In this document: piece by piece, positions 1-64,000 of the stretch
How the letters are laid out: each line of letters starts with the position of its first letter
Numbering within the stretch: the first letter of the stretch is position 1
Origin: an uncultured virus (IMG/VR IMGVR_UViG_3300042402_002237)
Taxonomy: Duplodnaviria; Heunggongvirae; Uroviricota; Caudoviricetes
IMG/VR virus record: IMGVR_UViG_3300042402_002237
Reading direction: 5' to 3' (one strand)
Length of the DNA stretch: 64,000 nt
The notes under the pieces: generated by a model
Told to the model about the DNA's origin: nothing
The model's input: the letters and a program-made list of their open reading frames with translations, nothing else
Database searches by the model: none
Position numbers and translations under genes: made by a program

Positions 1-1
1 A

Positions 2-712
2 CAACCATGGCTTGGAAAACCCCTTGCCTCATTTACTGACGCTCGTGCACCTGAGCGTAATCGTAGCGCTGTCGTTAGCCAGTTGTTGCGTATTGTGGGT
101 GGTGATACTGTCACCGTTAATCGCAAAAATAAAGAGGCATGGTCGGGCTATCTGCCAACGCGTATCATCGTATACTCGAACGAGGCGTTGCAATTAACCG
201 AGAACAGTAACGCGTTGACCGGTCGTATGTTGGTGCTACGCATGACCAAGTCATTCTACGACAACGAAGACACCGACCTGTTTAACAAGCTATCCGGCGA
301 GTTGGCCGGTATCTTTAACTGGGCGATGGCCGGACTTGATCGCAGACTGTCGCGCGGTGGGCACTTCGTACAACCACAGTCGGGCCGTCAGTTGTTGCTG
401 TTGATGGAGCAGTTGGGTAACCCACTGAACTCGTTCGTCGAGGACACGTTCGTGTTTGACCCAGTCTCGCAGGTTAAGAAGGACGACGTATTCCTATGTT
501 GGAAGAGGTGGGCACTAAAACGTAGCCTACCACCTGGCTCGGAGATGTCGTTCAAGCGCAGGTTCTTAGCGGCGACACAAGAGAAACGTATCGAGGCAGG
601 CGAGAGCCGGTCCGAAGGTAGCCGTACCCCGATCTACTTGGGGCTACGATTTAACACATCGGCCGGCGAGTACTTAAAAACAGTTGAGACATTTGAAACG
701 GAAGGGTATTGA
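2..712 (+). CDS. D5/P4-family primase-helicase, C-terminal part (5' truncated by window edge)
   Basis: Frame is open from base 2. Contains SF3-helicase-like segments (IVGGDTVTVNRKN, IIVYSNE, GRMLVL, ELAGIFNWA) and a C-terminal winged-helix-like region. Confidence 0.75.
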   Translation, partial: QPWLGKPLASFTDARAPERNRSAVVSQLLRIVGGDTVTVNRKNKEAWSGYLPTRIIVYSNEALQLTENSNALTGRMLVLRMTKSFYDNEDTDLFNKLSGELAGIFNWAMAGLDRRLSRGGHFVQPQSGRQLLLLMEQLGNPLNSFVEDTFVFDPVSQVKKDDVFLCWKRWALKRSLPPGSEMSFKRRFLAATQEKRIEAGESRSEGSRTPIYLGLRFNTSAGEYLKTVETFETEGY

Positions 713-867
713 TGGAAAACAAGGACGAGGTAATGTTTTACGCGGGTCTCGCGTTGATGGGCCTAGTGGCGCGCGGGGAGGCACCAAGCTCCGCGTCTCA
801 GCAGGCGTGGCAGTACGCGGAGTTTATGATTAATCACAAACCTAAGGAGCAAGGCAATGGCAATTAA
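712..867 (+). CDS. hypothetical protein (51 aa, MENKDEVMFYAGLALMGL...)
   Basis: Read by hand; ATG overlaps the upstream stop (TGATG). Confidence 0.55.
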   Translation: MENKDEVMFYAGLALMGLVARGEAPSSASQQAWQYAEFMINHKPKEQGNGN

Positions 868-1051
868 GTTAAAGGCACTGGCGATATTATCTGCGCTGAT
901 TGGCGCGCCGATTGTATGTTTTTTATTAGTTAAATATTTCGGCGTGTACGTGGCGTATTTTTTATTCGCGGTAAGTTTAGTGTTGTGCTATCTATTTTTA
1001 GTAAAAATTCTTGAAGAAAAAGAAGAGTTTGAAAAACGTTTTATTAAATGA
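857..1051 (+). CDS. hypothetical membrane protein
   Basis: AGGAG RBS; two hydrophobic segments. Confidence 0.6.
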   Translation: MAIKLKALAILSALIGAPIVCFLLVKYFGVYVAYFLFAVSLVLCYLFLVKILEEKEEFEKRFIK

Positions 1052-1296
1052 AACTATTCGACTTTAGGAAGACCACCCTGCGCAACGGATTCACTGTAAT
1101 CTTTGGTGGGGTGGGCCACCGGCGCACTGTGCTCACTAACAAGGGCCCCAAGCCCAATCATTACAAGCGGACTCGGATGCAGATGTACCGGCGCGCGTCG
1201 CAGGGGTGGCGCAACCAAACCTACGCACGTTTGTGCGCGCTAAAGTTAGTAATTAAATTTGGCATACGTAAACCATCAAAACGTTTTAGGAGATAG
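1048..1296 (+). CDS. hypothetical basic protein
   Basis: ATGA overlap with the upstream gene. Confidence 0.5.
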   Translation: MKLFDFRKTTLRNGFTVIFGGVGHRRTVLTNKGPKPNHYKRTRMQMYRRASQGWRNQTYARLCALKLVIKFGIRKPSKRFRR

Positions 1297-1297
1297 C

Positions 1298-1471
1298 ATG
1301 TACCACACAGTACAGGAATACGAAGACGCAGTAAACCGAACACCAATGACCGAGGCACAGATCAACGAGATGGTCACCACGCTAAACAGGACCAACCAAA
1401 TGTGGAGCATGCGCGACTTTGTGCGAACTGTTGAAGAACATCATGGGATTAAAAATGAAACCAACAGATGA
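1298..1471 (+). CDS. hypothetical protein
   Basis: AGGAG RBS before ATG 1298; C-terminus resembles the LTDEEI...FARAIE..HGIK family. Confidence 0.6.
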   Translation: MYHTVQEYEDAVNRTPMTEAQINEMVTTLNRTNQMWSMRDFVRTVEEHHGIKNETNR

Positions 1472-1745
1472 ATACAAAGTTTGTTCGTTAGAAGAGGCAG
1501 AAGAATTTGCGAAGAGGAGAGAAATGAACTACCAAAAGAAATTAGCAGAGGCACCATACCACCCCGGCTATGAGGACGCCGTGGTCACGGAGCCAAGGCC
1601 AGTTTTATACGGAATCTACAAGTCTAAACCCTTGACTGATGAAGAAATAGAAGAAGTCTTTGACAATACTTTTAAGGTGCGTGATTTTGAAGATGCGTTT
1701 TTAAAGTTTGCCAGAGCAATAGAAGAAAGGCACGGAATAAAATGA
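1455..1745 (+). CDS. hypothetical protein (LTDEEI...FARAIE motif)
   Basis: ORF; motif shared with neighbours. Confidence 0.6.
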   Translation: MKPTDEYKVCSLEEAEEFAKRREMNYQKKLAEAPYHPGYEDAVVTEPRPVLYGIYKSKPLTDEEIEEVFDNTFKVRDFEDAFLKFARAIEERHGIK

Positions 1746-1999
1746 ACAATGAACCAGTAGCGTGGATGTATGAATCTAAAAATGTTGATGGCAAGCCTTA
1801 CATATCGGATGTGTCGTTAAAACCTTTATTTGGGCTAGTTACAAGATACGGATACAAAGAAATTCCACTCTATACCCATCCAGTAAAAGAATTAACAGAT
1901 GAGGAAATACTGCAATTTCAAGACAAAGTTCCTTACACACTTGGTTCTGATTTGATTGATTTTGCCAGAGCAATACTAAGAAAGGCACAAGAGAAATGA
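1742..1999 (+). CDS. hypothetical protein (EPVAW...PLYTHP...LTDEEI family)
   Basis: Common phage EPVAW/PLY motif; ATGA overlap. Confidence 0.65.
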   Translation: MNNEPVAWMYESKNVDGKPYISDVSLKPLFGLVTRYGYKEIPLYTHPVKELTDEEILQFQDKVPYTLGSDLIDFARAILRKAQEK

Positions 2000-2187
2000 A
2001 ACGTAAAAAAGAAAACTTTAGATTCACCATCAAGACACTCAGTGAGAACGAGGACGGTTCGGCAAATTGTGAGGTGGAGATGGACGACTACACCAAGGGC
2101 AAGCTGATCGAGATCGGCGTCATCGCGATACTAAAAGAACACATCGCACAGGAGAAAATGAAACATGCAAAAGAAGCCTCCGTTTAA
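1996..2187 (+). CDS. hypothetical protein
   Basis: ORF, coupled to the upstream gene. Confidence 0.55.
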   Translation: MKRKKENFRFTIKTLSENEDGSANCEVEMDDYTKGKLIEIGVIAILKEHIAQEKMKHAKEASV

Positions 2188-2398
2188 GGTAGTGTTTGAA
2201 GAGGGCGTGTTTGATGACCTCGCAGAGGACGCAGACCTGACACAAGAAGAGCTCGACGCGTTTATCGCGGGTATCTTTGAACTGGCCGAGAGCGGTGAGA
2301 TCTTTGACTACTCCACGCCAGTAGAAGAGTTATCAGAAGAGGAACAGGCCGAGATTATTAACATGCTCGAATACAAACAAAAGAAGACGAGGCACTAA
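2165..2398 (+). CDS. hypothetical acidic protein
   Basis: ORF in operon context. Confidence 0.55.
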   Translation: MQKKPPFKVVFEEGVFDDLAEDADLTQEELDAFIAGIFELAESGEIFDYSTPVEELSEEEQAEIINMLEYKQKKTRH

Positions 2399-2649
2399 TG
2401 AACACAAGACGAGAAGAACTATCAGAGCAGTACCCAGACCTATTGGTTATGGACCCCGACTACTTAGACTCTGCCATCATGGGCGTGGTCACACGCATTG
2501 GGTTAGAGGCGGTGTGTTACAGCACCGATAAAGTAATCCGGCTGTTAATGGAGCACGACGGCATGACAGAGGAAGAGGCCATCGAGTACATGGAGTTCAA
2601 CATGAAGGGGGCCTGGGTGGGCGAGACCACGCCAGTGTTTTTAGAATGA
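2398..2649 (+). CDS. hypothetical phage protein (EEAIEY.EFN..GAWVGE.TP family)
   Basis: Recognisable widespread phage motif. Confidence 0.7.
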   Translation: MNTRREELSEQYPDLLVMDPDYLDSAIMGVVTRIGLEAVCYSTDKVIRLLMEHDGMTEEEAIEYMEFNMKGAWVGETTPVFLE

Positions 2650-3167
2650 AAAAATACGACTATTACAAATTAGACGTTGGGTTTTATCCCGACGTGATGA
2701 AGGTATGCTTTTCAAATACTGTATTCCAACAGATACTAAAGGACCACAAGGTCACGATGAAGGCCGAGGCATTAGACATCGGCGTAGCAGAGACGCACCT
2801 GATCGGTGACGGGCAGGACGCACTGGTTATCTTAGTATTTAACTTAGAGGCACTCACCGACGGCATCGACGAGGTAGTCGGCGCTATCGCGCACGAGGTA
2901 AGCCACGCAATTGATCACCTAGCCGAGTACATCGGCGAGGATGATGGCATCAAGGGGGAGACACGCGCCTATCTTAGCGAGTCACTGGTACGGCAACTGT
3001 TTAAGATAACGATGGCGGAGAAAAACAACAATGCTAGAAAAGCAGATCGAAAAATATCTCGTAAAAAAGGTAACACAAAACAAGGGCCTGACGTTCAAGT
3101 GGCTATCCACAGTGACGGGGGTGCCGGATCGGCTAGTATTTCTCAACAATCAGGTCCACTTGGTTGA
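2646..3167 (+). CDS. HExxH putative metallopeptidase-like protein
   Basis: IAHEVSH motif followed by E..AYL. Confidence 0.5.
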   Translation: MKKYDYYKLDVGFYPDVMKVCFSNTVFQQILKDHKVTMKAEALDIGVAETHLIGDGQDALVILVFNLEALTDGIDEVVGAIAHEVSHAIDHLAEYIGEDDGIKGETRAYLSESLVRQLFKITMAEKNNNARKADRKISRKKGNTKQGPDVQVAIHSDGGAGSASISQQSGPLG

Positions 3168-3303
3168 GCTAAAGACAGCAGACGGAAAGATATCAGCACG
3201 GCAGGTCTTTGTATTTGACCAGCTAGGCGAGGCAGGCTTTCCGGTGTACATACTACGATCATACGACGATATTGATGAATTTTTAAAGGGCGTTTTATTA
3301 TGA
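3031..3303 (+). CDS. VRR-NUC domain nuclease
   Basis: EKQIEKYL, GVPDRLV, LVELK..GK.S..Q motifs; usual position upstream of an SNF2 helicase. Confidence 0.85.
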   Translation: MLEKQIEKYLVKKVTQNKGLTFKWLSTVTGVPDRLVFLNNQVHLVELKTADGKISARQVFVFDQLGEAGFPVYILRSYDDIDEFLKGVLL

Positions 3304-3318
3304 TATTTTGCATTAGTA
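3288..3318 (+). promoter_or_regulatory. phage promoter GGGCG-N16-TGCATTAGTA
   Basis: One of 13 copies of the decamer, all oriented toward a downstream gene. Confidence 0.75.
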
Positions 3319-3409
3319 TAAGTAGAGAAGGCGAAAAGGTTTGCAAGCCCTGTCTGTGCCAGTACACAGTCTAGCCCCTCTAATATCCCCCACTTACTGG
3401 AGTATCAAA

Positions 3410-4420
3410 ATGAAACGACTCAATCCCGCCACTGGTGTGCCATTTAAAAAAGGTGACATCCGAGAAAACGGCGACGTGTTTTATCAATACAGAAAAATAA
3501 CAAAAAATTGGACTAAAGGATATTATGTAGAGCTTTGGTTAAAACCAGAGCTATTTAAAAAACATAATTTTACAGACCGATCAGGCAATAATAGAACAAT
3601 TAAAAACGTTGCCCTAAATTTATTAAAAGGCGCGCAAGGAAGATGCCGTGGTTGCCCATCCCGAACAGCCTCCGGCAGGCCACCCACAAATGGAAAAGTA
3701 ACAATCACAAAACAATGGATTTTAGATAGGCTAGAAAAAGGTATTTGTGAGGCCACCGGGGACCAATTAACAATTGAGCCAAGACAATCTAATACCGCGT
3801 CTTTGGATAGAATAGATTCTAATAACCCGGACTATACTCCGGAAAATTGCAGAATAGTAACTTGGCAGTTTAATAACATGAGAGGAGCCTATTCGGACGA
3901 AGAATTTATTCGTGTGGCTAAACAACTTGAAAAAATTAAAAAGAGATCAACTACACCATTACCAACTATCAATAGTGGAAAAAGCCAAAACAACTCCAAA
4001 CATAGGGCTTCTACTTTGCCCAGGTTTGGGGAAGACAGCGACGACGCTAACGATTATCGCGGAGCAACTCAAGGGGAAAACTCTTATCGTAGCGCCAAAG
4101 AGGGTAGCGGAGACAGTATGGGACACGGAGGCAAAGAAATGGGAGCACCTACAACACCTGAAGATAGCCAAGATACTGGGGACACCGGCTCAACGGTTAA
4201 CAGCGCTGAAGAGTTCTTCGAACGTGTACTTAGTAAATCTCGAGAACTTGATTTGGTTGTTGGAGCAACCCGAGGCGCAATTCAACAATCTGATCATCGA
4301 CGAGTCGAGTCGCTTCAAAGATCCTTCAACGAAAAGATTCAAAGCCTTGAAGAAACACTTAAAGAGCTTCGAGAGGCGCATTATTCTGACAGGAACACCG
4401 ACACCACAAGGGATGGGTGA
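3410..4420 (+). CDS. HNH-like (homing) endonuclease with long C-terminal tail overlapping the helicase
   Basis: GGAG RBS before ATG 3410; CEATG...SLDRIDSNNPDYTPENCRIVTWQFN motif. Confidence 0.7.
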   Translation: MKRLNPATGVPFKKGDIRENGDVFYQYRKITKNWTKGYYVELWLKPELFKKHNFTDRSGNNRTIKNVALNLLKGAQGRCRGCPSRTASGRPPTNGKVTITKQWILDRLEKGICEATGDQLTIEPRQSNTASLDRIDSNNPDYTPENCRIVTWQFNNMRGAYSDEEFIRVAKQLEKIKKRSTTPLPTINSGKSQNNSKHRASTLPRFGEDSDDANDYRGATQGENSYRSAKEGSGDSMGHGGKEMGAPTTPEDSQDTGDTGSTVNSAEEFFERVLSKSRELDLVVGATRGAIQQSDHRRVESLQRSFNEKIQSLEETLKELREAHYSDRNTDTTRDG

Positions 4421-5273
4421 TCTCTGGTCCCAGGTGGGTATATTGGACTTAGGGAGCCGTTTAGAGACGTCCTTGACCCGCTTTAGGGACAAGTACATGG
4501 AACCGGACCAATTTAACCGCCATACACGTGTGGTATATAGCTGGAGGATAAAGAAGGGCATGGACAAGATAATCCAAGACAAGATCTCAGACATTTGTTT
4601 TAGCCTGAGGGCCGAGGATTATTTGACACTACCAAAATTAACCGAGCTGTATCACAAAGTAGACATAACCCCATCGGAACGTAAACAATATGACACACTT
4701 AAAAAAGATATGGTCACCGAGCTTGGGACGGAGACGATCACGGCCCCCACTGCGGCCGCGCTTGCAGGTAAGCTCTTACAATTCACCAGCGGGGCGATCT
4801 ATTCCGAGGATGGTGAGTGGCACGAGGTCCATACGGCTAAGATGGAATTTCTTGAGTCGATCCTGGAGGAGTCCTCGTCCCCGACACTCATTTTTTATCA
4901 CTTCAAGCACTCGCTTAGTAGACTCCAGGCTAGGTTTCCGGAGGCTGTCGTGCTTGATGATACCAACATACAGGCGTGGCGTGATGGTAAGATCAGAATT
5001 ATGCTGGCGCACCCGCAATCAGGTGGCATCGGGCTCAATTTACAGTGTAATGTTGGAGAGACAGCGCAGACCGTCTGGTATGACCTGCCGTGGAGTTCAG
5101 AGAACTACATACAGGCCAACGCAAGGATCTACCGCCAAGGCCAAGAAAAACCGGTTGTTATACACCACCTAGCCGTGGCTAACAGCATCGACGAGCAGGT
5201 AATTAAGGTATTGGACGGAAAAATAAATTTGCAGGACGCCCTGCTAAACGCCCTAAATTTTGCATTAGTATAA
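3912..5273 (+). CDS. SNF2-family DEAD/H helicase (start may be TTG 3927)
   Basis: GLGKT Walker A, IIDESS, LTGTP, GLNLQ, QANARIYRQGQ. Confidence 0.92.
   Translation: MWLNNLKKLKRDQLHHYQLSIVEKAKTTPNIGLLLCPGLGKTATTLTIIAEQLKGKTLIVAPKRVAETVWDTEAKKWEHLQHLKIAKILGTPAQRLTALKSSSNVYLVNLENLIWLLEQPEAQFNNLIIDESSRFKDPSTKRFKALKKHLKSFERRIILTGTPTPQGMGDLWSQVGILDLGSRLETSLTRFRDKYMEPDQFNRHTRVVYSWRIKKGMDKIIQDKISDICFSLRAEDYLTLPKLTELYHKVDITPSERKQYDTLKKDMVTELGTETITAPTAAALAGKLLQFTSGAIYSEDGEWHEVHTAKMEFLESILEESSSPTLIFYHFKHSLSRLQARFPEAVVLDDTNIQAWRDGKIRIMLAHPQSGGIGLNLQCNVGETAQTVWYDLPWSSENYIQANARIYRQGQEKPVVIHHLAVANSIDEQVIKVLDGKINLQDALLNALNFALV
5261..5270 (+). promoter_or_regulatory. phage promoter, TGCATTAGTA only (no GGGCG)
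   Basis: Exact decamer upstream of the ACP gene. Confidence 0.65.
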
Positions 5274-5286
5274 ACTAGGAGAGATA

Positions 5287-5571
5287 ATGGATAAGTTAGA
5301 ACTATTTAACGAAACAATCAAACGAGCAAGGCCCGTCAGTGGTGACGAAGTTCAAGCCACGTCACTAGATCAACCAATTAATGAAATTGGTATTGATAGC
5401 CTAGATACGATTATGATTTCAGTTTATTTTTCTGAAATTTACGGGGTAACAGAAGAAAAAGCAAAAGAATTACAACCAACAACGCCAGGACAGTTTTTTG
5501 AATTGTATGAACAGCACGCAACCAAACATCCAAAAACTGTAAAAGAAGCATTAGATAATATTGAATTTTAA
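5287..5571 (+). CDS. acyl carrier protein-like
   Basis: 94 aa, acidic, GIDSLD phosphopantetheine-attachment motif; adjacent to a ketosynthase. Confidence 0.8.
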   Translation: MDKLELFNETIKRARPVSGDEVQATSLDQPINEIGIDSLDTIMISVYFSEIYGVTEEKAKELQPTTPGQFFELYEQHATKHPKTVKEALDNIEF

Positions 5572-5572
5572 A

Positions 5573-6700
5573 ATGAAAATTTACATCACTAAATACAAAA
5601 CGCTTTGCACAAAAGAAACTAAGGTATTGGGTGATTTGGTTTACCCACAACGAGTACATTGGATGCCAGAGTTATACACTCGAGTAAAAACGGGGCTGTC
5701 TTACGTGCCCCATGAAATGGCGAATCGTGTGGCTACAAAAGAAATGGTTGATTATGTCAAATCAAATCCAGTGGAAGGCAAGACAGGATTTTTGTTGGCC
5801 GCTGGGTCACAAGGATGGGCAGGGGGCAAAGCAAAAAGTCAAGACAAACCAAGCGAATTAGATTACAATTTCAAACTTGGAATTTTAACAATGACAAACA
5901 TTTTTGCAGGCCGTATAGCAGGAGTGTTTGAGGCGTATGACTACGTGGCGACTGACGCCAGTGCATGCGCAACGAGCATCAAGTGCATGATGGACGTCAA
6001 CAATTTAATTAACAACATGGGGTTTGATCGTGTCATTATGCTGGCTTTGGAAGATCCAACATCTAAACTAACGCTTGAATTTTTTGGTCAATCAAACGCT
6101 AACTTAGTATTAAAAGACGAAGAAGCAGGCGCGGTACCATCCGCATTTGACAGTAAAAATGGTGGGTTTATTATTGGGCAGGGTGCGGGTTTTGCCATAT
6201 TTGAATCTGAGCGTGCAGTACAAAAGAATGCCGTTAAGCCCGAGGCTGAACTAAAAAGTGCTTGGGTATCAGCGGAGCAATTATCAAACCCAATTGGTCA
6301 GCGTCCTGACGGACAGGGATATCAACGAGCTATTATGGGCGCGATTACACAAGCTAAATGTCAACCATCAGATATTAAAATTGTAAAGACACATGGCACC
6401 GGAACGCCGACTAATAATCAATCTGAAAAGAATGCGCTATTGTCAACGTTACGTGGTGGGTTTATTGCAACGTCGTACAAGCAACACATTGGACACACCG
6501 TTGCAGCTAGTGGATTGTTAGAAACCGGTTTAATTTTAGACGATATTAAAAAAGGAGTCATACCTGGGATTAAAAATAGAACAGAAAACGACGACACATT
6601 TATATCAAAAGATACTACGGCCCCCGATGGTTTATTAATGAGTTTAGCAGCCGGTATGGGAAATATTTACGCAGCAGCTATTTTTGACCCACGAGTATGA
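5573..6700 (+). CDS. beta-ketoacyl-ACP synthase (FabB/FabF/type II PKS KS-like)
   Basis: Cys in DASACATS, His in KTHGTGT, SYKQHIGH, GFIIGQGAG. Confidence 0.88.
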   Translation: MKIYITKYKTLCTKETKVLGDLVYPQRVHWMPELYTRVKTGLSYVPHEMANRVATKEMVDYVKSNPVEGKTGFLLAAGSQGWAGGKAKSQDKPSELDYNFKLGILTMTNIFAGRIAGVFEAYDYVATDASACATSIKCMMDVNNLINNMGFDRVIMLALEDPTSKLTLEFFGQSNANLVLKDEEAGAVPSAFDSKNGGFIIGQGAGFAIFESERAVQKNAVKPEAELKSAWVSAEQLSNPIGQRPDGQGYQRAIMGAITQAKCQPSDIKIVKTHGTGTPTNNQSEKNALLSTLRGGFIATSYKQHIGHTVAASGLLETGLILDDIKKGVIPGIKNRTENDDTFISKDTTAPDGLLMSLAAGMGNIYAAAIFDPRV

Positions 6701-7008
6701 AGAAAATCACAGTATACAAAATTAGCGCAACGGCCCCGCGACTCAGCGATGAGGACCCGGACCCAATCGAACAAGACGAGAGCGAGGGCATCTCCTCGAA
6801 TATCATCGAGGGCTGGCTACCCTGGGACCCGGAAGACATCTCAGACATACGTCGACTGATCACAGAGAAGTTACCACCTAAGCAACAGTTTATTATCGAG
6901 GCATTTTTAGATGGGCTAAGTTATACAGACGTATGCGTGACAGAAAAATATTGGCGCTATCATTTTGCTAAGGGCATCGAACTTATCAGGAAGGAACTAA
7001 AGCTATGA
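6697..7008 (+). CDS. stand-alone sigma70 region-4-like HTH protein
   Basis: LPPKQQFII...GLSYTDV...R.HFAKGIELIRKEL resembles sigma region 4. Confidence 0.55.
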   Translation: MKKITVYKISATAPRLSDEDPDPIEQDESEGISSNIIEGWLPWDPEDISDIRRLITEKLPPKQQFIIEAFLDGLSYTDVCVTEKYWRYHFAKGIELIRKELKL

Positions 7009-7205
7009 GCCACTTTATTATAGAGTATTTATACAAGGACAAGTACATGATGGAGACGCTCATGGGCGTTGAAGACATTGACCTGAGCCACAGTCGATTT
7101 GAGAAGTTGATGGGTGTCTGGCAGTGCGAGACAATGGACGAGGTAACTACGATGCAAACACACTTAAGGGAGATGAGACGTGAACGATCCAGTAAACAAA
7201 CCTAA
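7005..7205 (+). CDS. hypothetical protein
   Basis: ATGA overlap. Confidence 0.55.
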   Translation: MSHFIIEYLYKDKYMMETLMGVEDIDLSHSRFEKLMGVWQCETMDEVTTMQTHLREMRRERSSKQT

Positions 7206-7383
7206 GCACTACACAGCGCACCCCAGTGGTGTGGAGTGTATACAGATCACCGAGCACATGGGCTTTTGTTTGGGTAACGCAGTAAAATACATTTGGCGTG
7301 CCGACCTTAAGAACGATGCAGTGGAAGATTTACGTAAGGCACGATGGTACATTGATAGAGAAATTGAACGGAGATTAAAATGA
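7180..7383 (+). CDS. DUF3310 / T7 gp1.7-like protein
   Basis: DPVNKPKHY...ECI...FCLGNAVKYIWRA..K..EDLRKARWY. Confidence 0.85.
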   Translation: MNDPVNKPKHYTAHPSGVECIQITEHMGFCLGNAVKYIWRADLKNDAVEDLRKARWYIDREIERRLK

Positions 7384-7534
7384 TTACAGGTATTGGAGTA
7401 GCATTAATGATTACGGGCATACTGGCCTACAGCGTGGCAGATAATTTTAAGCCGGACTGTGCGCCCTGGAAACGCTTTGTAATTAATTGCATCATCACGC
7501 TTGGCGCTACACTAACAATCTTGGGTTACGTATT

Positions 7535-7774
7535 ATGACTAACGGATTAAACATCACGGTAGACTGGGACACCGCCGACGCGATTATGGAGGCCCACCTA
7601 CTACACACGTACCACTCGCTAATCAGTAACATAAAGGTTCTCAAGTCTAAAAAGAAACTGCAAGACTTTGAAAAAGAGGACCTAGAGCATTTTAAGCGGG
7701 TACTCAAAAGCATCGAGGCTGTGGGTGACTGGTATATATTTGACTTCGATAAAAAGAAACGGAAGAAGAAATGA
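7535..7774 (+). CDS. hypothetical protein
   Basis: ORF from ATG 7535. Confidence 0.55.
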   Translation: MTNGLNITVDWDTADAIMEAHLLHTYHSLISNIKVLKSKKKLQDFEKEDLEHFKRVLKSIEAVGDWYIFDFDKKKRKKK

Positions 7775-8067
7775 ATTTGTGGAGCGAGTACGATCGATTT
7801 GACCTGGAGCAAGACATTATTAAGTGCGCGCAGGTCGAGGATTACCTAGACGAGTTTTTACGGCAGTACTTAGACAAGGCCGAGCACATGTCAGAGGACG
7901 ACGTGTACAACTATATTAGCGGGATTAAGTACGCGTCAAAACTTCAGAACCAACGACTGTGGGATGGCTTTGAACAGATGGTAGGAAAAGGCCATTTTGT
8001 GCAGTTAAATAAATATAAACCAGATGTAGATGTAGAACTTAAAATAAAGAAAGGAAGTAAAAAATGA
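7771..8067 (+). CDS. hypothetical protein (DRFDLEQ.I family)
   Basis: ORF, coupled. Confidence 0.6.
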   Translation: MNLWSEYDRFDLEQDIIKCAQVEDYLDEFLRQYLDKAEHMSEDDVYNYISGIKYASKLQNQRLWDGFEQMVGKGHFVQLNKYKPDVDVELKIKKGSKK

Positions 8068-8270
8068 AACAAGAATTATTAGATGATTTTAACGTGACGT
8101 TGGAGTTTTCTGTAAAGGAAATTAACGCGTTGCTAAACGTATTAGCGCAGTCGCCATTTATCCAGGTGGTTGGCTTTATTAACGAGATCCAGGCACAGGC
8201 CGGCCCACAGGTCGAGCAGGCAAAGAACAGCCTAGAGGCCGTTGAGAAGGCACAAAAAGATGAATCTTAA
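8064..8270 (+). CDS. hypothetical protein
   Basis: ORF, coupled. Confidence 0.6.
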   Translation: MKQELLDDFNVTLEFSVKEINALLNVLAQSPFIQVVGFINEIQAQAGPQVEQAKNSLEAVEKAQKDES

Positions 8271-8472
8271 AGATTTGTTAAACCGGGCCGGTATCCGTAA
8301 CGATATAGACAAGGCACTGGAGGACAAAGAGGCGGCCAAGGAGAAACAGATCCAGGAGATGGCCGGGGCAGTGACCCGCCTAATCATCAACGAGTCAATT
8401 AAAGAGGCCAAGGCTCGCGCTGCAGAGCGTGACAGGCTATTAATTAACCCGGATGGGGCGGAAAAGAAGTAG
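8260..8472 (+). CDS. hypothetical protein
   Basis: ORF from ATG 8260. Confidence 0.55.
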   Translation: MNLKDLLNRAGIRNDIDKALEDKEAAKEKQIQEMAGAVTRLIINESIKEAKARAAERDRLLINPDGAEKK

Positions 8473-8486
8473 ATTTTGCATTAGTA
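8456..8486 (+). promoter_or_regulatory. phage promoter GGGCG-N16-TGCATTAGTA
   Basis: Exact bipartite match. Confidence 0.75.
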
Positions 8487-8558
8487 GATATAGGGCTAGT
8501 AAGCTGTCGGGAGACACCCGAACGCCTTATTTTACATACACAAACACAGGAGAATTAC

Positions 8559-8816
8559 ATGAACCCATTTGAATTACGCTATGATTTACTCAAGACCTCC
8601 AAGGAGTTTTTGACCGAGCAATACAACGCCCAGCTAAAGGCATGGGAAGTGGCAGACGAGGCAGGTAAAAAACTGCTTGAGAAGGCCCCACAGTTCCCCA
8701 GCATGCACGAGATCATTGACAACGCGATCGAGATGAACAAGTTTATCAGCACCACGATCGAGGCACAATTGGTCGACGGCGTTAAGCGCTTTAACCGTAT
8801 CACAGCAGTATTTTAA
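8559..8816 (+). CDS. hypothetical phage protein (NPFELR.DLL family)
   Basis: CAGGAG RBS; recognisable phage motif. Confidence 0.7.
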   Translation: MNPFELRYDLLKTSKEFLTEQYNAQLKAWEVADEAGKKLLEKAPQFPSMHEIIDNAIEMNKFISTTIEAQLVDGVKRFNRITAVF

Positions 8817-8821
8817 TACCC

Positions 8822-8866
8822 GTTGCGACTTTTTAGCAGACGTTTGCAAGAAAGTCGCGACTTTTT
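8822..8866 (+). terminator. long hairpin followed by T-run (terminator or processing stem)
   Basis: GTTGCGACTTT...AAAGTCGCGAC followed by TTTTT. Confidence 0.45.
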
Positions 8867-8871
8867 AACAT

Positions 8872-8952
8872 GGGGTAGGTATAGTTTCGACGAGGGGCCA
8901 AGGCTGATATGCAACCCAGCGGACCACGGGGCAGTACCGTGCTACTCCACCA
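8872..8952 (+). ncRNA. tmRNA-like RNA reduced to the tRNA-like domain (no tag-coding domain)
   Basis: GGGGTAG/CTACTCC-ACCA acceptor stem with G3:U70, stemless D-loop ending TTCGA-C, GAC variable loop, T-arm CACGG-GGCAGTA-CCGTG. Confidence 0.8.
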
Positions 8953-9060
8953 AACACATGACAACAAAAGACGTCTTCTATTTTGCAACCGTACCAATCG
9001 CTTTGTTTGTAACCTATAAGTTACTACTAGAGCTTTGGTGCATAACTTACGGGATATTTT

Positions 9061-9210
9061 ATGGCAGCTAAACCTGGCCTCTATGCCAACATCCAAAAAA
9101 AGCGTGAACGTATCAAGGCCGGAAGTGGCGAGAAGATGCGCAAACCTGGCGACCCCGGCGCGCCCACATCCAAAGCATTTAAAGACTCTGCAAAGACAGC
9201 TAAAAAATAA
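9061..9210 (+). CDS. small basic phage protein (KPGLYANI..KR.RI)
   Basis: Read by hand, 49 aa; recognisable phage family; stop overlaps the next ATG. Confidence 0.7.
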   Translation: MAAKPGLYANIQKKRERIKAGSGEKMRKPGDPGAPTSKAFKDSAKTAKK

Positions 9211-9599
9211 TGGCAACTAAAAAAGCAAACCCGTCCAAGTACGATCCGGCTATGTGCGATCGCATGATCGAGCTGGGTAAGCTGGGCGCGTCACAGAAGA
9301 TGATCTGGTCTGACCTAAGCATTTCAAAGGGCACCGCAGAGAGCTGGAAAAAGAAGTACCCTGAGTTTGCCGAGGCGCTAGACCTATCCCTGGTCCACGC
9401 ACAGGCGTTCTGGGAGCGTGAGCTACTGGCAAACGTTGACAACAAGGGATACAACAGCCGGTTAGCTGAGATTGCGCTACGTGGCCAGTTCCAGCAAGAC
9501 TACCGAGAGACGCGGGATACTAAGATAGACCTCAAGGCAGAGGTTAAAGTAGACTTCCAAAAAGAGATAGCTAACTTGATTTCCGCCCTAAAGTCCTAA
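9210..9599 (+). CDS. terminase small subunit-like HTH protein
   Basis: PSKYDP..C...IELG..G......W..KYPEFAEA pattern. Confidence 0.6.
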   Translation: MATKKANPSKYDPAMCDRMIELGKLGASQKMIWSDLSISKGTAESWKKKYPEFAEALDLSLVHAQAFWERELLANVDNKGYNSRLAEIALRGQFQQDYRETRDTKIDLKAEVKVDFQKEIANLISALKS

Positions 9600-9627
9600 C
9601 AAAAATAAAGTTGTAGTTTTGACCAAA

Positions 9628-9652
9628 AAAGGCCCTACGGGGCCTTTATTTT
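9628..9652 (+). terminator. rho-independent terminator
   Basis: AAAGGCCC-TACG-GGGCCTTT followed by ATTTT. Confidence 0.6.
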
Positions 9653-9662
9653 TGCATTAGTA
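9653..9662 (+). promoter_or_regulatory. phage promoter, TGCATTAGTA only
   Basis: Exact decamer upstream of the DUF2800 gene. Confidence 0.65.
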
Positions 9663-9694
9663 TATGTACGACTAAAACGAATTGAAAGAATAAG

Positions 9695-10828
9695 ATGACC
9701 GCACACGCTCTTTTATCTGCTTCTGGATCCAAACGATGGCTAACATGTACGCCAAGCGCCAGACTGGAGGCAACACTCCCCGAACCAAAGAAAAATTCAG
9801 ATGCGTTTGATTTTAGCCAGGAGGGCACTACTGCCCACACACTAGCTGAGATAAAGCTCCGCCAACATTTTCAACAAATTGGAACCGAGGAATATGAAAC
9901 AGAATACAACGCCGTTAAAAGCACACCCTACTACAACGACGATTTCGAGGCTAACGTCGATAATTACGTTCTATATGTGCGTAGCCAGATCGGTGAGGGT
10001 GATACCCCGCTCTTTGAGCAACGCGTGGACTTCTCTGACTGGGTCCCTGACGGATTTGGTACGGCCGATGTGGTTATACTTTCTAAGCACACCATTCGCG
10101 TCATCGACCTCAAGTTTGGAAAGGGTGTGCCTGTCTCAGCGATCGATAACACCCAGCTACGACTATATGCGTTGGGTGCTTATGCCAAGTTTAAAGAAGA
10201 GTATCCGGACATCAAAGAGGTATCCTACACGATCCACCAGCCTCGCCTGGACAGTATCAGTACTGACGGCACCACCGTTAATAAACTCGTAGACTGGGCC
10301 AATTACTTTGTAAAACCCAAGGCTAAGAAGGCATGGAGCGGGTCAGGTGAATTTATTCCCGGCGATCATTGTCAGTTCTGTCGTGCGAAGGCACAGTGCC
10401 GCGCCCGCTCTGATTTCAATACAGAGCTAGCAAAACAAGAGTTTAAAGATCCGCCACTGCTAGACGAGGAAGAACTAGCCAACGTATTAGCCAAGGCGCA
10501 GGACCTACGGACCTGGGTCGCGGACGTCGAAGAGTACGCACTCGAGAAGGCAGTTAACGAGAACAAGCTACCGACTGGCTTTAAGTTATCGACCACGGTA
10601 ACGCACCGCAAGATCACGGACCAGCTACTAGCCGTTGAGGTACTAAAAGAAAAGGGCGTGCCAGAAGAACAGCTCTGGGAGTCACCAAAGTTAAAGTCAA
10701 TTGCGACACTAGAGAAGCTAAGACCAAAGGGCCAGGTTGTGGCGTGGTTAGGCGAGCTAGTGCAGCGACCAGAGGGTTCACCCAAATTGGTCCGCGTCCA
10801 AGAGACCGCGTCGGAGGACTTTAAATGA
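9695..10828 (+). CDS. DUF2800 PD-(D/E)XK (Cas4-like) exonuclease
   Basis: HALLSAS..RW..C, EGT.AH, GFGTAD, IDLKFG, QLRLYALG, C.FCRAK..C. Confidence 0.88.
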   Translation: MTAHALLSASGSKRWLTCTPSARLEATLPEPKKNSDAFDFSQEGTTAHTLAEIKLRQHFQQIGTEEYETEYNAVKSTPYYNDDFEANVDNYVLYVRSQIGEGDTPLFEQRVDFSDWVPDGFGTADVVILSKHTIRVIDLKFGKGVPVSAIDNTQLRLYALGAYAKFKEEYPDIKEVSYTIHQPRLDSISTDGTTVNKLVDWANYFVKPKAKKAWSGSGEFIPGDHCQFCRAKAQCRARSDFNTELAKQEFKDPPLLDEEELANVLAKAQDLRTWVADVEEYALEKAVNENKLPTGFKLSTTVTHRKITDQLLAVEVLKEKGVPEEQLWESPKLKSIATLEKLRPKGQVVAWLGELVQRPEGSPKLVRVQETASEDFK

Positions 10829-10969
10829 GTACCTGGCTAATAGCGGCGATGGGCTGCGTGTATTTTATCGTGGCGATTGATCAATTTATGAAGGGCGGCG
10901 TTGGTACGGGCATTATGTTTGTTGGTTACGCAATCGGAAACGTGGGGCTCGTACTGGTCGCAAAATAGC

Positions 10970-11227
10970 ATGAAGATGAAATTTTACAGTGCAGAGTTTG
11001 ATATACCAGAGCTAATGATTGACAAGTACATTAAAGACTTTGACGGATTATCTGGGCGCGGTCTTAGGCAAGAGGTCAATATGCTCCGAGACTCAATCGG
11101 CAGCATACTTGACGTGGTGGCAGAAGACCCCGAGATGCTACACGAGCCAGAGTACTTAGTTGATTTTATCCAGGCAATGGCAATGAAGAAGGCGATGGAG
11201 AAACATGGGATATTCTACGACGCATGA
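10970..11227 (+). CDS. hypothetical protein
   Basis: ORF from ATG 10970. Confidence 0.55.
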   Translation: MKMKFYSAEFDIPELMIDKYIKDFDGLSGRGLRQEVNMLRDSIGSILDVVAEDPEMLHEPEYLVDFIQAMAMKKAMEKHGIFYDA

Positions 11228-11354
11228 AGAGAAGTTATCACAAGAAGAGCTGTCAAAGATCCAAGAGACCCAAGAGCAAACACTTGCGGACTACTATAAA
11301 AGACGGTTGCAATATTGGGATTATCGTATTGTGAAAAATATAAGTGAATAAGTT

Positions 11355-11364
11355 TGCATTAGTA
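11355..11364 (+). promoter_or_regulatory. phage promoter, TGCATTAGTA only
   Basis: Exact decamer upstream of the SSB gene. Confidence 0.65.
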
Positions 11365-11431
11365 TATTTAGTAAAGGGTAGACGAACTGGCCCCTATTGA
11401 AGTCCAGTTCTACAGTTATAAAGGAATCAAC

Positions 11432-11953
11432 ATGGCACAAGCCACTACTAAAGTAAAAGTTGTAACCGGTAAAGTTCGTTTTTCTTATGCGAACGTATTC
11501 CAACCCGCCTCCTCAATCGAGGGTGGCACACCGAAGTACTCTGTATCAATCATCATCCCCAAGTCTGACAAGGACACCATCGCACGTCTTCAGAAAGCAT
11601 TTGAAGACACCAAGGCCGCGGCGTCTGCATACTTTGGTGGCGCGGTACCAAAGAACTTAAAGGGTGGCCTGCGTGACGGTGACGCAGAGAAGGACGACCC
11701 AGCGTACGCTAACAGCTACTTTATCAATGCAAACTCGGCACAAAAGCCTGGCGTTGTTGACGCCGACTTGAACCCGATCATTGACAGCAGCGAGTTTTAT
11801 AGCGGGTGCTATGGTCGCGCATCAATCACGTTCTACCCATACAATGCACAGGGCTCTAAGGGCATCGCATGTGGCTTGAACAACGTCCAGAAGTTAGAAG
11901 ACGGTGAGAAGTTAGGTGGTAGCACAACAGCAGCAGCCGACTTTGCGGTGTAA
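11432..11953 (+). CDS. DUF2815 ssDNA-binding protein (T7 gp2.5-like)
   Basis: VRFSYANVF, PKYSVS, LRDGD, FYSGCYGR, GIACGLNNVQK. Confidence 0.88.
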   Translation: MAQATTKVKVVTGKVRFSYANVFQPASSIEGGTPKYSVSIIIPKSDKDTIARLQKAFEDTKAAASAYFGGAVPKNLKGGLRDGDAEKDDPAYANSYFINANSAQKPGVVDADLNPIIDSSEFYSGCYGRASITFYPYNAQGSKGIACGLNNVQKLEDGEKLGGSTTAAADFAV

Positions 11954-11955
11954 TT

Positions 11956-12153
11956 ATGAGCCCACACGAAGCCGCTTATCGTAGAGGTTACACACACGGA
12001 TATTCCAATGCGTTAGATCACGCATTGGAAATGAAATGTAATCAAAATTCCAAATGGTGGCAATCACTAGCAAAGTTTTTTGATAAAGAAGTAATGGGTT
12101 GGAGATACGATACAAAAAAATTTATTCCGCCCGGTTTTAAAGAAATAGAATAA
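11956..12153 (+). CDS. hypothetical protein
   Basis: ORF (YRRGY.HG motif). Confidence 0.55.
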   Translation: MSPHEAAYRRGYTHGYSNALDHALEMKCNQNSKWWQSLAKFFDKEVMGWRYDTKKFIPPGFKEIE

Positions 12154-12171
12154 TAGTACCTAGTAGTGCGA

Positions 12172-12205
12172 GGGAGTGTCCGTAGAAACTACGGCCTCCC
12201 TTTTT
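12172..12205 (+). terminator. hairpin plus T-run
   Basis: GGGAG..CCGTAG-AAA-CTACGG.CTCCC-TTTTT. Confidence 0.5.
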
Positions 12206-12235
12206 CATCAACCCATATAACATAGAGAACAATAA

Positions 12236-14110
12236 ATGGATCAGTACCAAGAATACATTGCCGCCAGTAGATACGCCCGCTTTCAAGATGACAAGCAACG
12301 CCGAGAGACCTGGGCCGAGACAGTAGATCGCTACGTAGACTACATTTTTACTAGAACACCGGCGATAAAAGATAAGACGGAATTACGAAATGAAATTTTT
12401 GATGCTATCCATAACCTAGATTTGATGCCGTCCATGCGCGCCATGATGACGGCAGGAAAGAGTGCCGATCGTGATAACACCTGTGTCTATAATTGCTCGT
12501 ATCTCCCAGTGGATGACCCCAAATCGTTTGATGAGGCAATGTTCATATTGCTCTGCGGTACAGGAGTCGGGTTTTCGGTGGAGGCTAAATACATATCCAA
12601 TCTGCCAGAAGTGCCTGAAAAACTATTTGACTCCGAGCACACCATCGTCGTCCACGACTCCAAAGAAGGATGGGCAAAATCACTCCGCTTGCTTATTGCA
12701 AATCTCTACGCAGGCGAGATCCCTAAGTGGGACGTCAGCGCCATTAGACCTGCGGGAGCAAGACTCAAAACATTTGGTGGAAGAGCTTCAGGGCCGGAAC
12801 CATTAGTAGACCTGTTTAAGTTTACCGTAGCTACATTTAAACACGCGGCAGGCCGTCGTCTGCATTCGTTAGAGTGCCACGATCTGATGTGTAAAATTGG
12901 TGAGGTAGTTGTCGTGGGTGGCGTGCGTCGCTCCGCAATGATCTCGTTGTCTGACCTTGACGATGAAAGGATCCGTCATGCTAAAGCTGGACCCTGGTGG
13001 GAGACTGCACCTCACCGTGCTCTCGCCAATAATAGCGCGGTGTATAGTGAGACTCCTACCGTTGGAAAGTTTATGGAAGAGTGGCTATCTCTATACAATT
13101 CACACAGCGGAGAGCGTGGTATATTTAACCGTGAGGCTGCCAAGAATACCGTTGCTAAGTACGGACACCGTGATCCTAACTTTGAGTTCGGAACTAACCC
13201 CTGCTCAGAAATTATTCTTCGGCCCTACCAATTTTGTAACCTTACGGAGGCAGTGGTAAGGTATGATGACACTGAAGAAACGCTTCTTAGAAAAGTACGA
13301 ATCGCTTCGATTCTTGGCACAATCCAGGCCACTTTTACAAAGTTTCCGTATCTGCGCAAAGTGTGGCAACGTAACACCGAGGAAGAGAGATTGTTGGGAG
13401 TGTCGCTTACAGGCATTTACGACAACCCTTTACTAACAACACAGGGAGACAAACTAAATGAATTATTATCGAGACTTCGAGAGGAAGCTAGAAGAGCCAA
13501 TGAGGAATACGCAGCTTTGCTCGGAATACCTAAGAGTGCTGCGATCACTTGCGTTAAACCATCCGGAACCGTCAGCCAACTTGTTGATAGCGCATCTGGA
13601 ATACACCCAAGACATAGTGCGTTCTATATCCGCCGAGTTAGAGGAGATAAAAAAGACCCTCTTACACAGTTCTTAATTAGCCAAGGAATCCCAAGTGAAG
13701 ACGATGTTTACAAACCTACTCAGACGACTGTGTTCAGCTTTCCAATCAAAGCCCCCGCAGGAATCACCAGAGCCGATGTCACACCAATCAGCCACCTGGC
13801 CCTTTGGCTCACATATCAGCAGCACTGGTGCGAGCACAAGCCGTCGGTCACGATCTCCGTCGAAGAAAAAGACTGGCCAACAGTCGGCGCGTGGACCTGG
13901 GAAAACTTCAGCGAAATCAGCGGGGTCTCGTACCTCCCGTACGACGGCGGCACCTACCGCCAAGCGCCCTACGAAGAGTGCACCGAAGAAGAGTACAACG
14001 AGCTCAAAGCCAAGGTCCCAACGATCAACTGGAACGAGTTCAAAGAAGTAACAGATAACGTCGAGGGCGCGCAACAGTTAGCATGTAGCGCGGGGTCGTG
14101 TGAGATCTGA
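12236..14110 (+). CDS. nrdJ: class II (B12-dependent, RTPR-like) ribonucleotide reductase
   Basis: YNCSY, GTGVGF, GGVRRSA, GTNPCSEI, TCVKPSGTVS, C-terminal CSAGSCEI; no beta subunit gene. Confidence 0.92.
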   Translation: MDQYQEYIAASRYARFQDDKQRRETWAETVDRYVDYIFTRTPAIKDKTELRNEIFDAIHNLDLMPSMRAMMTAGKSADRDNTCVYNCSYLPVDDPKSFDEAMFILLCGTGVGFSVEAKYISNLPEVPEKLFDSEHTIVVHDSKEGWAKSLRLLIANLYAGEIPKWDVSAIRPAGARLKTFGGRASGPEPLVDLFKFTVATFKHAAGRRLHSLECHDLMCKIGEVVVVGGVRRSAMISLSDLDDERIRHAKAGPWWETAPHRALANNSAVYSETPTVGKFMEEWLSLYNSHSGERGIFNREAAKNTVAKYGHRDPNFEFGTNPCSEIILRPYQFCNLTEAVVRYDDTEETLLRKVRIASILGTIQATFTKFPYLRKVWQRNTEEERLLGVSLTGIYDNPLLTTQGDKLNELLSRLREEARRANEEYAALLGIPKSAAITCVKPSGTVSQLVDSASGIHPRHSAFYIRRVRGDKKDPLTQFLISQGIPSEDDVYKPTQTTVFSFPIKAPAGITRADVTPISHLALWLTYQQHWCEHKPSVTISVEEKDWPTVGAWTWENFSEISGVSYLPYDGGTYRQAPYEECTEEEYNELKAKVPTINWNEFKEVTDNVEGAQQLACSAGSCEI

Positions 14111-14113
14111 TCC

Positions 14114-14302
14114 ATGGATGTGCCCACCTCTGAATCTGATGAACTGGAACCTTTCGTGGATGTGGAAAGTCCCTGCACAGGAATCTGCCAGACAGACCCT
14201 TTCGATGTTTGCAAGGGATGCGGCAGGACACTCGATGAGATATCAAAGTGGACCTTTCTATCAAATCGCGAGAGGCAACAGATAGTTGATCGATTGTTTT
14301 AA
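14114..14302 (+). CDS. DUF1289 Cys-rich protein
   Basis: SPCTGIC...C.GCGRTLDEI..W. Confidence 0.8.
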   Translation: MDVPTSESDELEPFVDVESPCTGICQTDPFDVCKGCGRTLDEISKWTFLSNRERQQIVDRLF

Positions 14303-14321
14303 TTTCACATGGTGGTGATTT

Positions 14322-14347
14322 GGGGAGCTTAGGCTCCCCTCTTTTTT
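14322..14347 (+). terminator. rho-independent terminator
   Basis: GGGGAGC-TTAG-GCTCCCC followed by TCTTTTTT. Confidence 0.65.
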
Positions 14348-14356
14348 GCATTAGTA
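14347..14356 (+). promoter_or_regulatory. phage promoter, TGCATTAGTA only
   Basis: Exact decamer upstream of polA. Confidence 0.65.
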
Positions 14357-14391
14357 TACGTACCGATACGTCGGACAGCCTAAGGAGCGCT

Positions 14392-16305
14392 ATGATTTAT
14401 TCGATTGACTTTGAGACACGCAGTAAGGCCAACCTACCAGACGTAGGCCTTGACATCTACGCCAACGACCCCACAACAGAAGTGTTGTGTATTGCGTTTG
14501 GCACCGCACCCGAGAACGTACAAGTCTTTAAACCAGATGGAGGATTTGGTTTATTGAGGATACTAAACCACGTCCGCAACGGTGGCAAGATCGCCGCCTG
14601 GAACGCCATGTTTGAGTACGCTATCTGGAACTGCGTCTGCGTGCCTAAGTACGGGTGGCCTGCGCTTAAGCTCGAGCAGTGCATCGACACCATGGCCGTA
14701 GCGGCGGCCAATAACATACCACAGAGCTTGGATGACGCCGGCGCCTTTATGGACGCCAAGTACCAGAAAGACCCTATTGGCAAGAGGCTTATTCAAAAGC
14801 TATGCAAGCCCGGTATTAAAGGAACCTTTAATAACGACCCCGAGCTATTAAAGCAGCTCTTTGATTACTGCGCCCAAGACGTACGCACGGAGATGGCCCT
14901 AGGAGCCGTTTTAAGGCCCCTAGAAGACGTCGAACAGGCAGTCTGGACCCTCACCCAGCGGATCAACACACGAGGCGTTCCTGTGGACCCTAGAGAGCTC
15001 CAAAATGCCGTCCTGGCGGTTCGGACGGCCCAGGACACCATAGACCGGGAATGCCTCGAGCTGACCGGCTGTAAGCCAAGCGAGCGGGCCAAACTACTGG
15101 CCTGGCTCAATGAGCAGGGCGCCGGACTGGACGACCTGACCGCCGAGACCGTCTCAAAAATGCTGCAGTGCAGCATTCACACGCGCGTAAAAAAAGCGCT
15201 CGAGCTAAGACAAGATGGTAGCCAAACTAGCGTGGCTAAGTACGCTAAAATGTTGGAGGTGCAACGTGGGGGAAGGATCAGAAATACGCTTGTCTATCAT
15301 GGGGCTAGCACTGGGCGTTGGGCTAGTCGTGGTGGACTTAACCTACAGAATATCGCTCGGCCTACTCTATCCGATGAAGAAATTGAGAGATGTATACCTC
15401 GAGTTTTTGATCAGGCGACTGGTAGCATGGGAGAGCTATCCTCTCTTGTTCGAAGTGGAATCAAGGCGCCGGATGGAAAAACCTTTGTGGACGTTGATTT
15501 CTCGTCTATTGAGAACCGAGTAGGGGTCTGGCTCGCCGGACAAAGAGACAAGGTAGAAATGTTTAGGAAGGGATTAGATGAGTACAAAATGTTCGCCTCC
15601 CAGTCGCTGTACCGAGTCCCGTATGACCAGGTTACAAAGGATCAAAGACAGGTTGCTAAGTCGGCGGTTTTGGGCGCAATGTTTGGTCAAGGCGCTAAGG
15701 GCCTAGTACGGTACGCGGAGGGGATGGGGGTTAAGCTCACCGAGCCACAGGCAAAGAGCGCCGTAGATAACTACCGGGGTTCGTATGTAATGGTCAAGGA
15801 GCTATGGGGAGCGTGCGAGAGCGCGGCGATCCAGGCCGTAGAGAACCCAGGGTCGCCATTCGCAGCGGGCGCTAAGATTATATTGAAGTGCGCGAAGGGT
15901 GCGCTGTGGATGCGCCTACCGAGTGGCAGGCTTATCTGTTGGCAGAGGCCAGAGCTCGAGTTGCTCACCACACCCTGGGGGAGTGAAAAGCTCGGCGTTA
16001 CGGTTCACAGCCAGAACACCTACACCCGGCAGTGGACCCGAAATGCCATCATCGGCAGTAGCATCTTCCAGTCCGCGGTACAGGGTACCGCTCGGGATTT
16101 TCTTGCCGTGGCTATGCTTAACCTTGATAAAGCCGGTTACGAAGTGATTAACAGCGTGCATGATGAAGTTTTACTCCTCGTTGAAGAACAAAACGGGGAG
16201 TCCGCAATGGCCGACGTAATCAAGATAATGACTACGCCACCGTCGTGGGCTCCCGATTTTCCTCTCGCAGCGGAGGGTTGGCACGGCAAGCGCTACCGTA
16301 AGTAA
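14392..16305 (+). CDS. polA: family A DNA polymerase
   Basis: AAGGAG RBS before ATG 14392; IDFET exonuclease motif, TGRW, DFSSIE motif A, RQVAKSAVLG motif B, VHDE motif C. Confidence 0.93.
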   Translation: MIYSIDFETRSKANLPDVGLDIYANDPTTEVLCIAFGTAPENVQVFKPDGGFGLLRILNHVRNGGKIAAWNAMFEYAIWNCVCVPKYGWPALKLEQCIDTMAVAAANNIPQSLDDAGAFMDAKYQKDPIGKRLIQKLCKPGIKGTFNNDPELLKQLFDYCAQDVRTEMALGAVLRPLEDVEQAVWTLTQRINTRGVPVDPRELQNAVLAVRTAQDTIDRECLELTGCKPSERAKLLAWLNEQGAGLDDLTAETVSKMLQCSIHTRVKKALELRQDGSQTSVAKYAKMLEVQRGGRIRNTLVYHGASTGRWASRGGLNLQNIARPTLSDEEIERCIPRVFDQATGSMGELSSLVRSGIKAPDGKTFVDVDFSSIENRVGVWLAGQRDKVEMFRKGLDEYKMFASQSLYRVPYDQVTKDQRQVAKSAVLGAMFGQGAKGLVRYAEGMGVKLTEPQAKSAVDNYRGSYVMVKELWGACESAAIQAVENPGSPFAAGAKIILKCAKGALWMRLPSGRLICWQRPELELLTTPWGSEKLGVTVHSQNTYTRQWTRNAIIGSSIFQSAVQGTARDFLAVAMLNLDKAGYEVINSVHDEVLLLVEEQNGESAMADVIKIMTTPPSWAPDFPLAAEGWHGKRYRK

Positions 16306-17799
16306 TTACTTAGGTATGGAATAGTAGCGGTCTCCAATTTTTACAATCTTGGAGCCGCGCTCTTTCTCAGCCGCCTCGGCCTTGTCAAATGTCTCGTGTG
16401 CCTTGCCTTTGAGCATTACGTAGGCATCTCTTGGCAAATCTCTTAGCATGCGCTCATCGTCCGATGTTGGCGCGACAGATCCCCAGTGCCCTAAATCTTG
16501 TCCGGTACCAGTCGGCCCCATGCCGTACGCCATGGCTGTCTGGTAATCATAACCAGAACCCTCTGGGCTAAACACACTACCACCCTCGGCCTTTTCATCA
16601 AACGGAACAAACCGTGGTAAATCTGCTCGTCCAGAGGCTTCGTTAATTGCCTGGACTTCCTCATCTGTCAAGACGCGATTGACTTTCATCTCACCACCAA
16701 TTAACCAATTACCTTCCATGTTGGGGCTTGTCTTATAACGATAGTGACCACCTAATGGAATCTCATCGGTAATGTGCGCAGTGCTTGGAATTATTTTACC
16801 GGCTTTGTTTAATCTAGCGCGTTGGTTAGCAATATCTTGCCAGTTAACATCGGCTGGCATTTCTACCTCAGCCCATACCTCACCCGGCCTACGGTAGTCT
16901 GGTGCCTTTAATCCAGGTTGTGATTTGCCGCCAATATGAGTGGCAATTGGTAGATCACCAGCGTGCCAACCTGGGCGATATGCAAGCTCACCCAATTTGG
17001 ATTTAACTTTACCGGATGCCGCGACAGGACCAACCTCAGCAGTCACCCATTCATTCATAGGTACGGGTTTGTTTGCGTTAACAAACAACGGGTATAGCGT
17101 CTCTGGGTCGTTCTTTTTTGTTCTAAATAGTTTGTATGCTTTGACAACGTTTTTAGGAACGCCACCACCAGCCAAATGCACTAGACCACCCTGGGCTTTC
17201 ATAAAATCTGGCGAATCGGCCTCTTCGGGGTTGTACTTGGCGAACTTACCACGGATTTTTGATGGATCTAACACGCCAACGTTTTGGTATCCAGACTCGT
17301 TAACGTCAAATGTCTTAATGCCACTCTCGCGTAGGTGCTGTAAAAATGCAGGAGACTCCATGGTGGTCCAGTTAGAGTGTGGGTCTTCTATCCTGGATTT
17401 AAACTGGCGCGCCATCTTGGGATCGTCGGCATATTTCTTAGCCACGTAGGCCTCGATTAATAGGCGACCTTCTGGTGACATTGGATCAAAATGATTTGTC
17501 ATGTCCACGCTAACTGGATACATCGTGGAGCCTTTATTGTAACTACCAAGCGGGATTGCCTCGCCGGTCTTTAGGCTAATGTATGGCCCCTTACCTGCGG
17601 TAAAACTATCGGCAAACTTAGGGCTCTTGGTTACAAATGTAACACCAGGCGTAACAAAGTCAACATCGCGCACGGTTGACTTCATTGGGTCAAATGCTTT
17701 GATATTTGGGTTTGGGCTGCCGTGATAAAATCCGGTGGTAAACCTTTTCTTAAACTCCTCGATCGCAGCCTTCATCTGTGCAGGTGTCAGCTTTGGCAT
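16306..17799 (-). CDS. multidomain internal/ejected protein with N-terminal ART-PolyVal-like domain
   Basis: FYHGS...FD...GVTFVTKSPKFA...YPV (ART-like); second domain KAYKLF..LYPLFV..LAYRPGWH; domains separated by xxGG motifs. Confidence 0.55.
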   Translation of the reverse strand: MPKLTPAQMKAAIEEFKKRFTTGFYHGSPNPNIKAFDPMKSTVRDVDFVTPGVTFVTKSPKFADSFTAGKGPYISLKTGEAIPLGSYNKGSTMYPVSVDMTNHFDPMSPEGRLLIEAYVAKKYADDPKMARQFKSRIEDPHSNWTTMESPAFLQHLRESGIKTFDVNESGYQNVGVLDPSKIRGKFAKYNPEEADSPDFMKAQGGLVHLAGGGVPKNVVKAYKLFRTKKNDPETLYPLFVNANKPVPMNEWVTAEVGPVAASGKVKSKLGELAYRPGWHAGDLPIATHIGGKSQPGLKAPDYRRPGEVWAEVEMPADVNWQDIANQRARLNKAGKIIPSTAHITDEIPLGGHYRYKTSPNMEGNWLIGGEMKVNRVLTDEEVQAINEASGRADLPRFVPFDEKAEGGSVFSPEGSGYDYQTAMAYGMGPTGTGQDLGHWGSVAPTSDDERMLRDLPRDAYVMLKGKAHETFDKAEAAEKERGSKIVKIGDRYYSIPK

Positions 17800-20001
17800 T
17801 TAGCACTTCCACTTACGTAACGCTTTGTTGATGCGGGAATCTGGATCGTTTGCTGTCTTAGATGACGTGAGCTTCTTCTTCATCCCGCCCATCCTGGCGC
17901 AGAACGACTTTTTACGTGAGCCACCCTCTGGCTGTGGTGCCTTTAGCTCGCCACCAGTCTCGCGCTTGTATGATGCACGACCAATAGCATTCAATCCGCC
18001 CGATGGGCTCTTGCCCTCTGATCTTTGCCATGCTGGTGTTGTAGAGCCACCTTCTTTGTAACCTACTAAACCACCACTTGCTTTTTCTTCTTCATCCAAA
18101 GATACACCAGCGCCAGCACCGGCAATACCATACATTGGTTTATTGCCTTTAATAAAACCTTTTAATATTTCCTCTTGAGGCTCACCAGTAATCATATTTG
18201 TGCGAGCAAGCATTTCGTTTATTTCACGAATCATTGGTTTGCCAGGATAGTTTTTTGCACCGGCCCATGCGATATCTTGAAAGTTAGCTGGTTCTACACC
18301 AGCGCGTTTTGCTTCTTTTGCAAGCGCCTGTTCGTAGATACCATACGCATTTGGAGGGGGAGCCATCATCTTAGGATCCCACAATTGACTCATCTGCTCA
18401 TCAAGAGTAGAACGATCACGGTAACCTAAAAAGTTTGCTGAAAAATTATGACGCTTGGGATTTGTTACAGGGATTAAACCAAGGTCCTGTAGTTTTTTAG
18501 CCTGCTCCATATTGCCGCTTACAAAACGGCCACCGATTGGGAATGGTAAATCTGCCGCAGTAGTTGGAATCTCTTTACCTAAACCTTTTTGATAATTTGT
18601 AAATGCAGACATCATTAAGTTTGAGTTAGGATCAGCACCACCAGTAGTAGCAGCCATGGCATCTGCAAATCTAGCACGGAATTGTTTTGGTCCTTCTACA
18701 GGACCCAGTTCACGGATAAACTCATTTTCTAATTGACCCATAGCGTACCAATCTTTCGCTAGAGGACGGTCTTTTGCTACATCAAAAGCACCACGTAAAC
18801 GTAATAGGCTTTCTGGTTGGTTAGCAAGCTGCTCATACTTAGCTATCGTATCCGCTTTTTTAGGAACGATATCTGTCAGTGTCGTACCAGCTAATTGATA
18901 ACGTGATGGGTCCGCATAGAAACGTTTTTCAATATCAAAAAACGGTTCATATCTACCCAGATCAATTTCTTTTTGTGCTAATTTACGAGCTTTTTGAACA
19001 TCAATCGCTTCTGGGCTTAATTGTTTTTGTAAAAACTGTTTGCCTGTTTTTGCATCGGTTGCCATTACAGGAGGTATTACGTCAGGATATACCTCACTCA
19101 TCTTGAACTTGTCAAAGTTGAATTTTTTAATTGCTTCTTTTACAGCTTTACCTTTTGCATAGCCGACCAGTCCCCCTGTAGCCATAGCCTGAGGCTGTGG
19201 TTGTGATTTATTTTTAAGGTAATCAATGTACGCGTTTAGTGCACCCGCGCCCATACCAATTGCTGTGCCACCAATACGTGTAACGGGGTGTGGAATTAAC
19301 GACGCGGCAGACCCAAGAGCACCAATTGCACCAATACCGGCACCAAGGTAATCACCTTCTGCGCGACGATTGAATGCGTCAGCGCCCTGCATACCGGCGC
19401 CGGCGCCGGCAGCGGATTTTAGTAATAGCGGCATCTTACCAGCCGTTGCCTGTGCAATACGGCTAGGTACGGACGAGGCTTTCTGGGCCGCCATTTGATT
19501 AGCGGCGCGCATTTGTGCAAAGCGAGCGGCGTCTGCTTCTTTAGCAGCGATCTGCTCCATCGCTGCGGGACCACCTAAGGCACCGCCAGTAATCTTACTG
19601 GTTACTTTACCCTTACCAAGAGGACCTTCACGTTTTTTAAATTCTTCAACAACGTTCTCAACCGTTGCCCCAGTGCCAGCACCGTAGCCAGTTTTAGCTG
19701 CCCATTTTTGTCCAGGCGATCCAGCTCCAGGTACTGTAGTTGGTGCACCAGTTGGCACACCCTTGGGACCATACGCTGTCTCCAATACCTTACCAGCGAC
19801 GGGGCCGGCAACGGCGCCAACAGCTCCGGCGGCCATTGGATTACGCATCATGCTCTCGTCACCAGCCTCAAGCATTACCTTGTTTTGCTGTTGAGTTTGC
19901 AATTCACGGATATAGTCCGCAATTTGTTGTGCGTCTTCCTTATTACCGGCGGCGTCAGCTTGTTGTAACGCGTCGTATGCTCGTTGTAATTGTGGATCCA
20001 T
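17800..20001 (-). CDS. multidomain internal virion protein
   Basis: Ala/Gly-rich N-part, globular middle, C-terminal TPAWQR..G...SFCARM...SRINKALRKW module. Confidence 0.65.
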   Translation of the reverse strand: MDPQLQRAYDALQQADAAGNKEDAQQIADYIRELQTQQQNKVMLEAGDESMMRNPMAAGAVGAVAGPVAGKVLETAYGPKGVPTGAPTTVPGAGSPGQKWAAKTGYGAGTGATVENVVEEFKKREGPLGKGKVTSKITGGALGGPAAMEQIAAKEADAARFAQMRAANQMAAQKASSVPSRIAQATAGKMPLLLKSAAGAGAGMQGADAFNRRAEGDYLGAGIGAIGALGSAASLIPHPVTRIGGTAIGMGAGALNAYIDYLKNKSQPQPQAMATGGLVGYAKGKAVKEAIKKFNFDKFKMSEVYPDVIPPVMATDAKTGKQFLQKQLSPEAIDVQKARKLAQKEIDLGRYEPFFDIEKRFYADPSRYQLAGTTLTDIVPKKADTIAKYEQLANQPESLLRLRGAFDVAKDRPLAKDWYAMGQLENEFIRELGPVEGPKQFRARFADAMAATTGGADPNSNLMMSAFTNYQKGLGKEIPTTAADLPFPIGGRFVSGNMEQAKKLQDLGLIPVTNPKRHNFSANFLGYRDRSTLDEQMSQLWDPKMMAPPPNAYGIYEQALAKEAKRAGVEPANFQDIAWAGAKNYPGKPMIREINEMLARTNMITGEPQEEILKGFIKGNKPMYGIAGAGAGVSLDEEEKASGGLVGYKEGGSTTPAWQRSEGKSPSGGLNAIGRASYKRETGGELKAPQPEGGSRKKSFCARMGGMKKKLTSSKTANDPDSRINKALRKWKC

Positions 20002-20004
20002 TAC

Positions 20005-21708
20005 TTACCTTTTTGGGTATTTGTCTAATAGTGCTGCGCCTGGATGTGACTTGATGTCTGCCTTAGGTGTTGTGCTTGAGGTCACAAAGTTCTTTATGTT
20101 TGCCTCATATTCAGATTTAAGTTTTTCGTATTCTGGTGTCTCTTTGTAACGCTCAAAGGATACGTTGGGGTTGCGTTTATTAAACTCTTTGTATGCCACG
20201 CCGTTTTGTTTATCAAAGTTAGCGCGAATTTCGTTCCACTTTAAGAAGTCACGGATAGCCTCGGGGGAGTTCTTGACGCTACCGGCTAGCTCACGAATTA
20301 ATTGACGCTCTGCGTCGGATACGGCGCCTTGACCTTTGAGGTATATCTTAGCCGCATTTAATTGCATTAATGCAAACTCACGGGTTGCCTTTTGTGCGGC
20401 GTCAATGTCGGCCTGTGTCGCTCCAGGCATTGCCTTACGCACGGCGGTGCTAATGCCGGTGATGCCTACAGCTCCAAGGTTACCAATGTTAGCCCCCTCT
20501 TCAACGGCTCCCAATACGGCAGTTAACACGCCAGGTTTTTGTAAGACACCAAACGCTTTTGGATTAGTTGTCACAAGGTTGTTAATGTATTGTACAGACG
20601 CTAAACGATCACTTGCATTTGATCCGGCCTCAACCGTAGCAGCACGATCTTTGGCGATATCTTTACCAGTCTCTTGTAATTCGGTGGTGATGCCCTCTTT
20701 ACGAATGTCAAGCTCTTCTTTACTGCCAGGAGCAAATCCACCAGCGCCCACTGGAGCCGCTGGCTTAGCTGCGGCAGGAGCGCCAATCTTAGGTAATGGT
20801 TGTACTTGTGCAATTGGCTGTGGTCCGGTTGCTGGGCTTGGCGCTGCTGCAACAGGTGCTGGAGCAGGTGCAGCTGGGGCAGGTGCGGGTGCGGGTGCGG
20901 GTGCAACGGTAGGTGCTGGAGCAATCCCAGGAGCAGCTGGAGCGGGTGACTTAACAAACGTGCCAGAAGTACCAAATGGGGTTGTCTGCATTGTGCCACC
21001 GGGGCCACGTACATCCTCAGGTTTAAAGGCGCCAGCGCCAACAGATTCAGTTAACAGAATTTGTGGCACTAACTTCGGATCAATCATGTTATTTTGTAAC
21101 ATGTAGTTAACTTTTTTAACAATATCTGGATCTTTAGCGTTATTTGCCAAATAGCTTTGAACAGCTTTCATTGCGCCCTGTCGATCGCCAGATTGAGCTT
21201 GTACTGTAATAGATTGACGAAGGCCAGGATCTTTAACTAAGCTAAGTAAGCCGCCAGTTTGTGTTGGTGCCGCGACACCACCAGGTTGTGCTTGCGTTTG
21301 TGTTGGTGTAGAAAGACCAAGTGCTTTATCAAAGTTACGGGCCTGCTCTTGTCCTACCTTGTACTGTGCTAGATCGCGGCGCATGCCAAACGTGGTGGCG
21401 TCAAAGTCTTCGCGCTCTTTAGCACGTCGTGCTAATGATTCGCTGGGACCAGCAACACCGCCGGTCCACCACGCCTGCGCGTCACGCAAGGACTCCATGA
21501 AGCCACCTTTTTGCGCCTCACGCTCGTCGATTAGCTTTTGCATGCGCTCTAGGATGCCCTGATCAACACCTGCCACACCGGTTGGTGTTGGCAGCGAGTA
21601 TTTACTTTTTGACTGTACGGCCTTACCAACGGTGGTAATTGGTGTCTCGGCAGGTGGTTCTACACCACTGCCCTCGTTGTAACCTTTAATGTAGTCTAAG
21701 CCTGGCAT
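20005..21708 (-). CDS. putative DNA ejection/internal protein
   Basis: Pro/Ala linker; KGQGAVSDAER motif typical of ejection proteins. Confidence 0.65.
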   Translation of the reverse strand: MPGLDYIKGYNEGSGVEPPAETPITTVGKAVQSKSKYSLPTPTGVAGVDQGILERMQKLIDEREAQKGGFMESLRDAQAWWTGGVAGPSESLARRAKEREDFDATTFGMRRDLAQYKVGQEQARNFDKALGLSTPTQTQAQPGGVAAPTQTGGLLSLVKDPGLRQSITVQAQSGDRQGAMKAVQSYLANNAKDPDIVKKVNYMLQNNMIDPKLVPQILLTESVGAGAFKPEDVRGPGGTMQTTPFGTSGTFVKSPAPAAPGIAPAPTVAPAPAPAPAPAAPAPAPVAAAPSPATGPQPIAQVQPLPKIGAPAAAKPAAPVGAGGFAPGSKEELDIRKEGITTELQETGKDIAKDRAATVEAGSNASDRLASVQYINNLVTTNPKAFGVLQKPGVLTAVLGAVEEGANIGNLGAVGITGISTAVRKAMPGATQADIDAAQKATREFALMQLNAAKIYLKGQGAVSDAERQLIRELAGSVKNSPEAIRDFLKWNEIRANFDKQNGVAYKEFNKRNPNVSFERYKETPEYEKLKSEYEANIKNFVTSSTTPKADIKSHPGAALLDKYPKR

Positions 21709-21711
21709 ATT

Positions 21712-22608
21712 TTAACCCCAAAAATCATTATTAGCATCAAAATTACCACCGCCACCACCACCCATATTCCAATCTTCTCCAGTTCCGGTGTCAATAACTC
21801 CACCACCGCCACCGCCACCAGTGAATATATTACCAATTCCTTTAAATAAACCTTGTAGACCATTGTTAACACCAAGCTGGCCTAATACGCCACCGGTTCC
21901 GGTTTGGCCACCTAACAATGAAATTAATCCACCGACTTGGTTGAGCGGCGATAGCTGGGTTTGGTTCATAACAGTGGTTGGTGCCTGAATACCGCCTAGC
22001 ACTTTGCCTAGGTTAGACACGTTCATAAACGGAGACGCTTGTTGGTACTGACCAACCTCGAGTAAATTCTTGATGTCTTGCTGTGTTAAGTTACCAACAG
22101 TAGACGCTGCGTTTACGCCGGCTGTTTGATTTTGTAAGGCAGCCTGCATTTGTTGCGAGGCTAACTGAGCTTGTGCATCAGCCATCGCCTTGTTAGCGGC
22201 GGTCTGACCACGTAGACTACCAAACTGACCAGAGCCAATTGCCGCACCAGTTACGGGCGCGGTGACGTTAGGCATTAATTGTTCTAGCTGTTGGTTTTGT
22301 GCTTGAAATAAACCACCGAGTGCGGTGTTTACATTAGGGGAAACGGTGCCAGTGGATTGATCAACAATCCACGGATTGGCTGCGCCGGTTGCAATGTTTT
22401 GTGCTGCACCGGCGGCTTGTTGGAATGGGTTGTTAGGTTGGGCTAACTGGTTAACAGCGTTTTGGGCAACCGTATTTTGTGGCGTTGGCGCCGCACCAAA
22501 CGCGCTCTGGGCCTGGTTGACTACGTTCTGTTGTGCTGTATCAAACCAAGATGGCAGCGTTGTCTGCTGCATCGCCTTGTTTGTTATGATATCATTTAAT
22601 CCAGCCAT
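21712..22608 (-). CDS. putative DNA pilot/ejection protein
   Basis: Q/A/G-rich; TTLPSW and G.FGS.RG motifs. Confidence 0.6.
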   Translation of the reverse strand: MAGLNDIITNKAMQQTTLPSWFDTAQQNVVNQAQSAFGAAPTPQNTVAQNAVNQLAQPNNPFQQAAGAAQNIATGAANPWIVDQSTGTVSPNVNTALGGLFQAQNQQLEQLMPNVTAPVTGAAIGSGQFGSLRGQTAANKAMADAQAQLASQQMQAALQNQTAGVNAASTVGNLTQQDIKNLLEVGQYQQASPFMNVSNLGKVLGGIQAPTTVMNQTQLSPLNQVGGLISLLGGQTGTGGVLGQLGVNNGLQGLFKGIGNIFTGGGGGGGVIDTGTGEDWNMGGGGGGNFDANNDFWG

Positions 22609-22609
22609 A

Positions 22610-25600
22610 TTATGCCTTTGCTCTACGTTGTGCGTCTATTAAATAGGCCAGTGGGCCTTTGCTATCGGGTGGTAATTTCTTTGGATCGTGGTTCTGTGCG
22701 TGCTTTCTAATCACTTGTAAAAACTGATCTAGTACACTTGCACCAGCATCGTTACTTCCGTTGCCTAACTTAGATACAACATCGGCTGGTATAACAAACT
22801 CACCGTTGGCTAACATGGCGGGTACATCATCGCTAGTGCCATCGCCGTCACCTTTTACGTAACGATTCTCTAATGAGTTAAGACCACCCTCAGAATAAAA
22901 CTGTGGGTTATGTCCCTCGATGTGACCGCCCTCAGCTCTTCCTTGCAGATAGTCTGGCAGGCCTGTTAGTACATAATTAAGTTGCGCCTTGGTTAGGCTT
23001 GGCGTTAATGCGCCGCTAATGCCACTGCCGCCGGCTGTGTCTTTAGTTGAGAATGGATCATATGTAGATCCACCAGCAGCCATTTGTGGAATAATTTGTG
23101 GCGCGTTGTACATGGGGTTTACCATATCTTGATCAGATGGTAAGCCAGATAAGTTATAGTCCATTTTCTCTGTTAATCCCGCCGTTAAATTTTTAATGCC
23201 ACCGTATTCATTTTGCCCGTACAGACCATACATGCCGTACATACTGCCCGGTATAGTAAAACCACCGCCGCCAATACCACCGATACCAAATCCACCGCCA
23301 CCAGTTCCGCCGGTTCCTGTACCACCTGTACCAGTTCCGCCGGTTCCTGTGCCACCTGTGCCAGTTCCACCGCCACCAGTTCCGGGCTCTGTGCCTCCGG
23401 TGCCACCCGTTCCAGGCTCTGTGCCACCGCCGCCCCCAGTACCTGGTTGTGTGCCGCCACCGGTACCTGTGCCAGTTCCTGTGCCGCCGGTACCTGTACC
23501 GCCAGTTGTGGGCCCGCCAGTAGTTGCGGATCCTGTTGTGCCGGTACCTGTACCAGTTCCAGTTCCAGTTGTTGTAGCTAATTTTTTAGCTGCCTTTGGT
23601 CCGGTAAATAACTCGTCAATCCAATTTTGAATAGTTGGGCTAACTGGTGCCGTAGGTGTTGTGCCACCTGATATAGTTCCACTAGGCACAACGTTCTTTA
23701 TTGCCTCGTCGTACTCAGCTTTAGTAATCTGTCCTTGGGCTAATTCAGCATCTAGTTGTGCTTTAGTAGATTGGAACTGTCCGGGTGCGCTGGGCTCTAC
23801 CTCTCCCTTATAAGGCATCATAGACATCCCTGGGACACCATTTTCGTCCACAGTTTTATCAATAACATACCGACTACCAGATGGGCCTTCAGTATAATTA
23901 CCGACTAAAAGTTTCCCTGTATTTGTATATCCGCCCTTACCGTCGGGGATGTACTCGCCCCATTTGCTTGTTGTTGGGTCTTGTTTGTAAACACCTTCTA
24001 CTAAATCTTTACCTTCTGGTGTCTTACCAACGTAAGGCAAGGTACTAGCTTGTGCGCTTGGGACAAAGAAATCTAACACACTCTCAAAAGCATCCTTTGG
24101 ACGCATATTAGACGCGACAGCAATATTATATGCCTGTTTTTGTTCTGGTGTCTCTAACTTAGCTAAATAGGCCTCGTTAATATCTTGTAGCTGTGTTCCA
24201 GGGCCAGTTAAACCATATGCCGCAGTCAATATATCTCCAAGCTGCGGACCTAACCCCGATTGGATAGAGTTAATGTATAATTGTTGCTGTTCTTTTGATT
24301 GCCCACCAACTACATTCGCAACGTTTAATGCTTGATTAGTATCTAAGCCTTTTAATTTTGCGTTATAGAACGAGTCTTGTCCCTCGTCTGATAAGCTATT
24401 AATTTTGCTTGCGATATTAAACGCGCCAGCTGCGTCAGGGTTTTGTGCCAAAGAATCATAAAACGTTTGAGCCGCAACCAACGACATCTTAGATAAATCA
24501 GGTGCAAACTGAATTGCGTCTTCCGGGCGCAGTCCAAATGTCTTAGCAAACTCATACATCTGCTGATTATCTTCTGGCAGTGAGTTTACCCGCTGGGAAA
24601 GATTTACCGCTCTAGTTAAATCACCAGTGCTGGTGTAAATATCTTTAAACGTGTCTTTGGCAATTGATCCGTACTTAGACGCTGTTTCGTACGCAGTATC
24701 GACCTGTTTAGCTACATCATTTGTGGTTTGTTGAATCTGATCGTATACAGAATTAAACTCACCGCTAGCTTGTTTTGTTATAGCTGCTTGGTCTTGCAGA
24801 CGCTTATTAATGTCTGCATATTGAGTGTCTAAAGTTTTAAGCTGATTAACAAAGCCAAGATACGTTTGATTTTTTGAATCAAAATCGTTTCTAGCGGTTT
24901 CGTATACGTTATAGTCCGAGTTATACTTATCAGTGGCAGCATTTAGGCTGGGTATTAGCGCGTTTGCTTTATCAGCAAGGCTATTTGCTAAATCAAAATT
25001 TTCTGCTGCTTTTGCGGCGTCGTACTCTGCAACTAATCTACTAAATTCATCGGACTTAGATTTATAATCATTGTACGATGAGGTTGCCGAATCGGCGGCT
25101 CGCTGGGCTGCTTCTTGGGCGGGTAGTAAAGACCCATCTCTAAAACTTTCTGCTTGCGATTTTACAGATTTGCCTTGCTCTAGTATTGCAGCAATTTCTT
25201 CTTTACTTTTACCTACAAGCTCATCATTACCTTTTAATGCAGCTAAAAATTTTTCCCTGGCTGCGTTAAATGAATCTTTATATTCGTTGACAGTTTCGTT
25301 TACGGACTTTTGTAATGTTTTGTAAATATCCGTGTTTTTAATTGCGTTACCAGTCTGCGCAAGACTGGTACTAATAATATTATTAATTAACGCGGTATTA
25401 AATACCTCACTAGCATCTTGACCAGATAACACTCCTCGAGTTACAGCACCAGACGTTGTGCCAAGGACATTCGCAATTGGTGCGGCCAATCCTAAATCTT
25501 TTAATCCCTGTGTTGCTTCTATATTAACGTACGTGCCGGCTCCGCCAGTTAAACCAGACATTAATATTTCATTAAAGTCACCACCACGCAAAGCCGTGGT

Positions 25601-26119
25601 TGCTACGTTTCCTGCGGCATTTGATATCGCAGTATTTAATGCTCCAGTAATTGTTGTCGGTGCGGTAAACTTAGTCAAACCATCTGCGGTTTGAAGCATG
25701 GTACTGCCATCACTATACGAAAACAAAGACGATCCGTCAGAGAGGTTTTCAACACCCATCAAAGACGATTCTGCACCCGAAGCTAAATAGTCTGATATGC
25801 CAGAGGCAATGTACATGCCAGCATACGATATACCAGCAGATAGTGCAGCCTGACCTAAATCACCACCATTTGCAATTACCGTTGTGGCTGAAATTAATGG
25901 CAACGCCCAGTACTGTTGAAGTGCAATTGCACCAACTTTAGCAATTGTTCCTATTGGGTCATTAATTGCCGCTTGACCAACCTTGCCAATCTCACGACCT
26001 AATGACTCAGCACCTTTACCAACTTCACGAACAGCATCGCTGGCAATGTCACCAACACTTTCAAAAGCATCTCCAACAAATTCACCGACATCACTGACTG
26101 CTTCTACTACCGCGCTCAT
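22610..26119 (-). CDS. large internal/ejection protein
   Basis: 1169 aa, coiled coil, TGGTG repeats, C-terminal GDGTSDDVPAMLANGEFVIPADVV. Confidence 0.7.
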   Translation of the reverse strand: MSAVVEAVSDVGEFVGDAFESVGDIASDAVREVGKGAESLGREIGKVGQAAINDPIGTIAKVGAIALQQYWALPLISATTVIANGGDLGQAALSAGISYAGMYIASGISDYLASGAESSLMGVENLSDGSSLFSYSDGSTMLQTADGLTKFTAPTTITGALNTAISNAAGNVATTALRGGDFNEILMSGLTGGAGTYVNIEATQGLKDLGLAAPIANVLGTTSGAVTRGVLSGQDASEVFNTALINNIISTSLAQTGNAIKNTDIYKTLQKSVNETVNEYKDSFNAAREKFLAALKGNDELVGKSKEEIAAILEQGKSVKSQAESFRDGSLLPAQEAAQRAADSATSSYNDYKSKSDEFSRLVAEYDAAKAAENFDLANSLADKANALIPSLNAATDKYNSDYNVYETARNDFDSKNQTYLGFVNQLKTLDTQYADINKRLQDQAAITKQASGEFNSVYDQIQQTTNDVAKQVDTAYETASKYGSIAKDTFKDIYTSTGDLTRAVNLSQRVNSLPEDNQQMYEFAKTFGLRPEDAIQFAPDLSKMSLVAAQTFYDSLAQNPDAAGAFNIASKINSLSDEGQDSFYNAKLKGLDTNQALNVANVVGGQSKEQQQLYINSIQSGLGPQLGDILTAAYGLTGPGTQLQDINEAYLAKLETPEQKQAYNIAVASNMRPKDAFESVLDFFVPSAQASTLPYVGKTPEGKDLVEGVYKQDPTTSKWGEYIPDGKGGYTNTGKLLVGNYTEGPSGSRYVIDKTVDENGVPGMSMMPYKGEVEPSAPGQFQSTKAQLDAELAQGQITKAEYDEAIKNVVPSGTISGGTTPTAPVSPTIQNWIDELFTGPKAAKKLATTTGTGTGTGTGTTGSATTGGPTTGGTGTGGTGTGTGTGGGTQPGTGGGGGTEPGTGGTGGTEPGTGGGGTGTGGTGTGGTGTGGTGTGGTGGGGFGIGGIGGGGFTIPGSMYGMYGLYGQNEYGGIKNLTAGLTEKMDYNLSGLPSDQDMVNPMYNAPQIIPQMAAGGSTYDPFSTKDTAGGSGISGALTPSLTKAQLNYVLTGLPDYLQGRAEGGHIEGHNPQFYSEGGLNSLENRYVKGDGDGTSDDVPAMLANGEFVIPADVVSKLGNGSNDAGASVLDQFLQVIRKHAQNHDPKKLPPDSKGPLAYLIDAQRRAKA
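23270..23572 (-). repeat. Thr/Gly (TGTGG) low-complexity coding repeat
   Basis: Seen directly in the sequence and translation. Confidence 0.8.
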
Positions 26120-26622
26120 GGTTTAGCGGACCCCTGGGCCAGCTGTTGCTTGTGCAACTCGGATTGTTTTCTTTTTGGCGTTTGGCCTAAATTAACCGTA
26201 ACGCGGTATTTACCAGTTTTTGATGATTTTTGAATGGCGTAACCCATCTTTTCATAGGGTTGTTTTCTGCCAATAAATTTAAAAATATTAAGTAGCGCCG
26301 CGTCGTCAAACTCGGTAACCATATACTCAAAACCAGCCTCGCCCAAAGCCTTAGCAAACTCAACAGAATTTTTTAAATAGTTTTCAATTGTGTCAGCGTT
26401 AATTGCTCTAAAAATTGCTGTTGTAGGATTGTTCTTATCCTGGTGAACTACCAATATGGTATTACCCTGACGTAGCATCAGGGCACCCATTTCATACGCT
26501 TCTGCCGTTAAGCTGGCCTTAACCTGCTCGGCCGTATACTTGCCGCCCGTTTCCTTTGCAGCAATCTCAATAATTTCTTCTTGTGATAACTCCCTTTTCT
26601 TGGAGTCTACAAAAGACGTCAC
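26116..26622 (-). CDS. hypothetical virion-module protein
   Basis: ORF in operon context. Confidence 0.65.
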   Translation of the reverse strand: MTSFVDSKKRELSQEEIIEIAAKETGGKYTAEQVKASLTAEAYEMGALMLRQGNTILVVHQDKNNPTTAIFRAINADTIENYLKNSVEFAKALGEAGFEYMVTEFDDAALLNIFKFIGRKQPYEKMGYAIQKSSKTGKYRVTVNLGQTPKRKQSELHKQQLAQGSAKP

Positions 26623-26630
26623 GGCAAAAA

Positions 26631-26789
26631 TTAGTTAGTTGCGGTGGTTTTGGCTTCGGCGGTTAGGGCCTCTTCCACAGCTTTTTGAAAAGCTGGACTA
26701 ACAGCTTCTGCGTTAGCCTTGTGTTTAGCCATAATAGCCTCGGCAACTGCTTTGTCGTTTAGATAGTTTAATGTTGGTTGGCCGTGCAT
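26631..26789 (-). CDS. hypothetical protein (52 aa, MHGQPTLNYL...)
   Basis: Read by hand; GGAGG RBS; follows the promoter at 26821. Confidence 0.65.
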   Translation of the reverse strand: MHGQPTLNYLNDKAVAEAIMAKHKANAEAVSPAFQKAVEEALTAEAKTTATN

Positions 26790-26820
26790 ATTGCCTCCTT
26801 TGGTTAAATGCTTCTACTTA

Positions 26821-26851
26821 TACTAATGCAAGAATATTGAATTTGTCGCCC
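26821..26851 (-). promoter_or_regulatory. phage promoter GGGCG-N16-TGCATTAGTA
   Basis: Exact bipartite match. Confidence 0.75.
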
Positions 26852-26855
26852 TAAA

Positions 26856-27107
26856 TCAAGTGCTTGGGCCATTTAAAATAAAGCTAAGGGCCGAGGCCCA
26901 CTCCTGCCAGGTATCAAACGCCTCTGGGTCTGGCACCGGGTAGCTCTCAAATGTAGTGAGCTGGCTAATGTTTTTAGCGACCAGTTTCCAATTATTCTCG
27001 GTGTCGTACATAATTGGCTCTTCGCCAAAGTAATGTAAGAAGTTACCGTTCCAATCTTCCCAGGACATATACTCTGGGTTGATCGGGAAAAATGTCTGGA
27101 TACTCAC
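26856..27107 (-). CDS. hypothetical structural-module protein
   Basis: ORF (PDP..F..WQEWA). Confidence 0.65.
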   Translation of the reverse strand: MSIQTFFPINPEYMSWEDWNGNFLHYFGEEPIMYDTENNWKLVAKNISQLTTFESYPVPDPEAFDTWQEWASALSFILNGPST

Positions 27108-29239
27108 GGACGCTCGTCGCCGTATTCTGCCGTAATCAGCAGGCGGCCCATCTCAAAGTTACCGTCGAGCACGTTGGACTCAAACTTAAGCCTAACCTCG
27201 CGGTGCTCTACGCGCAGGTCAATCTTACCGGTGTCTGGGTCAAAGTAAAATGGTCCAGAGGTCTCTGTATCTCCACGGGCAAACTTGCGGCCCAGAATAG
27301 TCATCGCCATCGTGCCGGACTGTACAAAGTCTGGCTCGACACGTCTTAGGTGCATGCGTCGATTAACGCCGGTTGGGCTATCTTGTGATGGTATCCCACC
27401 AACCCAGCTAATGTCGCAGGTCGTGATGCTAGAGGTTATGGCAAACTCTTGGTTAAACGTGATGGCGTTTGTGCCAAACTCATGCTGCCACAGTGGGTAG
27501 CCACCCTCAATATAATAGATGTAATCGCCGGCTACTTGTATTGGATCAAATGGCTCTTCTACCGTGATTAACGTCACACCCGCTGGGTTTGTGGCAATAA
27601 TCGCAGAGGTAAACATAAACACGCTGGTAATAATTTTATAGACAACTGGGTTGCCTGTGTTTACCAACGAAATATAATCGCCGGCACCAAAGGTAGCCGT
27701 AACGTCGCCGTTAATATATACCTGGTTGTTATTGGGTGGAGCCTCGCTGGGTGGCTCGTCAATTACTTCAAACGGAATACTAAATGTATTTAGATCTTCC
27801 CAGCCGGCCCAGATTGGTGTTGGGAATACCTCGGTGGTATAGCCACACGACCTGCGTGATCCAGGCGCGCTTCCGGCGTCGTACCAGATCTTATCTTTGA
27901 CGTTGTACACAATTGCGTCGGTGCACTCGGTGGCGTCACCGCGGGGATAAAAGAACCAGATCTCATTATACCGAGGTACTTTAGTTGCCCATACCTTTTG
28001 GCGCTGTACGAAGTTGAGGTTATCAAATAGCCAGTTTACGTTCTTATCATTTGGCAGTACAGAGACCGCACCATTGTATTGGTAGAAACGGTCGACACCC
28101 ATCCAGTAAAATATACCATCCATCTCAACAAAGCACGAGGATGATATTGTAGAGATCTGGCTAGAAATAATATCATAGCGCCAGTATAGCGGGGTAGTTC
28201 CAGTAAACGAGACACGGATCAAGCTATCGGTTGCCCAGAATAATCCAGACGGTGAGTTAGTACCACCACGCACCGGTATACCCTTAACAATCTTAGACGA
28301 GGCCATGTTGACCTGGTTAGCCGTTGGCCCGTTCCAGTCAGTAATTGTCTGTGTGTTGTAGTTTGCTAAAGTTGTGTTTGTGTCTACGTGGTTGTTGGCA
28401 ATAAATCCATCTGAACCGTACACAAATGTGAAGGGGTACAGCACACACACGCCACCATCTACCGTGATTGGGCGATAGGTTGGGTTTTGTCCGCCAGTGT
28501 CTGCCAGCCCATAAAAGTTCCACTCGTTTAGCGCATCTGGCAATAACCCACCAGTTAATACTTGGGTTTGTATGGCATTGTCAATGTTTACTAAATTACG
28601 CCCTGGGTGAGCTAATACTTGTAGTGATCCACCGGCGGGGGAGTACTGTAAGTCAAACTGCCACAACAAAGTTGGATCTGGTGTAAACGTTACGTCATAC
28701 AACGCCACGGTTGTTGGTGTTCCCGTAATGCTTGACGTTGTTACAATCACCGTCGTGTTTGGCGCGGTATATGACGAGCTAATAACCGTAGTTGCCGTGG
28801 TGGGGTCATCGTCAAATATAACCTCCATACCAGCAGGAAATGCTGCGGTCACATCGGTCGCCACAACAAACTGGCTAGTAGTGTTTGACACCAAGGTAAA
28901 CGGCGAGTATCCAGGTAAAATATTTACAGTAAGCGGACCACTGCCAACGCCGAACGTAGTGCCTGTTGTAAATACTTCTAAACCATATTGGTTGCCAACG
29001 AATACGTAGTTAACGCCGTTAAACGAGTTGGAGATCATACCGCGGGGGATGCCGGTAAACGTGGCAAACAGCTCACGGTATCCACCCATTTTTCTAGGTG
29101 TACCACGTTGAAAACGGCACCATTCTCCGTCACTAAACTCGCGTGACTCGAATACTGTGCCGTCTCGTTTTATGCCAGGCTGAACGCCAAGCGTGTAGAC
29201 CAGATTATACTGATCTGGTAGTTTGTTTTCTCCGGCCAT
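27104..29239 (-). CDS. tail nozzle / DNA-stabilisation protein-like
   Basis: 711 aa, beta-rich; W.RFQRG.PRKMGG, FYWMG, NEIWFFYP motifs; position. Confidence 0.6.
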   Translation of the reverse strand: MAGENKLPDQYNLVYTLGVQPGIKRDGTVFESREFSDGEWCRFQRGTPRKMGGYRELFATFTGIPRGMISNSFNGVNYVFVGNQYGLEVFTTGTTFGVGSGPLTVNILPGYSPFTLVSNTTSQFVVATDVTAAFPAGMEVIFDDDPTTATTVISSSYTAPNTTVIVTTSSITGTPTTVALYDVTFTPDPTLLWQFDLQYSPAGGSLQVLAHPGRNLVNIDNAIQTQVLTGGLLPDALNEWNFYGLADTGGQNPTYRPITVDGGVCVLYPFTFVYGSDGFIANNHVDTNTTLANYNTQTITDWNGPTANQVNMASSKIVKGIPVRGGTNSPSGLFWATDSLIRVSFTGTTPLYWRYDIISSQISTISSSCFVEMDGIFYWMGVDRFYQYNGAVSVLPNDKNVNWLFDNLNFVQRQKVWATKVPRYNEIWFFYPRGDATECTDAIVYNVKDKIWYDAGSAPGSRRSCGYTTEVFPTPIWAGWEDLNTFSIPFEVIDEPPSEAPPNNNQVYINGDVTATFGAGDYISLVNTGNPVVYKIITSVFMFTSAIIATNPAGVTLITVEEPFDPIQVAGDYIYYIEGGYPLWQHEFGTNAITFNQEFAITSSITTCDISWVGGIPSQDSPTGVNRRMHLRRVEPDFVQSGTMAMTILGRKFARGDTETSGPFYFDPDTGKIDLRVEHREVRLKFESNVLDGNFEMGRLLITAEYGDERP

Positions 29240-30501
29240 TAGAACGTCCCGCCACCGATTAACCCTGCGTTAAATGTTGCCGGTGTTGACACCTGTGGAC
29301 TTAGCGTGTTAGTGTTATCAATGTCTAACATGAGCACTGAGTTTGCTGAAAAACCTAAATTGTTTGTACCAACTAAATACATACCCGTGTTGGTATCATT
29401 TGTAAACGAAAATGATGGAGCGGCGGCAGAGCCGTTGTCTGCGTAGTAAACGCCTACAGTTGTCTGGCTGATTACGTATAGCTGGTTACCATCACTCAAA
29501 GCTAAAATAACACCGCCGTTAGCTAATGGAATTGGTGTCTGCAAACTACCAGATATTTGGAATGTTACATTGTATCCAGTTTGTCCTGTATTGTTTACTA
29601 ACACATACAATTGAGTTGTTGCTGGCAGTGTTACATCTAAGTCAACCGAACGAGTACCAGCTAAAGCAACATAGGTTTGAATAATTGGTGCGTATGATAC
29701 TAAGCTAAAAGTATTACCAACAATAGAGTCTACGTCGTATGTCGCCGACGTAAAGGTTACGTTTGATGGTACAGACAATCCAACAGTGAAGAAGTTACCA
29801 GTAGATTGCTGGAATAAAATAAAGCCAGACTCTGCTGGGTTAACGGTAATAGTCGCCAGGCTGTCAATTGTTGAGGTGCCTTGTGGTGTAATTGTAATCG
29901 CACCCGTGCCATTATTTCTAAAGGCAATATACCAACCGCCAGATAAGCTGGCAGCGGTTGGTAGCGTAAACGTGCCGTTACCACCGGACCACACAAACGT
30001 AGACGCACGGCTTGCGTCTGTAATTGATGGGGTCGATGAAACAGACACAATGTTTTGTGTGGTGTTTAGTTTGCCGGCAAGCGCAACCAAACCAGCGCCG
30101 GCTAATGATGCGGCGTCTGCCGACGATGTCCCTGCACCAAACGTAACGTTTTGCCAAACACCTGCGGAGGTTGTGTTATCAGATAGGTAGAAATATTTAG
30201 ATACACCAGCGGGAATTGAGACTGATCCAGTGCCAGTAAAATCTTCAACGGTAAATGTGTTTGCGCCAAAGTTACGGATTAAAATGTCCGAGCCGGTGGT
30301 GCCTTGGTTGCCCTCTGGTAACGAGATAACCAATCCAGATGTGGACGGTGTGGCGTCGATAATACGCGCGGCTGGTACTTGCTGTGGGTTTACAACCGCC
30401 GGCCAATATAGCTGTACGTTCGCACTAAAGTTAAGCTCGTAGTACGATACGTCGGTTGGTTGTACGACTGTGCCGGTAAACGGTGATGTGTAGATTGGCA
30501 T
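29239..30501 (-). CDS. tail/virion structural protein
   Basis: Beta-rich; GSAAAPSFSFTNDTNTG motif. Confidence 0.6.
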   Translation of the reverse strand: MPIYTSPFTGTVVQPTDVSYYELNFSANVQLYWPAVVNPQQVPAARIIDATPSTSGLVISLPEGNQGTTGSDILIRNFGANTFTVEDFTGTGSVSIPAGVSKYFYLSDNTTSAGVWQNVTFGAGTSSADAASLAGAGLVALAGKLNTTQNIVSVSSTPSITDASRASTFVWSGGNGTFTLPTAASLSGGWYIAFRNNGTGAITITPQGTSTIDSLATITVNPAESGFILFQQSTGNFFTVGLSVPSNVTFTSATYDVDSIVGNTFSLVSYAPIIQTYVALAGTRSVDLDVTLPATTQLYVLVNNTGQTGYNVTFQISGSLQTPIPLANGGVILALSDGNQLYVISQTTVGVYYADNGSAAAPSFSFTNDTNTGMYLVGTNNLGFSANSVLMLDIDNTNTLSPQVSTPATFNAGLIGGGTF

Positions 30502-30504
30502 ATA

Positions 30505-31125
30505 TTATGGTTCCTGGACCGTAGTATTTCGATCAATACGACGCGAGTTGTCTTCCTTCTTCAACGCCGCTAGAGACTCAGTGTAGTATGCTTTCCATAC
30601 GGGCAGCTTATCGAGTGCTTTTAAATAACCCTGCGCTTGTAGTAAGGTTCCAAACAACATCGCCTGTGGGCACTCACGAGTAAACAAATTGGTCTGGTTA
30701 GAGGTATCTAACGGCTGGATCAAACTGTAGTAAATAATTTCTACAGGATAATCATCGTCTGGTTTTGGTGCAAAGTTCCAGTTGTTGTAGTCATACTCGC
30801 CGTAATACTTAGGCAATCCATTAGCGGATTCTGATTGGTACTGTGCAATATAATCTTGTGAACGAAGCAAGACGGGCGCGCCGTTGACCTTCATAGACAC
30901 AGTCTTACGCCAACGTGCTGGCTTAGCCAGTACGTCCTGGTTAGTTGCCAGTGTTGTCTCTACTACGGTTAATTGTAGTAGCGACTTTAACTCGGCAGCA
31001 ATCGCTGCCTCGGCCAAACCAATTAGGCTAGGTATCTGCGCAACAAACCCGGCGTCGTCACGTTCCATGTAACGCTGGACGTCATCCACCAGATTGTTGT
31101 AGGTCATTACGTATGCGCCGCTCAT
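30505..31125 (-). CDS. head-tail adaptor-like protein
   Basis: TY..L...V..Y.ER, FAPKPD.DY, LL.G.L..A..YLK pattern. Confidence 0.6.
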   Translation of the reverse strand: MSGAYVMTYNNLVDDVQRYMERDDAGFVAQIPSLIGLAEAAIAAELKSLLQLTVVETTLATNQDVLAKPARWRKTVSMKVNGAPVLLRSQDYIAQYQSESANGLPKYYGEYDYNNWNFAPKPDDDYPVEIIYYSLIQPLDTSNQTNLFTRECPQAMLFGTLLQAQGYLKALDKLPVWKAYYTESLAALKKEDNSRRIDRNTTVQEP

Positions 31126-32189
31126 CGTGTATAGTAACTGTAGTTAGGTTGGAAGTAAATTGGCGACTTGTCGCGCTCTTCTTGTGCCGCGTCGTACTCT
31201 AGTTTAGTAGCCTGCGCCTCTAAGTACTGCACACGGGCTAGATCAACTTGTGGCAACTGCATTGCCAATTTATGTGACAGTGACGCCTGGACGGAACCAA
31301 TCCAGCGATTGGGTACATATAACTCGTTAGTCAACGATCCAACGTCTTGCATTTCTTTTTCAATAATTAATTGGAACATCTGGAAGTCGTTGTTTGGCAC
31401 GGGCCATAGATACATCGATGGCACGATGGTACGATCAAACCAAAACTGTAAAGAACGTACCGATGGGAACTGTTTGTTGGGGAGGTTCCAGTAGTCGTCA
31501 CGGTTTAATCGTGCTAGTGGAATAACTTGCTGGCTCGTGGAGAACACAATCTCACGTACGGTGAATGTAGTTGCCACCGTCTCACGCAGGCGGTAGAAGT
31601 AATGGTTTGGCGTGGTGCTAATATTAAAATAGGCCCATTCGCGATCTTTTAGTGTGGTCTCTGGTAACTGTTCGACAGTTGTCCAGGTCACACCGTCATC
31701 ACTAACCTCGTACGCAAAATTGTAAGTTGTAGTACCACCACCAGACGCGTAGCCATTAAAGCCAACATAAAAGACTGGGAGTGCGTCTTGGTATTCAATA
31801 CCAAAAAAATTTGCACCAATGGTTGAGGTTGCTGTGACATCTAAGTTTTGGTCAAATGCTGCGGGTGAGTCTGGGTTTGCGGTGGGTAAATACTCAGCAG
31901 CCTGTGAGTTAATAATATATACCCAGTTTGATTCGCGCACGTCAATTGTGCCAGGGGGTAGTATTAACTGCTGTTGTGCCGTAACGGCTCCGCATAGATA
32001 GTTTTCTAACAACCACAAGTTAACGCCGCGGTTAGACATGTTCTGTAATATGTAGAACAGTGCCTGCTTACCGGCGTCGATATACTCGGGCGTGATCTCT
32101 TCTGCCGTCTTACCAGCATCACGATATGCGTACGAGATCAACTGATCTACGTTGATCTTGGTCTGGTTAGTTGTACCAGAGTAGGCCAT
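31122..32189 (-). CDS. head-tail connector / tail tubular protein A-like
   Basis: N..NRGVNLW, Y..LPNK, YLWPVP motifs. Confidence 0.55.
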   Translation of the reverse strand: MAYSGTTNQTKINVDQLISYAYRDAGKTAEEITPEYIDAGKQALFYILQNMSNRGVNLWLLENYLCGAVTAQQQLILPPGTIDVRESNWVYIINSQAAEYLPTANPDSPAAFDQNLDVTATSTIGANFFGIEYQDALPVFYVGFNGYASGGGTTTYNFAYEVSDDGVTWTTVEQLPETTLKDREWAYFNISTTPNHYFYRLRETVATTFTVREIVFSTSQQVIPLARLNRDDYWNLPNKQFPSVRSLQFWFDRTIVPSMYLWPVPNNDFQMFQLIIEKEMQDVGSLTNELYVPNRWIGSVQASLSHKLAMQLPQVDLARVQYLEAQATKLEYDAAQEERDKSPIYFQPNYSYYTR

Positions 32190-32192
32190 AAA

Positions 32193-32360
32193 TTAACGTC
32201 CTCTGCCGGATGCGCGTTTAGTTACTTTTTGTGGGAGGTTTGGCTTTGCCTTGCCGGCCTTAATAAACTCTTTGCCAACCTTCTTAGGGATACCAATAGT
32301 TGACTTACCAGCCGCGGCGGCGTACATCGCCTTCTGTTGTTGCTTGGACTCTATTGGCAT
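32193..32360 (-). CDS. small basic protein ([16 protein letters not shown]...[10 protein letters not shown])
   Basis: Read by hand, 55 aa; common phage family. Confidence 0.65.
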
Positions 32361-32998
32361 GCCTTGCCACCTTCTTTTTTACCAGTTAGCTTACGGTACT
32401 TTGCCTCGTAGCTAGATGGGTCTTTTTCTGCAATCGCCTTCTCTTGCTCGGCGGCTGCTTTGTTTTGCTCTGGTGTGCCCATTACATTCTCGTACAGTTT
32501 TTTACCGACGGACTTGATATTGTCTACAATACCGCCGTCAGCATACTTTTTTGTTTTACCGCCCTTCTTCATCATTGGGGGAGGTGTCATGCCCATATCT
32601 GGACTCATTGCTGGCGCTGGCTCGGCGATGTTTGACATGGCTGGCTTGATCGCGGCCTTAGATGGCGCCGCGGCTTTTTTGGTTTTGGTTAGCTTGATCT
32701 TTTGGATGTCTTTAATATCTGCGGCGTCCTTCTTCATCTTAATCGAGCCGCCTTCTTTGTAGCGACCAACGCAACCGCCTTCTTTCTTCATACGGCCACC
32801 CTTTTTGAGTTTGGAGAGGTTAGTCTTCTCGCCCTCGTGTGACTGCTTGTCGTGCATGGCAAATGCCTTCTTGACGACCTTTTTGTCTTGTGCGATGTCT
32901 TCGCTCATCTCTGATTTTTCAGAGTGGCGTGACTTATACTTAACAGCGCCGCCTTCTTTGAAGCACTGCATCTTTGGTGATGTTTTAAAGCCGTCCAT
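32351..32998 (-). CDS. Lys-rich internal protein with seven xxGG motifs
   Basis: FKEGG, LKKGG, KKEGG, YKEGG, MKKGG, YADGG, KKEGG. Confidence 0.7.
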
Positions 32999-33029
32999 GT
33001 CGGTTCCTTCGGGTTAATGGTTCTATATC

Positions 33030-33060
33030 TACTAATGCAAAATTAGGGGTGTTTACGCCC
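33030..33060 (-). promoter_or_regulatory. phage promoter GGGCG-N16-TGCATTAGTA
   Basis: Exact bipartite match. Confidence 0.75.
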
Positions 33061-33586
33061 CGGCTAAGAACAACGAGCGCTCTATTTGTCTACGCTTTTT
33101 AAGGACCGGCGGGGTGCTCCAGTTAAGGAACGCGTCGCCTGCCTTGTGGACGTTGCCGTCGTTAAGGTACCTAACTACCTCAGAGCGGACCATGTTGTCT
33201 GGGCCGATGTTATGGCACAGGCTCATCAAGGCGTCGATCTGGTGCCTCTTGGGAGTGCTGTTTAAAGCCGATTCTAGGGCCGTGGAGCACTTTTCTAGGT
33301 CACGGTGTAGGATACCTATCACCTCGGCCTCAGAAAGCTCCCTATGGAGCAAATGGGCGTCCTTTTGGCGTATTAGGTGGCCAATGCCGGTCGTCCAGTT
33401 GCCGCCGTAGTCTTGGTAGGCGCGGTAGCGCTTTCCCTCAAAGTGTTCAATTAGTTCAACGGTTGAGTCAGCAACCCACTGGAATGGGGTGCTGGCCATG
33501 GCCCATTTAGCTAGGGGGTCGTGAAAACACAGGCCCCAGACAAGCGCAATCGCGCAGGCGTACACCGCCAGGTGATGTCGTAACAT
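33053..33586 (-). CDS. GH24 phage lysozyme with N-terminal hydrophobic (SAR/signal-like) segment
   Basis: E-x8-D-x5-T triad (FEGKRYRAYQDYGGNWTTGIGH), NIG, RR..E..LF. Confidence 0.88.
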   Translation of the reverse strand: MLRHHLAVYACAIALVWGLCFHDPLAKWAMASTPFQWVADSTVELIEHFEGKRYRAYQDYGGNWTTGIGHLIRQKDAHLLHRELSEAEVIGILHRDLEKCSTALESALNSTPKRHQIDALMSLCHNIGPDNMVRSEVVRYLNDGNVHKAGDAFLNWSTPPVLKKRRQIERSLFLAGA

Positions 33587-33611
33587 AGAGTCTCCTCGTT
33601 AGTTTGCTATA

Positions 33612-33621
33612 TACTAATGCA
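33612..33621 (-). promoter_or_regulatory. phage promoter, TGCATTAGTA only
   Basis: Exact decamer upstream of the lysozyme gene. Confidence 0.6.
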
Positions 33622-33629
33622 AATTTATG

Positions 33630-34064
33630 CTAAGAAAAGGCTCTTGTGCCTGTTTTGTCAATGATAAGCGCCTGCTTACGAGGCGCGGTGTCTTTAGTGT
33701 TTGGCACGCTGATGTGCGTCCAGGAGCCAAACTCTTCGATAATTTGATCAAATGGTATTCCTCCATCGATGCAGGCCTGTACGACCTGTTTGGGGGTCAA
33801 TCCGGGGACTCTGATATCGGCGGCACAACCTATCCTATGTTGGCTAGTGTCCTTGCTACCGACAGAGTCGTTGACTGGTTTAGAGCGAAACGCTGAGTTT
33901 ACAAGGATCGGCTTGTTTAGTAGCGATCTGACCTGTTCTAGTAACTCTGCGGTGCGTACTAGGTTAGCCGTCTCGGTGGCGTTTGGGGTGTTGTCTAGCC
34001 CCTTGCGTTGTGCCACTTCGCTGGCGGTTAGTTCTTCTAGTGTAAAGTTAGGGCTTACGTTCAT
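33630..34064 (-). CDS. peptidase M15A endolysin
   Basis: SPNFTLEE, NSAFRS..VN..VGS..TSQH..G.AAD, WTHIS. Confidence 0.88.
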   Translation of the reverse strand: MNVSPNFTLEELTASEVAQRKGLDNTPNATETANLVRTAELLEQVRSLLNKPILVNSAFRSKPVNDSVGSKDTSQHRIGCAADIRVPGLTPKQVVQACIDGGIPFDQIIEEFGSWTHISVPNTKDTAPRKQALIIDKTGTRAFS

Positions 34065-34564
34065 TTTTTAAGCATTCCTTTAATCTCTTCGGTCTTGTCC
34101 TTGGATCCTTGGCTCGAGCCAAAGTAAAAGGACAGCACCTGTCCCGCCGCCGAGGTAATAAACCCAAGGGCGAATATAATGATCTGTTGTTGGTCCTGTG
34201 GCGTGTTGACGAACATGAGAATACCAATGAGCGAGAACGCCAGACCAACCACGCCAAGTGCTAGGATAGGCACGACGGCCTTGTCTAGCTTTGTGGAGTG
34301 CTCTGAGGTCGCCACGGCGGCGTATGCCTTGCGTGCCGAGTCACGGTCTTGTGCGTCTAGCTTGGCGTACTCCAGGTCCAACTCTTTTAACTTCATGGTG
34401 AGTTCTGGGTTGCCGGTGAGGGCTTTTGTTACGCCCTCGATGGTGTCGTCTGGGATGCCTAGCTTGGAGGCGATCCAGCCCACCGCCGCACCGCCAGCCG
34501 GACCAGCTACTGCGGTAGCCAGTACGGGCGCGACACCCTTGAGAATGGATAGTAGGGCATCCAT
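34061..34564 (-). CDS. putative holin
   Basis: DR.SAR motif, two TM helices, FYFGSS.GS. Confidence 0.7.
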   Translation of the reverse strand: MDALLSILKGVAPVLATAVAGPAGGAAVGWIASKLGIPDDTIEGVTKALTGNPELTMKLKELDLEYAKLDAQDRDSARKAYAAVATSEHSTKLDKAVVPILALGVVGLAFSLIGILMFVNTPQDQQQIIIFALGFITSAAGQVLSFYFGSSQGSKDKTEEIKGMLKK

Positions 34565-34570
34565 TACTTC

Positions 34571-35014
34571 TTACCCTTTATGGCCCCATACAAGGTACCA
34601 GGCAATGAGCGCAGCCACGAGGAAACAGTAGAGCTGTACTCTTTTAATTTTGTGTAGGTCTTGGTTAAACAGCTTTTCATTTTCTTTTTTCTCCTTTAAG
34701 AGACGCGCCTTGATGATCTGTATATCATCCCAGGCCTTGGGGCCGTAGTTTCGTGTTACCTCGGCCTTCATCTTTTGCTCGAGGCGCTTTACTTCCTCGA
34801 TGATCTTGAACTCGTCAAACGCCTTTAGTATGGTCTGGTCGACGTGGACTTTCTGTGCCCTGATGCGCTCTTGGGCGCGTTGCTGGGCTAGGTCGGTTGC
34901 TTCTTTTTGTACGTTGGCGATGCTAGTCGACAACTCCTTACTCACGCCACGGGCGGAGTCAAGGGTGCCGCTAAGAGATTTTGCTCCTTCTAAAAAGCCA
35001 AATTGGTCTGACAT
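34571..35014 (-). CDS. coiled-coil protein with C-terminal TM helix
   Basis: ORF in the lysis region. Confidence 0.6.
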   Translation of the reverse strand: MSDQFGFLEGAKSLSGTLDSARGVSKELSTSIANVQKEATDLAQQRAQERIRAQKVHVDQTILKAFDEFKIIEEVKRLEQKMKAEVTRNYGPKAWDDIQIIKARLLKEKKENEKLFNQDLHKIKRVQLYCFLVAALIAWYLVWGHKG

Positions 35015-35020
35015 TATCCA

Positions 35021-35191
35021 TTATTGTAGTTTTATGAGTAGGGCGATCATGGTCGCCACAATGAATCCCACCGATCCGACTAGGATCTGCTCGATGCGTT
35101 TTAGTCTGGCGTTGATGCCGGCGTAGCGCTCGGCACAGACCGCCTCGTGCGCGGACAGCGCGGCTTCGTTTTTGTCAATCAAATCAGACAT
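35021..35191 (-). CDS. small membrane protein (HEAVCAERY family)
   Basis: Read by hand, 56 aa, C-terminal TM helix. Confidence 0.65.
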   Translation of the reverse strand: MSDLIDKNEAALSAHEAVCAERYAGINARLKRIEQILVGSVGFIVATMIALLIKLQ

Positions 35192-35447
35192 TGTTTAGCC
35201 TTTGTGCCTGTTCAACCTTAAACGCTTCATAGGCAGCCTTGACTTCAGGTGTCCATGCGGCATTAGCAATGTCTTTTACTTTTTGTTCTTGGTCGCTAAT
35301 ATCCATATCAGGAGTTAATACCCAACGATGAAATGTGCGAGATACAAACTCACCATCTCGTTCAATGATGGTAGCTTGGCGAACTTGGATGTTCCAATCG
35401 TTTACGATTTCTATTTGGTCAATGTTTGTGCGTTCTGTAAGTGCCAT
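35184..35447 (-). CDS. tail-fibre-associated small protein
   Basis: IQVR....I..DG...SR.FHR...P..D family. Confidence 0.6.
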   Translation of the reverse strand: MALTERTNIDQIEIVNDWNIQVRQATIIERDGEFVSRTFHRWVLTPDMDISDQEQKVKDIANAAWTPEVKAAYEAFKVEQAQRLNNV

Positions 35448-35456
35448 TTTTATTCC

Positions 35457-35987
35457 TTATGCTGATGCGTAATAACAAATTGTAAATGCACCAATTTGTG
35501 TGATGTCTGTAATTTGATTAGCATAATCAGTTAAATTTGTTGATCCGCTATTGTTTTGTGAAAACATTCTTGCAGTTACTGAGCCAGGTACAGGGTAGCA
35601 ACCAGCACCAAAATTACTAGCTGGTAAAACTATTTGAGCATTATAAAAAGTTGTAGCACTATAAGACGCATTTTCATTGTTTACTGTAAATGGAAATCCT
35701 CCAATACTTACATCAGTAGTCCAAGAACCTTTATTAGTAAGTTGTAAATACCCACTTAAAAACACATAACGACCAATTTTTACATACCTTCCCGCTTGTA
35801 AATTATATGCTTGAGAACCAGCACTACCGCCAGAACCAAATAAAGTAGGTGTCCAAGTACCTTCCTCATAATCATCTAGCGTATTAGCATCGGATGAAGC
35901 AGACTGTGTAGCTGGAAAGGTAACACCGCTCAGGCTGGCAAAGCCAGTGCCGTTAATCATTGAACCCGGTACTTGTGTTAATGCCAT
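35457..35987 (-). CDS. tail fibre-like protein
   Basis: ANTLDDYEEGTWTP...G.YVKIG..V motif. Confidence 0.7.
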   Translation of the reverse strand: MALTQVPGSMINGTGFASLSGVTFPATQSASSDANTLDDYEEGTWTPTLFGSGGSAGSQAYNLQAGRYVKIGRYVFLSGYLQLTNKGSWTTDVSIGGFPFTVNNENASYSATTFYNAQIVLPASNFGAGCYPVPGSVTARMFSQNNSGSTNLTDYANQITDITQIGAFTICYYASA

Positions 35988-35997
35988 ATTCTATCTC

Positions 35998-36225
35998 CTA
36001 AGGTAGCGTTGCTACGTATGTTTTTGCCTGTTCGGGCGTCATCGTGTTCCCATCCGCATCTTGAAGTTGGGCTTCGTCAGCAAGGATTTCTTTCTTGAAG
36101 TTTGCGTAGTCGGTGTTGTCAGGATTAAATGGAATAGTTGCGTTATCAGCAGTACGCAAAATTGCATCAGCCAAACTATCAAACTGTTTAGTTTCAAAAT
36201 TGTATTTTTTTAGTTGTTTATACAT
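35998..36225 (-). CDS. tail-fibre assembly/chaperone-like small protein
   Basis: IPF.PDNTDY motif. Confidence 0.6.
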   Translation of the reverse strand: MYKQLKKYNFETKQFDSLADAILRTADNATIPFNPDNTDYANFKKEILADEAQLQDADGNTMTPEQAKTYVATLP

Positions 36226-37221
36226 TTATAACTCCGCAGAAGCAGTTGAACCTGATGCAAAAGAAGCATAGTAACCACCAGTATCATTAGTTAAACCAGC
36301 CGCAAAATCAGCAGTTGAAGTTACTGTTGTTTGGGCAAAATTTCCTGTAACTGTTGGGGCAGTTCTCATAGTAGATTTATAAAACCAAGTAACCGCACCT
36401 TGTCCAGCCGCACCTGATATGCTTCCATAAAGCTGTGTAGAAGTTTTTGCAAAATAGCGTTGGCAAAACCCTAATTCAGTTCCATAGGAGCGGGTATCGA
36501 AACTCGTGGCTGTAGAGCCTACCTCTAATTGCACACCAGTAATGTAGAATGTTGCTCCGTTTGTGCCGACTACGGATGTTGCTCCTGTAGCTGACCAAAA
36601 GTTTGAACCTGCCCATGCACCAGCAGTACCACTTACAGATGAACCAACGCCCAATCCAAAAAATATACGCATACCAATACCATTAGTAGACCCAACCCAA
36701 GTGCCTGAAGTATCACCAGCAATGGTTACTGAAATAGTTGTCCAAGTGTTTGCGGAAGAAATTGTGTAAGTAAATGGATATGACCTATCGTTTCCATCGT
36801 TTCTTATTGCACCGCCAAAAGTGCCAGTTAATGAACTACGCACTTGAAACGACAAAGTAACAGTCTTAGCGTTAGCAGTACCCCAACCTAAATCTGAAGT
36901 ATTAAAGCCTTCAATAAATTGACCAATAGTTAAAATATCGCCACTACCAACAGAATAAGCTGATAGTGAAGTTACTCCTAAATAGTTGCTAAATCCTACT
37001 GGTGGTGTAACTGAACCAGCATTTTGCTGAACACTAAATTTAGACGCTTGATTCATGTTAGCAATCCATCGGTCTAAAGTGTAAGTACTATTTGATGTAA
37101 TTGTTAGACTAGCACCAGCATTACGCTGGTCAATCACCATCGCACCATTAATAATTCTGTTCTTGAACCCTTGTGATACCCCCGTAGAGGCTTGTTGGGC
37201 TAACGCAACGGCTTGTGTCAT
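36226..37221 (-). CDS. tail fibre / receptor-binding-like protein
   Basis: KNRIING.M...TGVQLEVG...EL..CQRY domain. Confidence 0.7.
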   Translation of the reverse strand: MTQAVALAQQASTGVSQGFKNRIINGAMVIDQRNAGASLTITSNSTYTLDRWIANMNQASKFSVQQNAGSVTPPVGFSNYLGVTSLSAYSVGSGDILTIGQFIEGFNTSDLGWGTANAKTVTLSFQVRSSLTGTFGGAIRNDGNDRSYPFTYTISSANTWTTISVTIAGDTSGTWVGSTNGIGMRIFFGLGVGSSVSGTAGAWAGSNFWSATGATSVVGTNGATFYITGVQLEVGSTATSFDTRSYGTELGFCQRYFAKTSTQLYGSISGAAGQGAVTWFYKSTMRTAPTVTGNFAQTTVTSTADFAAGLTNDTGGYYASFASGSTASAEL

Positions 37222-37379
37222 TTTAGTTCCTCATCTGTTGGGCGGGCTAGTGTGGGGTGTTCCCACTTGGCGATATAGTCTCCACGACCATCGCTGTCGT
37301 TTTGTAAGCAAATAGTAAACAAGAAATCTTGTGGTTTTAACTCAGGATATAAAGCCATAATCTTTTCATATAAACTCAT
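37218..37379 (-). CDS. XkdW-like small protein
   Basis: LQNDSDG.G.YI.KW.HP...RPT; start at ATG 37379. Confidence 0.6.
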   Translation of the reverse strand: MSLYEKIMALYPELKPQDFLFTICLQNDSDGRGDYIAKWEHPTLARPTDEELK

Positions 37380-38362
37380 GCTGCCCTCGCTAAAAATCCT
37401 GAGAATTGTGTATTTATGGTCGTTGAAACAGAAGGAGTTGTTCCAATTAAAAGACAATATATTTCTACATAATCTGTTGTTCCGTTCATATAAACCAAAC
37501 CATTTACAGTTCCAACGCCATCAATGGCAGTAACTGGAACATTTAAATTTCCAGGAATATCTCTAGCTCCGTTTTTATAAATTAATGCCCAAATATAAGA
37601 ACCTGAACTTGAAAAAACGGCATACACAGCACTACTTATAAAATAATAGCCAGCTACAGTTGGTGTAAATCTTGATGATGCAAAATTACTATTAGTATCA
37701 AAAATCTCTGTGGCAAAATCTACTTTGGTATATGTTCCACTTGTAACTGATTGGTTTGTAGAGGGTTCTGCACGAAACGCTGGACCATTACCAGCCACAT
37801 TGGTGCTTAACTTAGCCTGCGTTATCGAGCCATTTAACAAATACGCACTGGTCACTGCCCCGTTAGTTGCTGGGATCGCATTTAACACACTGCTTACATA
37901 GAACGACTCCACGACTACCAAGTCACCTGAACTAGCAGCAGAGGCTAATACGACTGTCGTGCCGTTAGTAGCGGTGTAGTCGGCTGTGCCTAGTAAAGCA
38001 CCATTACGGTAGACGTTGATATATCCGACTGTGTAAGACGGTGGGGTAAAGGTTGTCTGTCCTGCGGTTGCGGTGAACTCCGTGACGGTACGATAAGCCG
38101 TAGTGGTTACGCCAGACGCTGGGATGCCTAAAAAGCGTACTGAGATGTTGCCCGTGCCAGACGGGGGAGCGGCTGAGAAAGTTAAGGTTGTGCCTGATAC
38201 GCTATAGGTCGTTGGGTCTTGCAATACACCAGATACCGCCACAATAATCGAGGCAGTATTTGCTGGTGCGGCAGATAAAGTAAAAGCAGTCTGCGATCCC
38301 GTACCGCTGAATTGGTCGGTAAGGAAGGCTACTGTTGTCGGTTGATTACCTATATATGCCAC
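37376..38362 (-). CDS. tail fibre-like protein with C1q-like C-terminal domain
   Basis: PAF.A, FDTN.NF..RFTP.VAGYY, DYVE.Y motifs. Confidence 0.7.
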   Translation of the reverse strand: MAYIGNQPTTVAFLTDQFSGTGSQTAFTLSAAPANTASIIVAVSGVLQDPTTYSVSGTTLTFSAAPPSGTGNISVRFLGIPASGVTTTAYRTVTEFTATAGQTTFTPPSYTVGYINVYRNGALLGTADYTATNGTTVVLASAASSGDLVVVESFYVSSVLNAIPATNGAVTSAYLLNGSITQAKLSTNVAGNGPAFRAEPSTNQSVTSGTYTKVDFATEIFDTNSNFASSRFTPTVAGYYFISSAVYAVFSSSGSYIWALIYKNGARDIPGNLNVPVTAIDGVGTVNGLVYMNGTTDYVEIYCLLIGTTPSVSTTINTQFSGFLARAA

Positions 38363-38364
38363 GG

Positions 38365-38628
38365 TTAGGCTCCTTTGGGGTATTTATTTTTTACGGCTTG
38401 AATCTGTGCCTTCCAAGCATCTAAGCCTTCGTGGAAGATTGTGTCAAACTGGTCGGCATAGGAGGGGTACTCGGCTGCTCTTTGTGCTTTATAGGCATTA
38501 GCTGCAACATAGGCTTCTACGGCTGCTTTGTCGTATTGGACTTCATTGCCGTCTGCATCGTAGGCTATATCGCCACGAATGGTTACTACGGAGGGGTTTA
38601 GTTTATAGATAGCATCTGTGGTTCTCAT
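38365..38628 (-). CDS. tail-fibre-associated small protein
   Basis: Y...RA.EYP...DQ.D...VK.KYPK family. Confidence 0.65.
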   Translation of the reverse strand: MRTTDAIYKLNPSVVTIRGDIAYDADGNEVQYDKAAVEAYVAANAYKAQRAAEYPSYADQFDTIFHEGLDAWKAQIQAVKNKYPKGA

Positions 38629-39110
38629 GCCGCAATCTCCATAAGAGTAATTGTGCTTGTATCACTAGCATTATCTTGATTTATTTGAACTGTTCCACTA
38701 ACCCTTGCTCGAATTTGCAATTTATAAGTTGTTGAAGAAGTAGTTGCTGGCGAATCTAAATAAACAAATCCTGATTCTGATACAAAATCAAATGTTGTGG
38801 TTGAATACATAATATTAATTTGTGTTGTAATTTCACTAGCACCTCTTAAAACTCTTAACGAAATAGCTTGACCTGAAGTGCTTTGTTTATATAAACCAGC
38901 CGCAGTTATTAAAACTAATATTTTGCTAGATGAACTTGTCGGTGTAATAGACGCTGTAATGTTTGTGCAATCAACAAAAGAAGTGCTTGTTGTAGAAGTT
39001 AGTGTTGTGGTTGATGCACTTACCACTTGCAAAACAGAACCAGTTGGTAAATTAGACTTACCAGGAACCCCGCTTGCCAAGGATGCATTTTGTATGAAAC
39101 TCACTGGCAT
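38625..39110 (-). CDS. tail fibre-like protein
   Basis: G.VLQVV, ITP.S.SSKILV, LDSPATTS..TYK, ITLMEIA. Confidence 0.7.
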   Translation of the reverse strand: MPVSFIQNASLASGVPGKSNLPTGSVLQVVSASTTTLTSTTSTSFVDCTNITASITPTSSSSKILVLITAAGLYKQSTSGQAISLRVLRGASEITTQINIMYSTTTFDFVSESGFVYLDSPATTSSTTYKLQIRARVSGTVQINQDNASDTSTITLMEIAA

Positions 39111-39205
39111 TATGGTAGCTCCTTAATAAAGTCTTTTGCTGCTTGGGCGGTCATCAGAGTTCCCTCAGCGTCTTGAAGTTGGGCTTCGTCAGCAAGGATT
39201 TTCAT
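39110..39205 (-). pseudogene. orphan C-terminal half of a paralogue of 35998-36225
   Basis: MKILADEAQLQDAEGTLMTAQAAKDFIKELP versus ...ILADEAQLQDADGNTMTPEQAKTYVATLP; ~30 nt identical. Confidence 0.6.
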
Positions 39206-39381
39206 GGTTGAACCTCATCTGCTGGTAGTGGTGTATTACCTTCAGCTACCCACTTTAGGTAGGCTTGGTAATCTGGATTACTTTCTGATTTACCAATCCA
39301 AGCATTATCTGCCAAACGGATTATTTTGTTGGTGTCATTACCAAAAGGGTCTTTTGGTGGAAGTTTGTATTGGATTGTCAT
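39202..39381 (-). CDS. tail-fibre chaperone-like small protein (NPDYQAYLKWVAEGNTPLPAD)
   Basis: Read by hand, 59 aa. Confidence 0.7.
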   Translation of the reverse strand: MTIQYKLPPKDPFGNDTNKIIRLADNAWIGKSESNPDYQAYLKWVAEGNTPLPADEVQP

Positions 39382-40770
39382 TTATAACTCCGCAGAATAG
39401 TCTATCCATTGTCCGTTTTGCAAAGCCCACAATATGGCGGTTCCATACGGTGAATATGTGTTTGCCGACAGACCTTGATAAAATGTCATGCCATTCAAAT
39501 CAGTTGCAGAAAAAACTACAGAACCCGTCATAAGATTACCTAAGAAAGACTCTGCGTTTCCTGTGCCATACGCACTTAATAATGTGCTTCCACTTGCGGA
39601 AGAATTATTTGTGCCGTTAATAGTTCGTTTGGCTACTTTGAATTCTTGAAACAAGTAAAGATAAGTGTTATATGAATAACCTGTTTTATATGTCAAATTG
39701 GTATTACCTGTAAAACGCTCATAATACCTCTGACACAAAGCCAACTCAGCACCATACGAACCACCAGCCGTTGTGAAGGTCGTTGCCTGTGTGCCTACTT
39801 CGAGCTGTACGCCAGTAACGTACCAAGTGGCTCCGTTTGTTCCTACTACGGATGTTGCACCTGTGGCTGAAAAGTATTGAACAGATGCCCAAACCCCAGC
39901 AGTTCCGCTTGCGCTTGAACCAACGCCCAATCCAAAGAAAACTTGGATGCCAACGCTATTGTCTGTAAGCCAAGTGCCTGTTGTATCACCAGCAATCGTA
40001 ACGCTAATTTGTGTCCAAGTATTTGCAGAAGAAATAGTGTAAGTAAATGGATAACTTCTGTCATGTCCTGCATTTGCAATAGCACCACCAAATGTTCCTG
40101 TTAGGCTTGAGCGAACCCAAAAAGACAAAGTAACAGTTTTTGCGTTTGCACTTCCCCAACCTAAATCGGCAACATTATAGCCTTCAATTTTTTGAACAAG
40201 ACCCTGATAATCACCAGCACTAACAGAATAAGTAGATAAAGAAGTTACGCCAAAATAGTTGGTAAATCCTGCAGGTGGAGTTACAGAACCAGCATTTTGT
40301 TGAACTGAATATTTGCTTCCTGGTGAAGCAAGTGAACGCCATCTATCTAGTGTGTATTGATTTGTTGTTGGTGTAACACTTGATGTTCCGTTATATTGAG
40401 AAATAACCATTGCACCATTGATGATTCTGTTCTTGAACATCACACCCAAGTCTTGCTGGATGTTTGAATCAAGCGTGTTCCAGCTAACTGTGCCTTGGCT
40501 TGGCGTAATCGCCTGAGTCGTGGTGCTGAGATAACGCACGTAGACGTTATTAGTTCCAGCCGATGGTGCGGAGGTCATGGTCAGCGTTGTGCCACTAATT
40601 GTGTAGGCATCGTTAGGCTGCTGGACTACGTTGTTGACTGTGACTTGAATGTCATTGATAGAGGCTACAGTGCGGGATAAGGTAAACGCAGTCTGAGCGC
40701 CTGTGCCATTAAAGTAGTCAGTACCAGAGATAAAGCTCTGGGTTGTCGGTGTATTTCCTATGTAGGACAT
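39382..40770 (-). CDS. tail fibre / receptor-binding-like protein
   Basis: MSYIGN N-module plus KNRIING...CQRY domain; paralogue of 36226-37221. Confidence 0.7.
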   Translation of the reverse strand: MSYIGNTPTTQSFISGTDYFNGTGAQTAFTLSRTVASINDIQVTVNNVVQQPNDAYTISGTTLTMTSAPSAGTNNVYVRYLSTTTQAITPSQGTVSWNTLDSNIQQDLGVMFKNRIINGAMVISQYNGTSSVTPTTNQYTLDRWRSLASPGSKYSVQQNAGSVTPPAGFTNYFGVTSLSTYSVSAGDYQGLVQKIEGYNVADLGWGSANAKTVTLSFWVRSSLTGTFGGAIANAGHDRSYPFTYTISSANTWTQISVTIAGDTTGTWLTDNSVGIQVFFGLGVGSSASGTAGVWASVQYFSATGATSVVGTNGATWYVTGVQLEVGTQATTFTTAGGSYGAELALCQRYYERFTGNTNLTYKTGYSYNTYLYLFQEFKVAKRTINGTNNSSASGSTLLSAYGTGNAESFLGNLMTGSVVFSATDLNGMTFYQGLSANTYSPYGTAILWALQNGQWIDYSAEL

Positions 40771-40780
40771 TATTTACCTC

Positions 40781-41107
40781 TTAGGTAATGTTCAGGACAG
40801 ATGTTACGACGTCGGCAGATGCTGCGGCGGATGTTACCACCTTGAGCGCATCGCTGGTGATCATCACCGTCTTCTGGTCGCCACCGACCACCACCAAGGA
40901 AGAGCCTACGGGGACCGTGGCGTTTTTGATGAGGTAGTAGTCTACCGCAGAGCGTGTGATGTACGCGCTGACTGTGATGGGTGAGGTTGTCGTGTTAGCA
41001 AACGACAGGCCGATAATAGTGGTCTGTGTGCTTGCACCAACCGTTACCACGGTCGCTGGAGAAGTTCCAACGTCTTTGTTAACGTAACTTGTGAATGTAT
41101 TTGCCAT
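40781..41107 (-). CDS. small virion structural protein
   Basis: MANTF...IIGLS.AN...VVGGDQK family. Confidence 0.6.
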   Translation of the reverse strand: MANTFTSYVNKDVGTSPATVVTVGASTQTTIIGLSFANTTTSPITVSAYITRSAVDYYLIKNATVPVGSSLVVVGGDQKTVMITSDALKVVTSAAASADVVTSVLNIT

Positions 41108-41116
41108 TTGTTTTCC

Positions 41117-41683
41117 TTATCCTAAAGCGATTGCCATTGCCACAGCGGTTCCAACCTGATCTGCACCAACGGTACTGTAATCAATCGTTACTGCCGAACT
41201 TCCGTTAAATGTTGCCGGTGCCGTTGCACCACCAGTTAATGCAATTGTTAATGCGTTAATTGTTGTCGCCGATGCAGTTCCCCACGCAAGGTTGGTACCG
41301 CTCATTAATAAAACTTGACCGTTTGTTCCCCTTGCTAATTTACCAAGGGATGTTGTGCCAGTAGCGTATAGTAAATCACCGGCTGTATAGGAAGACTGCC
41401 CTGTACCGCCGTTAGCTGCGGCAAGTGTGCCAGCAACCGTAACCGCGCCAGTTGTTGCCGTTGAGGGGGTTAATCCAGTCGTTCCAAACGAGATAGATGT
41501 AACGGGGGACGACGCGCTGCTCTGCGCCAGTAATGTAACAACGCCCGAACTGTTTTCAAAATACAACTTGCCGTCGTTAATGTTTATCGCCAACTCACCA
41601 GGAACCAAATTGCCAGCAATCGGCACAGCACTTGCCGTGGTGCTGTAGTATAAACTAATCGGTGTAAAACCTGACTGTGCCAT
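41117..41683 (-). CDS. fibre-like virion protein
   Basis: GELAIN..DGKLY N-module, GGTG repeats, AMAIALG C-terminus. Confidence 0.65.
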   Translation of the reverse strand: MAQSGFTPISLYYSTTASAVPIAGNLVPGELAININDGKLYFENSSGVVTLLAQSSASSPVTSISFGTTGLTPSTATTGAVTVAGTLAAANGGTGQSSYTAGDLLYATGTTSLGKLARGTNGQVLLMSGTNLAWGTASATTINALTIALTGGATAPATFNGSSAVTIDYSTVGADQVGTAVAMAIALG

Positions 41684-41685
41684 AT

Positions 41686-42729
41686 TTATTCCTTATAATA
41701 CTCGAGGTTTTTTATTAATCTCTCGTTATTGGGTTCAAATTCCAAGGCGTTTGCGCCGTGTTGTATTGCTTCTTGTTTAAATCCTAACCTGTACGCTGCA
41801 ATCGCCGCCAAGTCGTGCGGCCTTGCCTTCCAGTTGTTTGCATCGATCGTGTACGTAAAGGTACACTCTGTCAGCTTGAGTGCGTTACATGCCGCGCCGT
41901 AACACTCCTCCCATAATCCTTTTCTGTAGCACGCCTGTGCTAACTCACACCACGTCTCACGCACGCCCGCGTCTTCTGATACTGCCCTGCGGTACCAACC
42001 GATTCCGTCGTGTCCAAGGTTGTCGTAGCAGTTACCGATTAACCTCATGGCGTATGCACGCTCGTTGTTCCACGTCGCCTCTGGCATTGCTAAATACTTT
42101 TGCAGTGCCACGATCGCATCGTTCCACTTCTGGTAGTACGTTAGCTCCCTAGCATAATAAAACGCATTGCGTGGGCAGCTTGGGTCTTCTTTAACAGACA
42201 TCTCAAGCAGGTCTAAGTACTGGCCCCTTGACTTTGTCTCGTCTGGGTGGTGCGTGATTAATAACATCTCGCTGTACGCCCAGATCTCTTTTGTCCTGTG
42301 GTCTGGCCTAATGTACTCATGGCACGGGTGGTGCCAGTGGTACCCCTTACGGCTGTGTAGCTTGGTGCTGTAAAACACTTTGCCGTGACCCCAGTCAAAC
42401 TTGTAACTCATGCGTGTGGTGTCTGACTTCCACACACGCTCTATCTCATCTCGCCATCCTGGCTCTAAGCGCTCGTCTAAATCTAGCGATATGCAGACAT
42501 CGATGTCTGCGGGAAGTAGTGCCAAAGCGGCGTTCCTAGCATGATCGAAGCGCCAAGGAGAAATGCAAATGCTATGAACAACAGCCCCATACTTTCTTGC
42601 CTCCTCGACCGTTTCGTCGGTTGATCCTGTGTCGGCGATCATAATATAATCTGCTAGTTTACTCGACTCGCAGAATGTTTTTACAAACTGCTCCTCGTTT
42701 TTGCTAATCGCATATACGGCGATTTTCAT
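41686..42729 (-). CDS. GT2-family glycosyltransferase with TPR-like C-terminus
   Basis: KNEE, DTGSTD.T, FD.ARN.AL, LDLDE, HE, YYARE. Confidence 0.88.
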   Translation of the reverse strand: MKIAVYAISKNEEQFVKTFCESSKLADYIMIADTGSTDETVEEARKYGAVVHSICISPWRFDHARNAALALLPADIDVCISLDLDERLEPGWRDEIERVWKSDTTRMSYKFDWGHGKVFYSTKLHSRKGYHWHHPCHEYIRPDHRTKEIWAYSEMLLITHHPDETKSRGQYLDLLEMSVKEDPSCPRNAFYYARELTYYQKWNDAIVALQKYLAMPEATWNNERAYAMRLIGNCYDNLGHDGIGWYRRAVSEDAGVRETWCELAQACYRKGLWEECYGAACNALKLTECTFTYTIDANNWKARPHDLAAIAAYRLGFKQEAIQHGANALEFEPNNERLIKNLEYYKE

Positions 42730-42742
42730 GTACTACTCCTAG

Positions 42743-44188
42743 TTAAAATGTGCCGCCACTCACCCCTACGTATGCCGTTGCGGTTATTGTACCAGCACTA
42801 AAGTCACCGTTGGTATCGCGCTGTACCAGCGCGCTTGCGGTGTTAGCACTTGCTGCCACTAATGACGCACCCCACGCCGTGCCAGTTGACACTGCCACAC
42901 CTGCGGCGGGGTAAGTCGTTGGACCTGTCGGTCCAGTATCTCCAGTTGGTCCCTGAGGTCCTGTCCAACCAGTTGGGCCAGTAGGCCCTTGTATTCCCTG
43001 CGGACCTGTCGGACCTTGCGGACCTGTATCGCCAGTCGGTCCCTGTATTCCAGTTGGTCCAGTCGGACCTTGGATACCTTGCGGGCCGGTAGGTCCAATT
43101 GGTCCTTGCGGTCCAGTGTCACCCGTCGGGCCTTGTGGTCCTGTGGGACCTTGTGCACCGCTAACAATTGCCAAGAACAGTGGCAAGTTGTTTGCAAAGT
43201 TAGTGGCCCCAGTACCGCCCGATGCGGTGATTGTTACGGGAACTGTCCAGTAACTGTTTATTGTGTTTGGATTAACGTTTGTTGGCGTGCCGTTAATCGT
43301 CCAAGTCTGAAAGTTTCCACTTACGCTTTGATCTTGGATTGTGATGACCTCGGTATTTACTAGCGTCGCTAGGAAAATATCGATGTCGATATTATTATCT
43401 GTTAGGTGGTGGATATTAATCTGCGACGAACTTGTCTGAGCAGAGTTGTTCCACACAATAAATCCTGCGGTTGGGTCACCACTTGTTATCGTGGTGTTCG
43501 CCATGTATAAAAACAGACTAGACGACGAACCCTGTGGTCCTGTCGGTCCGGTGGCGCCTTGGATGCCTTGCGGTCCAGTCGGTCCAATATCTCCGGTTGG
43601 GCCAGTTGGCCCTTGTATTCCCTGCGGGCCTGTGTCACCAGTTGGCCCCTGTATGCCCTGAGGTCCAGTCCAGCCAGTTGGGCCGGTCGGTCCCTGTATA
43701 CCCTGAGGTCCAGTTGGGCCTAGTGGTCCGGTGTCTCCAGTCGGGCCAGTTGGGCCGGTGTCTCCGGTTGGGCCTAGTGGTCCAATTGGACCGGTGGGGC
43801 CTTCAATGCCTTGCGAACCTTGGGGTCCGGTCCAGCCGGTGGGGCCGGTCGGTCCAGTGTCGCCAGTCGGCCCGGTCGGCCCAGTGTCTCCAGTTGGCCC
43901 AGTTGGGCCTAGTGAACCAGTTGGCCCTTGTGGGCCGGTTGGGCCTTGTGGTCCGGTAGAACCTGTCGGTCCAGGCACCGTGGACGTTGGCCCAGTTGCA
44001 CCAGTTGACCCGGTTGGGCCGGTGGGTCCCGCAGGTCCTTGTGGTCCAGTCGGTCCAGTAGGGCCGCCAAGATTAGAAACATCTTGGAGCTGTGTTTGTT
44101 TTGTTACGCCATTTTGGACAACAACCGTAATCTCGTTACCGGTCAGTGCTGTCGCTACTGGCAGTTTAGTTATCGGTTGATTAGCCAT
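42743..44188 (-). CDS. collagen-like (Gly-Pro-Thr) fibre protein
   Basis: Two long G-X-Y tracts dominated by GPT/GPQ/GDT. Confidence 0.9.
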
Positions 44189-44193
44189 TTATT

Positions 44194-44805
44194 TTAAGTA
44201 TATGTAAATAGGTTTAAAGCAATCGCCGAATCAACATTTGTCGTAACAATAACGTCTACACTGCTTGACACACCATACGCTGGTATTGTAACACTAATAT
44301 TATTGGGATCAATTACTGTAAAACTGGCAGGTACCCCGCCAATTAATACATTAGAGACATGTCTGAAATTATCGCCGCCAATTATTGCAGTATACCCGCC
44401 GGCCCTTGATCCACTGTTTGGTGTAATTTCACCAATCGACGCGCGCACGGGGGGCGATGTATTGCTTATGGTATTTAAATTACCCTGAGCTGCTGCGGCA
44501 GGCAGAATGCCTTCCAACGTTAAATTATTATATTGCTGCGGATCGTTGGCGTTACCCTGTGTGTTTAATAGATTTGGTCCGGTTGCAATGGATACATCAG
44601 GACGAGGGAAACGCAACGCAATGTTTTCTGTTTGACGCGCTGGTAATCTCCAGGGGTCGTAGTTATCTAAATCATCTTTACATACCCGCATCCCCGGAAA
44701 GTTTGGGTCGGGCATTAAATCTGTGTACGCAAACTTCCTGCTGCAGCGATCACATATTGCTACAGATAGTACACTGTTACCTCGGGTATCAAGGTACACT
44801 GGCAT
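44194..44805 (-). CDS. virion protein with CxxC motif and IPT/TIG-like domain
   Basis: ICDRC...VC..D N-terminus; ITP.SG..AGG...I.G.NF C-terminus. Confidence 0.6.
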   Translation of the reverse strand: MPVYLDTRGNSVLSVAICDRCSRKFAYTDLMPDPNFPGMRVCKDDLDNYDPWRLPARQTENIALRFPRPDVSIATGPNLLNTQGNANDPQQYNNLTLEGILPAAAAQGNLNTISNTSPPVRASIGEITPNSGSRAGGYTAIIGGDNFRHVSNVLIGGVPASFTVIDPNNISVTIPAYGVSSSVDVIVTTNVDSAIALNLFTYT

Positions 44806-44806
44806 T

Positions 44807-45406
44807 TTAACTTATTTGGTTAACCGTTGCAATCACAGATGGAATTGCAGGATACGCAGGTGTTACGCTTGCTGGTAGTGCTTGAAGGGTTACCGTAGCA
44901 ACCGCTGGCAACCACATAATTTCAACGTACTGACCCGCTGTCATACTAAGAAAAATATTCCAAGAGGCTACACCATAGCCATAAATATTTGACGTTTTAC
45001 GGGCCGGAATTGTTACGTTAGTTGCAGATTTTGGTACGTCTACGCCGTTAATACGGAACCAAATGGTAACTATCTCTTGAGTATTTTCTATGTTTTCAAA
45101 TTGCGCGCTAAACTGAACGTTATAATCTCCAGTTACGGGCGCAGTTAATCGACTACTACTTGCTAGTGTAACCCCGCCAGTGATATCCGTGGATGTAAAT
45201 GTCATCGCGGTTCCGGCGGTGATGCTGCCAGTTTGGTCTGCGTCACTACTAAACGCGCCGTGGTTAAAATAACTATCACGGACAAAGTCGTTGTATGCAG
45301 AAATTGTTGATTTTACATTAACGCCAGATTGTACTAACGGAACTAACTCCGCACCAGTTAAAGGCGTTGTTGCGTTCGGCATTGCCGATATTTTTGTGTC
45401 AGCCAT
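44807..45406 (-). CDS. virion structural protein
   Basis: KIS.M...LTG.E.VP.VQ N-module, YNVQFSAQ, IW.R.NG.DV. Confidence 0.6.
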   Translation of the reverse strand: MADTKISAMPNATTPLTGAELVPLVQSGVNVKSTISAYNDFVRDSYFNHGAFSSDADQTGSITAGTAMTFTSTDITGGVTLASSSRLTAPVTGDYNVQFSAQFENIENTQEIVTIWFRINGVDVPKSATNVTIPARKTSNIYGYGVASWNIFLSMTAGQYVEIMWLPAVATVTLQALPASVTPAYPAIPSVIATVNQIS

Positions 45407-45407
45407 G

Positions 45408-45647
45408 TTAGCCTACCTCTAATTGAATTTTGAAGTCATTTTGCTCGAGCACGTAGCCCGAGTTTTCCATTAATATAAAACTGTTAACAACTGGTGTTCC
45501 GTTGCTGTAAAGATCCACAACACCACCATTACCTACGTTATCACCAAATGTTGTCTCTGCCGGGTCATTACGAGCGCCAACACCAAGAGCGAACCCGTCG
45601 CTAGTGTTTGCTTGATTTGCTACCCCGCTAAAACCAACGTATGGCAT
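45408..45647 (-). CDS. hypothetical structural protein
   Basis: ORF in operon. Confidence 0.55.
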   Translation of the reverse strand: MPYVGFSGVANQANTSDGFALGVGARNDPAETTFGDNVGNGGVVDLYSNGTPVVNSFILMENSGYVLEQNDFKIQLEVG

Positions 45648-45648
45648 A

Positions 45649-45960
45649 TTAAGCGATACCGGCTTGGATTACTGTAAGTGTAGCCGTGCCTGCGCCAGAT
45701 GTAACCGCAACTTTAATTGCAGCCACAGGAAACGCATAGTTGCCGTCGGCGTCGGTTGATATAATGCCATCAACTGTTGGGTGATCAAACCAAGTCGGAC
45801 TTGCTGTGGTCCAAGGGTTGTCAAATGAATGTTGTACTGTATAAGTTACCGTGCCGGTTGCAACAACACCAAAGCCAACGTTAAATGGAGTTGAATCCAA
45901 ATTCATTGGGATGGTGGCGCTGGAACCAACTCCAGTTTGTGATACGACTTGCTGTCTCAT
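45649..45960 (-). CDS. hypothetical structural protein
   Basis: AGGAG RBS; YTVQH.FD motif. Confidence 0.65.
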   Translation of the reverse strand: MRQQVVSQTGVGSSATIPMNLDSTPFNVGFGVVATGTVTYTVQHSFDNPWTTASPTWFDHPTVDGIISTDADGNYAFPVAAIKVAVTSGAGTATLTVIQAGIA

Positions 45961-46006
45961 AATTTCTCCTAAACGGTGAAAGAGGCGGGTTGCCCCGCCA
46001 TCTTAA

Positions 46007-46468
46007 TTAGTTATTAGTATAACCAGAACCGTATGGAGTAATTGTGCCGTCAGAATTGCGACCGGTGTACTGAATAGACAACGTGCCAGCAGAAGCTGCC
46101 TCGGAGGCCAAAGTCACGGTGCAGCCATACGCGCCGACGTTTGCTAACAAGTTAGCTACGGCAGCAGATGCTGTGAAGGCAACAGATACTTTACCGAGTG
46201 CGGTCGTTGTTAACGTACCAACGGAAGTGGTTACGCCATTAACGGTCAAGCTAACAGCACGTGAGGCCGCGCCTACCACGTTTAAATAGCCGTCGATTGA
46301 GTGAATGATGGATCCAGCGGGGATTACTGCGGTTGCTGCGGCAGCGGCCACAATTGCTACTTGTTTAGAAATTTGTGATGCGCCAGTTGTGTCGGCAGAA
46401 ATGGTGCCGTCGTTGCTGGTGGTTTGACGCGTATTTAAACGCATTGGTACTGTAAATGTGCTAGACAT
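46007..46468 (-). CDS. putative capsid decoration/fibre protein
   Basis: Ala/Thr-rich, IPAGS.I motif; follows the capsid gene. Confidence 0.55.
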   Translation of the reverse strand: MSSTFTVPMRLNTRQTTSNDGTISADTTGASQISKQVAIVAAAAATAVIPAGSIIHSIDGYLNVVGAASRAVSLTVNGVTTSVGTLTTTALGKVSVAFTASAAVANLLANVGAYGCTVTLASEAASAGTLSIQYTGRNSDGTITPYGSGYTNN

Positions 46469-46564
46469 TATGTGTTTCCTTATCTCAGTGGGTATCCCAA
46501 GCTGTCTCTGAGTCGTCTCACCGGGAAGTATCGGCGGTCAGAATGGGATTAATCTTCCTATAAC

Positions 46565-46595
46565 TACTAATGCAAATTAAACAGAAAAGTCGCCC
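46565..46595 (-). promoter_or_regulatory. phage promoter GGGCG-N16-TGCATTAGTA
   Basis: Exact bipartite match. Confidence 0.75.
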
Positions 46596-46603
46596 CAAAT
46601 AGT

Positions 46604-46632
46604 AAAAAAGCCACCCTTGTGGGGTGGCTTTT
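46604..46632 (-). terminator. rho-independent terminator after the capsid gene
   Basis: AAAAGCCACCC...GGGTGGCTTTT with flanking A/T runs. Confidence 0.7.
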
Positions 46633-46650
46633 AGGACTGCAGGGTGCTAA

Positions 46651-47568
46651 TTAAACGCCAGCGGTGCCGTAAATGTTACGGGCATCGTGCCAGCCGGTCG
46701 CATAACGCTCGGTGGCCTTGTAGCGCATAGAATCAGTCTCGAAGTCACCTTCCATGGATTTCTCCATTGGACGACGCATTACGAGCATGAGACCATTCTC
46801 AGCATCGGTCTGTACCCACCATGCCTTGCTGGAGCTCAAACGGGTTACAACGTGTGTACCCTTTGGAAGCATACCAGTGGACTTGATTGGGTTGAGATCG
46901 TTGTCGGCTGTACCAGAACGGAGAACAGACTTGAGGATTACCTCTGCCTGGAACTCGAGTGCTGGGGGAACAACTAACTGCTCAGCTTTCAGACGAATAC
47001 GCTTACCGTTGTTGTCGATTGCAGAACGGATCTGGATGAGGATTTGCTCAACAGAAGTCTGCGACAAGCTAGCGGCAGTCGATAACTGATTGCTGTAGGT
47101 TAAGCCATTAGCAACAGGGTGGGCTGTGTTTACTAAAGTTACGCCGTCACCGCCAACATAGCCGGCTGTGAATGCAAAGTTTAGTAAGTTAGCGCACAAT
47201 GTCTCTTTGGTCTCAATCATAGACTGCGCCAAGTGCTTGGCGAAAGTGCTGCCGATACGGATGTGATCACCGTCTTCCATCAACACTTTGGTCAAGGCAT
47301 ATGCCAAGCCATAGATTTGATAGATGAAACGTGTGATGTACAGAGTACCACCCTGGTCATAGCTGACAGGAGTTCCGTCAGGCATCGCAGGAGCGGCATT
47401 CATACCGAACAGCATTACTTCTTCGTGATAATTACGTGGAATACCTTGGATCTGCTCTACAAATCCTTTCCACTCGTCAGCGCGTTGTTCATAAACGCCA
47501 TCAAAGACTTCGTTGATAATCGGCTCGACTACCGCACGAAAGTCTGTACTACGCATTGGGGTTGCCAT
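46651..47568 (-). CDS. major capsid protein
   Basis: 305 aa; EE...G...A, LA.SM..TKE, HP, L.VPP.L, RYKA.ERY..GW.D.R motifs; position after scaffold. Confidence 0.85.
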   Translation of the reverse strand: MATPMRSTDFRAVVEPIINEVFDGVYEQRADEWKGFVEQIQGIPRNYHEEVMLFGMNAAPAMPDGTPVSYDQGGTLYITRFIYQIYGLAYALTKVLMEDGDHIRIGSTFAKHLAQSMIETKETLCANLLNFAFTAGYVGGDGVTLVNTAHPVANGLTYSNQLSTAASLSQTSVEQILIQIRSAIDNNGKRIRLKAEQLVVPPALEFQAEVILKSVLRSGTADNDLNPIKSTGMLPKGTHVVTRLSSSKAWWVQTDAENGLMLVMRRPMEKSMEGDFETDSMRYKATERYATGWHDARNIYGTAGV

Positions 47569-47591
47569 GTGTTAGTTCCTTTCGTTGTTAA

Positions 47592-48254
47592 TTAAATCGA
47601 GACCTTAGGCGCTACAAACGTGTTGTTAGCGATTTGGACTTGAACAATCGTTTTAGCATCGCCCCAAGCGTTTAACTCGCCTGATGGGTAAGATACTTCA
47701 CGGCCTAGACCTACTACGCGAACTTGTCCTTGAACAGTGGTAGCAACAGGAGTTGCCAACAATGCTGTGGTGGAGAAGCCTGCGCCGCCTGTACCAATGG
47801 TATAGCCGTCGGTTACAGTCGAACCTGCGGTTGTATCAAAGTTGTACTGACGACCAATGGAGCCGGTAGATGCGGAACCATTTACTTGAATCTCATAAAC
47901 GATGGCTGGGTCTGCAAAGATCCAGAATACGATCTGAGTAGCTGCGTCTAAAGTTGCCTTAGATGCAGACTTACCAACGGTACGACGGCCTTCAGCGGTT
48001 GTATATTCTACACCGTCAAATACGCCATATACCGTGCCAGAAGCGGCGGTTTGGTTTGCAATGGTTAATTGACCCGAAGCGGTAAGGCTTACTGGTTGGT
48101 ACTGGAAAAAAGTTTCGCCAGCACTCAAAGAGTAAGGAGCTGTAAATGTACTACCAGTGACGAAAGTGTTGGTTCCAACGAATGGAACAGCACGATCGAG
48201 ACCACTTGGGTGGTACACAGGCTTCAGACCAAAGGGTTTAAATGTTGTGGACAT
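47592..48254 (-). CDS. putative capsid cement/decoration protein
   Basis: PFGLKP, GVF.GVEY, DP..VYEIQ; directly upstream of MCP. Confidence 0.6.
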   Translation of the reverse strand: MSTTFKPFGLKPVYHPSGLDRAVPFVGTNTFVTGSTFTAPYSLSAGETFFQYQPVSLTASGQLTIANQTAASGTVYGVFDGVEYTTAEGRRTVGKSASKATLDAATQIVFWIFADPAIVYEIQVNGSASTGSIGRQYNFDTTAGSTVTDGYTIGTGGAGFSTTALLATPVATTVQGQVRVVGLGREVSYPSGELNAWGDAKTIVQVQIANNTFVAPKVSI

Positions 48255-48287
48255 TTATGTTTTTCCTTTGTTAATTTTTGAAGAATG

Positions 48288-48842
48288 TTATTGGAAGCGA
48301 ATATTACTATTTGCTTTTGCGGTCTCTTTTTCCATTTCCAAAATTCCACCCTCAAGAATTGATCTGCCACCTTTGCCGTCCTTAGCAGTGCTACGAACGT
48401 TTGCGGTAATATTTCGCTGGTGCTCAAGGGGATCCTCGAGGTGCAGCATGCGCATCACTTCTTGATAGATTTCTTCTGGTAACTTGAAGAGAACCATCTC
48501 GTTACAACTAACACAGCCTTCAAACTTGCCCGAGCTCATTTTACCTAGTGATTCAAAGCCTTTTCCTAATTCTGCGGCTTTCACTGGCTCATAACCCAAC
48601 GCCATACGTTTGTCGATACTGTCATAATTATTTGTGGTGGATAACCAGCACAAATGGAATCCAGGGATTGTTCCCCCTGGAATATCTGGCAACGCGCTAT
48701 TTTGCCATTTATCTCTGAACGCCTCTGCACGTTCGCGCTTTGATTTCATATTCGGATCTTCTGCTGCCATCCGGTCTTTAACTTCTTCGACTCGATCAAT
48801 TAAACGATCTTCTAAGTCGCGTTTGATTCTTGTATTTGCCAT
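48288..48842 (-). CDS. conserved head-module protein
   Basis: GFH.CW, GYEPV.A.E, M.L.K.P.E motifs. Confidence 0.65.
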   Translation of the reverse strand: MANTRIKRDLEDRLIDRVEEVKDRMAAEDPNMKSKRERAEAFRDKWQNSALPDIPGGTIPGFHLCWLSTTNNYDSIDKRMALGYEPVKAAELGKGFESLGKMSSGKFEGCVSCNEMVLFKLPEEIYQEVMRMLHLEDPLEHQRNITANVRSTAKDGKGGRSILEGGILEMEKETAKANSNIRFQ

Positions 48843-48847
48843 GATAA

Positions 48848-49834
48848 TTATCCTTTGTTAGCGCGATCATACGAGGCGTATGCGCGGATCATTTTATTTC
48901 GTTTCTCAACATCGTCCCACGCACCAGCGTCTTTAATTGCCTGGACACGCTGAGGGCTTAACGTGATTGTTCCAGGTCTTGCGCTGGTTGTGTTTGCTAC
49001 CCGGCTAGAGGCCGTTGGGCCTGCACGACGAGTTTGCTGCCCACCTTTACTTGTGTAACGGTGTGGCAAACGTGCCGATAAACGATTGTCTAACTCTTCC
49101 CAATACTCAGGATCGCTTGGATCCCAACCATCTGTTGCGAGTTCTTGATCAATTACCTTGGCGATTCTACTATCTGTGTCTCGAGCCTGTGGGTCAAACC
49201 AAGAGTTTTTGTTTAACCAACGTGTCGCATTTCGCTGAACTTCCTCAGCCATGGGTGTTGGTACATTTTGCTTGGGTGCTTGAGCCGTGTCGAGCTGTTG
49301 TTTCTTGTAGTATTGAGCCTGTTGAAGTCTTTGCTTTGCTTCTGTTAGCTGCTCTAAATACTCTACCTGTCCTGCTGCGTCACCTGACTGCGCGGCCTGC
49401 AACATTTTCATTTTGGCGTATTCTACACGAGTCGCCTCGTCTTCAATCGCCTTATCAATCTGTGCAAACTGGTAGGAGGCTGTGGTGCTCTCTACCTTAG
49501 CTAAACGCTCTGCCAATTCTGCATTACGTCGTTCAAGTGCGGTAATTTTATTGCGGGCCGTTGCTTCGCGCTGTTTGGTTAATTCTTTCTTTAACCTGCG
49601 CTCTTCTCTACGTGCCTCGCGAATCTTTTCGCGGTCTTCATCCGTCTCCTCAGGATCAGAATCCACCTCGCCACCTTCGGAGGCTTCTACGGGATCATCT
49701 TCGTCCTGGTCGCTGTCTTCAACAGCGTCTTGTTTTTCTTCATCTGGAAAGTGATCAACATGCTCTTCCAGTTTGGCTAAAACCGTGCCATCATTTTGTT
49801 CCTTAATTGGAATATCTTTTTCATTATCTGCCAT
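48848..49834 (-). CDS. putative scaffolding protein
   Basis: Acidic N-terminus, coiled coil, W...N.WF, EY..ELD.RL. Confidence 0.65.
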   Translation of the reverse strand: MADNEKDIPIKEQNDGTVLAKLEEHVDHFPDEEKQDAVEDSDQDEDDPVEASEGGEVDSDPEETDEDREKIREARREERRLKKELTKQREATARNKITALERRNAELAERLAKVESTTASYQFAQIDKAIEDEATRVEYAKMKMLQAAQSGDAAGQVEYLEQLTEAKQRLQQAQYYKKQQLDTAQAPKQNVPTPMAEEVQRNATRWLNKNSWFDPQARDTDSRIAKVIDQELATDGWDPSDPEYWEELDNRLSARLPHRYTSKGGQQTRRAGPTASSRVANTTSARPGTITLSPQRVQAIKDAGAWDDVEKRNKMIRAYASYDRANKG

Positions 49835-49849
49835 AATTTTCTTTCAAAA

Positions 49850-50290
49850 TTAGTCTACAAACGCTTTCATCTTCTGCGCATGGTCAAATGACTTAATGCG
49901 AGAGATAATTTCACGTGCCTGGATGGTAATAAACACCACGGGGGATCCATCATCATCTGGGCTTACAACAAAACGGTCACCGCCGTACTTGATGGTTCTA
50001 ACCAAATCACCTTCTTTGCACCAAGGGCCTTCAATCCAAGGCTCTAGGGTATCTGGCGACTTATATGCTAGCGGGCCAATCTGGCGTACTTTAGCTACGG
50101 TCTCATTGAAACGTAACGTCTGTCGGGTCTCGTCAACTAAAATGATTCCACCCTTGCTTTTGTCCTTCTCCCGTCTTAACTGCACTAAAACACGGTCTCC
50201 GGCCACTTCAATACCTGGATCGATGTCTGGAAAGCACTCGGCTTCCGAACGAAGATCTGGGTCTTCCTTTTGTGATATATCAAATGCCAT
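49850..50290 (-). CDS. groES: GroES-like co-chaperonin
   Basis: GDRVLV, KSKGGIIL, V..IGP.AY, W.K.GD.V...KYGG. Confidence 0.85.
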   Translation of the reverse strand: MAFDISQKEDPDLRSEAECFPDIDPGIEVAGDRVLVQLRREKDKSKGGIILVDETRQTLRFNETVAKVRQIGPLAYKSPDTLEPWIEGPWCKEGDLVRTIKYGGDRFVVSPDDDGSPVVFITIQAREIISRIKSFDHAQKMKAFVD

Positions 50291-50311
50291 CCGGCAGTCC
50301 TTTCTTGAATC

Positions 50312-50506
50312 TTACGATTCGTCTTCTTCGTCTTCCGTTAAAATCTCGTTAATAATATCCAACGTAATCTTAAATCCCTCGTGTCGGCCAACCAATCTCT
50401 GGTAGTCCTCAAACGAATTTACGTTAGTTCCCGCGGTAACGGATTCCGCTAGTGATTTTTGCTCAGCCTTTACACGACCGATAATTTCAGATAAAAAGTC
50501 CTTCAT
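50312..50506 (-). CDS. small conserved head-module protein
   Basis: FEDY.R.VG...G motif; probably leaderless. Confidence 0.7.
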   Translation of the reverse strand: MKDFLSEIIGRVKAEQKSLAESVTAGTNVNSFEDYQRLVGRHEGFKITLDIINEILTEDEEDES

Positions 50507-50511
50507 AATCT

Positions 50512-50542
50512 CACTAATGCAAGTATATGAAGGAATCCGCCC
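50512..50542 (-). promoter_or_regulatory. phage promoter GGGCG-N16-TGCATTAGTG
   Basis: Bipartite match with one mismatch. Confidence 0.7.
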
Positions 50543-50547
50543 TAAAA

Positions 50548-50766
50548 TTAATAAAAATTGCCGCCTTTAAGTTCGTTAAGATTTTTGCCTGGGCCGACTG
50601 GCTTAGCGTTTTTTAAGTTACCTTGCTTGGCGCCAATTTTCCAGTTATTATCCCGGTGGCTGCCAGATGGGCCAGCGTCTAGGGTTTTATCTTCTGGGCC
50701 GCCGCCGCTAGATAGTTTACCAGTCTCTTGGTATGTTTGACGAAAGCCTTTTAAATTTTCGGCCAT
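50548..50766 (-). CDS. hypothetical protein
   Basis: AGGAG RBS. Confidence 0.6.
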   Translation of the reverse strand: MAENLKGFRQTYQETGKLSSGGGPEDKTLDAGPSGSHRDNNWKIGAKQGNLKNAKPVGPGKNLNELKGGNFY

Positions 50767-50767
50767 G

Positions 50768-53515
50768 TTATGCTCCTGTGGTGGGTTTTGGTTGTAGTGC
50801 TGCCTGTACTGCCTGTTTAGCCATTTCGGCGTCAGTTAAAAACTGCTGTTTTTCAATCTCGATACCATGCTGACGGATATCTTTCTCTGCCTCGTTTACT
50901 GCCTGGATACCAAGCATTGCCTGCTCTTGGGCGAGCGCCATCTCTTGGTTTGTTAGTTGCAACTGCGCCTGCATAGCAGCCACCCGCTCGCGCGAGGAGT
51001 TGTTCATGCTGTTAATTGCGATGTTGGTGGAGTTCTTCTGGTTATCCAGCTCGGTTTGTACCTCGTATTTGCTCTGGAGTTCCAGTACTTTGCGCTGCAA
51101 TTCGGCGATCTTAAGCTCGTAATCTTGCTGGGCCTTTGACTGCTCCATCTGCATTTTAAGCTGTGACTCTTGCTGTTTGCGCTGGGTCTCTGCCATCTGG
51201 GTCTTGAGAATAACCTGAGCCGTTGGGTCCTGGGCCGCAACTTTTTCCATCTGGGCCTGTTGTGCCTGCTGAACTTTAGCCGCCAGCTCTTGTATCTGGC
51301 CAATGTATGGCTGTAATGTTGTCTGCGCGTCTTGTCCAACCATCTGCGAAGCTAACGCCAACGCCTGTTGAGATTCTAAATCTAATGGCTTCTCTTGGTT
51401 TAACTCTAACGTGTCCCGGCCACCTTGAGCCTGTGCAACGTATGCCCTCATCGATTGCAGGTAGTGCAGCGTTAAGTGTTGTTTAATGTGTTCTAACGCC
51501 AACGGTGCGTATGACGGCCCAATTACAGGGTTGCCGCCGTAGGCTGGGTTCGCAGCGTATTCTAAGTGAATCTTAATGTGGCTGATGTGATCTTGGTCGG
51601 GGTATGCCGCCGCTGGTCTGCCCATTGTCATCGAAACGTTTTCCAACGCTGGGTTTGACTCTTTCGCGCCCAATGGGTTTGGTAATATCTCGTCAATGTT
51701 AGGCACCTTGAGCTGGTGTAATACCCTGCGATACGCTGCCCGAATGTCAAACATTCCAGGTGGCGCTGATGTTGCCATCTGCAAGATAGCCTGGTTCTGA
51801 GCTAGACGTTGCGTCTCGGAGAAAATGTTGGGGTCAGATACTGGACGTACGTCGCTGTTGTATGCAAAGTCACGTACACGAATTTCTTCGCCGGACTGGT
51901 TGTCCATCTCTTCCAAGTACCAGTGATTGATACGGGAGATAATTGCCAGCGATTTAGCTTGGCTGCGGTGTAGTCGTGCGTGAATGCTGGAGAATACCTT
52001 AGCGCCCTGCTCGATGAGAGCCTGGGCCGTACCAACCGGCATGTTGTTGTTTGCCTCACCAATTTTTTCTTCTGCGGTGGTGACAACGCCTTTAGCCGCA
52101 TCAGTTAACCAGCCAAGTAAGTTAAACAGTACGCTGGACGGTTGATTAAACGGCATTGGCATCGCAATCTTGCGAACATCGTCAACGCCAGGTGCTCCTT
52201 CAATTTCTACTACTTGCGTAGGTTCGATTCGATCGCTTTGGCCACCAATTCGTCCACCCTTGAGCTTAAGTAGCGTTTGGGAATTATTAATATGCGCCGC
52301 GTCAAGGAGAGCGCGTAGAGCACCAGTGAGAGCAGCGCTAAGGCCGCCAATAAGATGGGGGAGACCAATAGCATAAGCGCCACGCCAAGGGATAAATTTA
52401 AACTCGACATACCAGTCCAGTTTTTCAAACTTCTCATCATTTGCTTCCCAGTTACGATACAGACCCAAGACTTTACTTGTGGTCTCATCAATCATTAAAA
52501 TGTAAGGGGCGCGTTGTCCCTTAGTTTTGTCGTCTTCATCCAAACGCATGAAGCAGGTAATCTCATAAACACGACGTAATCCGTCAATGTTTTTAGAAGG
52601 CATGTCTTTGCCTTCGATCTTGTTGTTTGCCTTTTCAGATTGCGTCTGATCGTTTAGCGGAGCATCGGAGGTGTACTCACTGTCGATGTCAATGTAGATA
52701 CCGGCTTCAACGCGCTGCAAAAATGTGTCTTCGGTAATGTCTTGTACTTCGGTTACACGTTGCGCTGTGTAGAAGTTAGTCGACGCGTATGGTAACAAGA
52801 TGTTATCAATCGCTACCCACTCGCAGATTGGTCGCTTTTGTTCTTCATCCCAGCGCCACTTAAGGAACTGTGATCCACCTAGTGGCAACTGAGTGAGCAA
52901 CTGCTCCATCTCGTCGCGATACTCTGGCACCTGCTCGGTTAGCTGCCAGTTAAGGAAGTTAACCTTACGATCTGCTGTCTCTTCTTTTATTCGGTCTGCT
53001 TCGCCCTTGATGTTGGACTTAACTAAACCATCGGGTGGAAGTAATTCCTTAGCCGTTGACGCAGCAAAGTCAACGCAGGCCTCTGCCATAACTGGGTGCA
53101 CCACCTTGGAAGCACCGTCAAACGTCGCCCCTCCCGGTGCATCTTTTCCAAGCCCAGTTCTACGCAATCCTTCTTCATACTGTTTATCTCGTTGTGTGCG
53201 CGACTCTTTGTCGGCGTCAATTAAATCCAAGTACTCCGTTGCGAGGGCCTGTAATGTTCCCTCATCAAACGACTCTGCCAGGTTCTCGTAGAACTCTGGA
53301 TTCTTACGTGGACTTTGTTTTTCTTGGTAGTTGACAACAACCGATCCGTCTTCTAGTTCAACTATTTCTTCTTCAACGTCGCCCGGTTCTAATCCCAGCG
53401 CGTCTTCGTAATAGTCCATCTCGGCATCTTGCGCCATGGCCTCTTGAATGTTTTCTTCGGTTTCAAGGCCCGGCAAATTTGCACCAGACTGAATAGGTAG
53501 TATTGGATTTGCCAT
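50768..53515 (-). CDS. portal protein
   Basis: 915 aa; ENLAE, VVHP..AEAC..F, LPL.GS.F.K, PVGT..AL.E.G, PVSDPN, C-terminal coiled-coil barrel; follows terminase. Confidence 0.88.
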   Translation of the reverse strand: MANPILPIQSGANLPGLETEENIQEAMAQDAEMDYYEDALGLEPGDVEEEIVELEDGSVVVNYQEKQSPRKNPEFYENLAESFDEGTLQALATEYLDLIDADKESRTQRDKQYEEGLRRTGLGKDAPGGATFDGASKVVHPVMAEACVDFAASTAKELLPPDGLVKSNIKGEADRIKEETADRKVNFLNWQLTEQVPEYRDEMEQLLTQLPLGGSQFLKWRWDEEQKRPICEWVAIDNILLPYASTNFYTAQRVTEVQDITEDTFLQRVEAGIYIDIDSEYTSDAPLNDQTQSEKANNKIEGKDMPSKNIDGLRRVYEITCFMRLDEDDKTKGQRAPYILMIDETTSKVLGLYRNWEANDEKFEKLDWYVEFKFIPWRGAYAIGLPHLIGGLSAALTGALRALLDAAHINNSQTLLKLKGGRIGGQSDRIEPTQVVEIEGAPGVDDVRKIAMPMPFNQPSSVLFNLLGWLTDAAKGVVTTAEEKIGEANNNMPVGTAQALIEQGAKVFSSIHARLHRSQAKSLAIISRINHWYLEEMDNQSGEEIRVRDFAYNSDVRPVSDPNIFSETQRLAQNQAILQMATSAPPGMFDIRAAYRRVLHQLKVPNIDEILPNPLGAKESNPALENVSMTMGRPAAAYPDQDHISHIKIHLEYAANPAYGGNPVIGPSYAPLALEHIKQHLTLHYLQSMRAYVAQAQGGRDTLELNQEKPLDLESQQALALASQMVGQDAQTTLQPYIGQIQELAAKVQQAQQAQMEKVAAQDPTAQVILKTQMAETQRKQQESQLKMQMEQSKAQQDYELKIAELQRKVLELQSKYEVQTELDNQKNSTNIAINSMNNSSRERVAAMQAQLQLTNQEMALAQEQAMLGIQAVNEAEKDIRQHGIEIEKQQFLTDAEMAKQAVQAALQPKPTTGA

Positions 53516-54066
53516 TATTTTTTAATCTTTTTTGAAATTGCGCTAGCCGCTTTTTTAATTGGCTTTGCAAACGGGAGAACACTTAATCCAGCGATTCCAC
53601 CAGTCAAAGCGGCACCGCCAGTTTCTCCTTGCTCTAATTGTCGTTTCATTTCTGGTCCTGCATCAACAATAGATGTCGCCATTGAAAGTGGGTTTAAAAA
53701 TTGAAGTGGTAAATATTCTGATTGCTGACCTTCAAAGCCAGTTCCAAATAATCTGTCGGCTGGTCTTTCGCCAATCAAGCTGGCTATTTTGTCACGCATC
53801 CAGGTTGTAGCTGTTTGGGGTTGTGCTTGAAACGTTGGCTCAACTTCTGGCCGCTGTGAGGCCATTTGGTAGTCGTATGCCTGCATTAGTGCCCTTAACA
53901 TTTCAGGGCTCATTTGATTTGTGCTGCCGCCGTCCGCAAAAAACTTGGGCTGTATGCCAGACTCTTCCATCAACAACTGTTGCGGAGTCTTTAACATGCC
54001 GGGGGAGGCGGGCGTCATGCCAGCCTCTTCCATTAACATTTGTTGTGGGGTCTTTAGAAAGTTCAT
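53515..54066 (-). CDS. hypothetical internal protein (duplicated LKTPQQ.LMEE.G; FADGG motif)
   Basis: Start at ATG 54066, downstream of a promoter. Confidence 0.6.
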   Translation of the reverse strand: MNFLKTPQQMLMEEAGMTPASPGMLKTPQQLLMEESGIQPKFFADGGSTNQMSPEMLRALMQAYDYQMASQRPEVEPTFQAQPQTATTWMRDKIASLIGERPADRLFGTGFEGQQSEYLPLQFLNPLSMATSIVDAGPEMKRQLEQGETGGAALTGGIAGLSVLPFAKPIKKAASAISKKIKK

Positions 54067-54092
54067 TTTGAGCGGGTGGTTATTCCTATTTA

Positions 54093-54123
54093 TACTAATG
54101 CACAAATCCAGGGGTATCCGCCC
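54093..54123 (-). promoter_or_regulatory. phage promoter GGGCG-N16-TGCATTAGTA
   Basis: Exact bipartite match. Confidence 0.75.
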
Positions 54124-55568
54124 TACTGGGCGTAGGGGTTGGCAAATCGCTTGCTTAGGTCGTCGTCCACGTAACTATAGTCTCGAGCCGGTAGCGGGTC
54201 GAGCTGGATCCATCCAGAATCACGTAGAACGCGCAACGCTTGCGAGAGGGAGTCGACGTAGTCGTCGTGTCCACCAGCCTCTGGAAATGAACATACTTGA
54301 CGCAGAAAACGTTTTGCCCAGTCTGCATATTCTCCTTTGCGTTGGGGTTCCTCTGGTATCCAGACTTTGCCCTTAGACACCAGCGGCGCGACAATGTTTA
54401 ACCGTTGTACCTTATCGGCGCGTCCCGGGTTGTATCCCCTGACAGGCACACCAGCTCCCTGGAGCTCCTGGATCAGCGAAATACCCGCCGACTTATCTTC
54501 CATGAGGATCAGGTCCGCCTTTCGGCCCTTACCAAAGTCATTATCGGCGCCGTAAACGACCTCCTTAAAGTCGTTGATTACCTTCCTGCGTAACTCGGGG
54601 TAGGACAGGTGCTCGTCCCAAGCGTCCAGTAATATGATCGCTGTACCAGCGTCTTGTTGTTCAAACACGCCCCAGATGGTGCAGGCGGTTGGGTCGTTCA
54701 TTGTTTTCTCAGAAGTCGCCGGGTCATACGACGCGATGACATACTCCAGTGTCGGAGTTGGCTTGTTGGCTGGCCAGAGCTTAAACTGTTTGCGTTTGAT
54801 GATACCTGACTGTTCTGGGTCAAGGATCTCGCCATAGATCTCTTGTCTTCCAATGTCAGTTCCGTCATACGTTTCAAGCTGTTTGAAAAAAGTCTCTGAA
54901 AGGTTTGCTCGGTTGTCGTAGGACGACGCGTTTGATACGTATACATCCCCACCTACTTTCCCCTCGTTTAAATCTACAATTAATTCTTTTGGCTTGGGTG
55001 TGGTGGTAATAATCTGCTGCACTCGAGGGATGCGTGGGTCCCGTAGACGGAGGGTAAACTGTACTCCATCGTAGGCATCGTCGATGTAATCAAATGCACA
55101 CAGCTCGTCAAACCACGCCCCGTGATATTGTTTACCTCGGTAGCGCTCAGGCTCGGAGGCCGGGATCCCCTGTATAAGAGATCCATTTGTAAGGGTGATT
55201 TCAAACAGGGACTTGTTGTAGTCTCGAATGAGTGACGGGGGAATGATATTGAGAAGTCCAGAGTCCCCCTCGAAACAAGTTGCACGTATATCGTTTGAGG
55301 TGGGAGCGGTGACGAGCCAGCGGGTGTTGTCATACATCCAAGCCCGAATACCAATCCAGTGGCTAGCAGTGTGCGTTTTACCCGATCCACGACCGGCAAG
55401 CATAAGAAACGTGTCATATTCGCCATCCTCTGGCTCCCGTTGGTGTGGTAGCGCCTGTAGGTGCCACTTGACCTGCCAGATGGCAGCCTCAAGCTGTTCC
55501 TTAGGCCAGTGCTTGTTGCTATCTGCGAACTTTTTTAATACAAGCTCTTGTTTTGATGTTAACGACAT
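54123..55568 (-). CDS. terL: terminase large subunit
   Basis: AGRGSGKT Walker A, WFDE Walker B, TTTP, EDKSAG, HDDYVD nuclease. Confidence 0.93.
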   Translation of the reverse strand: MSLTSKQELVLKKFADSNKHWPKEQLEAAIWQVKWHLQALPHQREPEDGEYDTFLMLAGRGSGKTHTASHWIGIRAWMYDNTRWLVTAPTSNDIRATCFEGDSGLLNIIPPSLIRDYNKSLFEITLTNGSLIQGIPASEPERYRGKQYHGAWFDELCAFDYIDDAYDGVQFTLRLRDPRIPRVQQIITTTPKPKELIVDLNEGKVGGDVYVSNASSYDNRANLSETFFKQLETYDGTDIGRQEIYGEILDPEQSGIIKRKQFKLWPANKPTPTLEYVIASYDPATSEKTMNDPTACTIWGVFEQQDAGTAIILLDAWDEHLSYPELRRKVINDFKEVVYGADNDFGKGRKADLILMEDKSAGISLIQELQGAGVPVRGYNPGRADKVQRLNIVAPLVSKGKVWIPEEPQRKGEYADWAKRFLRQVCSFPEAGGHDDYVDSLSQALRVLRDSGWIQLDPLPARDYSYVDDDLSKRFANPYAQ

Positions 55569-56551
55569 GAAATAAAACCCTCTCCTACGAGATAGCTGTT
55601 ATCTGGCCCGTCTGTTTCGATGTGAACACAGGTCTGCGGCTGGATCTTTGTAATTTTTTCGATGTACCTACGCGCCTGGTGTACTTTTATCGGTTTAGAT
55701 ACCTGATTAGGTACCAGTTTTAACCTGGTTTTAAAAAATAGCGAGTAAATTTTCTTTTGTTCTGTAAAACTGAGCCGGGTCTTGCCACCCAGGGACTCAA
55801 CTAGGCCCTGAACTGCCAGCGCCGTGCCATAATGTGTGGTCGAGAACCTAAACTGGTCTCTGTTTGTCGAATATTGCTGGGCCTTTGCAAACAAAATGCC
55901 ACGTAGCAGCTCAATTCGCTGGTCTTTGTCCGCCAGCAGGTAGTTTGCCGGTAATTTTGTCGGAATATCTGGGGCCAACTGTGACTCTATGGTCGGCGAT
56001 ATGGTAAATTGGCGCCAGCCATTTTTCAAAGTCTTGCGAATCTTGACCTTGTACCCAAAATCTTTGAGTTGCTGCTCAACTTCTTCGGTTGTATCGGGGT
56101 TTGTTGTAAAATATCCGCTGGGTTTGCGGTTTATAAACCAGAACCCAAACACAAACGGCGGGACTGGTAGGGTCTGGTGGGGTAGCTCGATGGGTTTTGT
56201 GGTAGGGATCGAATAGATCCGGTGGTTGTCTTCCCGCTTATGTCCCCGCTCTAACAAATTTTCCACGTTTATGGGCCGTAGTGGCCGCCTAAATGGGTGG
56301 TAGCCTTTGTACGTCATGGCACGCAGCCGGTACTTAAAGTTTTCCACCAAAAATTCCAGGCGTTTGTCCCCAGAAATTGTAAGGTAATCGTTTAACGTAA
56401 CCTCGTAGCAGTCCTCTGAGAAGTATTCCTGGACCAGCTTTACCTTTACGGGTTTGCCGTTTTGGTCAAACAGGTAGTCACCCGGCTGGATTTTGTTTGC
56501 CGGTTTCCAGTAGTCCAAGGTCAGGACTTTTTGATTTGCTAGTATTGCCAT
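55559..56551 (-). CDS. free-standing Hint (intein-like) plus degenerate LAGLIDADG protein
   Basis: VLT..W...I.PGD..FD..GKP..V N-Hint, PPF.FG.W and R.ELLRG endonuclease blocks, CVHIE.D..DNSYL C-Hint. Confidence 0.7.
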   Translation of the reverse strand: MAILANQKVLTLDYWKPANKIQPGDYLFDQNGKPVKVKLVQEYFSEDCYEVTLNDYLTISGDKRLEFLVENFKYRLRAMTYKGYHPFRRPLRPINVENLLERGHKREDNHRIYSIPTTKPIELPHQTLPVPPFVFGFWFINRKPSGYFTTNPDTTEEVEQQLKDFGYKVKIRKTLKNGWRQFTISPTIESQLAPDIPTKLPANYLLADKDQRIELLRGILFAKAQQYSTNRDQFRFSTTHYGTALAVQGLVESLGGKTRLSFTEQKKIYSLFFKTRLKLVPNQVSKPIKVHQARRYIEKITKIQPQTCVHIETDGPDNSYLVGEGFISCR

Positions 56552-56819
56552 AAAAATTATCTAGGACCCACAGGTCCAGCCAACGCCCTAACGGCGCCCT
56601 AATTTTGTTTTGGATCTCCACGGGCAGTCGGTTAATATCCATGTGCTCGCAGACCTTTAAACGAAACTCGATGTACTTAGCCGTCTCTTTGTCCAATATT
56701 TCAACTGGCGCGTCGGCAGAGTCAAAGTGATACAGGTTACAGACCAGGACACGGAACCCCCTAAGTCTTCCATTAGAATCTTCTAGGGCACCCTGGATCT
56801 GGTAAACATATTCGTTCAT
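56478..56819 (-). CDS. hypothetical protein (probably leaderless)
   Basis: ATG 5 nt after the promoter decamer. Confidence 0.6.
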   Translation of the reverse strand: MNEYVYQIQGALEDSNGRLRGFRVLVCNLYHFDSADAPVEILDKETAKYIEFRLKVCEHMDINRLPVEIQNKIRAPLGRWLDLWVLDNFYGNTSKSKSPDLGLLETGKQNPAG

Positions 56820-56824
56820 ACATC

Positions 56825-56855
56825 TACTAATGCAAACATTTGATTATTATGGCCC
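56825..56855 (-). promoter_or_regulatory. phage promoter GGGCC-N16-TGCATTAGTA
   Basis: Bipartite match with one mismatch. Confidence 0.7.
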
Positions 56856-56901
56856 CACCTCAATGCGATAGTTTTTAACTATCAATTTTGCTCGCAGAAG
56901 C

Positions 56902-57014
56902 GCGGCACTTGCGGCACTTGCGGGGGTATATTCCAGGTTTCCCTCTATCTTTATTTTTTATTTTTTAAAAATAATAAAAATAGTAAAGTAACCCCCGCAA
57001 CCCCCGCATCCCCG
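56902..57014. repeat. inverted 9-bp iteron-like repeats around an AT-rich core (possible origin)
   Basis: GCGGCACTT x2 plus TGCGGGGGT ... ACCCCCGCA repeats flanking an A/T tract. Confidence 0.5.
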
Positions 57015-57200
57015 TCAAACATCAAGGACTTAGCGCATTTCATTTCACATTGTGAAATTTACTATACAAATTTTACAAAAAAAATTTTAGAAAGTCGACT
57101 TTTGTGGGTAATGGAACGAGCTTGGGGTCTGTGGGGCCCCCAGCCGGCCGCCCCGCCACGGGACCCAAATTGGCATACCGCATTATGAAAAAGCCCCCCG

Positions 57201-57257
57201 TGCACCAAAATGGTGCACAAATTCACCGCCTTGGTGCGTCTGCACCAACATGGTGCA
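57201..57257. promoter_or_regulatory. three NtrC-box-like sites
   Basis: TGCACCAAAATGGTGCA, TTCACCGCCTTGGTGCG, TGCACCAACATGGTGCA. Confidence 0.65.
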
Positions 57258-57270
57258 CAGCTCGAGCGCT

Positions 57271-57428
57271 TCGATGTTAGTGAGCGCTCACTAACATCGA
57301 GGCACCGCGCCCCCCTGCCAAGTAGCGCATTGGTTAGTGAGTACTAACTAACATGGCCGAGCGCCCACTCTGTCCCCATTATCAGCACTCGATGTGCCTG
57401 AGTGCTAAGTTAGTAAGTGCTAACTAAC
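57271..57428. repeat. three GTTAGTRAG|..CT.ACTAAC palindromes
   Basis: Perfect 30-bp palindrome 57271-57300; related copies at 57333-57352 and 57409-57428. Confidence 0.75.
57382..57408. promoter_or_regulatory. CIRCE element (HrcA operator)
   Basis: TCAGCACTC-N9-GAGTGCTAA; 17/18 match to TTAGCACTC-N9-GAGTGCTAA. Confidence 0.75.
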
Positions 57429-57517
57429 ATGGCGCCCTGTTAGGGTAAATACCTATTGACGGATTGGACGCGTTTTAAGGGGGCTAGGAGGCGCGCAGGG
57501 CAGAGATGATGGTTAGG

Positions 57518-57530
57518 TATCAACTCATTG
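57518..57530 (+). promoter_or_regulatory. IHF-site consensus match
   Basis: TATCAA-CTCA-TTG fits WATCAANNNNTTR. Confidence 0.5.
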
Positions 57531-57628
57531 ACGATCGTTGAGCCATCGAGCTGGGGTGCCACCACAAAGGCTTTGCGGGCGCGAGGGCGGATAGGTGGGG
57601 TGGGCGAGTGATCAGGTAATTTGAGTTA

Positions 57629-57653
57629 CCACAATATCCCACAATCCCCCACA
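57629..57653 (-). promoter_or_regulatory. MraZ-box-like triple repeat
   Basis: TGTGG-N5-TGTGG-N5-TGTGG (10-bp period). Confidence 0.55.
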
Positions 57654-57679
57654 GTTTAGTCAGGTATTTTATTTAGTTG

Positions 57680-57709
57680 TTTACATTTAATTCCAAAGGT
57701 CTGTACAAT
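57680..57709 (+). promoter_or_regulatory. host sigma70-type early promoter
   Basis: TTTACA-N18-TACAAT with AT-rich upstream region. Confidence 0.6.
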
Positions 57710-57893
57710 AGAGGGTATCGGAAGTGCAGTGGCTAATCCACTCAAACGCAAACCCAACCGCGATCTATAAGGGGGAGCCGGCAGAACCGGTGCTGTTATC
57801 CAACACAGCGTATGCTAACAGATAGTAATGCTCAGAGCGCATTGTAACCAGTGCGCTCGAGGCAGTACTAACCAAACAACAGGAGATTACACC

Positions 57894-58145
57894 ATGGCAA
57901 AATTCACAGTCGTTAAGTTAATCGATGAGAAAAAAGTAGTACCTGCAAGATTGTTACCTGAGCAGTGTGGTGGCAACATGACATGGCAGATTGATGACAA
58001 AGACGTATTGGAGTACAACCCCAAGACTAAACAGTTTAGCCTTGAGGTTTATGAGTTCCAAAATGATGACTACGAGCTAGTCAACACCTTGGGGCACGAT
58101 GACGCGTATCAGATAGCATTAGATGAGGGTATCTGCTACGAGTAA
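57894..58145 (+). CDS. early hypothetical protein
   Basis: CAGGAG RBS before ATG 57894. Confidence 0.7.
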   Translation: MAKFTVVKLIDEKKVVPARLLPEQCGGNMTWQIDDKDVLEYNPKTKQFSLEVYEFQNDDYELVNTLGHDDAYQIALDEGICYE

Positions 58146-58147
58146 CA

Positions 58148-58199
58148 GGTCGAAACAGCCTAACGGCTGTCTGCACGTTAGGCGTGCACTGATGAGACC
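58148..58199 (+). ncRNA. type II hammerhead ribozyme
   Basis: GGTC-GAAA-CAGCC-TAAC-GGCTG-TC^-TGCACG-TTAGG-CGTGCA-CTGATGA-GACC. Confidence 0.92.
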
Positions 58200-58220
58200 A
58201 CACACAACACAGGAGAGCCT

Positions 58221-58619
58221 ATGAACTTTCAATACATCTGCAATAACCCACGCACATTTGACTTAGAGATCAACGATTGCGTGGTTCGGGCGCTATCGCT
58301 CGCATTCAATCGGGCGTACCCCGAGGTGCACGAGGTATGTGCCAAGGCAGGGCGCAAGCCACGCCGTGGCATGATGCGTGCCCAAACCGACAAGGCGATC
58401 CAAGTACTGAGCGCCAACAAAGACGCCAAGCTCGAGCGATACAGTCGGGGCAACCGGTGCACACTGGCAACCTTTGCCAAGCACAACCCCAAGGGTAACT
58501 TTATCGTGATCAAGAGGGGACACGCCGTGGCGCTGATCGATGGCGTGTACCACGATAACAGCAACACCGAGACAGGCCTGCCACGCTCGATCGTGCAGGC
58601 GTGTTTTAGGACTAAGTAA
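58221..58619 (+). CDS. early hypothetical protein (DCVVRAL...H......G..D motif)
   Basis: CAGGAG RBS; Cys/His/Asp pattern suggests a papain-like fold. Confidence 0.7.
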   Translation: MNFQYICNNPRTFDLEINDCVVRALSLAFNRAYPEVHEVCAKAGRKPRRGMMRAQTDKAIQVLSANKDAKLERYSRGNRCTLATFAKHNPKGNFIVIKRGHAVALIDGVYHDNSNTETGLPRSIVQACFRTK

Positions 58620-58621
58620 CA

Positions 58622-58671
58622 GGTCGAAACGCCGTGAGGCGTATGCACGTTAGGCGTGCACTGACGAGACC
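58622..58671 (+). ncRNA. type II hammerhead ribozyme
   Basis: GGTC-GAAA-CGCC-GTGA-GGCG-TA^-TGCACG-TTAGG-CGTGCA-CTGACGA-GACC. Confidence 0.92.
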
Positions 58672-58691
58672 AAACAACGGAGAGTAATAAC

Positions 58692-59072
58692 ATGGCATAC
58701 ATGAACCAAGACAAAAAGGCAGTAATCAAGGCAAACCTAGACAAGGCGCTCAAACCACTGGGCATTAAGTTTAGCCTGCGTGTAAGTAATCACATGGCGA
58801 TTACTTGCACAATCAAGAGCGCGCCATTTAATATGCTCGCAGATCGTAAGCAAGCGCTGAGCGCATTCCAACAGGATCATGCGCAGGTCAACCCATACTG
58901 GTTCCAAGACCATTACGTGGGCAAAACACGTGACGTACTGGCTAAGGTCATGGAGGCAATGCAAAGCGCCGGATACTACGATCGCAGTGACGCCATGGTG
59001 GACTACTTCGACACGGCGTACTACTACCATGTCAACATCGGCGACTACGACAAACCATTTCAGGTAAAATAA
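58692..59072 (+). CDS. early protein, LPD29-like
   Basis: K.S.R N-part and YDRSDAMVDYFD motif. Confidence 0.6.
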   Translation: MAYMNQDKKAVIKANLDKALKPLGIKFSLRVSNHMAITCTIKSAPFNMLADRKQALSAFQQDHAQVNPYWFQDHYVGKTRDVLAKVMEAMQSAGYYDRSDAMVDYFDTAYYYHVNIGDYDKPFQVK

Positions 59073-59134
59073 AATCAGTGGCTCGATCTATGAGCCACTG
59101 ACACAGTACAATGATGACATCAACAGGAGATAAT

Positions 59135-59353
59135 ATGAGCTACAATACAGACTGCGCTGAGATTTGGAACCCAACGGGCGCGATTAATTTTGAGGTGCGC
59201 ATGGATCCACTGGGCGCCGGTAAGTACGACGTGTGGGCAGTGCAAGGCGGTTATGCACGCAAGGTCACATCAAACTGGTTTGCCGATCGTAAAGATGCAG
59301 AGGCATTATTTTTATCTAAAGATTATTCTCAATGGATGGAGGAACTACAATGA
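59135..59353 (+). CDS. early hypothetical protein
   Basis: CAGGAG RBS. Confidence 0.65.
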   Translation: MSYNTDCAEIWNPTGAINFEVRMDPLGAGKYDVWAVQGGYARKVTSNWFADRKDAEALFLSKDYSQWMEELQ

Positions 59354-59604
59354 AAGCACTACAAAACTATGTAAAGCAGGCCAATGACTGGAATGCGATC
59401 TTTAATCGTGGTCAGTACGACCTAGCCAATGAGCGCGATCGTCAGCGCCTAGCACGTCGCATTGACAGCGAGCTGAGCCCCGAGAACCTAACCATGGACG
59501 GCGAGCTCTCACGCACCGAGGTCAATCGCAGGTATAATAATTTAATCCGAGTCGCCGAGCAGTTACAGGCACTCGACCCATCAATTCAATTTTCGGAGGT
59601 GTAA
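59350..59604 (+). CDS. early hypothetical protein (LSPENL..DGE family)
   Basis: GGAGG RBS; conserved phage motif. Confidence 0.7.
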   Translation: MKALQNYVKQANDWNAIFNRGQYDLANERDRQRLARRIDSELSPENLTMDGELSRTEVNRRYNNLIRVAEQLQALDPSIQFSEV

Positions 59605-59605
59605 T

Positions 59606-59872
59606 ATGGCAAACCTACAATTTGGCGTGCGTGAGCTAGCAAAGAAGTTCTACCACGACTATCAGGAAGAGCTCTTCAACACGATCAATGACATCGGAGA
59701 CCCGATGCGTGCGCTGAGATTTTTGCAGGGCGTAGCACGCTCTAATCAGTCGTCATGGTCGGGTGGCTTTAGCGCCACCAACATGGAAGAGCAGATCAAG
59801 CGTGAGCTAGCCATCGACATGATGGAGTATGTAATAAATAAGATGGAGTACTCAACAAAGGAGGTAGTATGA
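59606..59872 (+). CDS. early hypothetical protein
   Basis: GGAGGT RBS. Confidence 0.65.
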   Translation: MANLQFGVRELAKKFYHDYQEELFNTINDIGDPMRALRFLQGVARSNQSSWSGGFSATNMEEQIKRELAIDMMEYVINKMEYSTKEVV

Positions 59873-60189
59873 CAGCGACTACATTCCCCGAGTGGGAGCA
59901 GGAACTAGATGCGTGGGAGGCTAAGTATCGCCCGATTAAAAATCGTTTTAATGGCGAAGAGTTATTTCCTGACGATAAGTTCGAGACCTACGGCGCAGAG
60001 CTCGAGTTCGTCCGTGCGCAGGATCCACGCAATATTTGGACACTGGTCGACGGCGACGACGGCAACCTGTATATAGTAAGTGGGTACCACTTGGTTAACA
60101 GGATCAATTACTTTGTGACCGAGGTACCATACGAGGGCGACGGCATGGACGTGCCGTACTACATATTTGACGAAGAGGAGACAGAATGA
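59869..60189 (+). CDS. early hypothetical protein (FETYG...IWT..DGD...G.H.VNRI.Y family)
   Basis: AAGGAGGT RBS; conserved motif. Confidence 0.7.
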   Translation: MTATTFPEWEQELDAWEAKYRPIKNRFNGEELFPDDKFETYGAELEFVRAQDPRNIWTLVDGDDGNLYIVSGYHLVNRINYFVTEVPYEGDGMDVPYYIFDEEETE

Positions 60190-60371
60190 TGAGCTACGAT
60201 GCAGATTTTGAGAAGGTTTACATGGTCGAGTTCGAGTCGGGCAGGACCATCCACGTGCAGTTCTTTGACGTTGAAGACGTAAAGGAGTACTGCGCACAGA
60301 ACCACGGCGGTATCGCCATTAAATCAATCTACCAAGAGGTTTACTGTAACTTTGAAGAGGAGACAGAATGA
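60186..60371 (+). CDS. early hypothetical protein
   Basis: Coupled ORF. Confidence 0.65.
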   Translation: MMSYDADFEKVYMVEFESGRTIHVQFFDVEDVKEYCAQNHGGIAIKSIYQEVYCNFEEETE

Positions 60372-60514
60372 AAGTTGTCAGCCACGAATTATTAATCCAC
60401 TGGAGCGACGGGACTAGCGAAGTTCGCACAGATTTTCCGTACATTGAGTACATTGATGAGTATTTACAGGAACTAGAAAATGAATACGTTAAAGATGAGG
60501 AGGAGACAGAATGA
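60368..60514 (+). CDS. early hypothetical protein (48 aa)
   Basis: Read by hand; bounded by the same junction repeat. Confidence 0.65.
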   Translation: MKVVSHELLIHWSDGTSEVRTDFPYIEYIDEYLQELENEYVKDEEETE

Positions 60515-60738
60515 CTGAATTAAGATCACTGATTAGCGCCACGATTAAAGAGCGCTACGAGCCCGAGTATCAACCCAGTATCACGGACGCACAGGCGCTA
60601 GGCGCCATGATATCGAGCCATTTTATGTGGGATGGCGTTCAGATATTAGATGCGTTACAATACGCACTGGAAGACGCCAATTTTCACAGTGTCAACGAAC
60701 AGATCAACGCCATTAGAAAGAAGGAAGACCTACTATGA
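60511..60738 (+). CDS. early hypothetical protein
   Basis: Coupled ORF (ALEDANFH). Confidence 0.65.
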   Translation: MTELRSLISATIKERYEPEYQPSITDAQALGAMISSHFMWDGVQILDALQYALEDANFHSVNEQINAIRKKEDLL

Positions 60739-61004
60739 CACGCAAGCACAGACTAGCATATAACGCACTCAGGAAGATCAACGCACCCGTATACGAGCGT
60801 GTTGATATCAAAAACTTTCAGATCAGCGCCGAGCATAATTTCGACACGAAGTACGGCAACACGCTATGGGCAGATTATTATGACGGGCACACGATCGGAT
60901 CAGATTGGGAGTTTGGTGTCAACCCACTGATCACCGAGACGTTAAACAAGTACGGGCTCTACGCCGAATGGATCAACGCAGGTGAACTGGGAGTATACGA
61001 ATGA
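60735..61004 (+). CDS. early hypothetical protein
   Basis: Coupled ORF. Confidence 0.65.
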   Translation: MTRKHRLAYNALRKINAPVYERVDIKNFQISAEHNFDTKYGNTLWADYYDGHTIGSDWEFGVNPLITETLNKYGLYAEWINAGELGVYE

Positions 61005-61237
61005 ACCGACTAATTAAGGCAGTGGAGATTTTGAAGGATCGTTATAAGCACGAGATCTATAAAAGCGGTGACTGGTCTTACAATCTGTGGTCGTGGACTG
61101 TTACCATTGCAATAAACGAAGAGGACGACAGCAGTTACGACGTCGTGGCGTATCGTGCCAAGGGTAACGTGACGGACTGGTCGGACTGTGTAGTGTTACC
61201 ATCATATCCAGTACAATGGGAGTTAACTTATGAGTAA
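61001..61237 (+). CDS. early hypothetical protein
   Basis: Coupled ORF. Confidence 0.6.
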   Translation: MNRLIKAVEILKDRYKHEIYKSGDWSYNLWSWTVTIAINEEDDSSYDVVAYRAKGNVTDWSDCVVLPSYPVQWELTYE

Positions 61238-61412
61238 GTATATTGTGACGTACGTACGTGAGTCGTATTACTCGACTGTGATTGACGCCGAGGACATTGA
61301 CGAGGCACGTAAAAAAGCGTGGAGTGTAAACCTCTTAGACTTGGAGCACGACTACGACAGTGGTGTGTTTAAAATTAACAACGTGGTACCACAAATAGGG
61401 ATAACAAAATGA
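61230..61412 (+). CDS. early hypothetical protein
   Basis: GGAG RBS. Confidence 0.6.
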   Translation: MSKYIVTYVRESYYSTVIDAEDIDEARKKAWSVNLLDLEHDYDSGVFKINNVVPQIGITK

Positions 61413-61717
61413 CATTCACATTAGAAGACGTAAACAATATCGAGTTTAACGAAGAGATCAGCGAGGCAGACTACTACGCCTCCATACAGCGAGCAATCAA
61501 CGGCGGTATGTGGTCATTACAAGGATCGTATGGTCGTACCATGATGGAGGCAATCGAGGCAGGCAAGTGCCTGCTAGGTCTTAAAGGCGCCAGTGACTAC
61601 TGGGGCAACACCATCCCGTCACGCCTCCAAGTACAGGACGGCACCAAGGGATCGTGGGAGTACGTAAAGCAACACAACGGCGTAGTATGGGCAAACAAAA
61701 TGGCAGGAGTGAAATAA
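61409..61717 (+). CDS. early hypothetical protein (W.LQGSYGR family)
   Basis: Conserved phage motif. Confidence 0.7.
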   Translation: MTFTLEDVNNIEFNEEISEADYYASIQRAINGGMWSLQGSYGRTMMEAIEAGKCLLGLKGASDYWGNTIPSRLQVQDGTKGSWEYVKQHNGVVWANKMAGVK

Positions 61718-61846
61718 CATGAGCCAAAAACAATTTATCAAGTTGTTGATTGAGGTTAGTGAGCGCCTCGCAGACGAGTCGGACTACGAGGATTATCTTT
61801 TACCACAGCTACAAAACGCCGTGGATTACTTGGAGGAGCTACAATA

Positions 61847-62053
61847 ATGGCATTCTATTACTTTGGCGACATGGAGTTCGGGGACTTTGTGAAGGGCGAC
61901 GACCACTACCCAGTGGCGCTGATCCACGCAGTACGTGACACACGGGAGTTTGCCACGGAGGAAGAGGCAGACGACTACATGGTCGAGCAGGGGTTTGGTG
62001 GGTATGTAAACGCCGACTCCAAGAACATTGAGATATACTTTGCAAAGAAATAA
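61847..62053 (+). CDS. early hypothetical protein
   Basis: GGAGGAG RBS. Confidence 0.65.
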   Translation: MAFYYFGDMEFGDFVKGDDHYPVALIHAVRDTREFATEEEADDYMVEQGFGGYVNADSKNIEIYFAKK

Positions 62054-62068
62054 AAAGGTCTGTATAAT
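62040..62068 (+). promoter_or_regulatory. host sigma70-type promoter
   Basis: TTGCAA-N17-TATAAT; shares AAAGGTCTG-TAYAATA with the promoter at 57680. Confidence 0.7.
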
Positions 62069-62089
62069 ATTACTTTTAACGGAGGAATT

Positions 62090-62398
62090 ATGAACACAAT
62101 CAACGTACCATCATTTAACGAAGTACCTGCATTCACCGACGACTTGGTCGACCAGTTGGGCGCAGTCAAGCAGGCAATCGACGAGCTCGAGGCAACAGCA
62201 CGCAAGTTTAAGGCAGAGCTCATCAAGCGTGGCGTAGGCACCTACGAGGGCTCCAAGTTCTTTGCCGAGGTGCAACACTACGATCGTGCCACGATCAGCC
62301 CTACACTGGTGCGCAAGCTCAGCAACGAAGACTTCGTCAAGCAGGTCACCGAGGTCAAGGCAGTTGACGCCGTAGTAGTCAAGGCACTGGGGGTGTAG
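62090..62398 (+). CDS. hypothetical protein
   Basis: GGAGG RBS. Confidence 0.7.
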   Translation: MNTINVPSFNEVPAFTDDLVDQLGAVKQAIDELEATARKFKAELIKRGVGTYEGSKFFAEVQHYDRATISPTLVRKLSNEDFVKQVTEVKAVDAVVVKALGV

Positions 62399-62399
62399 T

Positions 62400-62597
62400 A
62401 TGAAGATCGGCGACGTGCTACACAACGGCGCCACTGTGCTCCAGTTTAGCGACAACGCTATACTGGCGACGTGGCGCAGTAAGGTGACGCCATTCGTAAC
62501 GTGGCGCTACTTTGAGGGCGACCCTAGGTCAACGTCATGGGGTCACTACTTTAGCAACCTTGAGGATGCGGTTAAAGACTATGAGGAAAGAAAATGA
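62400..62597 (+). CDS. hypothetical protein (FVTW...WGHYF...A..DY..R family)
   Basis: Conserved motif. Confidence 0.7.
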   Translation: MKIGDVLHNGATVLQFSDNAILATWRSKVTPFVTWRYFEGDPRSTSWGHYFSNLEDAVKDYEERK

Positions 62598-62751
62598 GTA
62601 ACTACAAATTCGTCCTGATTGACGAGTTTGGCGGGGCTGTACGCAAGTTTGCGAGTAAGTTGGAGGCTACCCCCTACCTTACCAACGGAACACGCCTAGA
62701 GCCCCTGCCAAAGGCGCCAAAAACGAATCTATATCAACAGGCACTATTACT

Positions 62752-62940
62752 TTGTGGAGAGGCACCATTTTGAAAATCATCGGCGCATTTATTGTAATGA
62801 TCACTGGGTTTTGGTTTGCCCAAGGGATGTTTGATCTGTATACGATCTTGTGGTTTGTATTTGGGCTAGCAATGCTCATACCAACAGAAGTTTATAAAAC
62901 ATTATGGGAGCTATATGAAAGAAAACGACATTCTAAGTGA
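62752..62940 (+). CDS. small membrane protein (start may be TTG 62770)
   Basis: Two hydrophobic segments. Confidence 0.5.
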   Translation: MWRGTILKIIGAFIVMITGFWFAQGMFDLYTILWFVFGLAMLIPTEVYKTLWELYERKRHSK

Positions 62941-63487
62941 CTACCTCAAGTCGCTGTACGGCATCGAGCCGTTGACAGTGGAGGAAGAGCACGAGCTCGC
63001 CAAGAGGATTCAAGCAGGCGACGAGGGTGCACTTGAGCAGTTGATCAAGCACAACCTGCGCTTTGTGGTCTACGTCGTCCGTAAGATGACGGCGTGGAAC
63101 CACGGCAAGGTGCCAGTGGAGGACATGGTCGCCATGGGTAACGAGGCATTGTTTACGGCGGGTCGTAGGTGGGTGCCTAAGAACAACGCACGCTTTGCCA
63201 CATACGCCAAGACGTTTATTGAGAAGGGCGTACGGCGTGACCTAGACAACACGGCAAACATCATACGCCTGCCAATCAATATCATGGAGCAGGTAAAGAA
63301 GTTAAACTATACCGAGCGCTCGCTATCCCAAGTACTGGGGCGTAAGCCCAAGACGCACGAGATCGCCACGCTCATGGGCGTCACAGAGAGCAAGGTGCAC
63401 CAGTTGCAGGGATACATCGCACGTGAGCCAGTATCGCTCGACCACATCAACCAAGAGAAGTTTACCGAGGAGCATTTAGATGATTGA
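62915..63487 (+). CDS. sigma70-family factor, regions 1.2-3 only (lacks region 4)
   Basis: L..EEE.ELA, LI.HNLRFVV, ED....GN..L..A, RFATYA...I, IRLP, LGR.P...EIA, PVSLD then stop. Confidence 0.88.
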   Translation: MKENDILSDYLKSLYGIEPLTVEEEHELAKRIQAGDEGALEQLIKHNLRFVVYVVRKMTAWNHGKVPVEDMVAMGNEALFTAGRRWVPKNNARFATYAKTFIEKGVRRDLDNTANIIRLPINIMEQVKKLNYTERSLSQVLGRKPKTHEIATLMGVTESKVHQLQGYIAREPVSLDHINQEKFTEEHLDD

Positions 63488-63827
63488 ACTAAACGAAGAA
63501 CAACAGAGGGCATACGCACGCTTTATCAAGGCACGTGACCGAGTGGGACTGGGCGCCGTAAAGCCAAACAAAAATTACAGTTGGGTGCCCCTATCCGACT
63601 ACTCATCGTGCGTGGACGTCGCGGGCATGAACCACCCACTATTTGTACAAAACGACGAGTGGCTCGAATACAAGGAGGCATTTGCCTCGTGGCTTGCAGT
63701 TGAGCCGGAGTTTAGAGACCGAGAGCGTATGCGCATGAGTCGGGGCGACTACGGCACGCAGGACAGTTGGGAAGAGCGTGGCAACAAGGTAACGGACATC
63801 GTTAACAAGATCAAGGAGGAAAAATGA
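63480..63827 (+). CDS. hypothetical protein
   Basis: GAGGAG RBS; overlap with the sigma gene. Confidence 0.65.
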   Translation: MIELNEEQQRAYARFIKARDRVGLGAVKPNKNYSWVPLSDYSSCVDVAGMNHPLFVQNDEWLEYKEAFASWLAVEPEFRDRERMRMSRGDYGTQDSWEERGNKVTDIVNKIKEEK

Positions 63828-64000
63828 GGGTGATACCAACCGACGTATTAGACAAGGACGGCAACCTAGAAAAGATCGAGTTTTATGACGAGCTCGGTGG
63901 ATTCCAATTTCAGGCCATGTGGGACCCAGTCGACGAGCAAAACGCAGACAACCGACGTGAATTTAGGGAGTGGGCCAATGGCATGGCCAAGCGCATGGAC
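63824..64000 (+). CDS. hypothetical protein (3' truncated by window edge)
   Basis: AGGAGG RBS and ATGA overlap; open to the window end. Confidence 0.55.
   Translation, partial: MRVIPTDVLDKDGNLEKIEFYDELGGFQFQAMWDPVDEQNADNRREFREWANGMAKRMD

Follow-up and report, generated by a model that had tools for sequence, protein, structure and literature searches.

A putative tmRNA gene with a tRNA-like domain only in a freshwater phage genome and its relatives in uncultured phages

Introduction

Mao et al. (2009) are reportedly the source cited for a tmRNA in mycobacteriophage DS6A that consists of the tRNA-like domain (TLD) only. Hudson, Lau and Williams (2014) give DS6A as "TLD only" (PMC4131195). According to two papers, a DS6A-like molecule inhibited tmRNA when it was tested in E. 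coli, and the inhibition was strong whether or not the molecule could be charged, perhaps through titration of SmpB (PMC4131195, PMC11915505). The 2025 tmRNA database paper, which takes its viruses from RefSeq only, gives 9 "Standard, no CDS" tmRNAs and 79 bacteriophage sequences (PMC11915505). The same paper describes the jakobid and oomycete mitochondrial tmRNAs (RF02544) and plastid forms of about 65 nt as TLDs that have no tag frame and whose SmpB is encoded elsewhere (PMC11915505). Two-piece ssrA genes are carried by the OM43 phage Melnitz and by pelagimyophages, and these are thought to manipulate host trans-translation (PMC9004378). In the literature searched for a wide phage family of TLD-only tmRNAs, only mentions of DS6A were found.

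Nearly all bacteria carry out trans-translation, which is also a drug target. To our knowledge, the way in which phages deal with it is poorly understood. Alanyl-tRNA synthetase recognizes the G3:U70 pair together with the discriminator A73. EF-Tu contacts the acceptor and T arms, and SmpB contacts the D-loop, the GAC triplet, and P2a of tmRNA. Here, an element in the genome of an uncultured phage is compared with these systems. The window is the whole stretch of DNA that was analysed, 64,000 nt in length. A first-pass annotation of its letters had noticed the element and had known of no phage example. This was wrong, as DS6A is in print as "TLD only" in two papers (PMC4131195, PMC11915505).

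Sequence and Fold of the Element

The element lies on the plus strand at 8872..8952, is 81 nt long, and encodes its own CCA. Its sequence, its scores with two covariance models (R1 and R2), and its near-invariance among relatives make it very probable that this is a TLD-only (CDS-less) tmRNA gene whose tag-coding domain is missing. All of the parts described here are on the same strand. The 5' strand of the acceptor stem, GGGGUAG, is at 8872..8878 and contains G3 of the G3:U70 pair, which is present in 89 of 89 aligned members. The 3' strand, CUACUCC with U70, occupies 8942..8952 together with A73 and CCA, as read from the sequence and from Rfam. The two strands form 7 bp. The D-loop at 8879..8890 is 12 nt long, ends in GUUUCGA, and is stemless in both the sequence and the fold. 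The GAC "variable-loop" triplet is read at 8922..8924, directly 5' of the T-arm. The T-arm, CACGG-GGCAGUA-CCGUG at 8925..8941, has a T-loop that is of the alphaproteobacterial type according to the sequence, Rfam, and bacterial loci. A direct read of 8872-8952 agreed exactly with the 81-nt length, the 7-bp stem, G3:U70, A73, and CCA that had first been described, and it also confirmed the unpaired D-loop ending in UUCGA-C, the GAC, and the T-arm.

About 30 nt had been estimated to stand in place of the pseudoknot and ORF region, and 29 nt were measured between GAC and GGAC. There is thus no room for a tag frame or a pseudoknot. No mRNA-like domain (resume codon, tag frame, and stop codon) was found in this 29-nt interior, and ARAGORN gave no tag. 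The interior appears to form P2. P2a has seven positions in the minimum-energy fold, in which a pair forms between the C of GAC and the first G of GGAC. Its 5' strand is at 8891..8897 (the C of GAC plus GAGGGG; fold and R2 alignment) and its 3' strand is at 8915..8921 (CCCAGC plus the first G of GGAC; fold and family pair counts). The fold and R2 both place a tandem A·G/G·A mismatch in P2a, with A22 and G23 opposite G48 and A47, and these two pairs are non-standard. P2b is predicted by the fold, the relatives, and the family alignment to be a short closing hairpin, GC-UGAUAU-GC, at 8903..8912. Its loop carries two of the three positions that vary in the window's family.

The element is therefore in one piece of less than about 90 nt, with its 5' half before its 3' half and a short hairpin closing P2. 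The minimum-energy fold of the single sequence (-24.5 kcal/mol) has the same layout as that read by eye. Its energy is no better than that of shuffled versions of the 81 nt (z 0.37), and thus fold energy alone proves nothing about the element.

Searches for tRNA and tmRNA Genes

Both ARAGORN and Rfam with Infernal had been suggested as checks. ARAGORN found no tRNA or tmRNA across the whole 64 kb. Rfam at its gathering thresholds did not match the element, and the sole match in the window was a DUF2815 RNA at 11375-11434. A permissive Rfam search was made of the 261 nt from 8780 to 9040. Here, alpha_tmRNA matched 8913-8952 and the DNA downstream with 23.8 bits (E 1.8e-5), which is below its gathering score of 50 and concerns the 3' half of the element only. 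The same half (8913-8952) was matched by tmRNA_permuted with 15.5 bits, also below gathering. The mitochondrial tmRNA model (RF02544) had no match at E<=10 in 8780-9040, and this is a weak negative since overlapping matches of the same clan are hidden. The part that aligned to alpha_tmRNA is the half made up of CGGAC, the T-arm, and CUCCACCA. Thus, half of the element is recognizable as an alphaproteobacterial tmRNA 3' end, but the element is not a full tmRNA.

The acceptor stem, G3:U70, the discriminator A, CCA, the T-arm, and the stemless D-loop of a tRNA-like domain are all present in the element. Together with the match to R2 and the empty ARAGORN result, these features support the claim of the first-pass annotation that this is the tRNA-like domain of a tmRNA without its tag-coding domain. 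The above-chance status of the element rests on the Rfam match of the 3' half, the invariance in 29 contigs, the R2 score, and the alphaproteobacterial T-loop.

The chance that the element is an odd but ordinary tRNA-Ala, or part of the 82-aa ORF at 8823-9071, appears to be next to negligible. G3:U70, A73, and CCA would suit such a tRNA, and the open frame does span the element. However, a D-stem and an anticodon arm with a 7-nt loop were looked for and are absent from both the sequence and the fold. ARAGORN called no tRNA here and made no call in 87 of the 88 unique members of the wider family. R1 scores true tRNAs at 23-39 bits and the element at 87.5 bits. Finally, the pattern of nucleotide conservation is RNA-like and not codon-like.

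Conservation in Related Viral Contigs

Close copies were sought with a pattern that fixes 28 of the 81 positions and leaves 53 free. Matches were found in 29 viral contigs, among which only three of the 53 free positions vary. These are G23, G35, and U37, and all of them are in a mismatch or a loop. The 5' strand is the same in 29 of 29 contigs, and the 3' strand and CCA are the same in all 28 that reach that far. The window lineage was found in lake metagenomes of many studies and is an abundant freshwater phage lineage. A 22-kb fragment, the record nearest to the window, has no copy of the element.

The surroundings of the element are far more variable. Full flanks are available for 25 of the 29 related loci. 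In a comparison of these with the window, 3 of 81 columns varied in the element, 174 of 316 in the upstream gene, 67 of 77 in the hairpin region, and 104 of 148 in the next 120 nt downstream. Conservation stops at G1 and at CCA wherever the flanks have been replaced. The DNA 3' of CCA is unrelated in seven of the related loci, and the element is kept in these. The upstream hairpin differs in two related loci or has a tRNA-Thr gene in its place, and in one relative this tRNA-Thr ends 5 nt before G1 of the element. Such near-invariance beside diverging flanks rules out both the spanning ORF (8823-9071) and a decaying remnant. It is evidence for what would be a discrete and selected RNA module. 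No covariation was found inside the window's own family, as its three variable positions are unpaired or in a mismatch. Structural support therefore rests on other lineages.

The same data bear on the idea that the element is a mere remnant. It would then be a tmRNA gene in decay, or an attachment site copied from the 3' end of a host ssrA. tmRNA genes are common integration sites and phages may carry ssrA fragments (PMC9004378), and the 3' half of the element does resemble alphaproteobacterial tmRNA. Such an origin is nevertheless extremely improbable. The element is complete and in standard order, whereas the host-type genes are permuted and have the 5' half downstream. Its exact 28-nt 3' end has no match in the genomes of 185,579 species (genome_contigs), and it is thus not a recent copy of the gene of a sequenced host. 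An integrase was not found among the 101 window ORFs scanned. Near-invariance beside diverging flanks is the opposite of decay.

A Wider Family in Uncultured Phages

With a looser pattern that keeps the alpha-type T-loop, 35 loci were obtained. The acceptor stem is a perfect 7 bp in 33 of these, which consist of 28 of the window's family and five from three other lineages (L033/L055, L037/L063, and L054). A second pattern, with the standard T-loop, 15-45 nt between TTCGAC and GGAC, and no constraint on the 5' strand, found 105 loci in viral contigs. A perfect 7-bp acceptor stem lies 6-11 nt before TTCGAC in 95 of the 104 loci that have upstream sequence. By our own arithmetic, about 2% of loci would have a 7/7 stem by chance at one of the 16 offsets that were tried. 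Every one of these 95 loci has G3:U70. The GAC triplet is fixed by the scan patterns, so its conservation among these matches is not independent. These counts indicate that the putative TLD-only device is common and diverse in uncultured phages, with at least 95 loci on one strict pattern.

Loose scans gave about 100 further elements of the same build, which are very diverse and 67-90 nt long. There are 88 unique elements, with lengths of 67-90 nt and D-loops of 11-16 nt. True tRNA genes are present in the fetched flank of 31 of 128 family loci, and they often abut the element on the same strand. In six loci, ARAGORN stretched the 3' half of the element into a false full tmRNA with "Tag not identified". 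Since ARAGORN misses or misextends these elements, they are probably under-annotated. The P2 interior of the window element is very similar to that of L075, an element with a standard T-loop. This likeness hints that the type of T-loop may switch within one lineage.

Stop triplets were counted as well. They occur in 74 of the 88 elements, as compared with 62.3 +/- 3.8 in shuffled sequences. The idea of a built-in stop codon was not adopted, as stop triplets are only mildly enriched and are missing from 14 elements.

Other searches say little about how far the family extends. When the element and a standard-type relative were compared with 50,697 phage records by BLAST, no useful match was obtained; the queries are short and diverse, and the search is uninformative on isolates. 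R1 had no matches at E<=1e-7 in 151 sampled alphaproteobacterial genomes, an empty answer that is uninformative with only 30 candidates scored per genome. The alpha-type scan of genome_contigs was swamped by the permuted tmRNA genes of hosts and is likewise uninformative on bacterial mini-tmRNAs.

Covariation and Covariance Models

Pairing was counted in two ways. The first count used fixed anchors and involved no model. P2a positions 1-5 are 93% paired, as compared with 32-43% when the partner is slid, and five or six types of pair occur at each of these positions. For the three T-stem pairs that the patterns leave free, pairing is 100% and four types occur. The second count used a model-fitted alignment of 89 sequences, which leans toward structure. 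In it, 97.4% of the pair cells are paired, as compared with 69.1% in shuffled and 45-55% in slid alignments. Changes on both sides (compensatory changes) are found in 15 of 20 pairs. P2b is 88% paired and both of its pairs have changed on both sides. Pairing in the acceptor stem reaches 99%, and compensatory changes are seen there too. Collection of homologues and a covariation check had been called for at the outset, and this pairing holds across lineages.

G3:U70 is found in 89 of 89 aligned members, while acceptor pairs 5 and 6 vary freely. None of the scan patterns fixes these three pairs. A loss of G3:U70 in homologues, which had been named as a reason to give up the proposal, was thus looked for and was not seen in this alignment.

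R2 was built solely from 80 standard-T-loop elements of other phages, and the window's family was left out. It scores the window element at 56.6 bits (E 2e-12), its sole match in the window at E<=1. It gives the DS6A TLD-only RNA 63.3 bits, other alpha-type elements 54-65 bits, and tRNAs and permuted host tmRNA genes 30 bits or less. R1 gives DS6A 55.2 bits. Since R2 recovers both the window element and the published DS6A RNA, the window element belongs to the DS6A kind.

Genome Setting

The window covers nearly all of a phage genome; for a relative 62,851 bp long, completeness is rated at 97%. The plus strand has a replication module with primase, helicase, exonuclease, gp2.5-like SSB, ribonucleotide reductase, and DNA polymerase A. 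The minus strand has the genes for structural proteins and for packaging. The element is located in the early/replication arm. A sigma-70-like protein is encoded by the phage at 62915-63487. The large terminase is nearest to those of the Caulobacter phages GB2A, RLK, KcrB, and RW (42% identity), followed by Brevundimonas and roseobacter phages. This Caulobacter-phage-like terminase fits an alphaproteobacterial host. The alpha-type T-loop also fits a phage that may be tuned to such a host. By terminase, the closest relatives in culture are Caulobacter phage GB2A and Brevundimonas phage Polewnik. Neither has the element, and it is therefore dispensable for that kind of phage.

An ORF of 85 aa with no family match lies upstream at 8559..8816 on the plus strand. 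It is followed by a long hairpin and U5 at 8822..8866 (plus strand; -22.3 kcal/mol, z -5.8), which end 5 nt before the element. The long hairpin that had been placed at 8822-8861 is thus real. It looks like a putative intrinsic terminator of the gene at 8559-8816. Downstream, a small plus-strand ORF at 8958..9071 starts 5 nt after CCA and encodes a hydrophobic peptide of 37 aa. Its product of 36-38 aa is conserved in 20 relatives. A phage promoter had also been proposed at 8456, and it finds no support in a sigma-70 scan of 8200-9300, which gave 0 sites. A promoter overlapping the hairpin, TTTGCA-17-TAACAT, was picked out by eye and rejected because transcription would begin inside the acceptor stem.

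Metatranscriptome contigs cover the element in three runs from three studies, all of them RNA libraries that may contain DNA. Contig X15 covers 8837-8971 with identical sequence and has adapter letters beyond 8971. Contigs X16 and X17 extend over 8843-9064 and have 21 differences, all of them outside 8872-8952. These contigs show neither transcription nor RNA ends.

The position between the hairpin and the small ORF (8958-9071) could suggest that the element is a processing signal only. RNase P and the 3' enzymes would then cut an operon transcript, and the RNA released would have no role. Contigs of relatives from RNA libraries (which may contain DNA) do span the hairpin, the element, and the downstream genes. 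This explanation is very improbable, however. The UUCGA/GAC core of tmRNA and G3:U70 would be needless in a processing signal. The element is kept where the downstream ORF has been replaced (seven relatives) or the hairpin has been swapped for a tRNA, and in other phages it stands among tRNA genes as one more gene.

Proposed Mechanism

On balance, the element probably acts as an alanine-charged competitor that draws on the host's SmpB and EF-Tu and separates rescue from tagging, by analogy with what is known of tmRNA. Host RNase P, cutting at G1, and the tRNA-processing enzymes would excise the RNA from a longer transcript, with CCA already encoded. Host alanyl-tRNA synthetase could then charge it through G3:U70 and A73. 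Host SmpB would bind at the D-loop, GAC, and P2a, and EF-Tu at the acceptor and T arms. Where ribosomes have stalled on broken mRNAs and their A site is empty, the complex would enter that site and compete there with the host's two-piece tmRNA. At the stalled ribosome the nascent chain would pass to the charged TLD. Peptidyl transfer to a TLD-only tmRNA has been seen in vitro, as reported in a paper that cites Shimizu and Ueda 2006 (PMC3895274). As there is no message, no degradation tag would be added. During infection, rescue would thus be either blocked or no longer coupled to tagging and proteolysis.

The tRNA genes that abut many family elements support tRNA-like handling. A scan of 101 window ORFs detected no SmpB, which supports dependence on the SmpB of the host. 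A point that counts against the mechanism is the terminator-like hairpin 5 nt upstream together with the 0 sigma-70 sites in 8200-9300. Expression would thus need either read-through or a promoter that is invisible to the scan. The phage does encode a sigma-like factor of its own.

The invariance of G3:U70 beside freely covarying pairs suggests that the charged form is under selection. This argues against a pure SmpB sponge, in which an uncharged RNA would soak up host SmpB and never enter the ribosome. A sponge would account for the D-loop and GAC core being kept. It would have no need of G3:U70 (89 of 89 members), A73, an encoded CCA, or a perfect 7-bp acceptor stem, and this stem shows 99% pairing and compensatory changes across the family. 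A sponge is thus improbable. According to the papers on it, the DS6A-like molecule inhibits even when it is not chargeable, and entry into the ribosome is therefore not required for that effect (PMC4131195, PMC11915505).

The invariant G3:U70 does not decide between jamming and tag-free rescue. In the latter, the charged TLD and host SmpB would free ribosomes productively with one or several alanines added. The chain would then be released by a host factor or by drop-off, giving extra rescue capacity without a mark for proteolysis. The same evidence of TLD identity that underlies the charged competitor applies here, and G3:U70 in 89 of 89 argues for an active charged form. The in vitro peptidyl transfer to TLD-only RNA would also suit such rescue (PMC3895274). 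Two other papers give further support: tag-less mitochondrial tmRNAs are conserved with SmpB and thought to aid with incomplete mRNAs (PMC11915505), and full tmRNAs are found in many phages, so rescue capacity seems useful (PMC9004378). On the other side, the one molecule of this kind that was tested inhibited tmRNA in E. coli (PMC4131195, PMC11915505). Not every member has a stop triplet of its own; the counts are 74 of 88 elements and, for shuffled sequences, 62.3 +/- 3.8. We know of no release step for peptidyl-TLD without a stop codon. Productive tag-free rescue is thus rather unlikely here, and the charged competitor is the reading that is preferred.

Possible Significance

That charging matters is a clear and testable prediction that follows from the invariant G3:U70. 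The window element would place a DS6A-type device in an abundant freshwater phage lineage with a T-loop of the alphaproteobacterial type. A broader reading, which is tentative and more doubtful than the charged competitor, is that the phage mini-tmRNAs are a large family of working rescue RNAs that has gone unrecognized in the literature, and that they are tuned to their hosts and are not decoys. If this is true, the alanine-charged RNA and host SmpB would clear stalled ribosomes with the addition of alanine only, once or in repeated rounds. The phage would then regain ribosomes without the degradation tag of the host. Host tuning would possibly be reflected in the window element by an L075-like P2 interior combined with an alphaproteobacterial T-loop, in a one-piece form unlike that of the likely hosts.

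Comparison with Known Systems

The full-length phage tmRNAs of the OM43 phage Melnitz and the pelagimyophages are similar to the window element in being phage-borne, of the alphaproteobacterial type, and aquatic (PMC9004378). In contrast to the window element, they keep the tag-coding piece and can be detected with ARAGORN. The mitochondrial and plastid tmRNAs share with it a TLD that has no tag frame and relies on an SmpB encoded elsewhere (PMC11915505). Unlike the window element, they are usually permuted, AT-rich, and organellar.

Alphaproteobacterial tmRNA (RF01849) has the T-loop GGC(A/G)GUA, and the 3' half of the window element, CGGAC...CUCCACCA, aligns to its consensus. The GGCAGUA-type T-loop had been called typical of alphaproteobacteria, and this held: the Rfam alpha consensus is GGCgGUA, and among the matches listed, 101 of 120 bacterial loci have GGCAGUA or GGCGGUA with the 5' strand 25-58 nt downstream of CCA. 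The titles of the bacterial loci that were read among these matches are nearly all alphaproteobacterial, by impression and not by tally. The host genes of RF01849 are circularly permuted, with the acceptor piece first, and include a tag frame and pseudoknots. Neither of these features is found in the window element, which is a single piece in standard order with no message. The D-loop of the host loci that were read ends in AUCGAC, while that of the window element ends in UUCGAC. In the alpha-type pattern matches listed, the permuted acceptor piece of the host has TTCGAC in a hairpin loop. The alphaproteobacterial two-piece tmRNA is likely to be the host molecule with which the element would compete.

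DS6A is among the closest of the known systems. An R1 search of DS6A located its element as 83 nt, unannotated, between gp33 and gp34. Like the window element, it is a phage-encoded, one-piece RNA of about 80 nt in standard order with no tag frame. Both have a 7-bp acceptor stem with G3:U70, a stemless D-loop, a T-arm, and a short P2 hairpin of similar content, and both are full-length matches to R1 and R2 alike. The two differ in several details. The D-loop has GGUCGAC in DS6A and GUUUCGAC in the window element, and the triplet before the T-arm is CAC in DS6A and GAC in the window element. DS6A has the standard T-loop UUCGAUU, whereas the window element has the alpha-type GGCAGUA. CCA is encoded in the window element but not in DS6A. 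DS6A has an actinobacterial host and an integrase; the window is from a freshwater phage with a Caulobacter-phage-like terminase, and no integrase was found among the 101 ORFs scanned in it. The strict regular expression misses DS6A, in which the D-loop, GAC, and CCA differ, whereas the covariance model finds it. The family looks far larger than the searched literature would suggest. Judging from sequence and model scores, the window element is a further, putative case of the known but barely documented DS6A-type kind.

Surroundings of the mini-tmRNA gene

Only 5 nt beyond its CCA end, the 81-nt mini-tmRNA (window 8872-8952) is followed by the start of a conserved gene for a hydrophobic peptide of 36-38 amino acids (window 8958-9071, + strand). 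No Shine-Dalgarno sequence is visible before this gene. The peptide gene is kept in 20 relatives, and in 7 unrelated DNA is found instead. A scan of window 8200-9300 for the sigma-70 consensus identified no promoter near the element. This may be because the phage encodes a sigma-70-like protein of its own, containing regions 1.2, 2 and 3 (window 62915-63487, + strand).

The early region of the phage encodes a protein of 379 amino acids that contains both beta-ketoacyl synthase domains (window 5561-6700, + strand), which is unusual for a phage. Directly 5' of a gp2.5-like SSB gene (window 11432-11953), with a small overlap, is an RNA motif of the DUF2815 type (window 11375-11434, + strand; 75 bits with Rfam RF03084).

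Family members and their annotation

Very short mini-tmRNAs, of 67-69 nt, were found in five viral contigs (L093, L100, L113, L122, and L108). In these, only 15-16 nt separate GAC from GGAC, and in two of them ARAGORN wrongly called an overlapping tRNA-Glu. At the viral loci L067, L081, L152, L095, L140, and L145, ARAGORN reported a false tmRNA of 324-396 nt that was anchored on the 3' half of the mini-tmRNA, with "Tag not identified". Thus, some of the phage tmRNAs annotated in databases may really be TLD-only genes. The published TLD-only tmRNA of mycobacteriophage DS6A is located between gp33 and gp34 (DNA pol III) at 28478-28560 of GenBank record JN698994, where it is not annotated. DS6A also encodes an RtcB-like RNA ligase (gp76).

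Interior motifs and T-loop type

Many members conserve a UAAA(R)CC internal-loop motif just 3' of P2a, the helix after the D-loop (alignments A1 and A4). The interior shows a mild enrichment of stop triplets (74 of 88 elements, compared with 62.3 +/- 3.8 in shuffles), which most commonly lie 6 nt downstream of GAC. In the window family, each of the four loop variants retains a UGA or UAA, always at one position. Where standard-type D-loops carry GG, three of four alpha-type lineages possess a single G. The window element has an alpha-type T-loop, whereas the viral locus L075 (1501-1580) has a standard one, yet their P2 interiors are very similar (CCAA.GC.UGAU..GCAACCC). This sequence likeness suggests that T-loop type could change inside one lineage.

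Follow-up and report, generated by a model that had tools for sequence, protein, structure and literature searches.

The DNA analyzed here, a 64,000-nucleotide window from the genome of an uncultured lake-water phage, contains a non-coding gap that separates the late (terminase) operon from the early operon, and this gap (56860-57660) forms a dense array of motifs. On the late side, a phage-specific promoter-like motif, TTTGCATTAGTA..., is located on the minus strand at 56815-56836, directly before the first ORF of the late operon (56478-56819). The motif is invariant in relatives and recurs before many genes on both strands of the window (families D11-D18). On the early side, a sigma-70-type early promoter, TTTACA-18-TACAAT, is located on the plus strand at 57680-57709, with 10 of 12 matching positions, and is conserved in most relatives. 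Scanning of the 104 ORFs of the window revealed no member of the TetR_N, HrcA, FUR, MraZ, or NtrC-type families, and most of the early ORFs could not be assigned to a family. The phage is probably lytic, as neither an integrase nor a repressor family was detected in it. The phage brings only a GroES (Cpn10), the gene of which lies at 49850-50290, 7 kb from the CIRCE element described below. A nucleotide search with 56800-57900 against 50,697 phage records gave no match, and an Rfam search returned nothing within 56860-57660.

To quantify the motif density, a palindromic locus was counted when its arms were at least 7 and its spacer at most 9 bases long. Eight strong palindromes are present in 56860-57660, as compared with a mean of 0.52 and a maximum of 3 in 500 dinucleotide shuffles, none of which reached 8. 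Across the 64-kb window (158 windows of 801 bases, step 400), the background was 0.83 palindromic loci on average (sd 1.1), with a maximum of 4 elsewhere. In addition, the CIRCE (at ≤3 mismatches), the NtrC box (at ≤1 mismatch), the 20-bp palindrome, and the 7-1-7 palindrome are confined to 57043-57430 within the whole window. Every string listed in the first-pass annotation was found in its place when read by eye, and the excess over shuffled sequence that it had anticipated is borne out by these counts; the dense operator-like array is a confirmed observation.

Analysis of related phages covered 30 loci, 15 of them close (the clade of the window) and 15 distant. In 15 IMG/VR loci, the non-coding region aligns over 1.3-1.5 kb with an identity of 77-90%, which makes it about as conserved as the flanking genes, and its architecture is kept in lineages where nucleotide similarity has vanished. 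Comparison of the loci revealed that the region consists of an invariant core and a fast-changing array of cassettes with consensus-grade sites. The cassettes are individually dispensable, with the CIRCE degenerate or lost in 8 and the NtrC block lost in 2 of the 15 close relatives, and the flanking promoters remain unchanged while cassettes come and go between close relatives. Conserved motifs in shuffled order in related phages had been named as a finding that would lend support; the motif classes are indeed kept, with varying copy number and cassette content, but among close relatives the order is mostly inherited rather than shuffled. The region is absent from the nearest record (G001), and no comparable region is present in the nearest named phages, MW202545 and Caulobacter phage RLK (TerL identity of 53% and 42%). 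In the loci of seven relatives, a hammerhead gave no Rfam match at E ≤ 0.01, although a core-motif scan finds copies.

The late-side part of the gap begins with an invariant block, GATAGTTTTTAACTATC + CAATTTTGCTCGCAG (56867-56897), which is present in 15/15 loci of the window clade and 0/15 distant loci. The palindrome in this block is in full GATAG-N7-CTATC (56867-56883), and its inner portion, ATAG-N7-CTAT (56868-56882), had been described as OxyR-like. Taking an OxyR site to be two ATAGnTnnnAnCTAT units 7 bp apart, only a single unit is present and the next 15 bases mismatch, leaving half of an OxyR/LysR-type box; the assignment is thus not retained. The block is followed by a left arm of three direct 9-bp iterons on the plus strand (CGCGGCACT, TGCGGCACT, and TGCGGGGGT; 56901-56927), an AT-rich spacer of about 60 bp (56928-56990) that is a candidate DNA-unwinding or cleavage region, and a right arm of three inverted 9-bp iterons on the minus strand (ACCCCCGCA, ACCCCCGCA, and TCCCCGTCA; 56991-57017). 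This iteron/AT-rich core (56901-57017) had been overlooked in the first-pass annotation. The layout of 3 + 3 inverted iterons around an AT-rich spacer is conserved in all four lineages compared. The iteron sequence is lineage-specific, and the left and right arms co-vary, suggesting that the iteron binder is most likely a phage protein.

The right iterons adjoin a conserved IHF-like core, ATCAA-N4-TTA, on the plus strand (57021-57032; string CATCAAGGACTTA at 57020-57032), which has a C at the W position and is matched in 27 of the 30 loci, with the opposite orientation in L031 and L035, the two distant lineages examined for this. Downstream lies a perfect 7-1-7/8-1-8 palindrome, ATTTCACA-T-TGTGAAAT (57042-57058). 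Sites of this type (TTTCACAwTGTGAAA) occur in all 30 loci, with one to four per region. Its earlier attribution to IclR is unsupported, as a search for TTTCACAnTGTGAAA in five candidate-host-type genomes revealed no enrichment and only two one-mismatch matches, both in one genome. The core ends with an A8T4 tract and a conserved GC-rich element, CTTGGGGTCTGTGGGGCCCC ... GGGACCCAAATTGG (57068-57174), which are kept in all lineages and which the first-pass annotation had put forward as a possible physical terminus. A DnaA box is matched once, at 8 of 9 positions, at 57103, and at about 7 of 9 in most relatives. The segment 56901-57174 is probably a replication origin or a packaging site. An iteron-type origin would have repeated initiator sites on both sides of an AT-rich unwinding element; packaging fits the observed layout equally well.

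In a further explanation, the region would contain the genome termini, in the form of a terminal repeat, cos, or pac, and its repeats would serve packaging, ejection pausing, or end protection, the "landing strip" of the first-pass annotation. The region lies directly upstream of the terminase genes. Of 45 related contigs, 10 have an end in the 1 kb that precedes the first terminase-region gene, versus about one or two with an end in the 1 kb downstream of it. Iterons with an AT-rich spacer and an IHF site also resemble terminase-binding layouts such as lambda cosB. However, the contig ends do not share one coordinate but spread over 56590-57523, a pattern that fits assembly breaks at repeats or micro-diversity, and 15 contigs read straight through the region. 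A genome end would explain the iteron core but not the host-operator consensus in the array, and the adjoining 113-aa ORF differs by a single substitution between relatives with different iterons. We consider this explanation very unlikely. The 113-aa ORF was also considered as a small terminase or iteron binder and was rejected for its single substitution despite the different iterons and because it does not resemble the small terminase of either MW202545 or RLK.

The array proper starts with the NtrC-type boxes (57201-57257). Two perfect boxes, TGCACC-N5-GGTGCA, are formed by TGCACCAAAATGGTGCA (57201-57217) and TGCACCAACATGGTGCA (57241-57257), and a 10/12 copy lies between them (57222-57238), so that the three boxes reported earlier are two perfect and one weaker. 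The boxes are present in 28 of the 30 loci (13/15 close and 15/15 distant), and their arms are invariant across lineages with fully diverged iterons and flanks, which is what binding by a conserved host protein would predict. The exact 17-mer was found in 11 of 151 bacterial genomes (control, 0). Its contexts, taken from 10 loci, include the gap between glnA and a PAS-HisKA kinase gene (L075), a position upstream of P-II (L083), and positions beside the same kinase type (L078 and L082), which places it at glnA/ntrB-type and P-II loci. The phage thus shares with the NtrC enhancers of the glnA/ntrB and glnK promoters two perfect TGCACCA-N3-TGGTGCA boxes with a weaker one between, but it differs from them in that no sigma-54 promoter lies within reach and in that the box spacing varies between lineages. 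For this promoter, we assume the consensus TGGCAC-N5-TTGCW at an expected distance of about 100-200 bp from the enhancer; no match at ≤1 mismatch was found in 56860-57900.

The CIRCE, an operator of the HrcA type, is located at 57382-57408 (TcAGCACTC-N9-GAGTGCTAA) and matches 17 of 18 bases of what we take to be the consensus, TTAGCACTC-N9-GAGTGCTAA, which was subsequently verified as a genomic motif. It is perfect (18/18) in three relatives (L010, L012, and L026) and present at ≤1 mismatch in 7/15 close loci. In some relatives, its left arm is replaced by cTGGCACTCGAyvTGCC, which is uncorrelated with the NtrC boxes. At ≤1 mismatch, the pattern was found in 101 of 151 sampled bacterial genomes, and its reversed control in none. 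It tracks HrcA, occurring in 95 of 98 HrcA-positive genomes versus 6 of 53 HrcA-negative ones, and lies directly upstream of hrcA in at least 12 genomes. The identification of this site in the first-pass annotation is therefore sound. The phage element has the same 9-N9-9 inverted repeat as the bacterial heat-shock operator. Unlike the latter, it does not intervene between a promoter and a chaperone gene, no chaperone gene and no other gene lying downstream of it within the non-coding region, and it is lost or degenerate in 8/15 close relatives.

Three 20-bp palindromes are interspersed with these sites: palindrome 1, GTTAGTGAGCGCTCACTAAC (57276-57295), which is the core of a 30-bp perfect palindrome (57271-57300); palindrome 2, GTTAGTGAGTACTAACTAAC (57333-57352); and palindrome 3, GTTAGTAAGTGCTAACTAAC (57409-57428), which abuts the CIRCE. 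An RNA-structure reading of the palindromes was dropped because compensatory changes are lacking, the N positions of sites 2 and 3 being non-complementary. All three had been called TetR-like; they are present and of a host-operator type, and are more precisely of the SlmA-binding-site (SBS) type. In Escherichia coli, the extended 20-bp SBS consensus is GTAAGTGAGCGCTCACTTAC, bound by a dimer of dimers (PMC4423959). Site 1 matches this consensus at 18/20 bases and sites 2 and 3 at 15/20, and one relative has a palindrome with 19/20. At ≤5 mismatches, the consensus occurs at one other position in the 64-kb window and at 0-1 positions in 30 shuffles. According to a mutational study, an SBS has a 12-bp palindromic core with G/T/A/G, the residues required by SlmA, at positions 1/2/4/5, a purine at position 3, where only purines are reported there as tolerated, and a pyrimidine at position 6 (PMC3020112). 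Both halves of site 1 (GTGAGC|GCTCAC) satisfy this rule; in sites 2 and 3, the left half satisfies it, while the right half keeps G, T, A, and G but has a T at position 3. SBS-type sites are present in 15/15 close loci, with three to seven copies, and in 8/15 distant loci. A BLAST search with site 1 and its flanks against E. coli genomes gave no match.

Comparison with bacterial genomes yielded 19 exact matches of the 20-bp palindrome, 11 of which adjoin a TetR_N gene. At these 11 of 19 loci, the TetR_N genes have OEP/HlyD/MFS/ABC neighbors and directly adjoin the identical 22-bp pattern, and the outer arms of the phage palindrome, ATGTTAGT ... ACTAACAT, are those of the TetR-efflux operators in other phyla, so that SlmA is not the sole candidate binder. 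In contrast to these operators, the phage has no TetR gene (0 of the 104 window ORFs carry TetR_N, as tested for an autoregulatory operator), and its palindromes occur in several copies, none of which overlaps a promoter. Among the proteobacterial exact matches, three of four are in genomes with a true SlmA (NF007015) and do not adjoin a TetR gene. Two further counts, from association tests in SlmA-positive genomes, are uninformative: the exact palindrome was found in 2 of 301 genomes versus 1 of 301 for the control, and at ≤3 mismatches it was found at 29 positions versus 84 for the control in five genomes. Of 300 genomes sampled from one class, 62 encode SlmA (NF007015), and 51 of these 62 also have HrcA; a plausible host type thus exists.

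The phage palindrome shares with the SBSs of E. coli and Vibrio cholerae the 20-bp palindrome with the core GTnAGnnCTnAC. Natural SBSs are dispersed, mostly degenerate, chromosomal sites numbering 24-52 per nucleoid, whereas the phage carries three to seven near-consensus copies within about 350 bp. The array is like the laboratory pUC-2xSBS plasmids in having tandem copies on a multicopy replicon. Multicopy plasmids with tandem SBSs are reported to cause an SlmA-dependent lethal division block (PMC3573117 and PMC4117426), an effect that required about fourfold overproduction of SlmA in E. coli. Exact consensus SBS-type 20-mers were also found in 20 viral contigs (reversed control, 0), 16 of which are unrelated to the window; 10 of these 16 have two or three sites close together. 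None of the 54 flanking ORFs at 12 such viral loci is a TetR.

The early-side end of the array is formed by an MraZ-type triple direct repeat on the minus strand, TGTGGGGGAT / TGTGGGATAT / TGTGGT (57629-57655), with a 10-bp period, which appears as three CCACA units on the plus strand. It is found in 10/15 plus 4/15 loci of the 30-locus survey. In 5/5 bacterial genomes, mraZ is preceded by three wGTGGk repeats with a 10-bp period, and the unit, period, and order of the phage repeats are identical to those of the mraZ leaders, in agreement with the MraZ-like label given earlier. The phage thus shares with the MraZ operator of the dcw promoter three direct GTGGG-type repeats in the same variant order, but its repeats are upstream of, and inverted to, the early promoter, whereas the bacterial repeats are downstream of the dcw promoter. 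A Fur box, which we take to be a 19-bp GATAATGATAATCATTATC-like site, was not found in the window region at ≤5 mismatches. Fur-type cassettes (16/19 bases) are present in relatives L005, L016, L018, L020, L048, and L029-L032, and they replace or join the CIRCE in 5/15 close loci. Their 17-mer core has 13 matches in bacterial genomes (control, 0), and three of the six best-placed matches adjoin iron-uptake-type genes.

Other strings of the array are weaker. A perfect match to WATCAANNNNTTR, presumably the IHF consensus, is located at 57518-57530 and is absent from 15/15 close relatives; six perfect matches occur in the 64-kb window, against roughly two expected by our own estimate. Both IHF strings noted in the first pass are thus present, but it is the imperfect site at 57021 that is conserved and not the perfect one. 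TAGG-N7-CCTA (57441-57455) is followed by a near-invariant TTGACGGATT, the whole spanning 57441-57465, and GGTAA-N6-TTACC is located at 57615-57630. These two palindromes and the 57518 IHF match are real strings that are individually not above chance. For CIRCE/HrcA, NtrC, MraZ, and the "TetR-like" palindrome, checks against bacterial genomes or papers confirm that the sites are operators of a host type.

The sites stand outside their normal context, with neither a sigma-54 promoter nor a chaperone gene, which fits a decoy and equally a role in cis. One such role would be that of a cis-regulatory sensor hub, at which host proteins make the early promoter, the late promoter, or the origin-like core responsive to the state of the host, with inputs from nitrogen via NtrC, folding load via HrcA, division via MraZ/SlmA, and iron via Fur. 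The host-operator identity of the sites holds equally for this explanation, and host-factor sites that regulate phage genes are known, including LexA, NtcA, PhoB, Fur, and IHF boxes. The array is flanked by divergent promoters and adjoins an origin-like element, the MraZ-type repeats are only 25-50 bp upstream of the early -35, and a CATTAT, read by eye directly before the CIRCE, is like the -10 element in chaperone promoters. However, only the MraZ-type repeats lie just upstream of the early promoter; most sites are 250-480 bp from this only good sigma-70-type promoter, and none of the other sites overlaps a recognizable one. In addition, NtrC would have no sigma-54 promoter to act on, an operator would not need as many as three to seven SlmA/TetR-type sites in tandem, and the cassettes turn over between close relatives without change in the flanking promoters. 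A sensor hub of this kind is unlikely on balance.

Alternatively, the palindromes could be operators, centromere-like sites, or packaging sites for unrecognized phage proteins, their likeness to host operators being convergent or coincidental. With most early ORFs lacking a family, such a DNA-binding protein could exist, and the iterons clearly follow a lineage-specific (phage) binder. The TTTCACAwTGTGAAA sites, conserved in 30/30 loci yet not enriched in the candidate-host-type genomes, indicate that at least one site class is probably phage-specific. Against this explanation, four independent classes are at or near host consensus, with the 18/18 CIRCE of three relatives unexpected by chance, and the NtrC arms do not follow the divergence of the iterons and flanks. 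The 104 ORFs encode no domain of the TetR, HrcA, MraZ, Fur, or NtrC type, and unrelated viral contigs also carry orphan SBS-type arrays that have no TetR gene in their vicinity. The explanation by phage proteins appears quite unlikely.

The explanation that we favor, at slightly less than an even chance, is a two-layer conserved cis-acting hub, the second layer of which would capture host proteins on the replicating genome and act in trans. The first layer (56901-57174) comprises the iterons, the AT-rich spacer, the inverted iterons, the IHF-like site, the 7-1-7 palindrome, the A8T4 tract, and the GC-rich element, and the second (57201-57655) the cassettes for NtrC (two or three), SlmA/TetR-type binders (three), HrcA (one CIRCE), and MraZ (three), joined in relatives by Fur-type cassettes. 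As replication raises the copy number of the genome, the array would bind host proteins and thereby affect the cell in trans. It would draw HrcA, MraZ, NtrC, and Fur away from the operators that they normally occupy; once HrcA no longer represses its targets, host GroEL levels would rise, as would suit a phage that supplies GroES only. SlmA would assemble on the dispersed tandem sites, and its anti-FtsZ activity, which DNA activates, would then block cell division. Host capture by titration or by an SlmA-mediated division block would be the most likely function of the array. A more specific form of this proposal is possible and is put forward tentatively: a multi-target operator-mimic trap by which a phage would reprogram its host through DNA alone, and in which the tandem SBSs would be a DNA-encoded division inhibitor that loads SlmA onto hundreds of dispersed genomes and blocks Z-ring assembly, with HrcA, MraZ, NtrC, and Fur being titrated. 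On this reading, the orphan tandem sites in the 16 unrelated viral contigs suggest that such a strategy is widespread. The first-pass annotation had suggested a decoy or sponge for host repressors, or a landing strip at the genome end. This interpretation holds in part: the host-type operators, the regulators not encoded by the phage, and the motif classes kept in relatives support it, while the landing strip with a physical terminus and the IclR identity found no support, and the perfect IHF site is not conserved.

Titration of a regulator by multicopy operator DNA, with derepression of its regulon, is the basis of the Fur titration assay. Synthetic transcription-factor decoy arrays work in the same way and are like the proposed phage array in this respect (PMC7826281). 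Both are laboratory constructs, unlike the natural array of the phage, and a full-text literature search found no natural phage-borne multi-factor array in print.

Phage takeover of the host is understood almost entirely through phage proteins, and the array, if confirmed, would add a protein-free layer. If the proposal is true, several host regulators that are unrelated to one another, including the nucleoid-occlusion factor SlmA, the DNA-bound form of which disassembles FtsZ, are captured by a natural and conserved non-coding array. Confirmation would also account for a part of the long non-coding stretches that phage genomes conserve and would provide a source of ready-made natural decoy cassettes. 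Even under an ordinary reading, the cassettes (CIRCE, NtrC, SlmA-type, MraZ, and IHF) predict the host clade of this uncultured lake phage group, namely a proteobacterium with SlmA and HrcA.

Every motif that the first-pass annotation had listed in the non-coding gap (56860–57660) between the late and early genes is present where it had been placed, and the high motif density it described stood up to comparison with shuffled sequence. The region holds eight strong palindromic loci (arms of at least 7, spacer of at most 9) against a window-wide mean of 0.83, and eight such loci were reached in 0 of 500 dinucleotide shuffles. Within the 64 kb, the CIRCE (the HrcA operator), the NtrC box, the 20-bp palindrome and the 7-1-7 palindrome are confined to this region. 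Relatives were gathered by a search with the 330-aa ORF, which returned 45 IMG/VR loci. In 15 of these loci, the entire non-coding region is alignable with 77–90% identity over 1.3–1.5 kb, about equal to that of the flanking genes. Another 15, belonging to three lineages that are more distant (51–60% protein identity), have lost nucleotide similarity and kept the layout. The ends of ten contigs fall less than 1 kb upstream of the 330-aa ORF, spread over 56590–57523 with no common end point.

The window is one phage genome, or the greater part of one. Lake-water or freshwater metagenomes contain the stretch in 20 runs, drawn from 14 studies; five of these runs may represent the source sample. 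The late operon runs leftward on the minus strand from 56819, with a 113-aa ORF adjoining the non-coding region, a complete large terminase (54123–55568, Terminase_6N and 6C), and genes for portal, a Cpn10/GroES homologue, capsid, an SU10-type adaptor, tail fibres and lysis. The 330-aa ORF (55559–56551, minus strand), upstream of the terminase, shows weak matches to PHROG terminase large subunits and no Pfam family; it may be a candidate small-terminase equivalent or have another role. The early genes start at 57894 on the plus strand and are followed by genes for a helicase, a DUF2800 nuclease, an Enc34-type SSB, a class II RNR, a family-A DNA polymerase and a sigma factor (62915–63484, plus strand) with Pfam regions 1.2, 2 and 3, in which Pfam did not find region 4. 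Neither an integrase nor a repressor family was found in the phage. An unusual auxiliary gene, beta-ketoacyl-synthase-like, lies at 5561–6697 (plus strand) amid early and middle genes. Judged by sequence, the nearest named phages are distant (TerL amino-acid identity of 53% to MW202545 and 42% to Caulobacter phages), and no record has a DNA polymerase more than 37% identical to the phage's.

A conserved, phage-specific promoter-like motif, TTTGCATTAGTA(T/G)A, precedes many genes throughout the phage on both strands, for example at 3306–3330, 5258–5282, 8474–8498, 9650–9674, 11353–11377 and 14344–14368 (plus), and at 26802–26832, 33011–33045, 33608–33627, 46546–46580, 54074–54104 and 56815–56840 (minus), the last immediately ahead of the late operon. 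It is probably the promoter for the phage's own sigma factor. Within the gap, TTTACA-18-TACAAT (57680–57709) is the sole good promoter of the sigma-70 type. A conserved imperfect hairpin (57823–57870, plus strand; 22-nt arms, 77% complementary) lies in the first early gene's leader, which is roughly 185 nt long. The hairpin shows apparently compensating changes in some relatives and may serve in RNA processing or regulation. Between early genes lies a type II hammerhead ribozyme-like element (58147–58209, plus strand), of which 28 more copies occur in 17 related loci, such as those at 95, 335 and 839 on the minus strand of locus L010. Its catalytic core (CGAAAC ... GUC ... CUGAUGA) is complete and intact, and across the 29 copies stems I and III covary and the element always lies on the early-gene strand. 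The window copy scores 31.5 bits in Rfam against a gathering score of 37, and in seven relatives Rfam gave no hammerhead match at E ≤0.01, although the core-motif scan does find copies. These features suggest self-cleavage of the early polycistronic RNA.

The region consists of two layers. The first (56901–57174) comprises three direct 9-bp iterons (56901–56927) and three inverted copies (56991–57017) separated by about 60 bp of AT-rich DNA, followed by an IHF-like ATCAA-N4-TTA element and, downstream of it, a 7-1-7 palindrome, an A8T4 tract and a GC-rich element around TGGGGCCCC. The IHF-like element is conserved in 27 of 30 loci, with its orientation reversed in the two distant lineages checked. 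Iteron sequences are lineage-specific (TGCGGGGGT, TGACGGGGT, TGTCTGGGT, TGTAGGGT/TGTTGGGTC and TTGTCCGAC); because both arms always change together, a co-evolving phage protein is pointed to as the binder, and the 113-aa protein beside the region showed no co-variation with the iterons. The best interpretation of this layer is that it serves as a replication origin or packaging site.

The second layer (57201–57655) carries cassettes resembling host operators, and the earlier host-operator reading was largely upheld by matches to bacterial operators, with the label "TetR-like" narrowed to the SlmA-binding-site (SBS) type. Passages in PMC3020112 give the SlmA-binding consensus GTGAGTACTCAC, with G, T, A and G essential at positions 1, 2, 4 and 5, and passages in PMC4423959 give the 20-bp form GTAAGTGAGCGCTCACTTAC, occupied by a dimer of dimers. 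Of the three 20-bp palindromes (57276, 57333 and 57409), the first matches 18 of 20 bases of this E. coli consensus and a site in one relative 19 of 20. When 185,579 species genomes were scanned for TGTTAGTNAGNNCTNACTAACA, 19 loci emerged, 11 of which directly adjoin a TetR_N gene with efflux neighbours; three of the four proteobacterial matches are in genomes with true SlmA (NF007015 above cut-off), at sites that do not adjoin a TetR gene. In a Pantoea genome that encodes SlmA (G005), an exact SBS-type palindrome lies at position 3001 of locus L063, some 250 bp downstream of the gene for a Rep3-type plasmid replication initiator, and plasmid-like replicons may also bear such sites.

In a sample of 151 genomes from one bacterial class, 101 carry the CIRCE pattern (at most one mismatch), against 0 for the reversed control; it occurred in 95/98 HrcA-positive versus 6/53 HrcA-negative genomes, often immediately upstream of hrcA. 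Three unpublished genomes (G044, G146 and G301) are counted in these tallies. The window copy matches 17 of 18 bases, and three relatives match all 18. Of the 151 genomes, 11 hold the exact NtrC 17-mer, and the control gave 0. Ten of its loci were examined: in one the 17-mer separates glnA from a PAS-HisKA kinase gene, and it lies upstream of P-II in another and beside a PAS-HisKA-type kinase gene in two (L078 and L082), the remaining six having unrelated or unclear contexts. Three wGTGGk repeats with a 10-bp period lie upstream of mraZ in 5/5 genomes, and the phage MraZ-type repeat, read on the minus strand, equals these leaders in unit, period and variant order. Fur-type cassettes occur in relatives only, beside or instead of the CIRCE cassette; their 17-base core has 13 matches in bacterial genomes (control 0), one of them exact and upstream of the gene for an FbpA-type binding protein, with others adjoining FTR1 permease and cupredoxin genes.

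Turnover was counted in 15 close and 15 distant loci, each with at least 1100 nt upstream. NtrC boxes occur in 13 close and 15 distant loci, SBS-type sites in 15 (3–7 copies) and 8, CIRCE at ≤1 mismatch in 7 (12 at ≤3) and 0, Fur-type cassettes in 5 and 4, MraZ triples in 10 and 4, the ATAG palindrome in 15 and 0, and the 7-1-7 family in 15 and 15. These counts indicate that cassettes are gained, lost and swapped around a persisting core. NtrC arms are constant across loci whose iterons diverge.

SBS-type 20-mers of exact consensus grade were found in 20 viral contigs (reversed control 0); four contigs are related to the window and 16 lack nucleotide similarity to it, 10 of the latter having two or three sites close together and two having the exact E. 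coli consensus. After exclusion of four near-duplicates, no TetR gene was found among 54 flanking ORFs at 12 of these 16 loci. In three unrelated contigs (L108, L116 and L119), CACGTGAAACA, which we take to resemble half a parS-type site, lies about 40 bases ahead of a pair of exact SBS-type sites spaced 34 bp from each other.

The array sites are thus real and conserved, and they match host operators. They are also orphaned, lying outside the usual promoter contexts and without a phage-encoded regulator: none of the 104 phage ORFs has a TetR_N, HrcA, FUR, MraZ or NtrC-type domain. The best-supported precedent for action in trans is, by analogy, SlmA: passages in PMC3573117 and PMC4117426 describe a SlmA-dependent lethal division block by tandem SBSs on a multicopy plasmid, observed at about 4-fold SlmA (PMC4117426). 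Full-text searches, whose coverage leaves out subscription journals, turned up neither phage-borne SBSs nor a natural decoy array in a phage. Against capture of host proteins, the 20-bp palindrome doubles as a TetR-efflux operator, palindromes 2 and 3 follow the SlmA half-site rule only in part, and individual cassettes are dispensable; a cis-regulatory role of the array is possible. In scans of SlmA-positive genomes for an association with the palindrome, the exact pattern occurred in 2 of 301 genomes (control 1 of 301), and at ≤3 mismatches 29 positions were counted in 5 genomes against 84 for the control. Among 300 sampled genomes, 62 encode SlmA and 51 of these also HrcA, and a candidate host with both is plausible. 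If host proteins bind the array, its replication to high copy would exert an effect in trans, and host GroEL would rise if HrcA were titrated, as would suit a phage bringing GroES alone. A decoy role for the array, proposed from sequence, is plausible.

Follow-up and report, generated by a model that had tools for sequence, protein, structure and literature searches.

Hammerhead ribozymes leave 5′-OH and 2′,3′-cyclic phosphate ends on the RNA that they cleave. In viroid-like RNAs and retrozymes, tandem type I or type III hammerheads serve replication or retrotransposition through circular RNA. In the early mRNA of bacteriophage T7, by comparison, host RNase III cuts double-stranded stems between cistrons, leaving 5′-phosphate and 3′-OH ends. 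The clustered hammerheads described by Perreault et al. (2011, PMC3088659) flank single prophage genes, and transcripts of about 2 kb were cleaved in vitro and in E. coli; that study already proposes self-processing of phage polycistronic mRNA by such clusters, with circles as a possible product. In Desulfovibrio vulgaris, three type II hammerheads near phage-like genes (loc 1–3) cleave in vivo, and their 5′-OH and 2′,3′-cyclic phosphate ends were captured from cells by cyPhyRNA-seq (PMC8782182). A review (PMC6765202) still describes the biological role of the many bacterial and phage hammerheads as open.

The window analysed here, a 64,000-nt stretch of viral DNA, carries two type II hammerhead motifs around a single small gene, orfB, with 422 nt between the two copies (Table 1). 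In copy 1, an open 4-bp stem II pairs GGUC (58148–51) with GACC (58196–99), stem III is CAGCC-UAAC-GGCUG, stem I is UGCACG-UUAGG-CGUGCA, and the core reads GAAA ... GUC^ ... CUGAUGA (58189–95), which places the predicted cut after C58171. Copy 2 has the same stem II (GGUC at 58622–25 with GACC at 58668–71), a different but still paired stem III (CGCC-GUGA-GGCG) and a core of GAAA ... GUA^ ... CUGACGA (58661–67), with the predicted cut after A58643. The 17-nt stem I is identical between the copies, the stem III substitutions compensate one another, and at N7 the copies vary just where the core tolerates it. Both copies have CUGANGA, GAAA and an N-U-H triplet in which H is not G; in both, the core is flanked by the A15.1–U16.1 and G10.1–C11.1 pairs, loops cap stems I and III and stem II is open. 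A combined pattern matched exactly these two sites in the window, against none expected from 100 shuffles.

Each copy begins 2 nt (CA) past the TAA stop codon of the preceding gene, at 58143–45 and 58617–19 respectively, ends 5′ of the next RBS and lies in the sense orientation. Direct reading of the sequence upholds the initial annotation on the architecture of the motifs, on their placement around one gene, on the two predicted cut positions and on the 472-nt fragment that cleavage at both would release.

Table 1. Positions of the two hammerheads and of the genes and signals next to them in the window
Feature	Position	Strand	Details and basis
orfA	57894..58145	+	83 aa from ATG 57894; longest frame from 57828; TAA 58143–58145
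Hammerhead ribozyme 1, type II	58148..58199	+	Sequence reading; RF02276 31.5 bits; R1 79.1 bits; MFE
Predicted processed orfB mRNA	58172..58643	+	472 nt; from cleavage sites
Shine–Dalgarno AGGAG of orfB	58212..58216	+	12 nt past the end of hammerhead 1; sequence reading
orfB	58221..58619	+	132 aa; PHROG 3754, function unassigned in PHROG; between the hammerheads
Hammerhead ribozyme 2, type II	58622..58671	+	Sequence reading; RF02276 19.9 bits; R1 63.4 bits; MFE
Shine–Dalgarno GGAGAG of orfC	58679..58684	+	Sequence reading
orfC	58692..59072	+	126 aa; PHROG 10415 (function unassigned); weak LPD29 match below cut-off
11-bp hairpin	59074..59102	+	Directly after the orfC stop

We compared both copies with curated and purpose-built covariance models. 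The initial annotation had named the Rfam type II hammerhead model (RF02276) as one check. RF02276 was the top-scoring Rfam family for both copies, and the alignments covered the full model (positions 1–66), but both copies fell below its gathering score of 37, with E-values of 3e-4 for copy 1 (1-kb scan) and 0.034 for copy 2 (101-nt scan); no Rfam hammerhead reached gathering level anywhere in the window. The same held for every copy in 16 related viral loci that we scanned, so the curated model does not vouch for this subclass. We trained a second covariance model, R1, on 37 sequences (copy 1 and 36 of its viral relatives), leaving copy 2 out. With filters off, R1 found copies 1 and 2 and nothing else in the 64 kb, copy 1 being part of the training set and copy 2, outside it, reaching an E-value of 1.4e-15; the next-best match scored 9.6 bits. 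Because the sub-threshold Rfam alignments are full-length and R1 separates the two copies from all else by more than 50 bits, we do not count the Rfam shortfall against the hammerheads: it is a property of the curated model and not of the ribozyme class.

The hammerhead three-way junction was both the MFE and the centroid structure for each copy, whether folded alone or in 106–111 nt of native context, with fold z-scores of −3.2 for copy 1 and −2.8 for copy 2. Scanning viral contigs for the core and stem II pattern gave at least 124 loci, and the subclass is widespread in such contigs. In the 37-sequence alignment, for which the search pattern had left stems I and III unconstrained, these two stems paired in 99.8% of cells, compared with 28–45% when the partners were slid, and double changes occurred in 10 pairs. 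Among 122 copies found by the model, in an alignment fitted to that model, 99.7% of stem cells were paired and double changes occurred in 13 of 16 pairs, including three of the four in stem II. Position 17 was C, A or U in all 120 unique copies and never G, and no conserved core position was substituted in these homologues or in the window copies. This covariation across more than 100 viral homologues, together with strict conservation of the core, supports the type II identity that had been proposed from the window sequence.

The viral copies also share their placement. In 88 of 122 copies, a sense ORF of at least 40 codons has its stop codon ending −1 to +5 nt ahead of stem II, compared with 292 of 6,100 (4.8%) for same-strand positions picked at random and 12 of 122 when the antisense strand is read. 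The start codon 3′ of the copies was a median of 17 nt away. Two to nine copies were present in 22 of the 78 sources, always on one strand within a locus and with gaps of 167–1,141 nt, and the remaining 56 had one hammerhead within a flank of about 1.5 kb on each side. A different measure, counting open frames of at least 60 codons that span the hammerhead, gave 72 of 122 in sense and 90 of 122 in antisense; we rejected it because such stop-to-stop frames are common here and also span the window copies on the non-coding strand. A literature search returned no paper joining type II hammerheads, a stop codon and phage.

The subclass combines an open stem II of 4 bp, flanked on either side by an unpaired A, with a 6-bp stem I whose 5-nt loop reads UNANG. 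Among the 108 copies with 5-nt loops, no Watson–Crick pseudoknot joining loop I to the 3′ tail was found (runs of at least 4 bp at a frequency of 0.30, against 0.29 with shuffled partners), nor was pairing of loop I with the 5′ flank (0.32 against 0.39), and no pair of loop and flank columns covaried in this set. The sole high loop–flank z-score arose from two nearly invariant columns, a U in the first loop position and an A in position −1, and does not represent covariation. The 3′ tail of the RF02276 model, which supplies the pseudoknot partner, is without counterpart in copies 1 and 2. The loop I–tail pseudoknot is described as critical for fast cleavage by Perreault et al. (2011, PMC3088659); for a subclass that does without it, activity at cellular Mg2+ would accordingly depend on a tertiary contact that we infer. 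The shortness of stem II, at 4 bp, also speaks against efficient function.

The + strand operon that contains the ribozymes begins after a divergent non-coding region (56819–57828), and gene order alone suggests that it is early. Promoter-like matches were no commoner there than in shuffles, with one at 57680–57709. The upstream small gene, orfA, matched no Pfam or PHROG family. For orfB we found 79 homologues, each with the source name 'hypothetical protein' where one was shown, and Cys20, His101, Asp107 and Asp112 were invariant among 39 sequences. In a structure model with a pLDDT of 90.7, Cys20 starts a helix (residues 20–28) and His101 starts a strand (101–106). The best VIA match to this model was the ComA peptidase domain (5xe8; Z 8.3, middling by the tool's own scale), and nearly all of the top matches were papain-fold cysteine peptidases, C39 included; Foldseek returned nothing at E ≤ 1e-3 and Pfam no match. 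orfB is tentatively predicted to encode a small papain-fold (C39-like) cysteine peptidase. The window gave no blastn match to public phage genomes in near or distant mode, and the nearest record, a 22-kb fragment (G001) devoid of hammerheads, was uninformative.

Taken together, the sequence features, their covariation and the predicted RNA folds make it likely that both elements are functional type II self-cleaving ribozymes, which would cut the + strand operon transcript into orfA, orfB and orfC-onward messages. Each ribozyme would fold once its full 50–52 nt had been transcribed and would then cut at its predicted site. A type II hammerhead has both of its ends within stem II, which is weak, so the cleavage products would be expected to come apart, each with a hairpin at the newly made end. 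On the upstream side, the mRNA would retain its stop codon and a tail of 24–26 nt ending in the stem III hairpin and a 2′,3′-cyclic phosphate; on the downstream side, it would open with the stem I hairpin, bearing a 5′-OH, and continue into a leader of 48–49 nt that contains the RBS. The processed orfB mRNA would therefore carry the stem I hairpin with its 5′-OH at one end and, at the other, the stem III hairpin followed by UA and a 2′,3′-cyclic phosphate; the 5′ hairpin anticipated for this RNA follows from the topology and is present in the predicted fold of the 472-nt product. Stability and translation of the three messages would be uncoupled without a host enzyme. Cleavage in vivo, protection by the hairpins and a benefit to the phage are steps that we infer, and cleavage could equally destabilise one of the products.

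Contigs from RNA libraries (one run annotated as such, the type of two others being a guess), which cannot show RNA ends, gave little coverage of the region in small pieces. Two of these pieces belong to hammerheads of relatives, and one contig bridges a relative's uncut hammerhead. One contig stops at 58643, within 3 nt of predicted cut 2; as a single end from a library whose type is only guessed to be RNA, it does not count as evidence.

The initial annotation had suggested comparing the bracketed genes among relatives. In close relatives the corresponding early region holds two or three hammerheads, and the small genes that they surround differ. In L125, three other small ORFs separated by hammerheads replace orfA, with the right junction about 10 nt before hammerhead 1, and L127 likewise has other small genes in place of orfA. 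Hammerhead 2 comes and goes cleanly as a segment of about 56 nt, with TAACAGG on one side and the RBS on the other: L125 lacks it, with orfB and orfC 15 nt apart, and in L126 and L127 hammerhead 2 and orfC are missing as one unit, with a close version of the 59074–59102 hairpin directly after the orfB stop. Because close relatives have orfC without hammerhead 2, the ribozyme is dispensable for orfC. DNA contigs from lake metagenomes diverge from the window at 58146, the 5′ edge of hammerhead 1, and at 58678, just past hammerhead 2; in one of them, 57886 is connected directly to 59076. The idea that the repeats act as recombination sites for gene cassettes gains some support here, in that relatives differ by hammerhead-bounded units with junctions at hammerhead edges. 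On a stronger version, the hammerheads would be mainly conserved DNA linkers, about 50 nt of shared hammerhead sequence plus a common leader (ACCAAACAAC-GGAG), whose homology would let small early-gene cassettes be reshuffled, copied or lost by recombination, RNA cleavage being secondary. The identity of stem I among copies of one genome and the resemblance of the leader after hammerhead 2 to that before orfA (repeat D4) fit this account as well. A pure linker, however, would have no need of every catalytic nucleotide, of the exclusion of G at position 17 or of compensatory changes in all three stems, which together point to selection on the RNA, and mosaic phage genomes are expected to have junctions between genes regardless of ribozymes. 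We regard a mainly DNA-level function as unlikely, although the two roles are not exclusive. We give still less credence, and the least of the readings considered, to the motifs being inactive or decaying ribozyme relics, or plain intercistronic hairpins of an RNase- or terminator-like kind that do not cleave themselves. The sub-threshold Rfam scores, the missing pseudoknot and the plain hairpin or empty slot in place of hammerhead 2 in relatives are what such relics might leave, and Perreault et al. (2011, PMC3088659) allow that some clustered hammerheads may be non-functional; relics would nevertheless gather core mutations, of which the window copies and their 120 unique homologues have none, and would not be expected to show stem III differences that are compensatory or an N7 that varies only where it may.

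Self-cleavage at both sites would raise the further question of circles. RtcB joins 5′-OH and 2′,3′-cyclic phosphate ends, the chemistry predicted for the excised RNA, and bacterial translation initiation needs no free 5′ end. The pair might exist to make a circular orfB mRNA that resists exonucleases and is translated by way of the RBS that it contains. What remains of the two ribozymes on the excised RNA, a 3′ half from hammerhead 1 and a 5′ half from hammerhead 2, would reassemble through stem II into a hammerhead in its product state, bringing together the two ends, which the ribozyme itself or host RtcB would join. Both the MFE and the centroid structure predicted for the 472-nt product join GACC (copy 1) to GGUC (copy 2) next to the two terminal hairpins, which are kept. 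A helix of only 4 bp is a weak closure for a loop of 420 nt, however, and no RtcB or RNA ligase family was found among the 53 window ORFs scanned with Pfam (part of an ORF list of 97 that omits orfB; orfB itself was also scanned). The contigs included no back-joined example, at nearly nil coverage. The 56 sources with a single hammerhead indicate that pairing is not the rule, and hammerhead 2 itself is missing in close relatives. According to Perreault et al. (2011, PMC3088659), circular or spliced products were sought from such clusters and none was detected. Circularisation as the purpose of the pair consequently seems to us very improbable, and we rate only marginally higher the broader model in which a closed, translatable orfB mRNA forms through the chimeric hammerhead and each hammerhead-bounded phage gene would be a unit for circularisation as RNA and for exchange as a cassette of DNA.

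Processing of the operon mRNA remains our preferred reading, in which the two hammerheads probably cut a long message into single-gene pieces. The locus leaves the open picture of hammerhead function unchanged. As a natural test case it is nevertheless compact, since a single gene of 132 aa lies between two ribozymes right where the putatively early operon begins, and close relatives with the same genes and with or without a given ribozyme provide ready-made controls for the effect of cleavage on mRNA level and translation. The value of the survey lies in a pseudoknot-free subclass that is common in viral contigs, falls below the Rfam cut-off in the 16 loci scanned and sits flush with an upstream stop codon far more often than expected by chance.

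Among known systems, the viroid-like and retrozyme tandems share with this locus two hammerheads that would excise the intervening RNA with ligatable ends, but here the copies are of type II and the RNA between them is a phage mRNA that encodes a protein. The analogy with T7 that had been drawn for this locus lies in intercistronic structures that would split a long early transcript into single-gene messages with terminal hairpins; the two are not homologous, and here the RNA would cut itself, leaving 5′-OH and 2′,3′-cyclic phosphate in place of the ends made by RNase III. The D. vulgaris hammerheads (PMC8782182) are likewise type II and near hypothetical or phage-like genes, with two of them about 310 nt apart on one strand, although they belong to another host and element. 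Closest are the clusters of Perreault et al. (2011, PMC3088659), which have the same catalytic core and type II topology, several same-strand copies around single genes or short gene blocks of varying identity, and the same proposed role, that of dividing long transcripts of the phage into mRNAs for one gene each, circles being considered too; correspondingly, two copies lie around orfB in the window and three around other small ORFs in relatives. ArdA, which adjoins such ribozymes in that study, was one of 108 downstream ORFs in our viral survey. Their type II consensus has the loop I–3′ tail pseudoknot and often a very short stem II, whereas the window copies combine a 4-bp stem II, a UNANG loop I and flanking unpaired As with no detectable pseudoknot; theirs come from prophages and were assayed, whereas ours come from a lake phage contig, with no integrase in the window ORFs scanned, and are known from sequence alone. 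The arrangement at this locus has been known in phages since 2011, and the pair in the window is one more example of it.

Two elements in the window, copy 1 and copy 2, bear out on direct reading every observed detail that the initial annotation had reported for a pair of type II hammerhead ribozymes around one early gene: core, stems, cuts, stop-codon spacing, RBS positions and the 472-nt fragment between the two predicted cuts. The 17-nt stem I has the same sequence in both copies, and a Shine-Dalgarno sequence lies 12 nt past the end of copy 1 and 7 nt past that of copy 2, with an ATG next (58221 and 58692). The combined core and stem I pattern occurred at exactly two sites in 64 kb and at none in 100 shuffles. 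The hammerhead three-way junction was both the MFE and the centroid structure of each copy alone (z of -3.2 for copy 1 and -2.8 for copy 2), and remained so inside 106-111 nt of native context.

Coordinates of the hammerheads and of their genomic surroundings (window coordinates, except for L125 and L127, viral contigs closely related to the window)
Feature	Position	Strand	Details
Copy 1	58148-58199	+	GGUC, GAA, A-CAGCC-UAAC-GGCUG-U, C, UGCACG-UUAGG-CGUGCA, CUGAUGA, GACC
Copy 1 predicted cut	after 58171	+	from sequence reading of window 57900-58900
Copy 2	58622-58671	+	stems II and I as copy 1; stem III CGCC-GUGA-GGCG; core CUGACGA
Copy 2 predicted cut	after 58643	+	cleavage triplet GUA
TAA stops 5' of the copies	58143-45 and 58617-19	+	2 nt ahead of copy 1 and copy 2, respectively
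orfB, gene between the copies	58221-58619	+	132 aa; PHROG 3754, unknown function
SNF2 helicase, DUF2800 nuclease, Enc34-type ssDNA-binding protein, ribonucleotide reductase, family A DNA polymerase	83-16305	+
Late block	16306 to 56819	-
Large terminase	54123-55568	-	closest: uncultured Caudoviricetes sequence (53% identity), Caulobacter phages (42%)
ORF, 330 aa	55559-56551	-	10-nt overlap with terminase gene start; no Pfam family
Small ORFs including sigma-70-like protein	57828 to window end	+
Extra-U hammerheads, L125	2150-2222, 2418-2490
Extra-U hammerheads, L127	1886-1958, 2392-2462, 2630-2702

At gathering level, Rfam reports no hammerhead in the whole window. Its Hammerhead_II model, RF02276, which the initial annotation had proposed as a check, matches both copies, yet each falls under the 37-bit cut-off, with 31.5 bits for copy 1 (E = 3e-4, 1-kb scan) and 19.9 bits for copy 2 (E = 0.034, 101-nt scan). 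Because this support was sub-threshold, we sought homologues among viral contigs with a pattern of GGTCGAAAC, a 20-50 nt gap and CTGANGAGACC that leaves stems I and III free, and found at least 124 loci with at least 155 matches, at least 129 of them unique. When 36 unique 52-nt copies were aligned with copy 1, 99.8% of stem cells were paired, with both-side changes at 10 pairs (146 cells). As a control, sliding the partners by 1-3 columns lowered pairing to 28-45%. This alignment served to build a covariance model, R1, which found only two sites when run over the entire window with filters off: copy 1, a training sequence, at 79.1 bits, and copy 2, which lies outside the training set, at 63.4 bits (E = 1.4e-15), the next match scoring 9.6 bits. 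In a survey of 78 sources, excluding five apparent duplicates, 44 loci with 300-nt flanks only and L126, a close relative of the window, R1 gave 122 matches. In an alignment fitted to the model, these had 99.7% of cells paired and double changes at 13 of 16 pairs, including three of the four in stem II, where the changes came via 28 matches outside the original pattern (such as GGAC/GUCC and AGCC/GGCU). Position 17 was C in 103, A in 15, U in 2 and G in none of 120 unique copies. Given the pairing and covariation of the homologues, the R1 scores, the lack of G at position 17 and the MFE fold, both elements are genuine hammerheads of type II topology.

Loop I is 5 nt long in 109 of the 120 unique copies, with the consensus U (107/109), N, A (85/109), N, G (92/109). 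An A precedes stem II in 118 of the 120 and succeeds it in 88, neither being constrained by the search pattern; both window copies have this consensus, with loop I UUAGG and an A on either side of stem II. According to Perreault et al. 2011 (PMC3088659), the majority of type II hammerheads form a pseudoknot that links loop I with the 3' tail. Here, a loop I pseudoknot was not found: complementary runs of at least 4 bp were not enriched over shuffled partners, and covariation between loop I and flank columns was absent. No copy in 16 related loci scanned reached the Rfam hammerhead cut-offs. The window copies belong to a common, pseudoknot-free phage hammerhead subclass, in which stems I and II are probably held together through a non-Watson-Crick contact of the conserved unpaired bases.

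A variant tail was seen in 12 of 118 unique hammerheads, about 0.2 cases being estimated by chance: the core's CUGAN recurs as its exact reverse complement in the 5-6 nt past stem II, with covariation at N7 (AUCAG for CUGAU, GUCAG for CUGAC). The loci, all on viral contigs, are L005, L010, L018, L020, L024, L027, L037, L042, L049, L061 and L065. A hairpin between tail and CUGAN could hide the catalytic core; neither window copy has such a tail. One viral contig (L024/L025) carries at least nine hammerheads in ~2.9 kb with three different stem II sequences, the densest array of the surveyed set among the matches listed.

Across the survey, 88 of 122 copies had, on the sense strand, an ORF (at least 40 codons) whose stop codon ended -1 to +5 nt ahead of stem II, most commonly at 2 nt, as in the window; the same spacing was found at 292 of 6,100 random same-strand positions (4.8%) and for 12 of 122 copies on the antisense strand. 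Downstream, 115 of 122 had a start codon for an open frame of at least 40 codons, at a median distance of 17 nt. Multiple copies (2-9 in the DNA examined) occurred in 22 of the 78 sources, on a single strand throughout and with gaps of 167-1141 nt; in the window the gap measures 422 nt. The 108 unique ORFs immediately 3' of hammerheads are small (median 88 aa), and only 15 match Pfam at E<=1e-4, some under curated cut-offs: DUF7249 four times, DUF932 and GP88 twice each, and ArdA, Mor, small terminase, AAA, Amidoligase_2, DUF6525 and YdcK repeat once each. A search of the accessible literature found no publication treating type II hammerheads together with stop codons in phages.

Three viral contigs (L125, L126 and L127) encode orfB at 92% identity. 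The initial annotation had suggested comparing the genes between ribozymes in relatives, and different small ORFs indeed lie between the hammerheads of L125 and L127. In L125, three hammerheads are set between other small ORFs 5' of orfB, and the 15-nt gap between orfB and orfC, the gene after copy 2, has no hammerhead; relative to L125, copy 2 is a clean ~56-nt indel between TAACAGG and the RBS. Upstream of orfB, L127 carries three hammerheads, with a 72-aa ORF between the last of them and orfB, and it is without copy 2 and orfC; so is L126, which begins 331 nt before orfB, its upstream region not being visible. A hairpin after orfC in the window (59074-59102) lies directly 3' of orfB in L126 and L127. 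In the whole records behind these contigs, hammerheads are confined to the orfB region, G002 and G004 having three apiece and G003, a contig that begins immediately 5' of orfB, having none. Lake-metagenome DNA contigs include variants that part from the window at either ribozyme's outer edge (58146 for copy 1, 58678 for copy 2), and one links 57886 to 59076. Since relatives differ in both hammerheads and small genes, the ribozymes are conserved separators of small genes that can be interchanged, and are themselves gained and lost. An extra U stands between A9 and G10.1 (CUGAUGA-U-GACC) in five of the six hammerheads of L125 and L127, and in four further copies from other loci. Two window leaders are alike: ACCAAACAAC-GGAGAG...ATGGCA after copy 2 (58669-58697, +) and ACCAAACAAC-AGGAGA...ATGGCA before orfA, the gene ahead of copy 1 (57871-57899, +). 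A mosaic junction with L125, and with variant contigs, falls at 57872-57875, within the ACCAAACAAC leader.

Pfam finds no family in orfB, and the source names given for its 79 homologues, certain of which are ~200 aa with an additional N-terminal part, are all 'hypothetical protein'. Cys20, His101, Asp107 and Asp112 are invariant in 39 of 39 aligned sequences. With a confident AlphaFold model (pLDDT 90.7), Foldseek returned nothing at E<=1e-3, and the matches from exhaustive structure alignment were nearly all papain-fold cysteine peptidases, the top one being the ComA C39 peptidase domain (5xe8; a middling Z of 8.3, rmsd 3.2, 109 residues). With moderate confidence, we predict that orfB is a small C39-like papain-fold cysteine peptidase.

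The window is a phage genome whose DNA was found in lake and freshwater metagenomes. Its hammerheads fill intergenic gaps two and three beyond a 1-kb divergent non-coding region that parts the late block from the early one. A 25-nt palindromic motif (GTTAGTGAGTACTAACTAACATGGC or a variant) occurs three times within that region, at 57276, 57333 and 57409 (57268-57433, +), together with two TGCACCAAAATGGTGCA hairpins at 57201 and 57241; all of these look like operator sites for a regulator. Early-gene status of the hammerhead region is plausible, from gene order only. The single good promoter-like match (57680-57709) is no more than chance expectation. The sole Rfam family over its cut-off within the window is the DUF2815 RNA motif (RF03084; 11375-11434, +; 75 bits, E = 2.7e-13), whose end falls on the start codon of the gene (11432-11953) encoding the Enc34-type ssDNA-binding protein.

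In the best-supported reading, the operon mRNA would cleave itself co-transcriptionally at both hammerheads. Judging by the structure, the flanking mRNAs would then be joined only via the 4-bp stem II, so the halves should part, each new end capped. The stop codon would stay on the upstream message, together with a tail of 24-26 nt that closes with the stem III hairpin and a cyclic phosphate, and the downstream message would carry a 5'-OH on a fully paired stem I hairpin, then an RBS-containing leader of 48-49 nt. The predicted fold of the 472-nt product retains both hairpins; hairpins at the termini, like a 5'-OH, are known to slow RNases that act from RNA ends. A ribosome at the upstream stop codon would occlude the 5' strand of stem II, so that hammerhead folding and upstream-gene translation would have to compete. 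RNA-library contigs cover little of the locus, partly from relatives, and contigs cannot show RNA ends.

Both this arrangement and the role it probably has were known before. In Perreault et al. 2011 (PMC3088659), clustered prophage hammerheads are taken to imply that long phage transcripts are cut into mRNAs of single genes; three clusters cleave in vitro, one of them in E. coli too, and spliced or circular products were considered and not detected. A literature search on hammerheads, RtcB and phage circles returned, in the extracts it gave, nothing evidently on natural phage mRNA circles. A 2019 review calls the purpose of hammerheads still unresolved (PMC6765202), and a 2021 paper shows that three type II hammerheads located near phage-like genes of D. 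vulgaris cleave in vivo (PMC8782182). Given Perreault et al. 2011 and the papers that agree with it, the self-processing mRNA proposed by the initial annotation restates a published hypothesis, for which this locus is a tidy natural test case of the ribozyme's role, because its relatives supply versions with and without a ribozyme.
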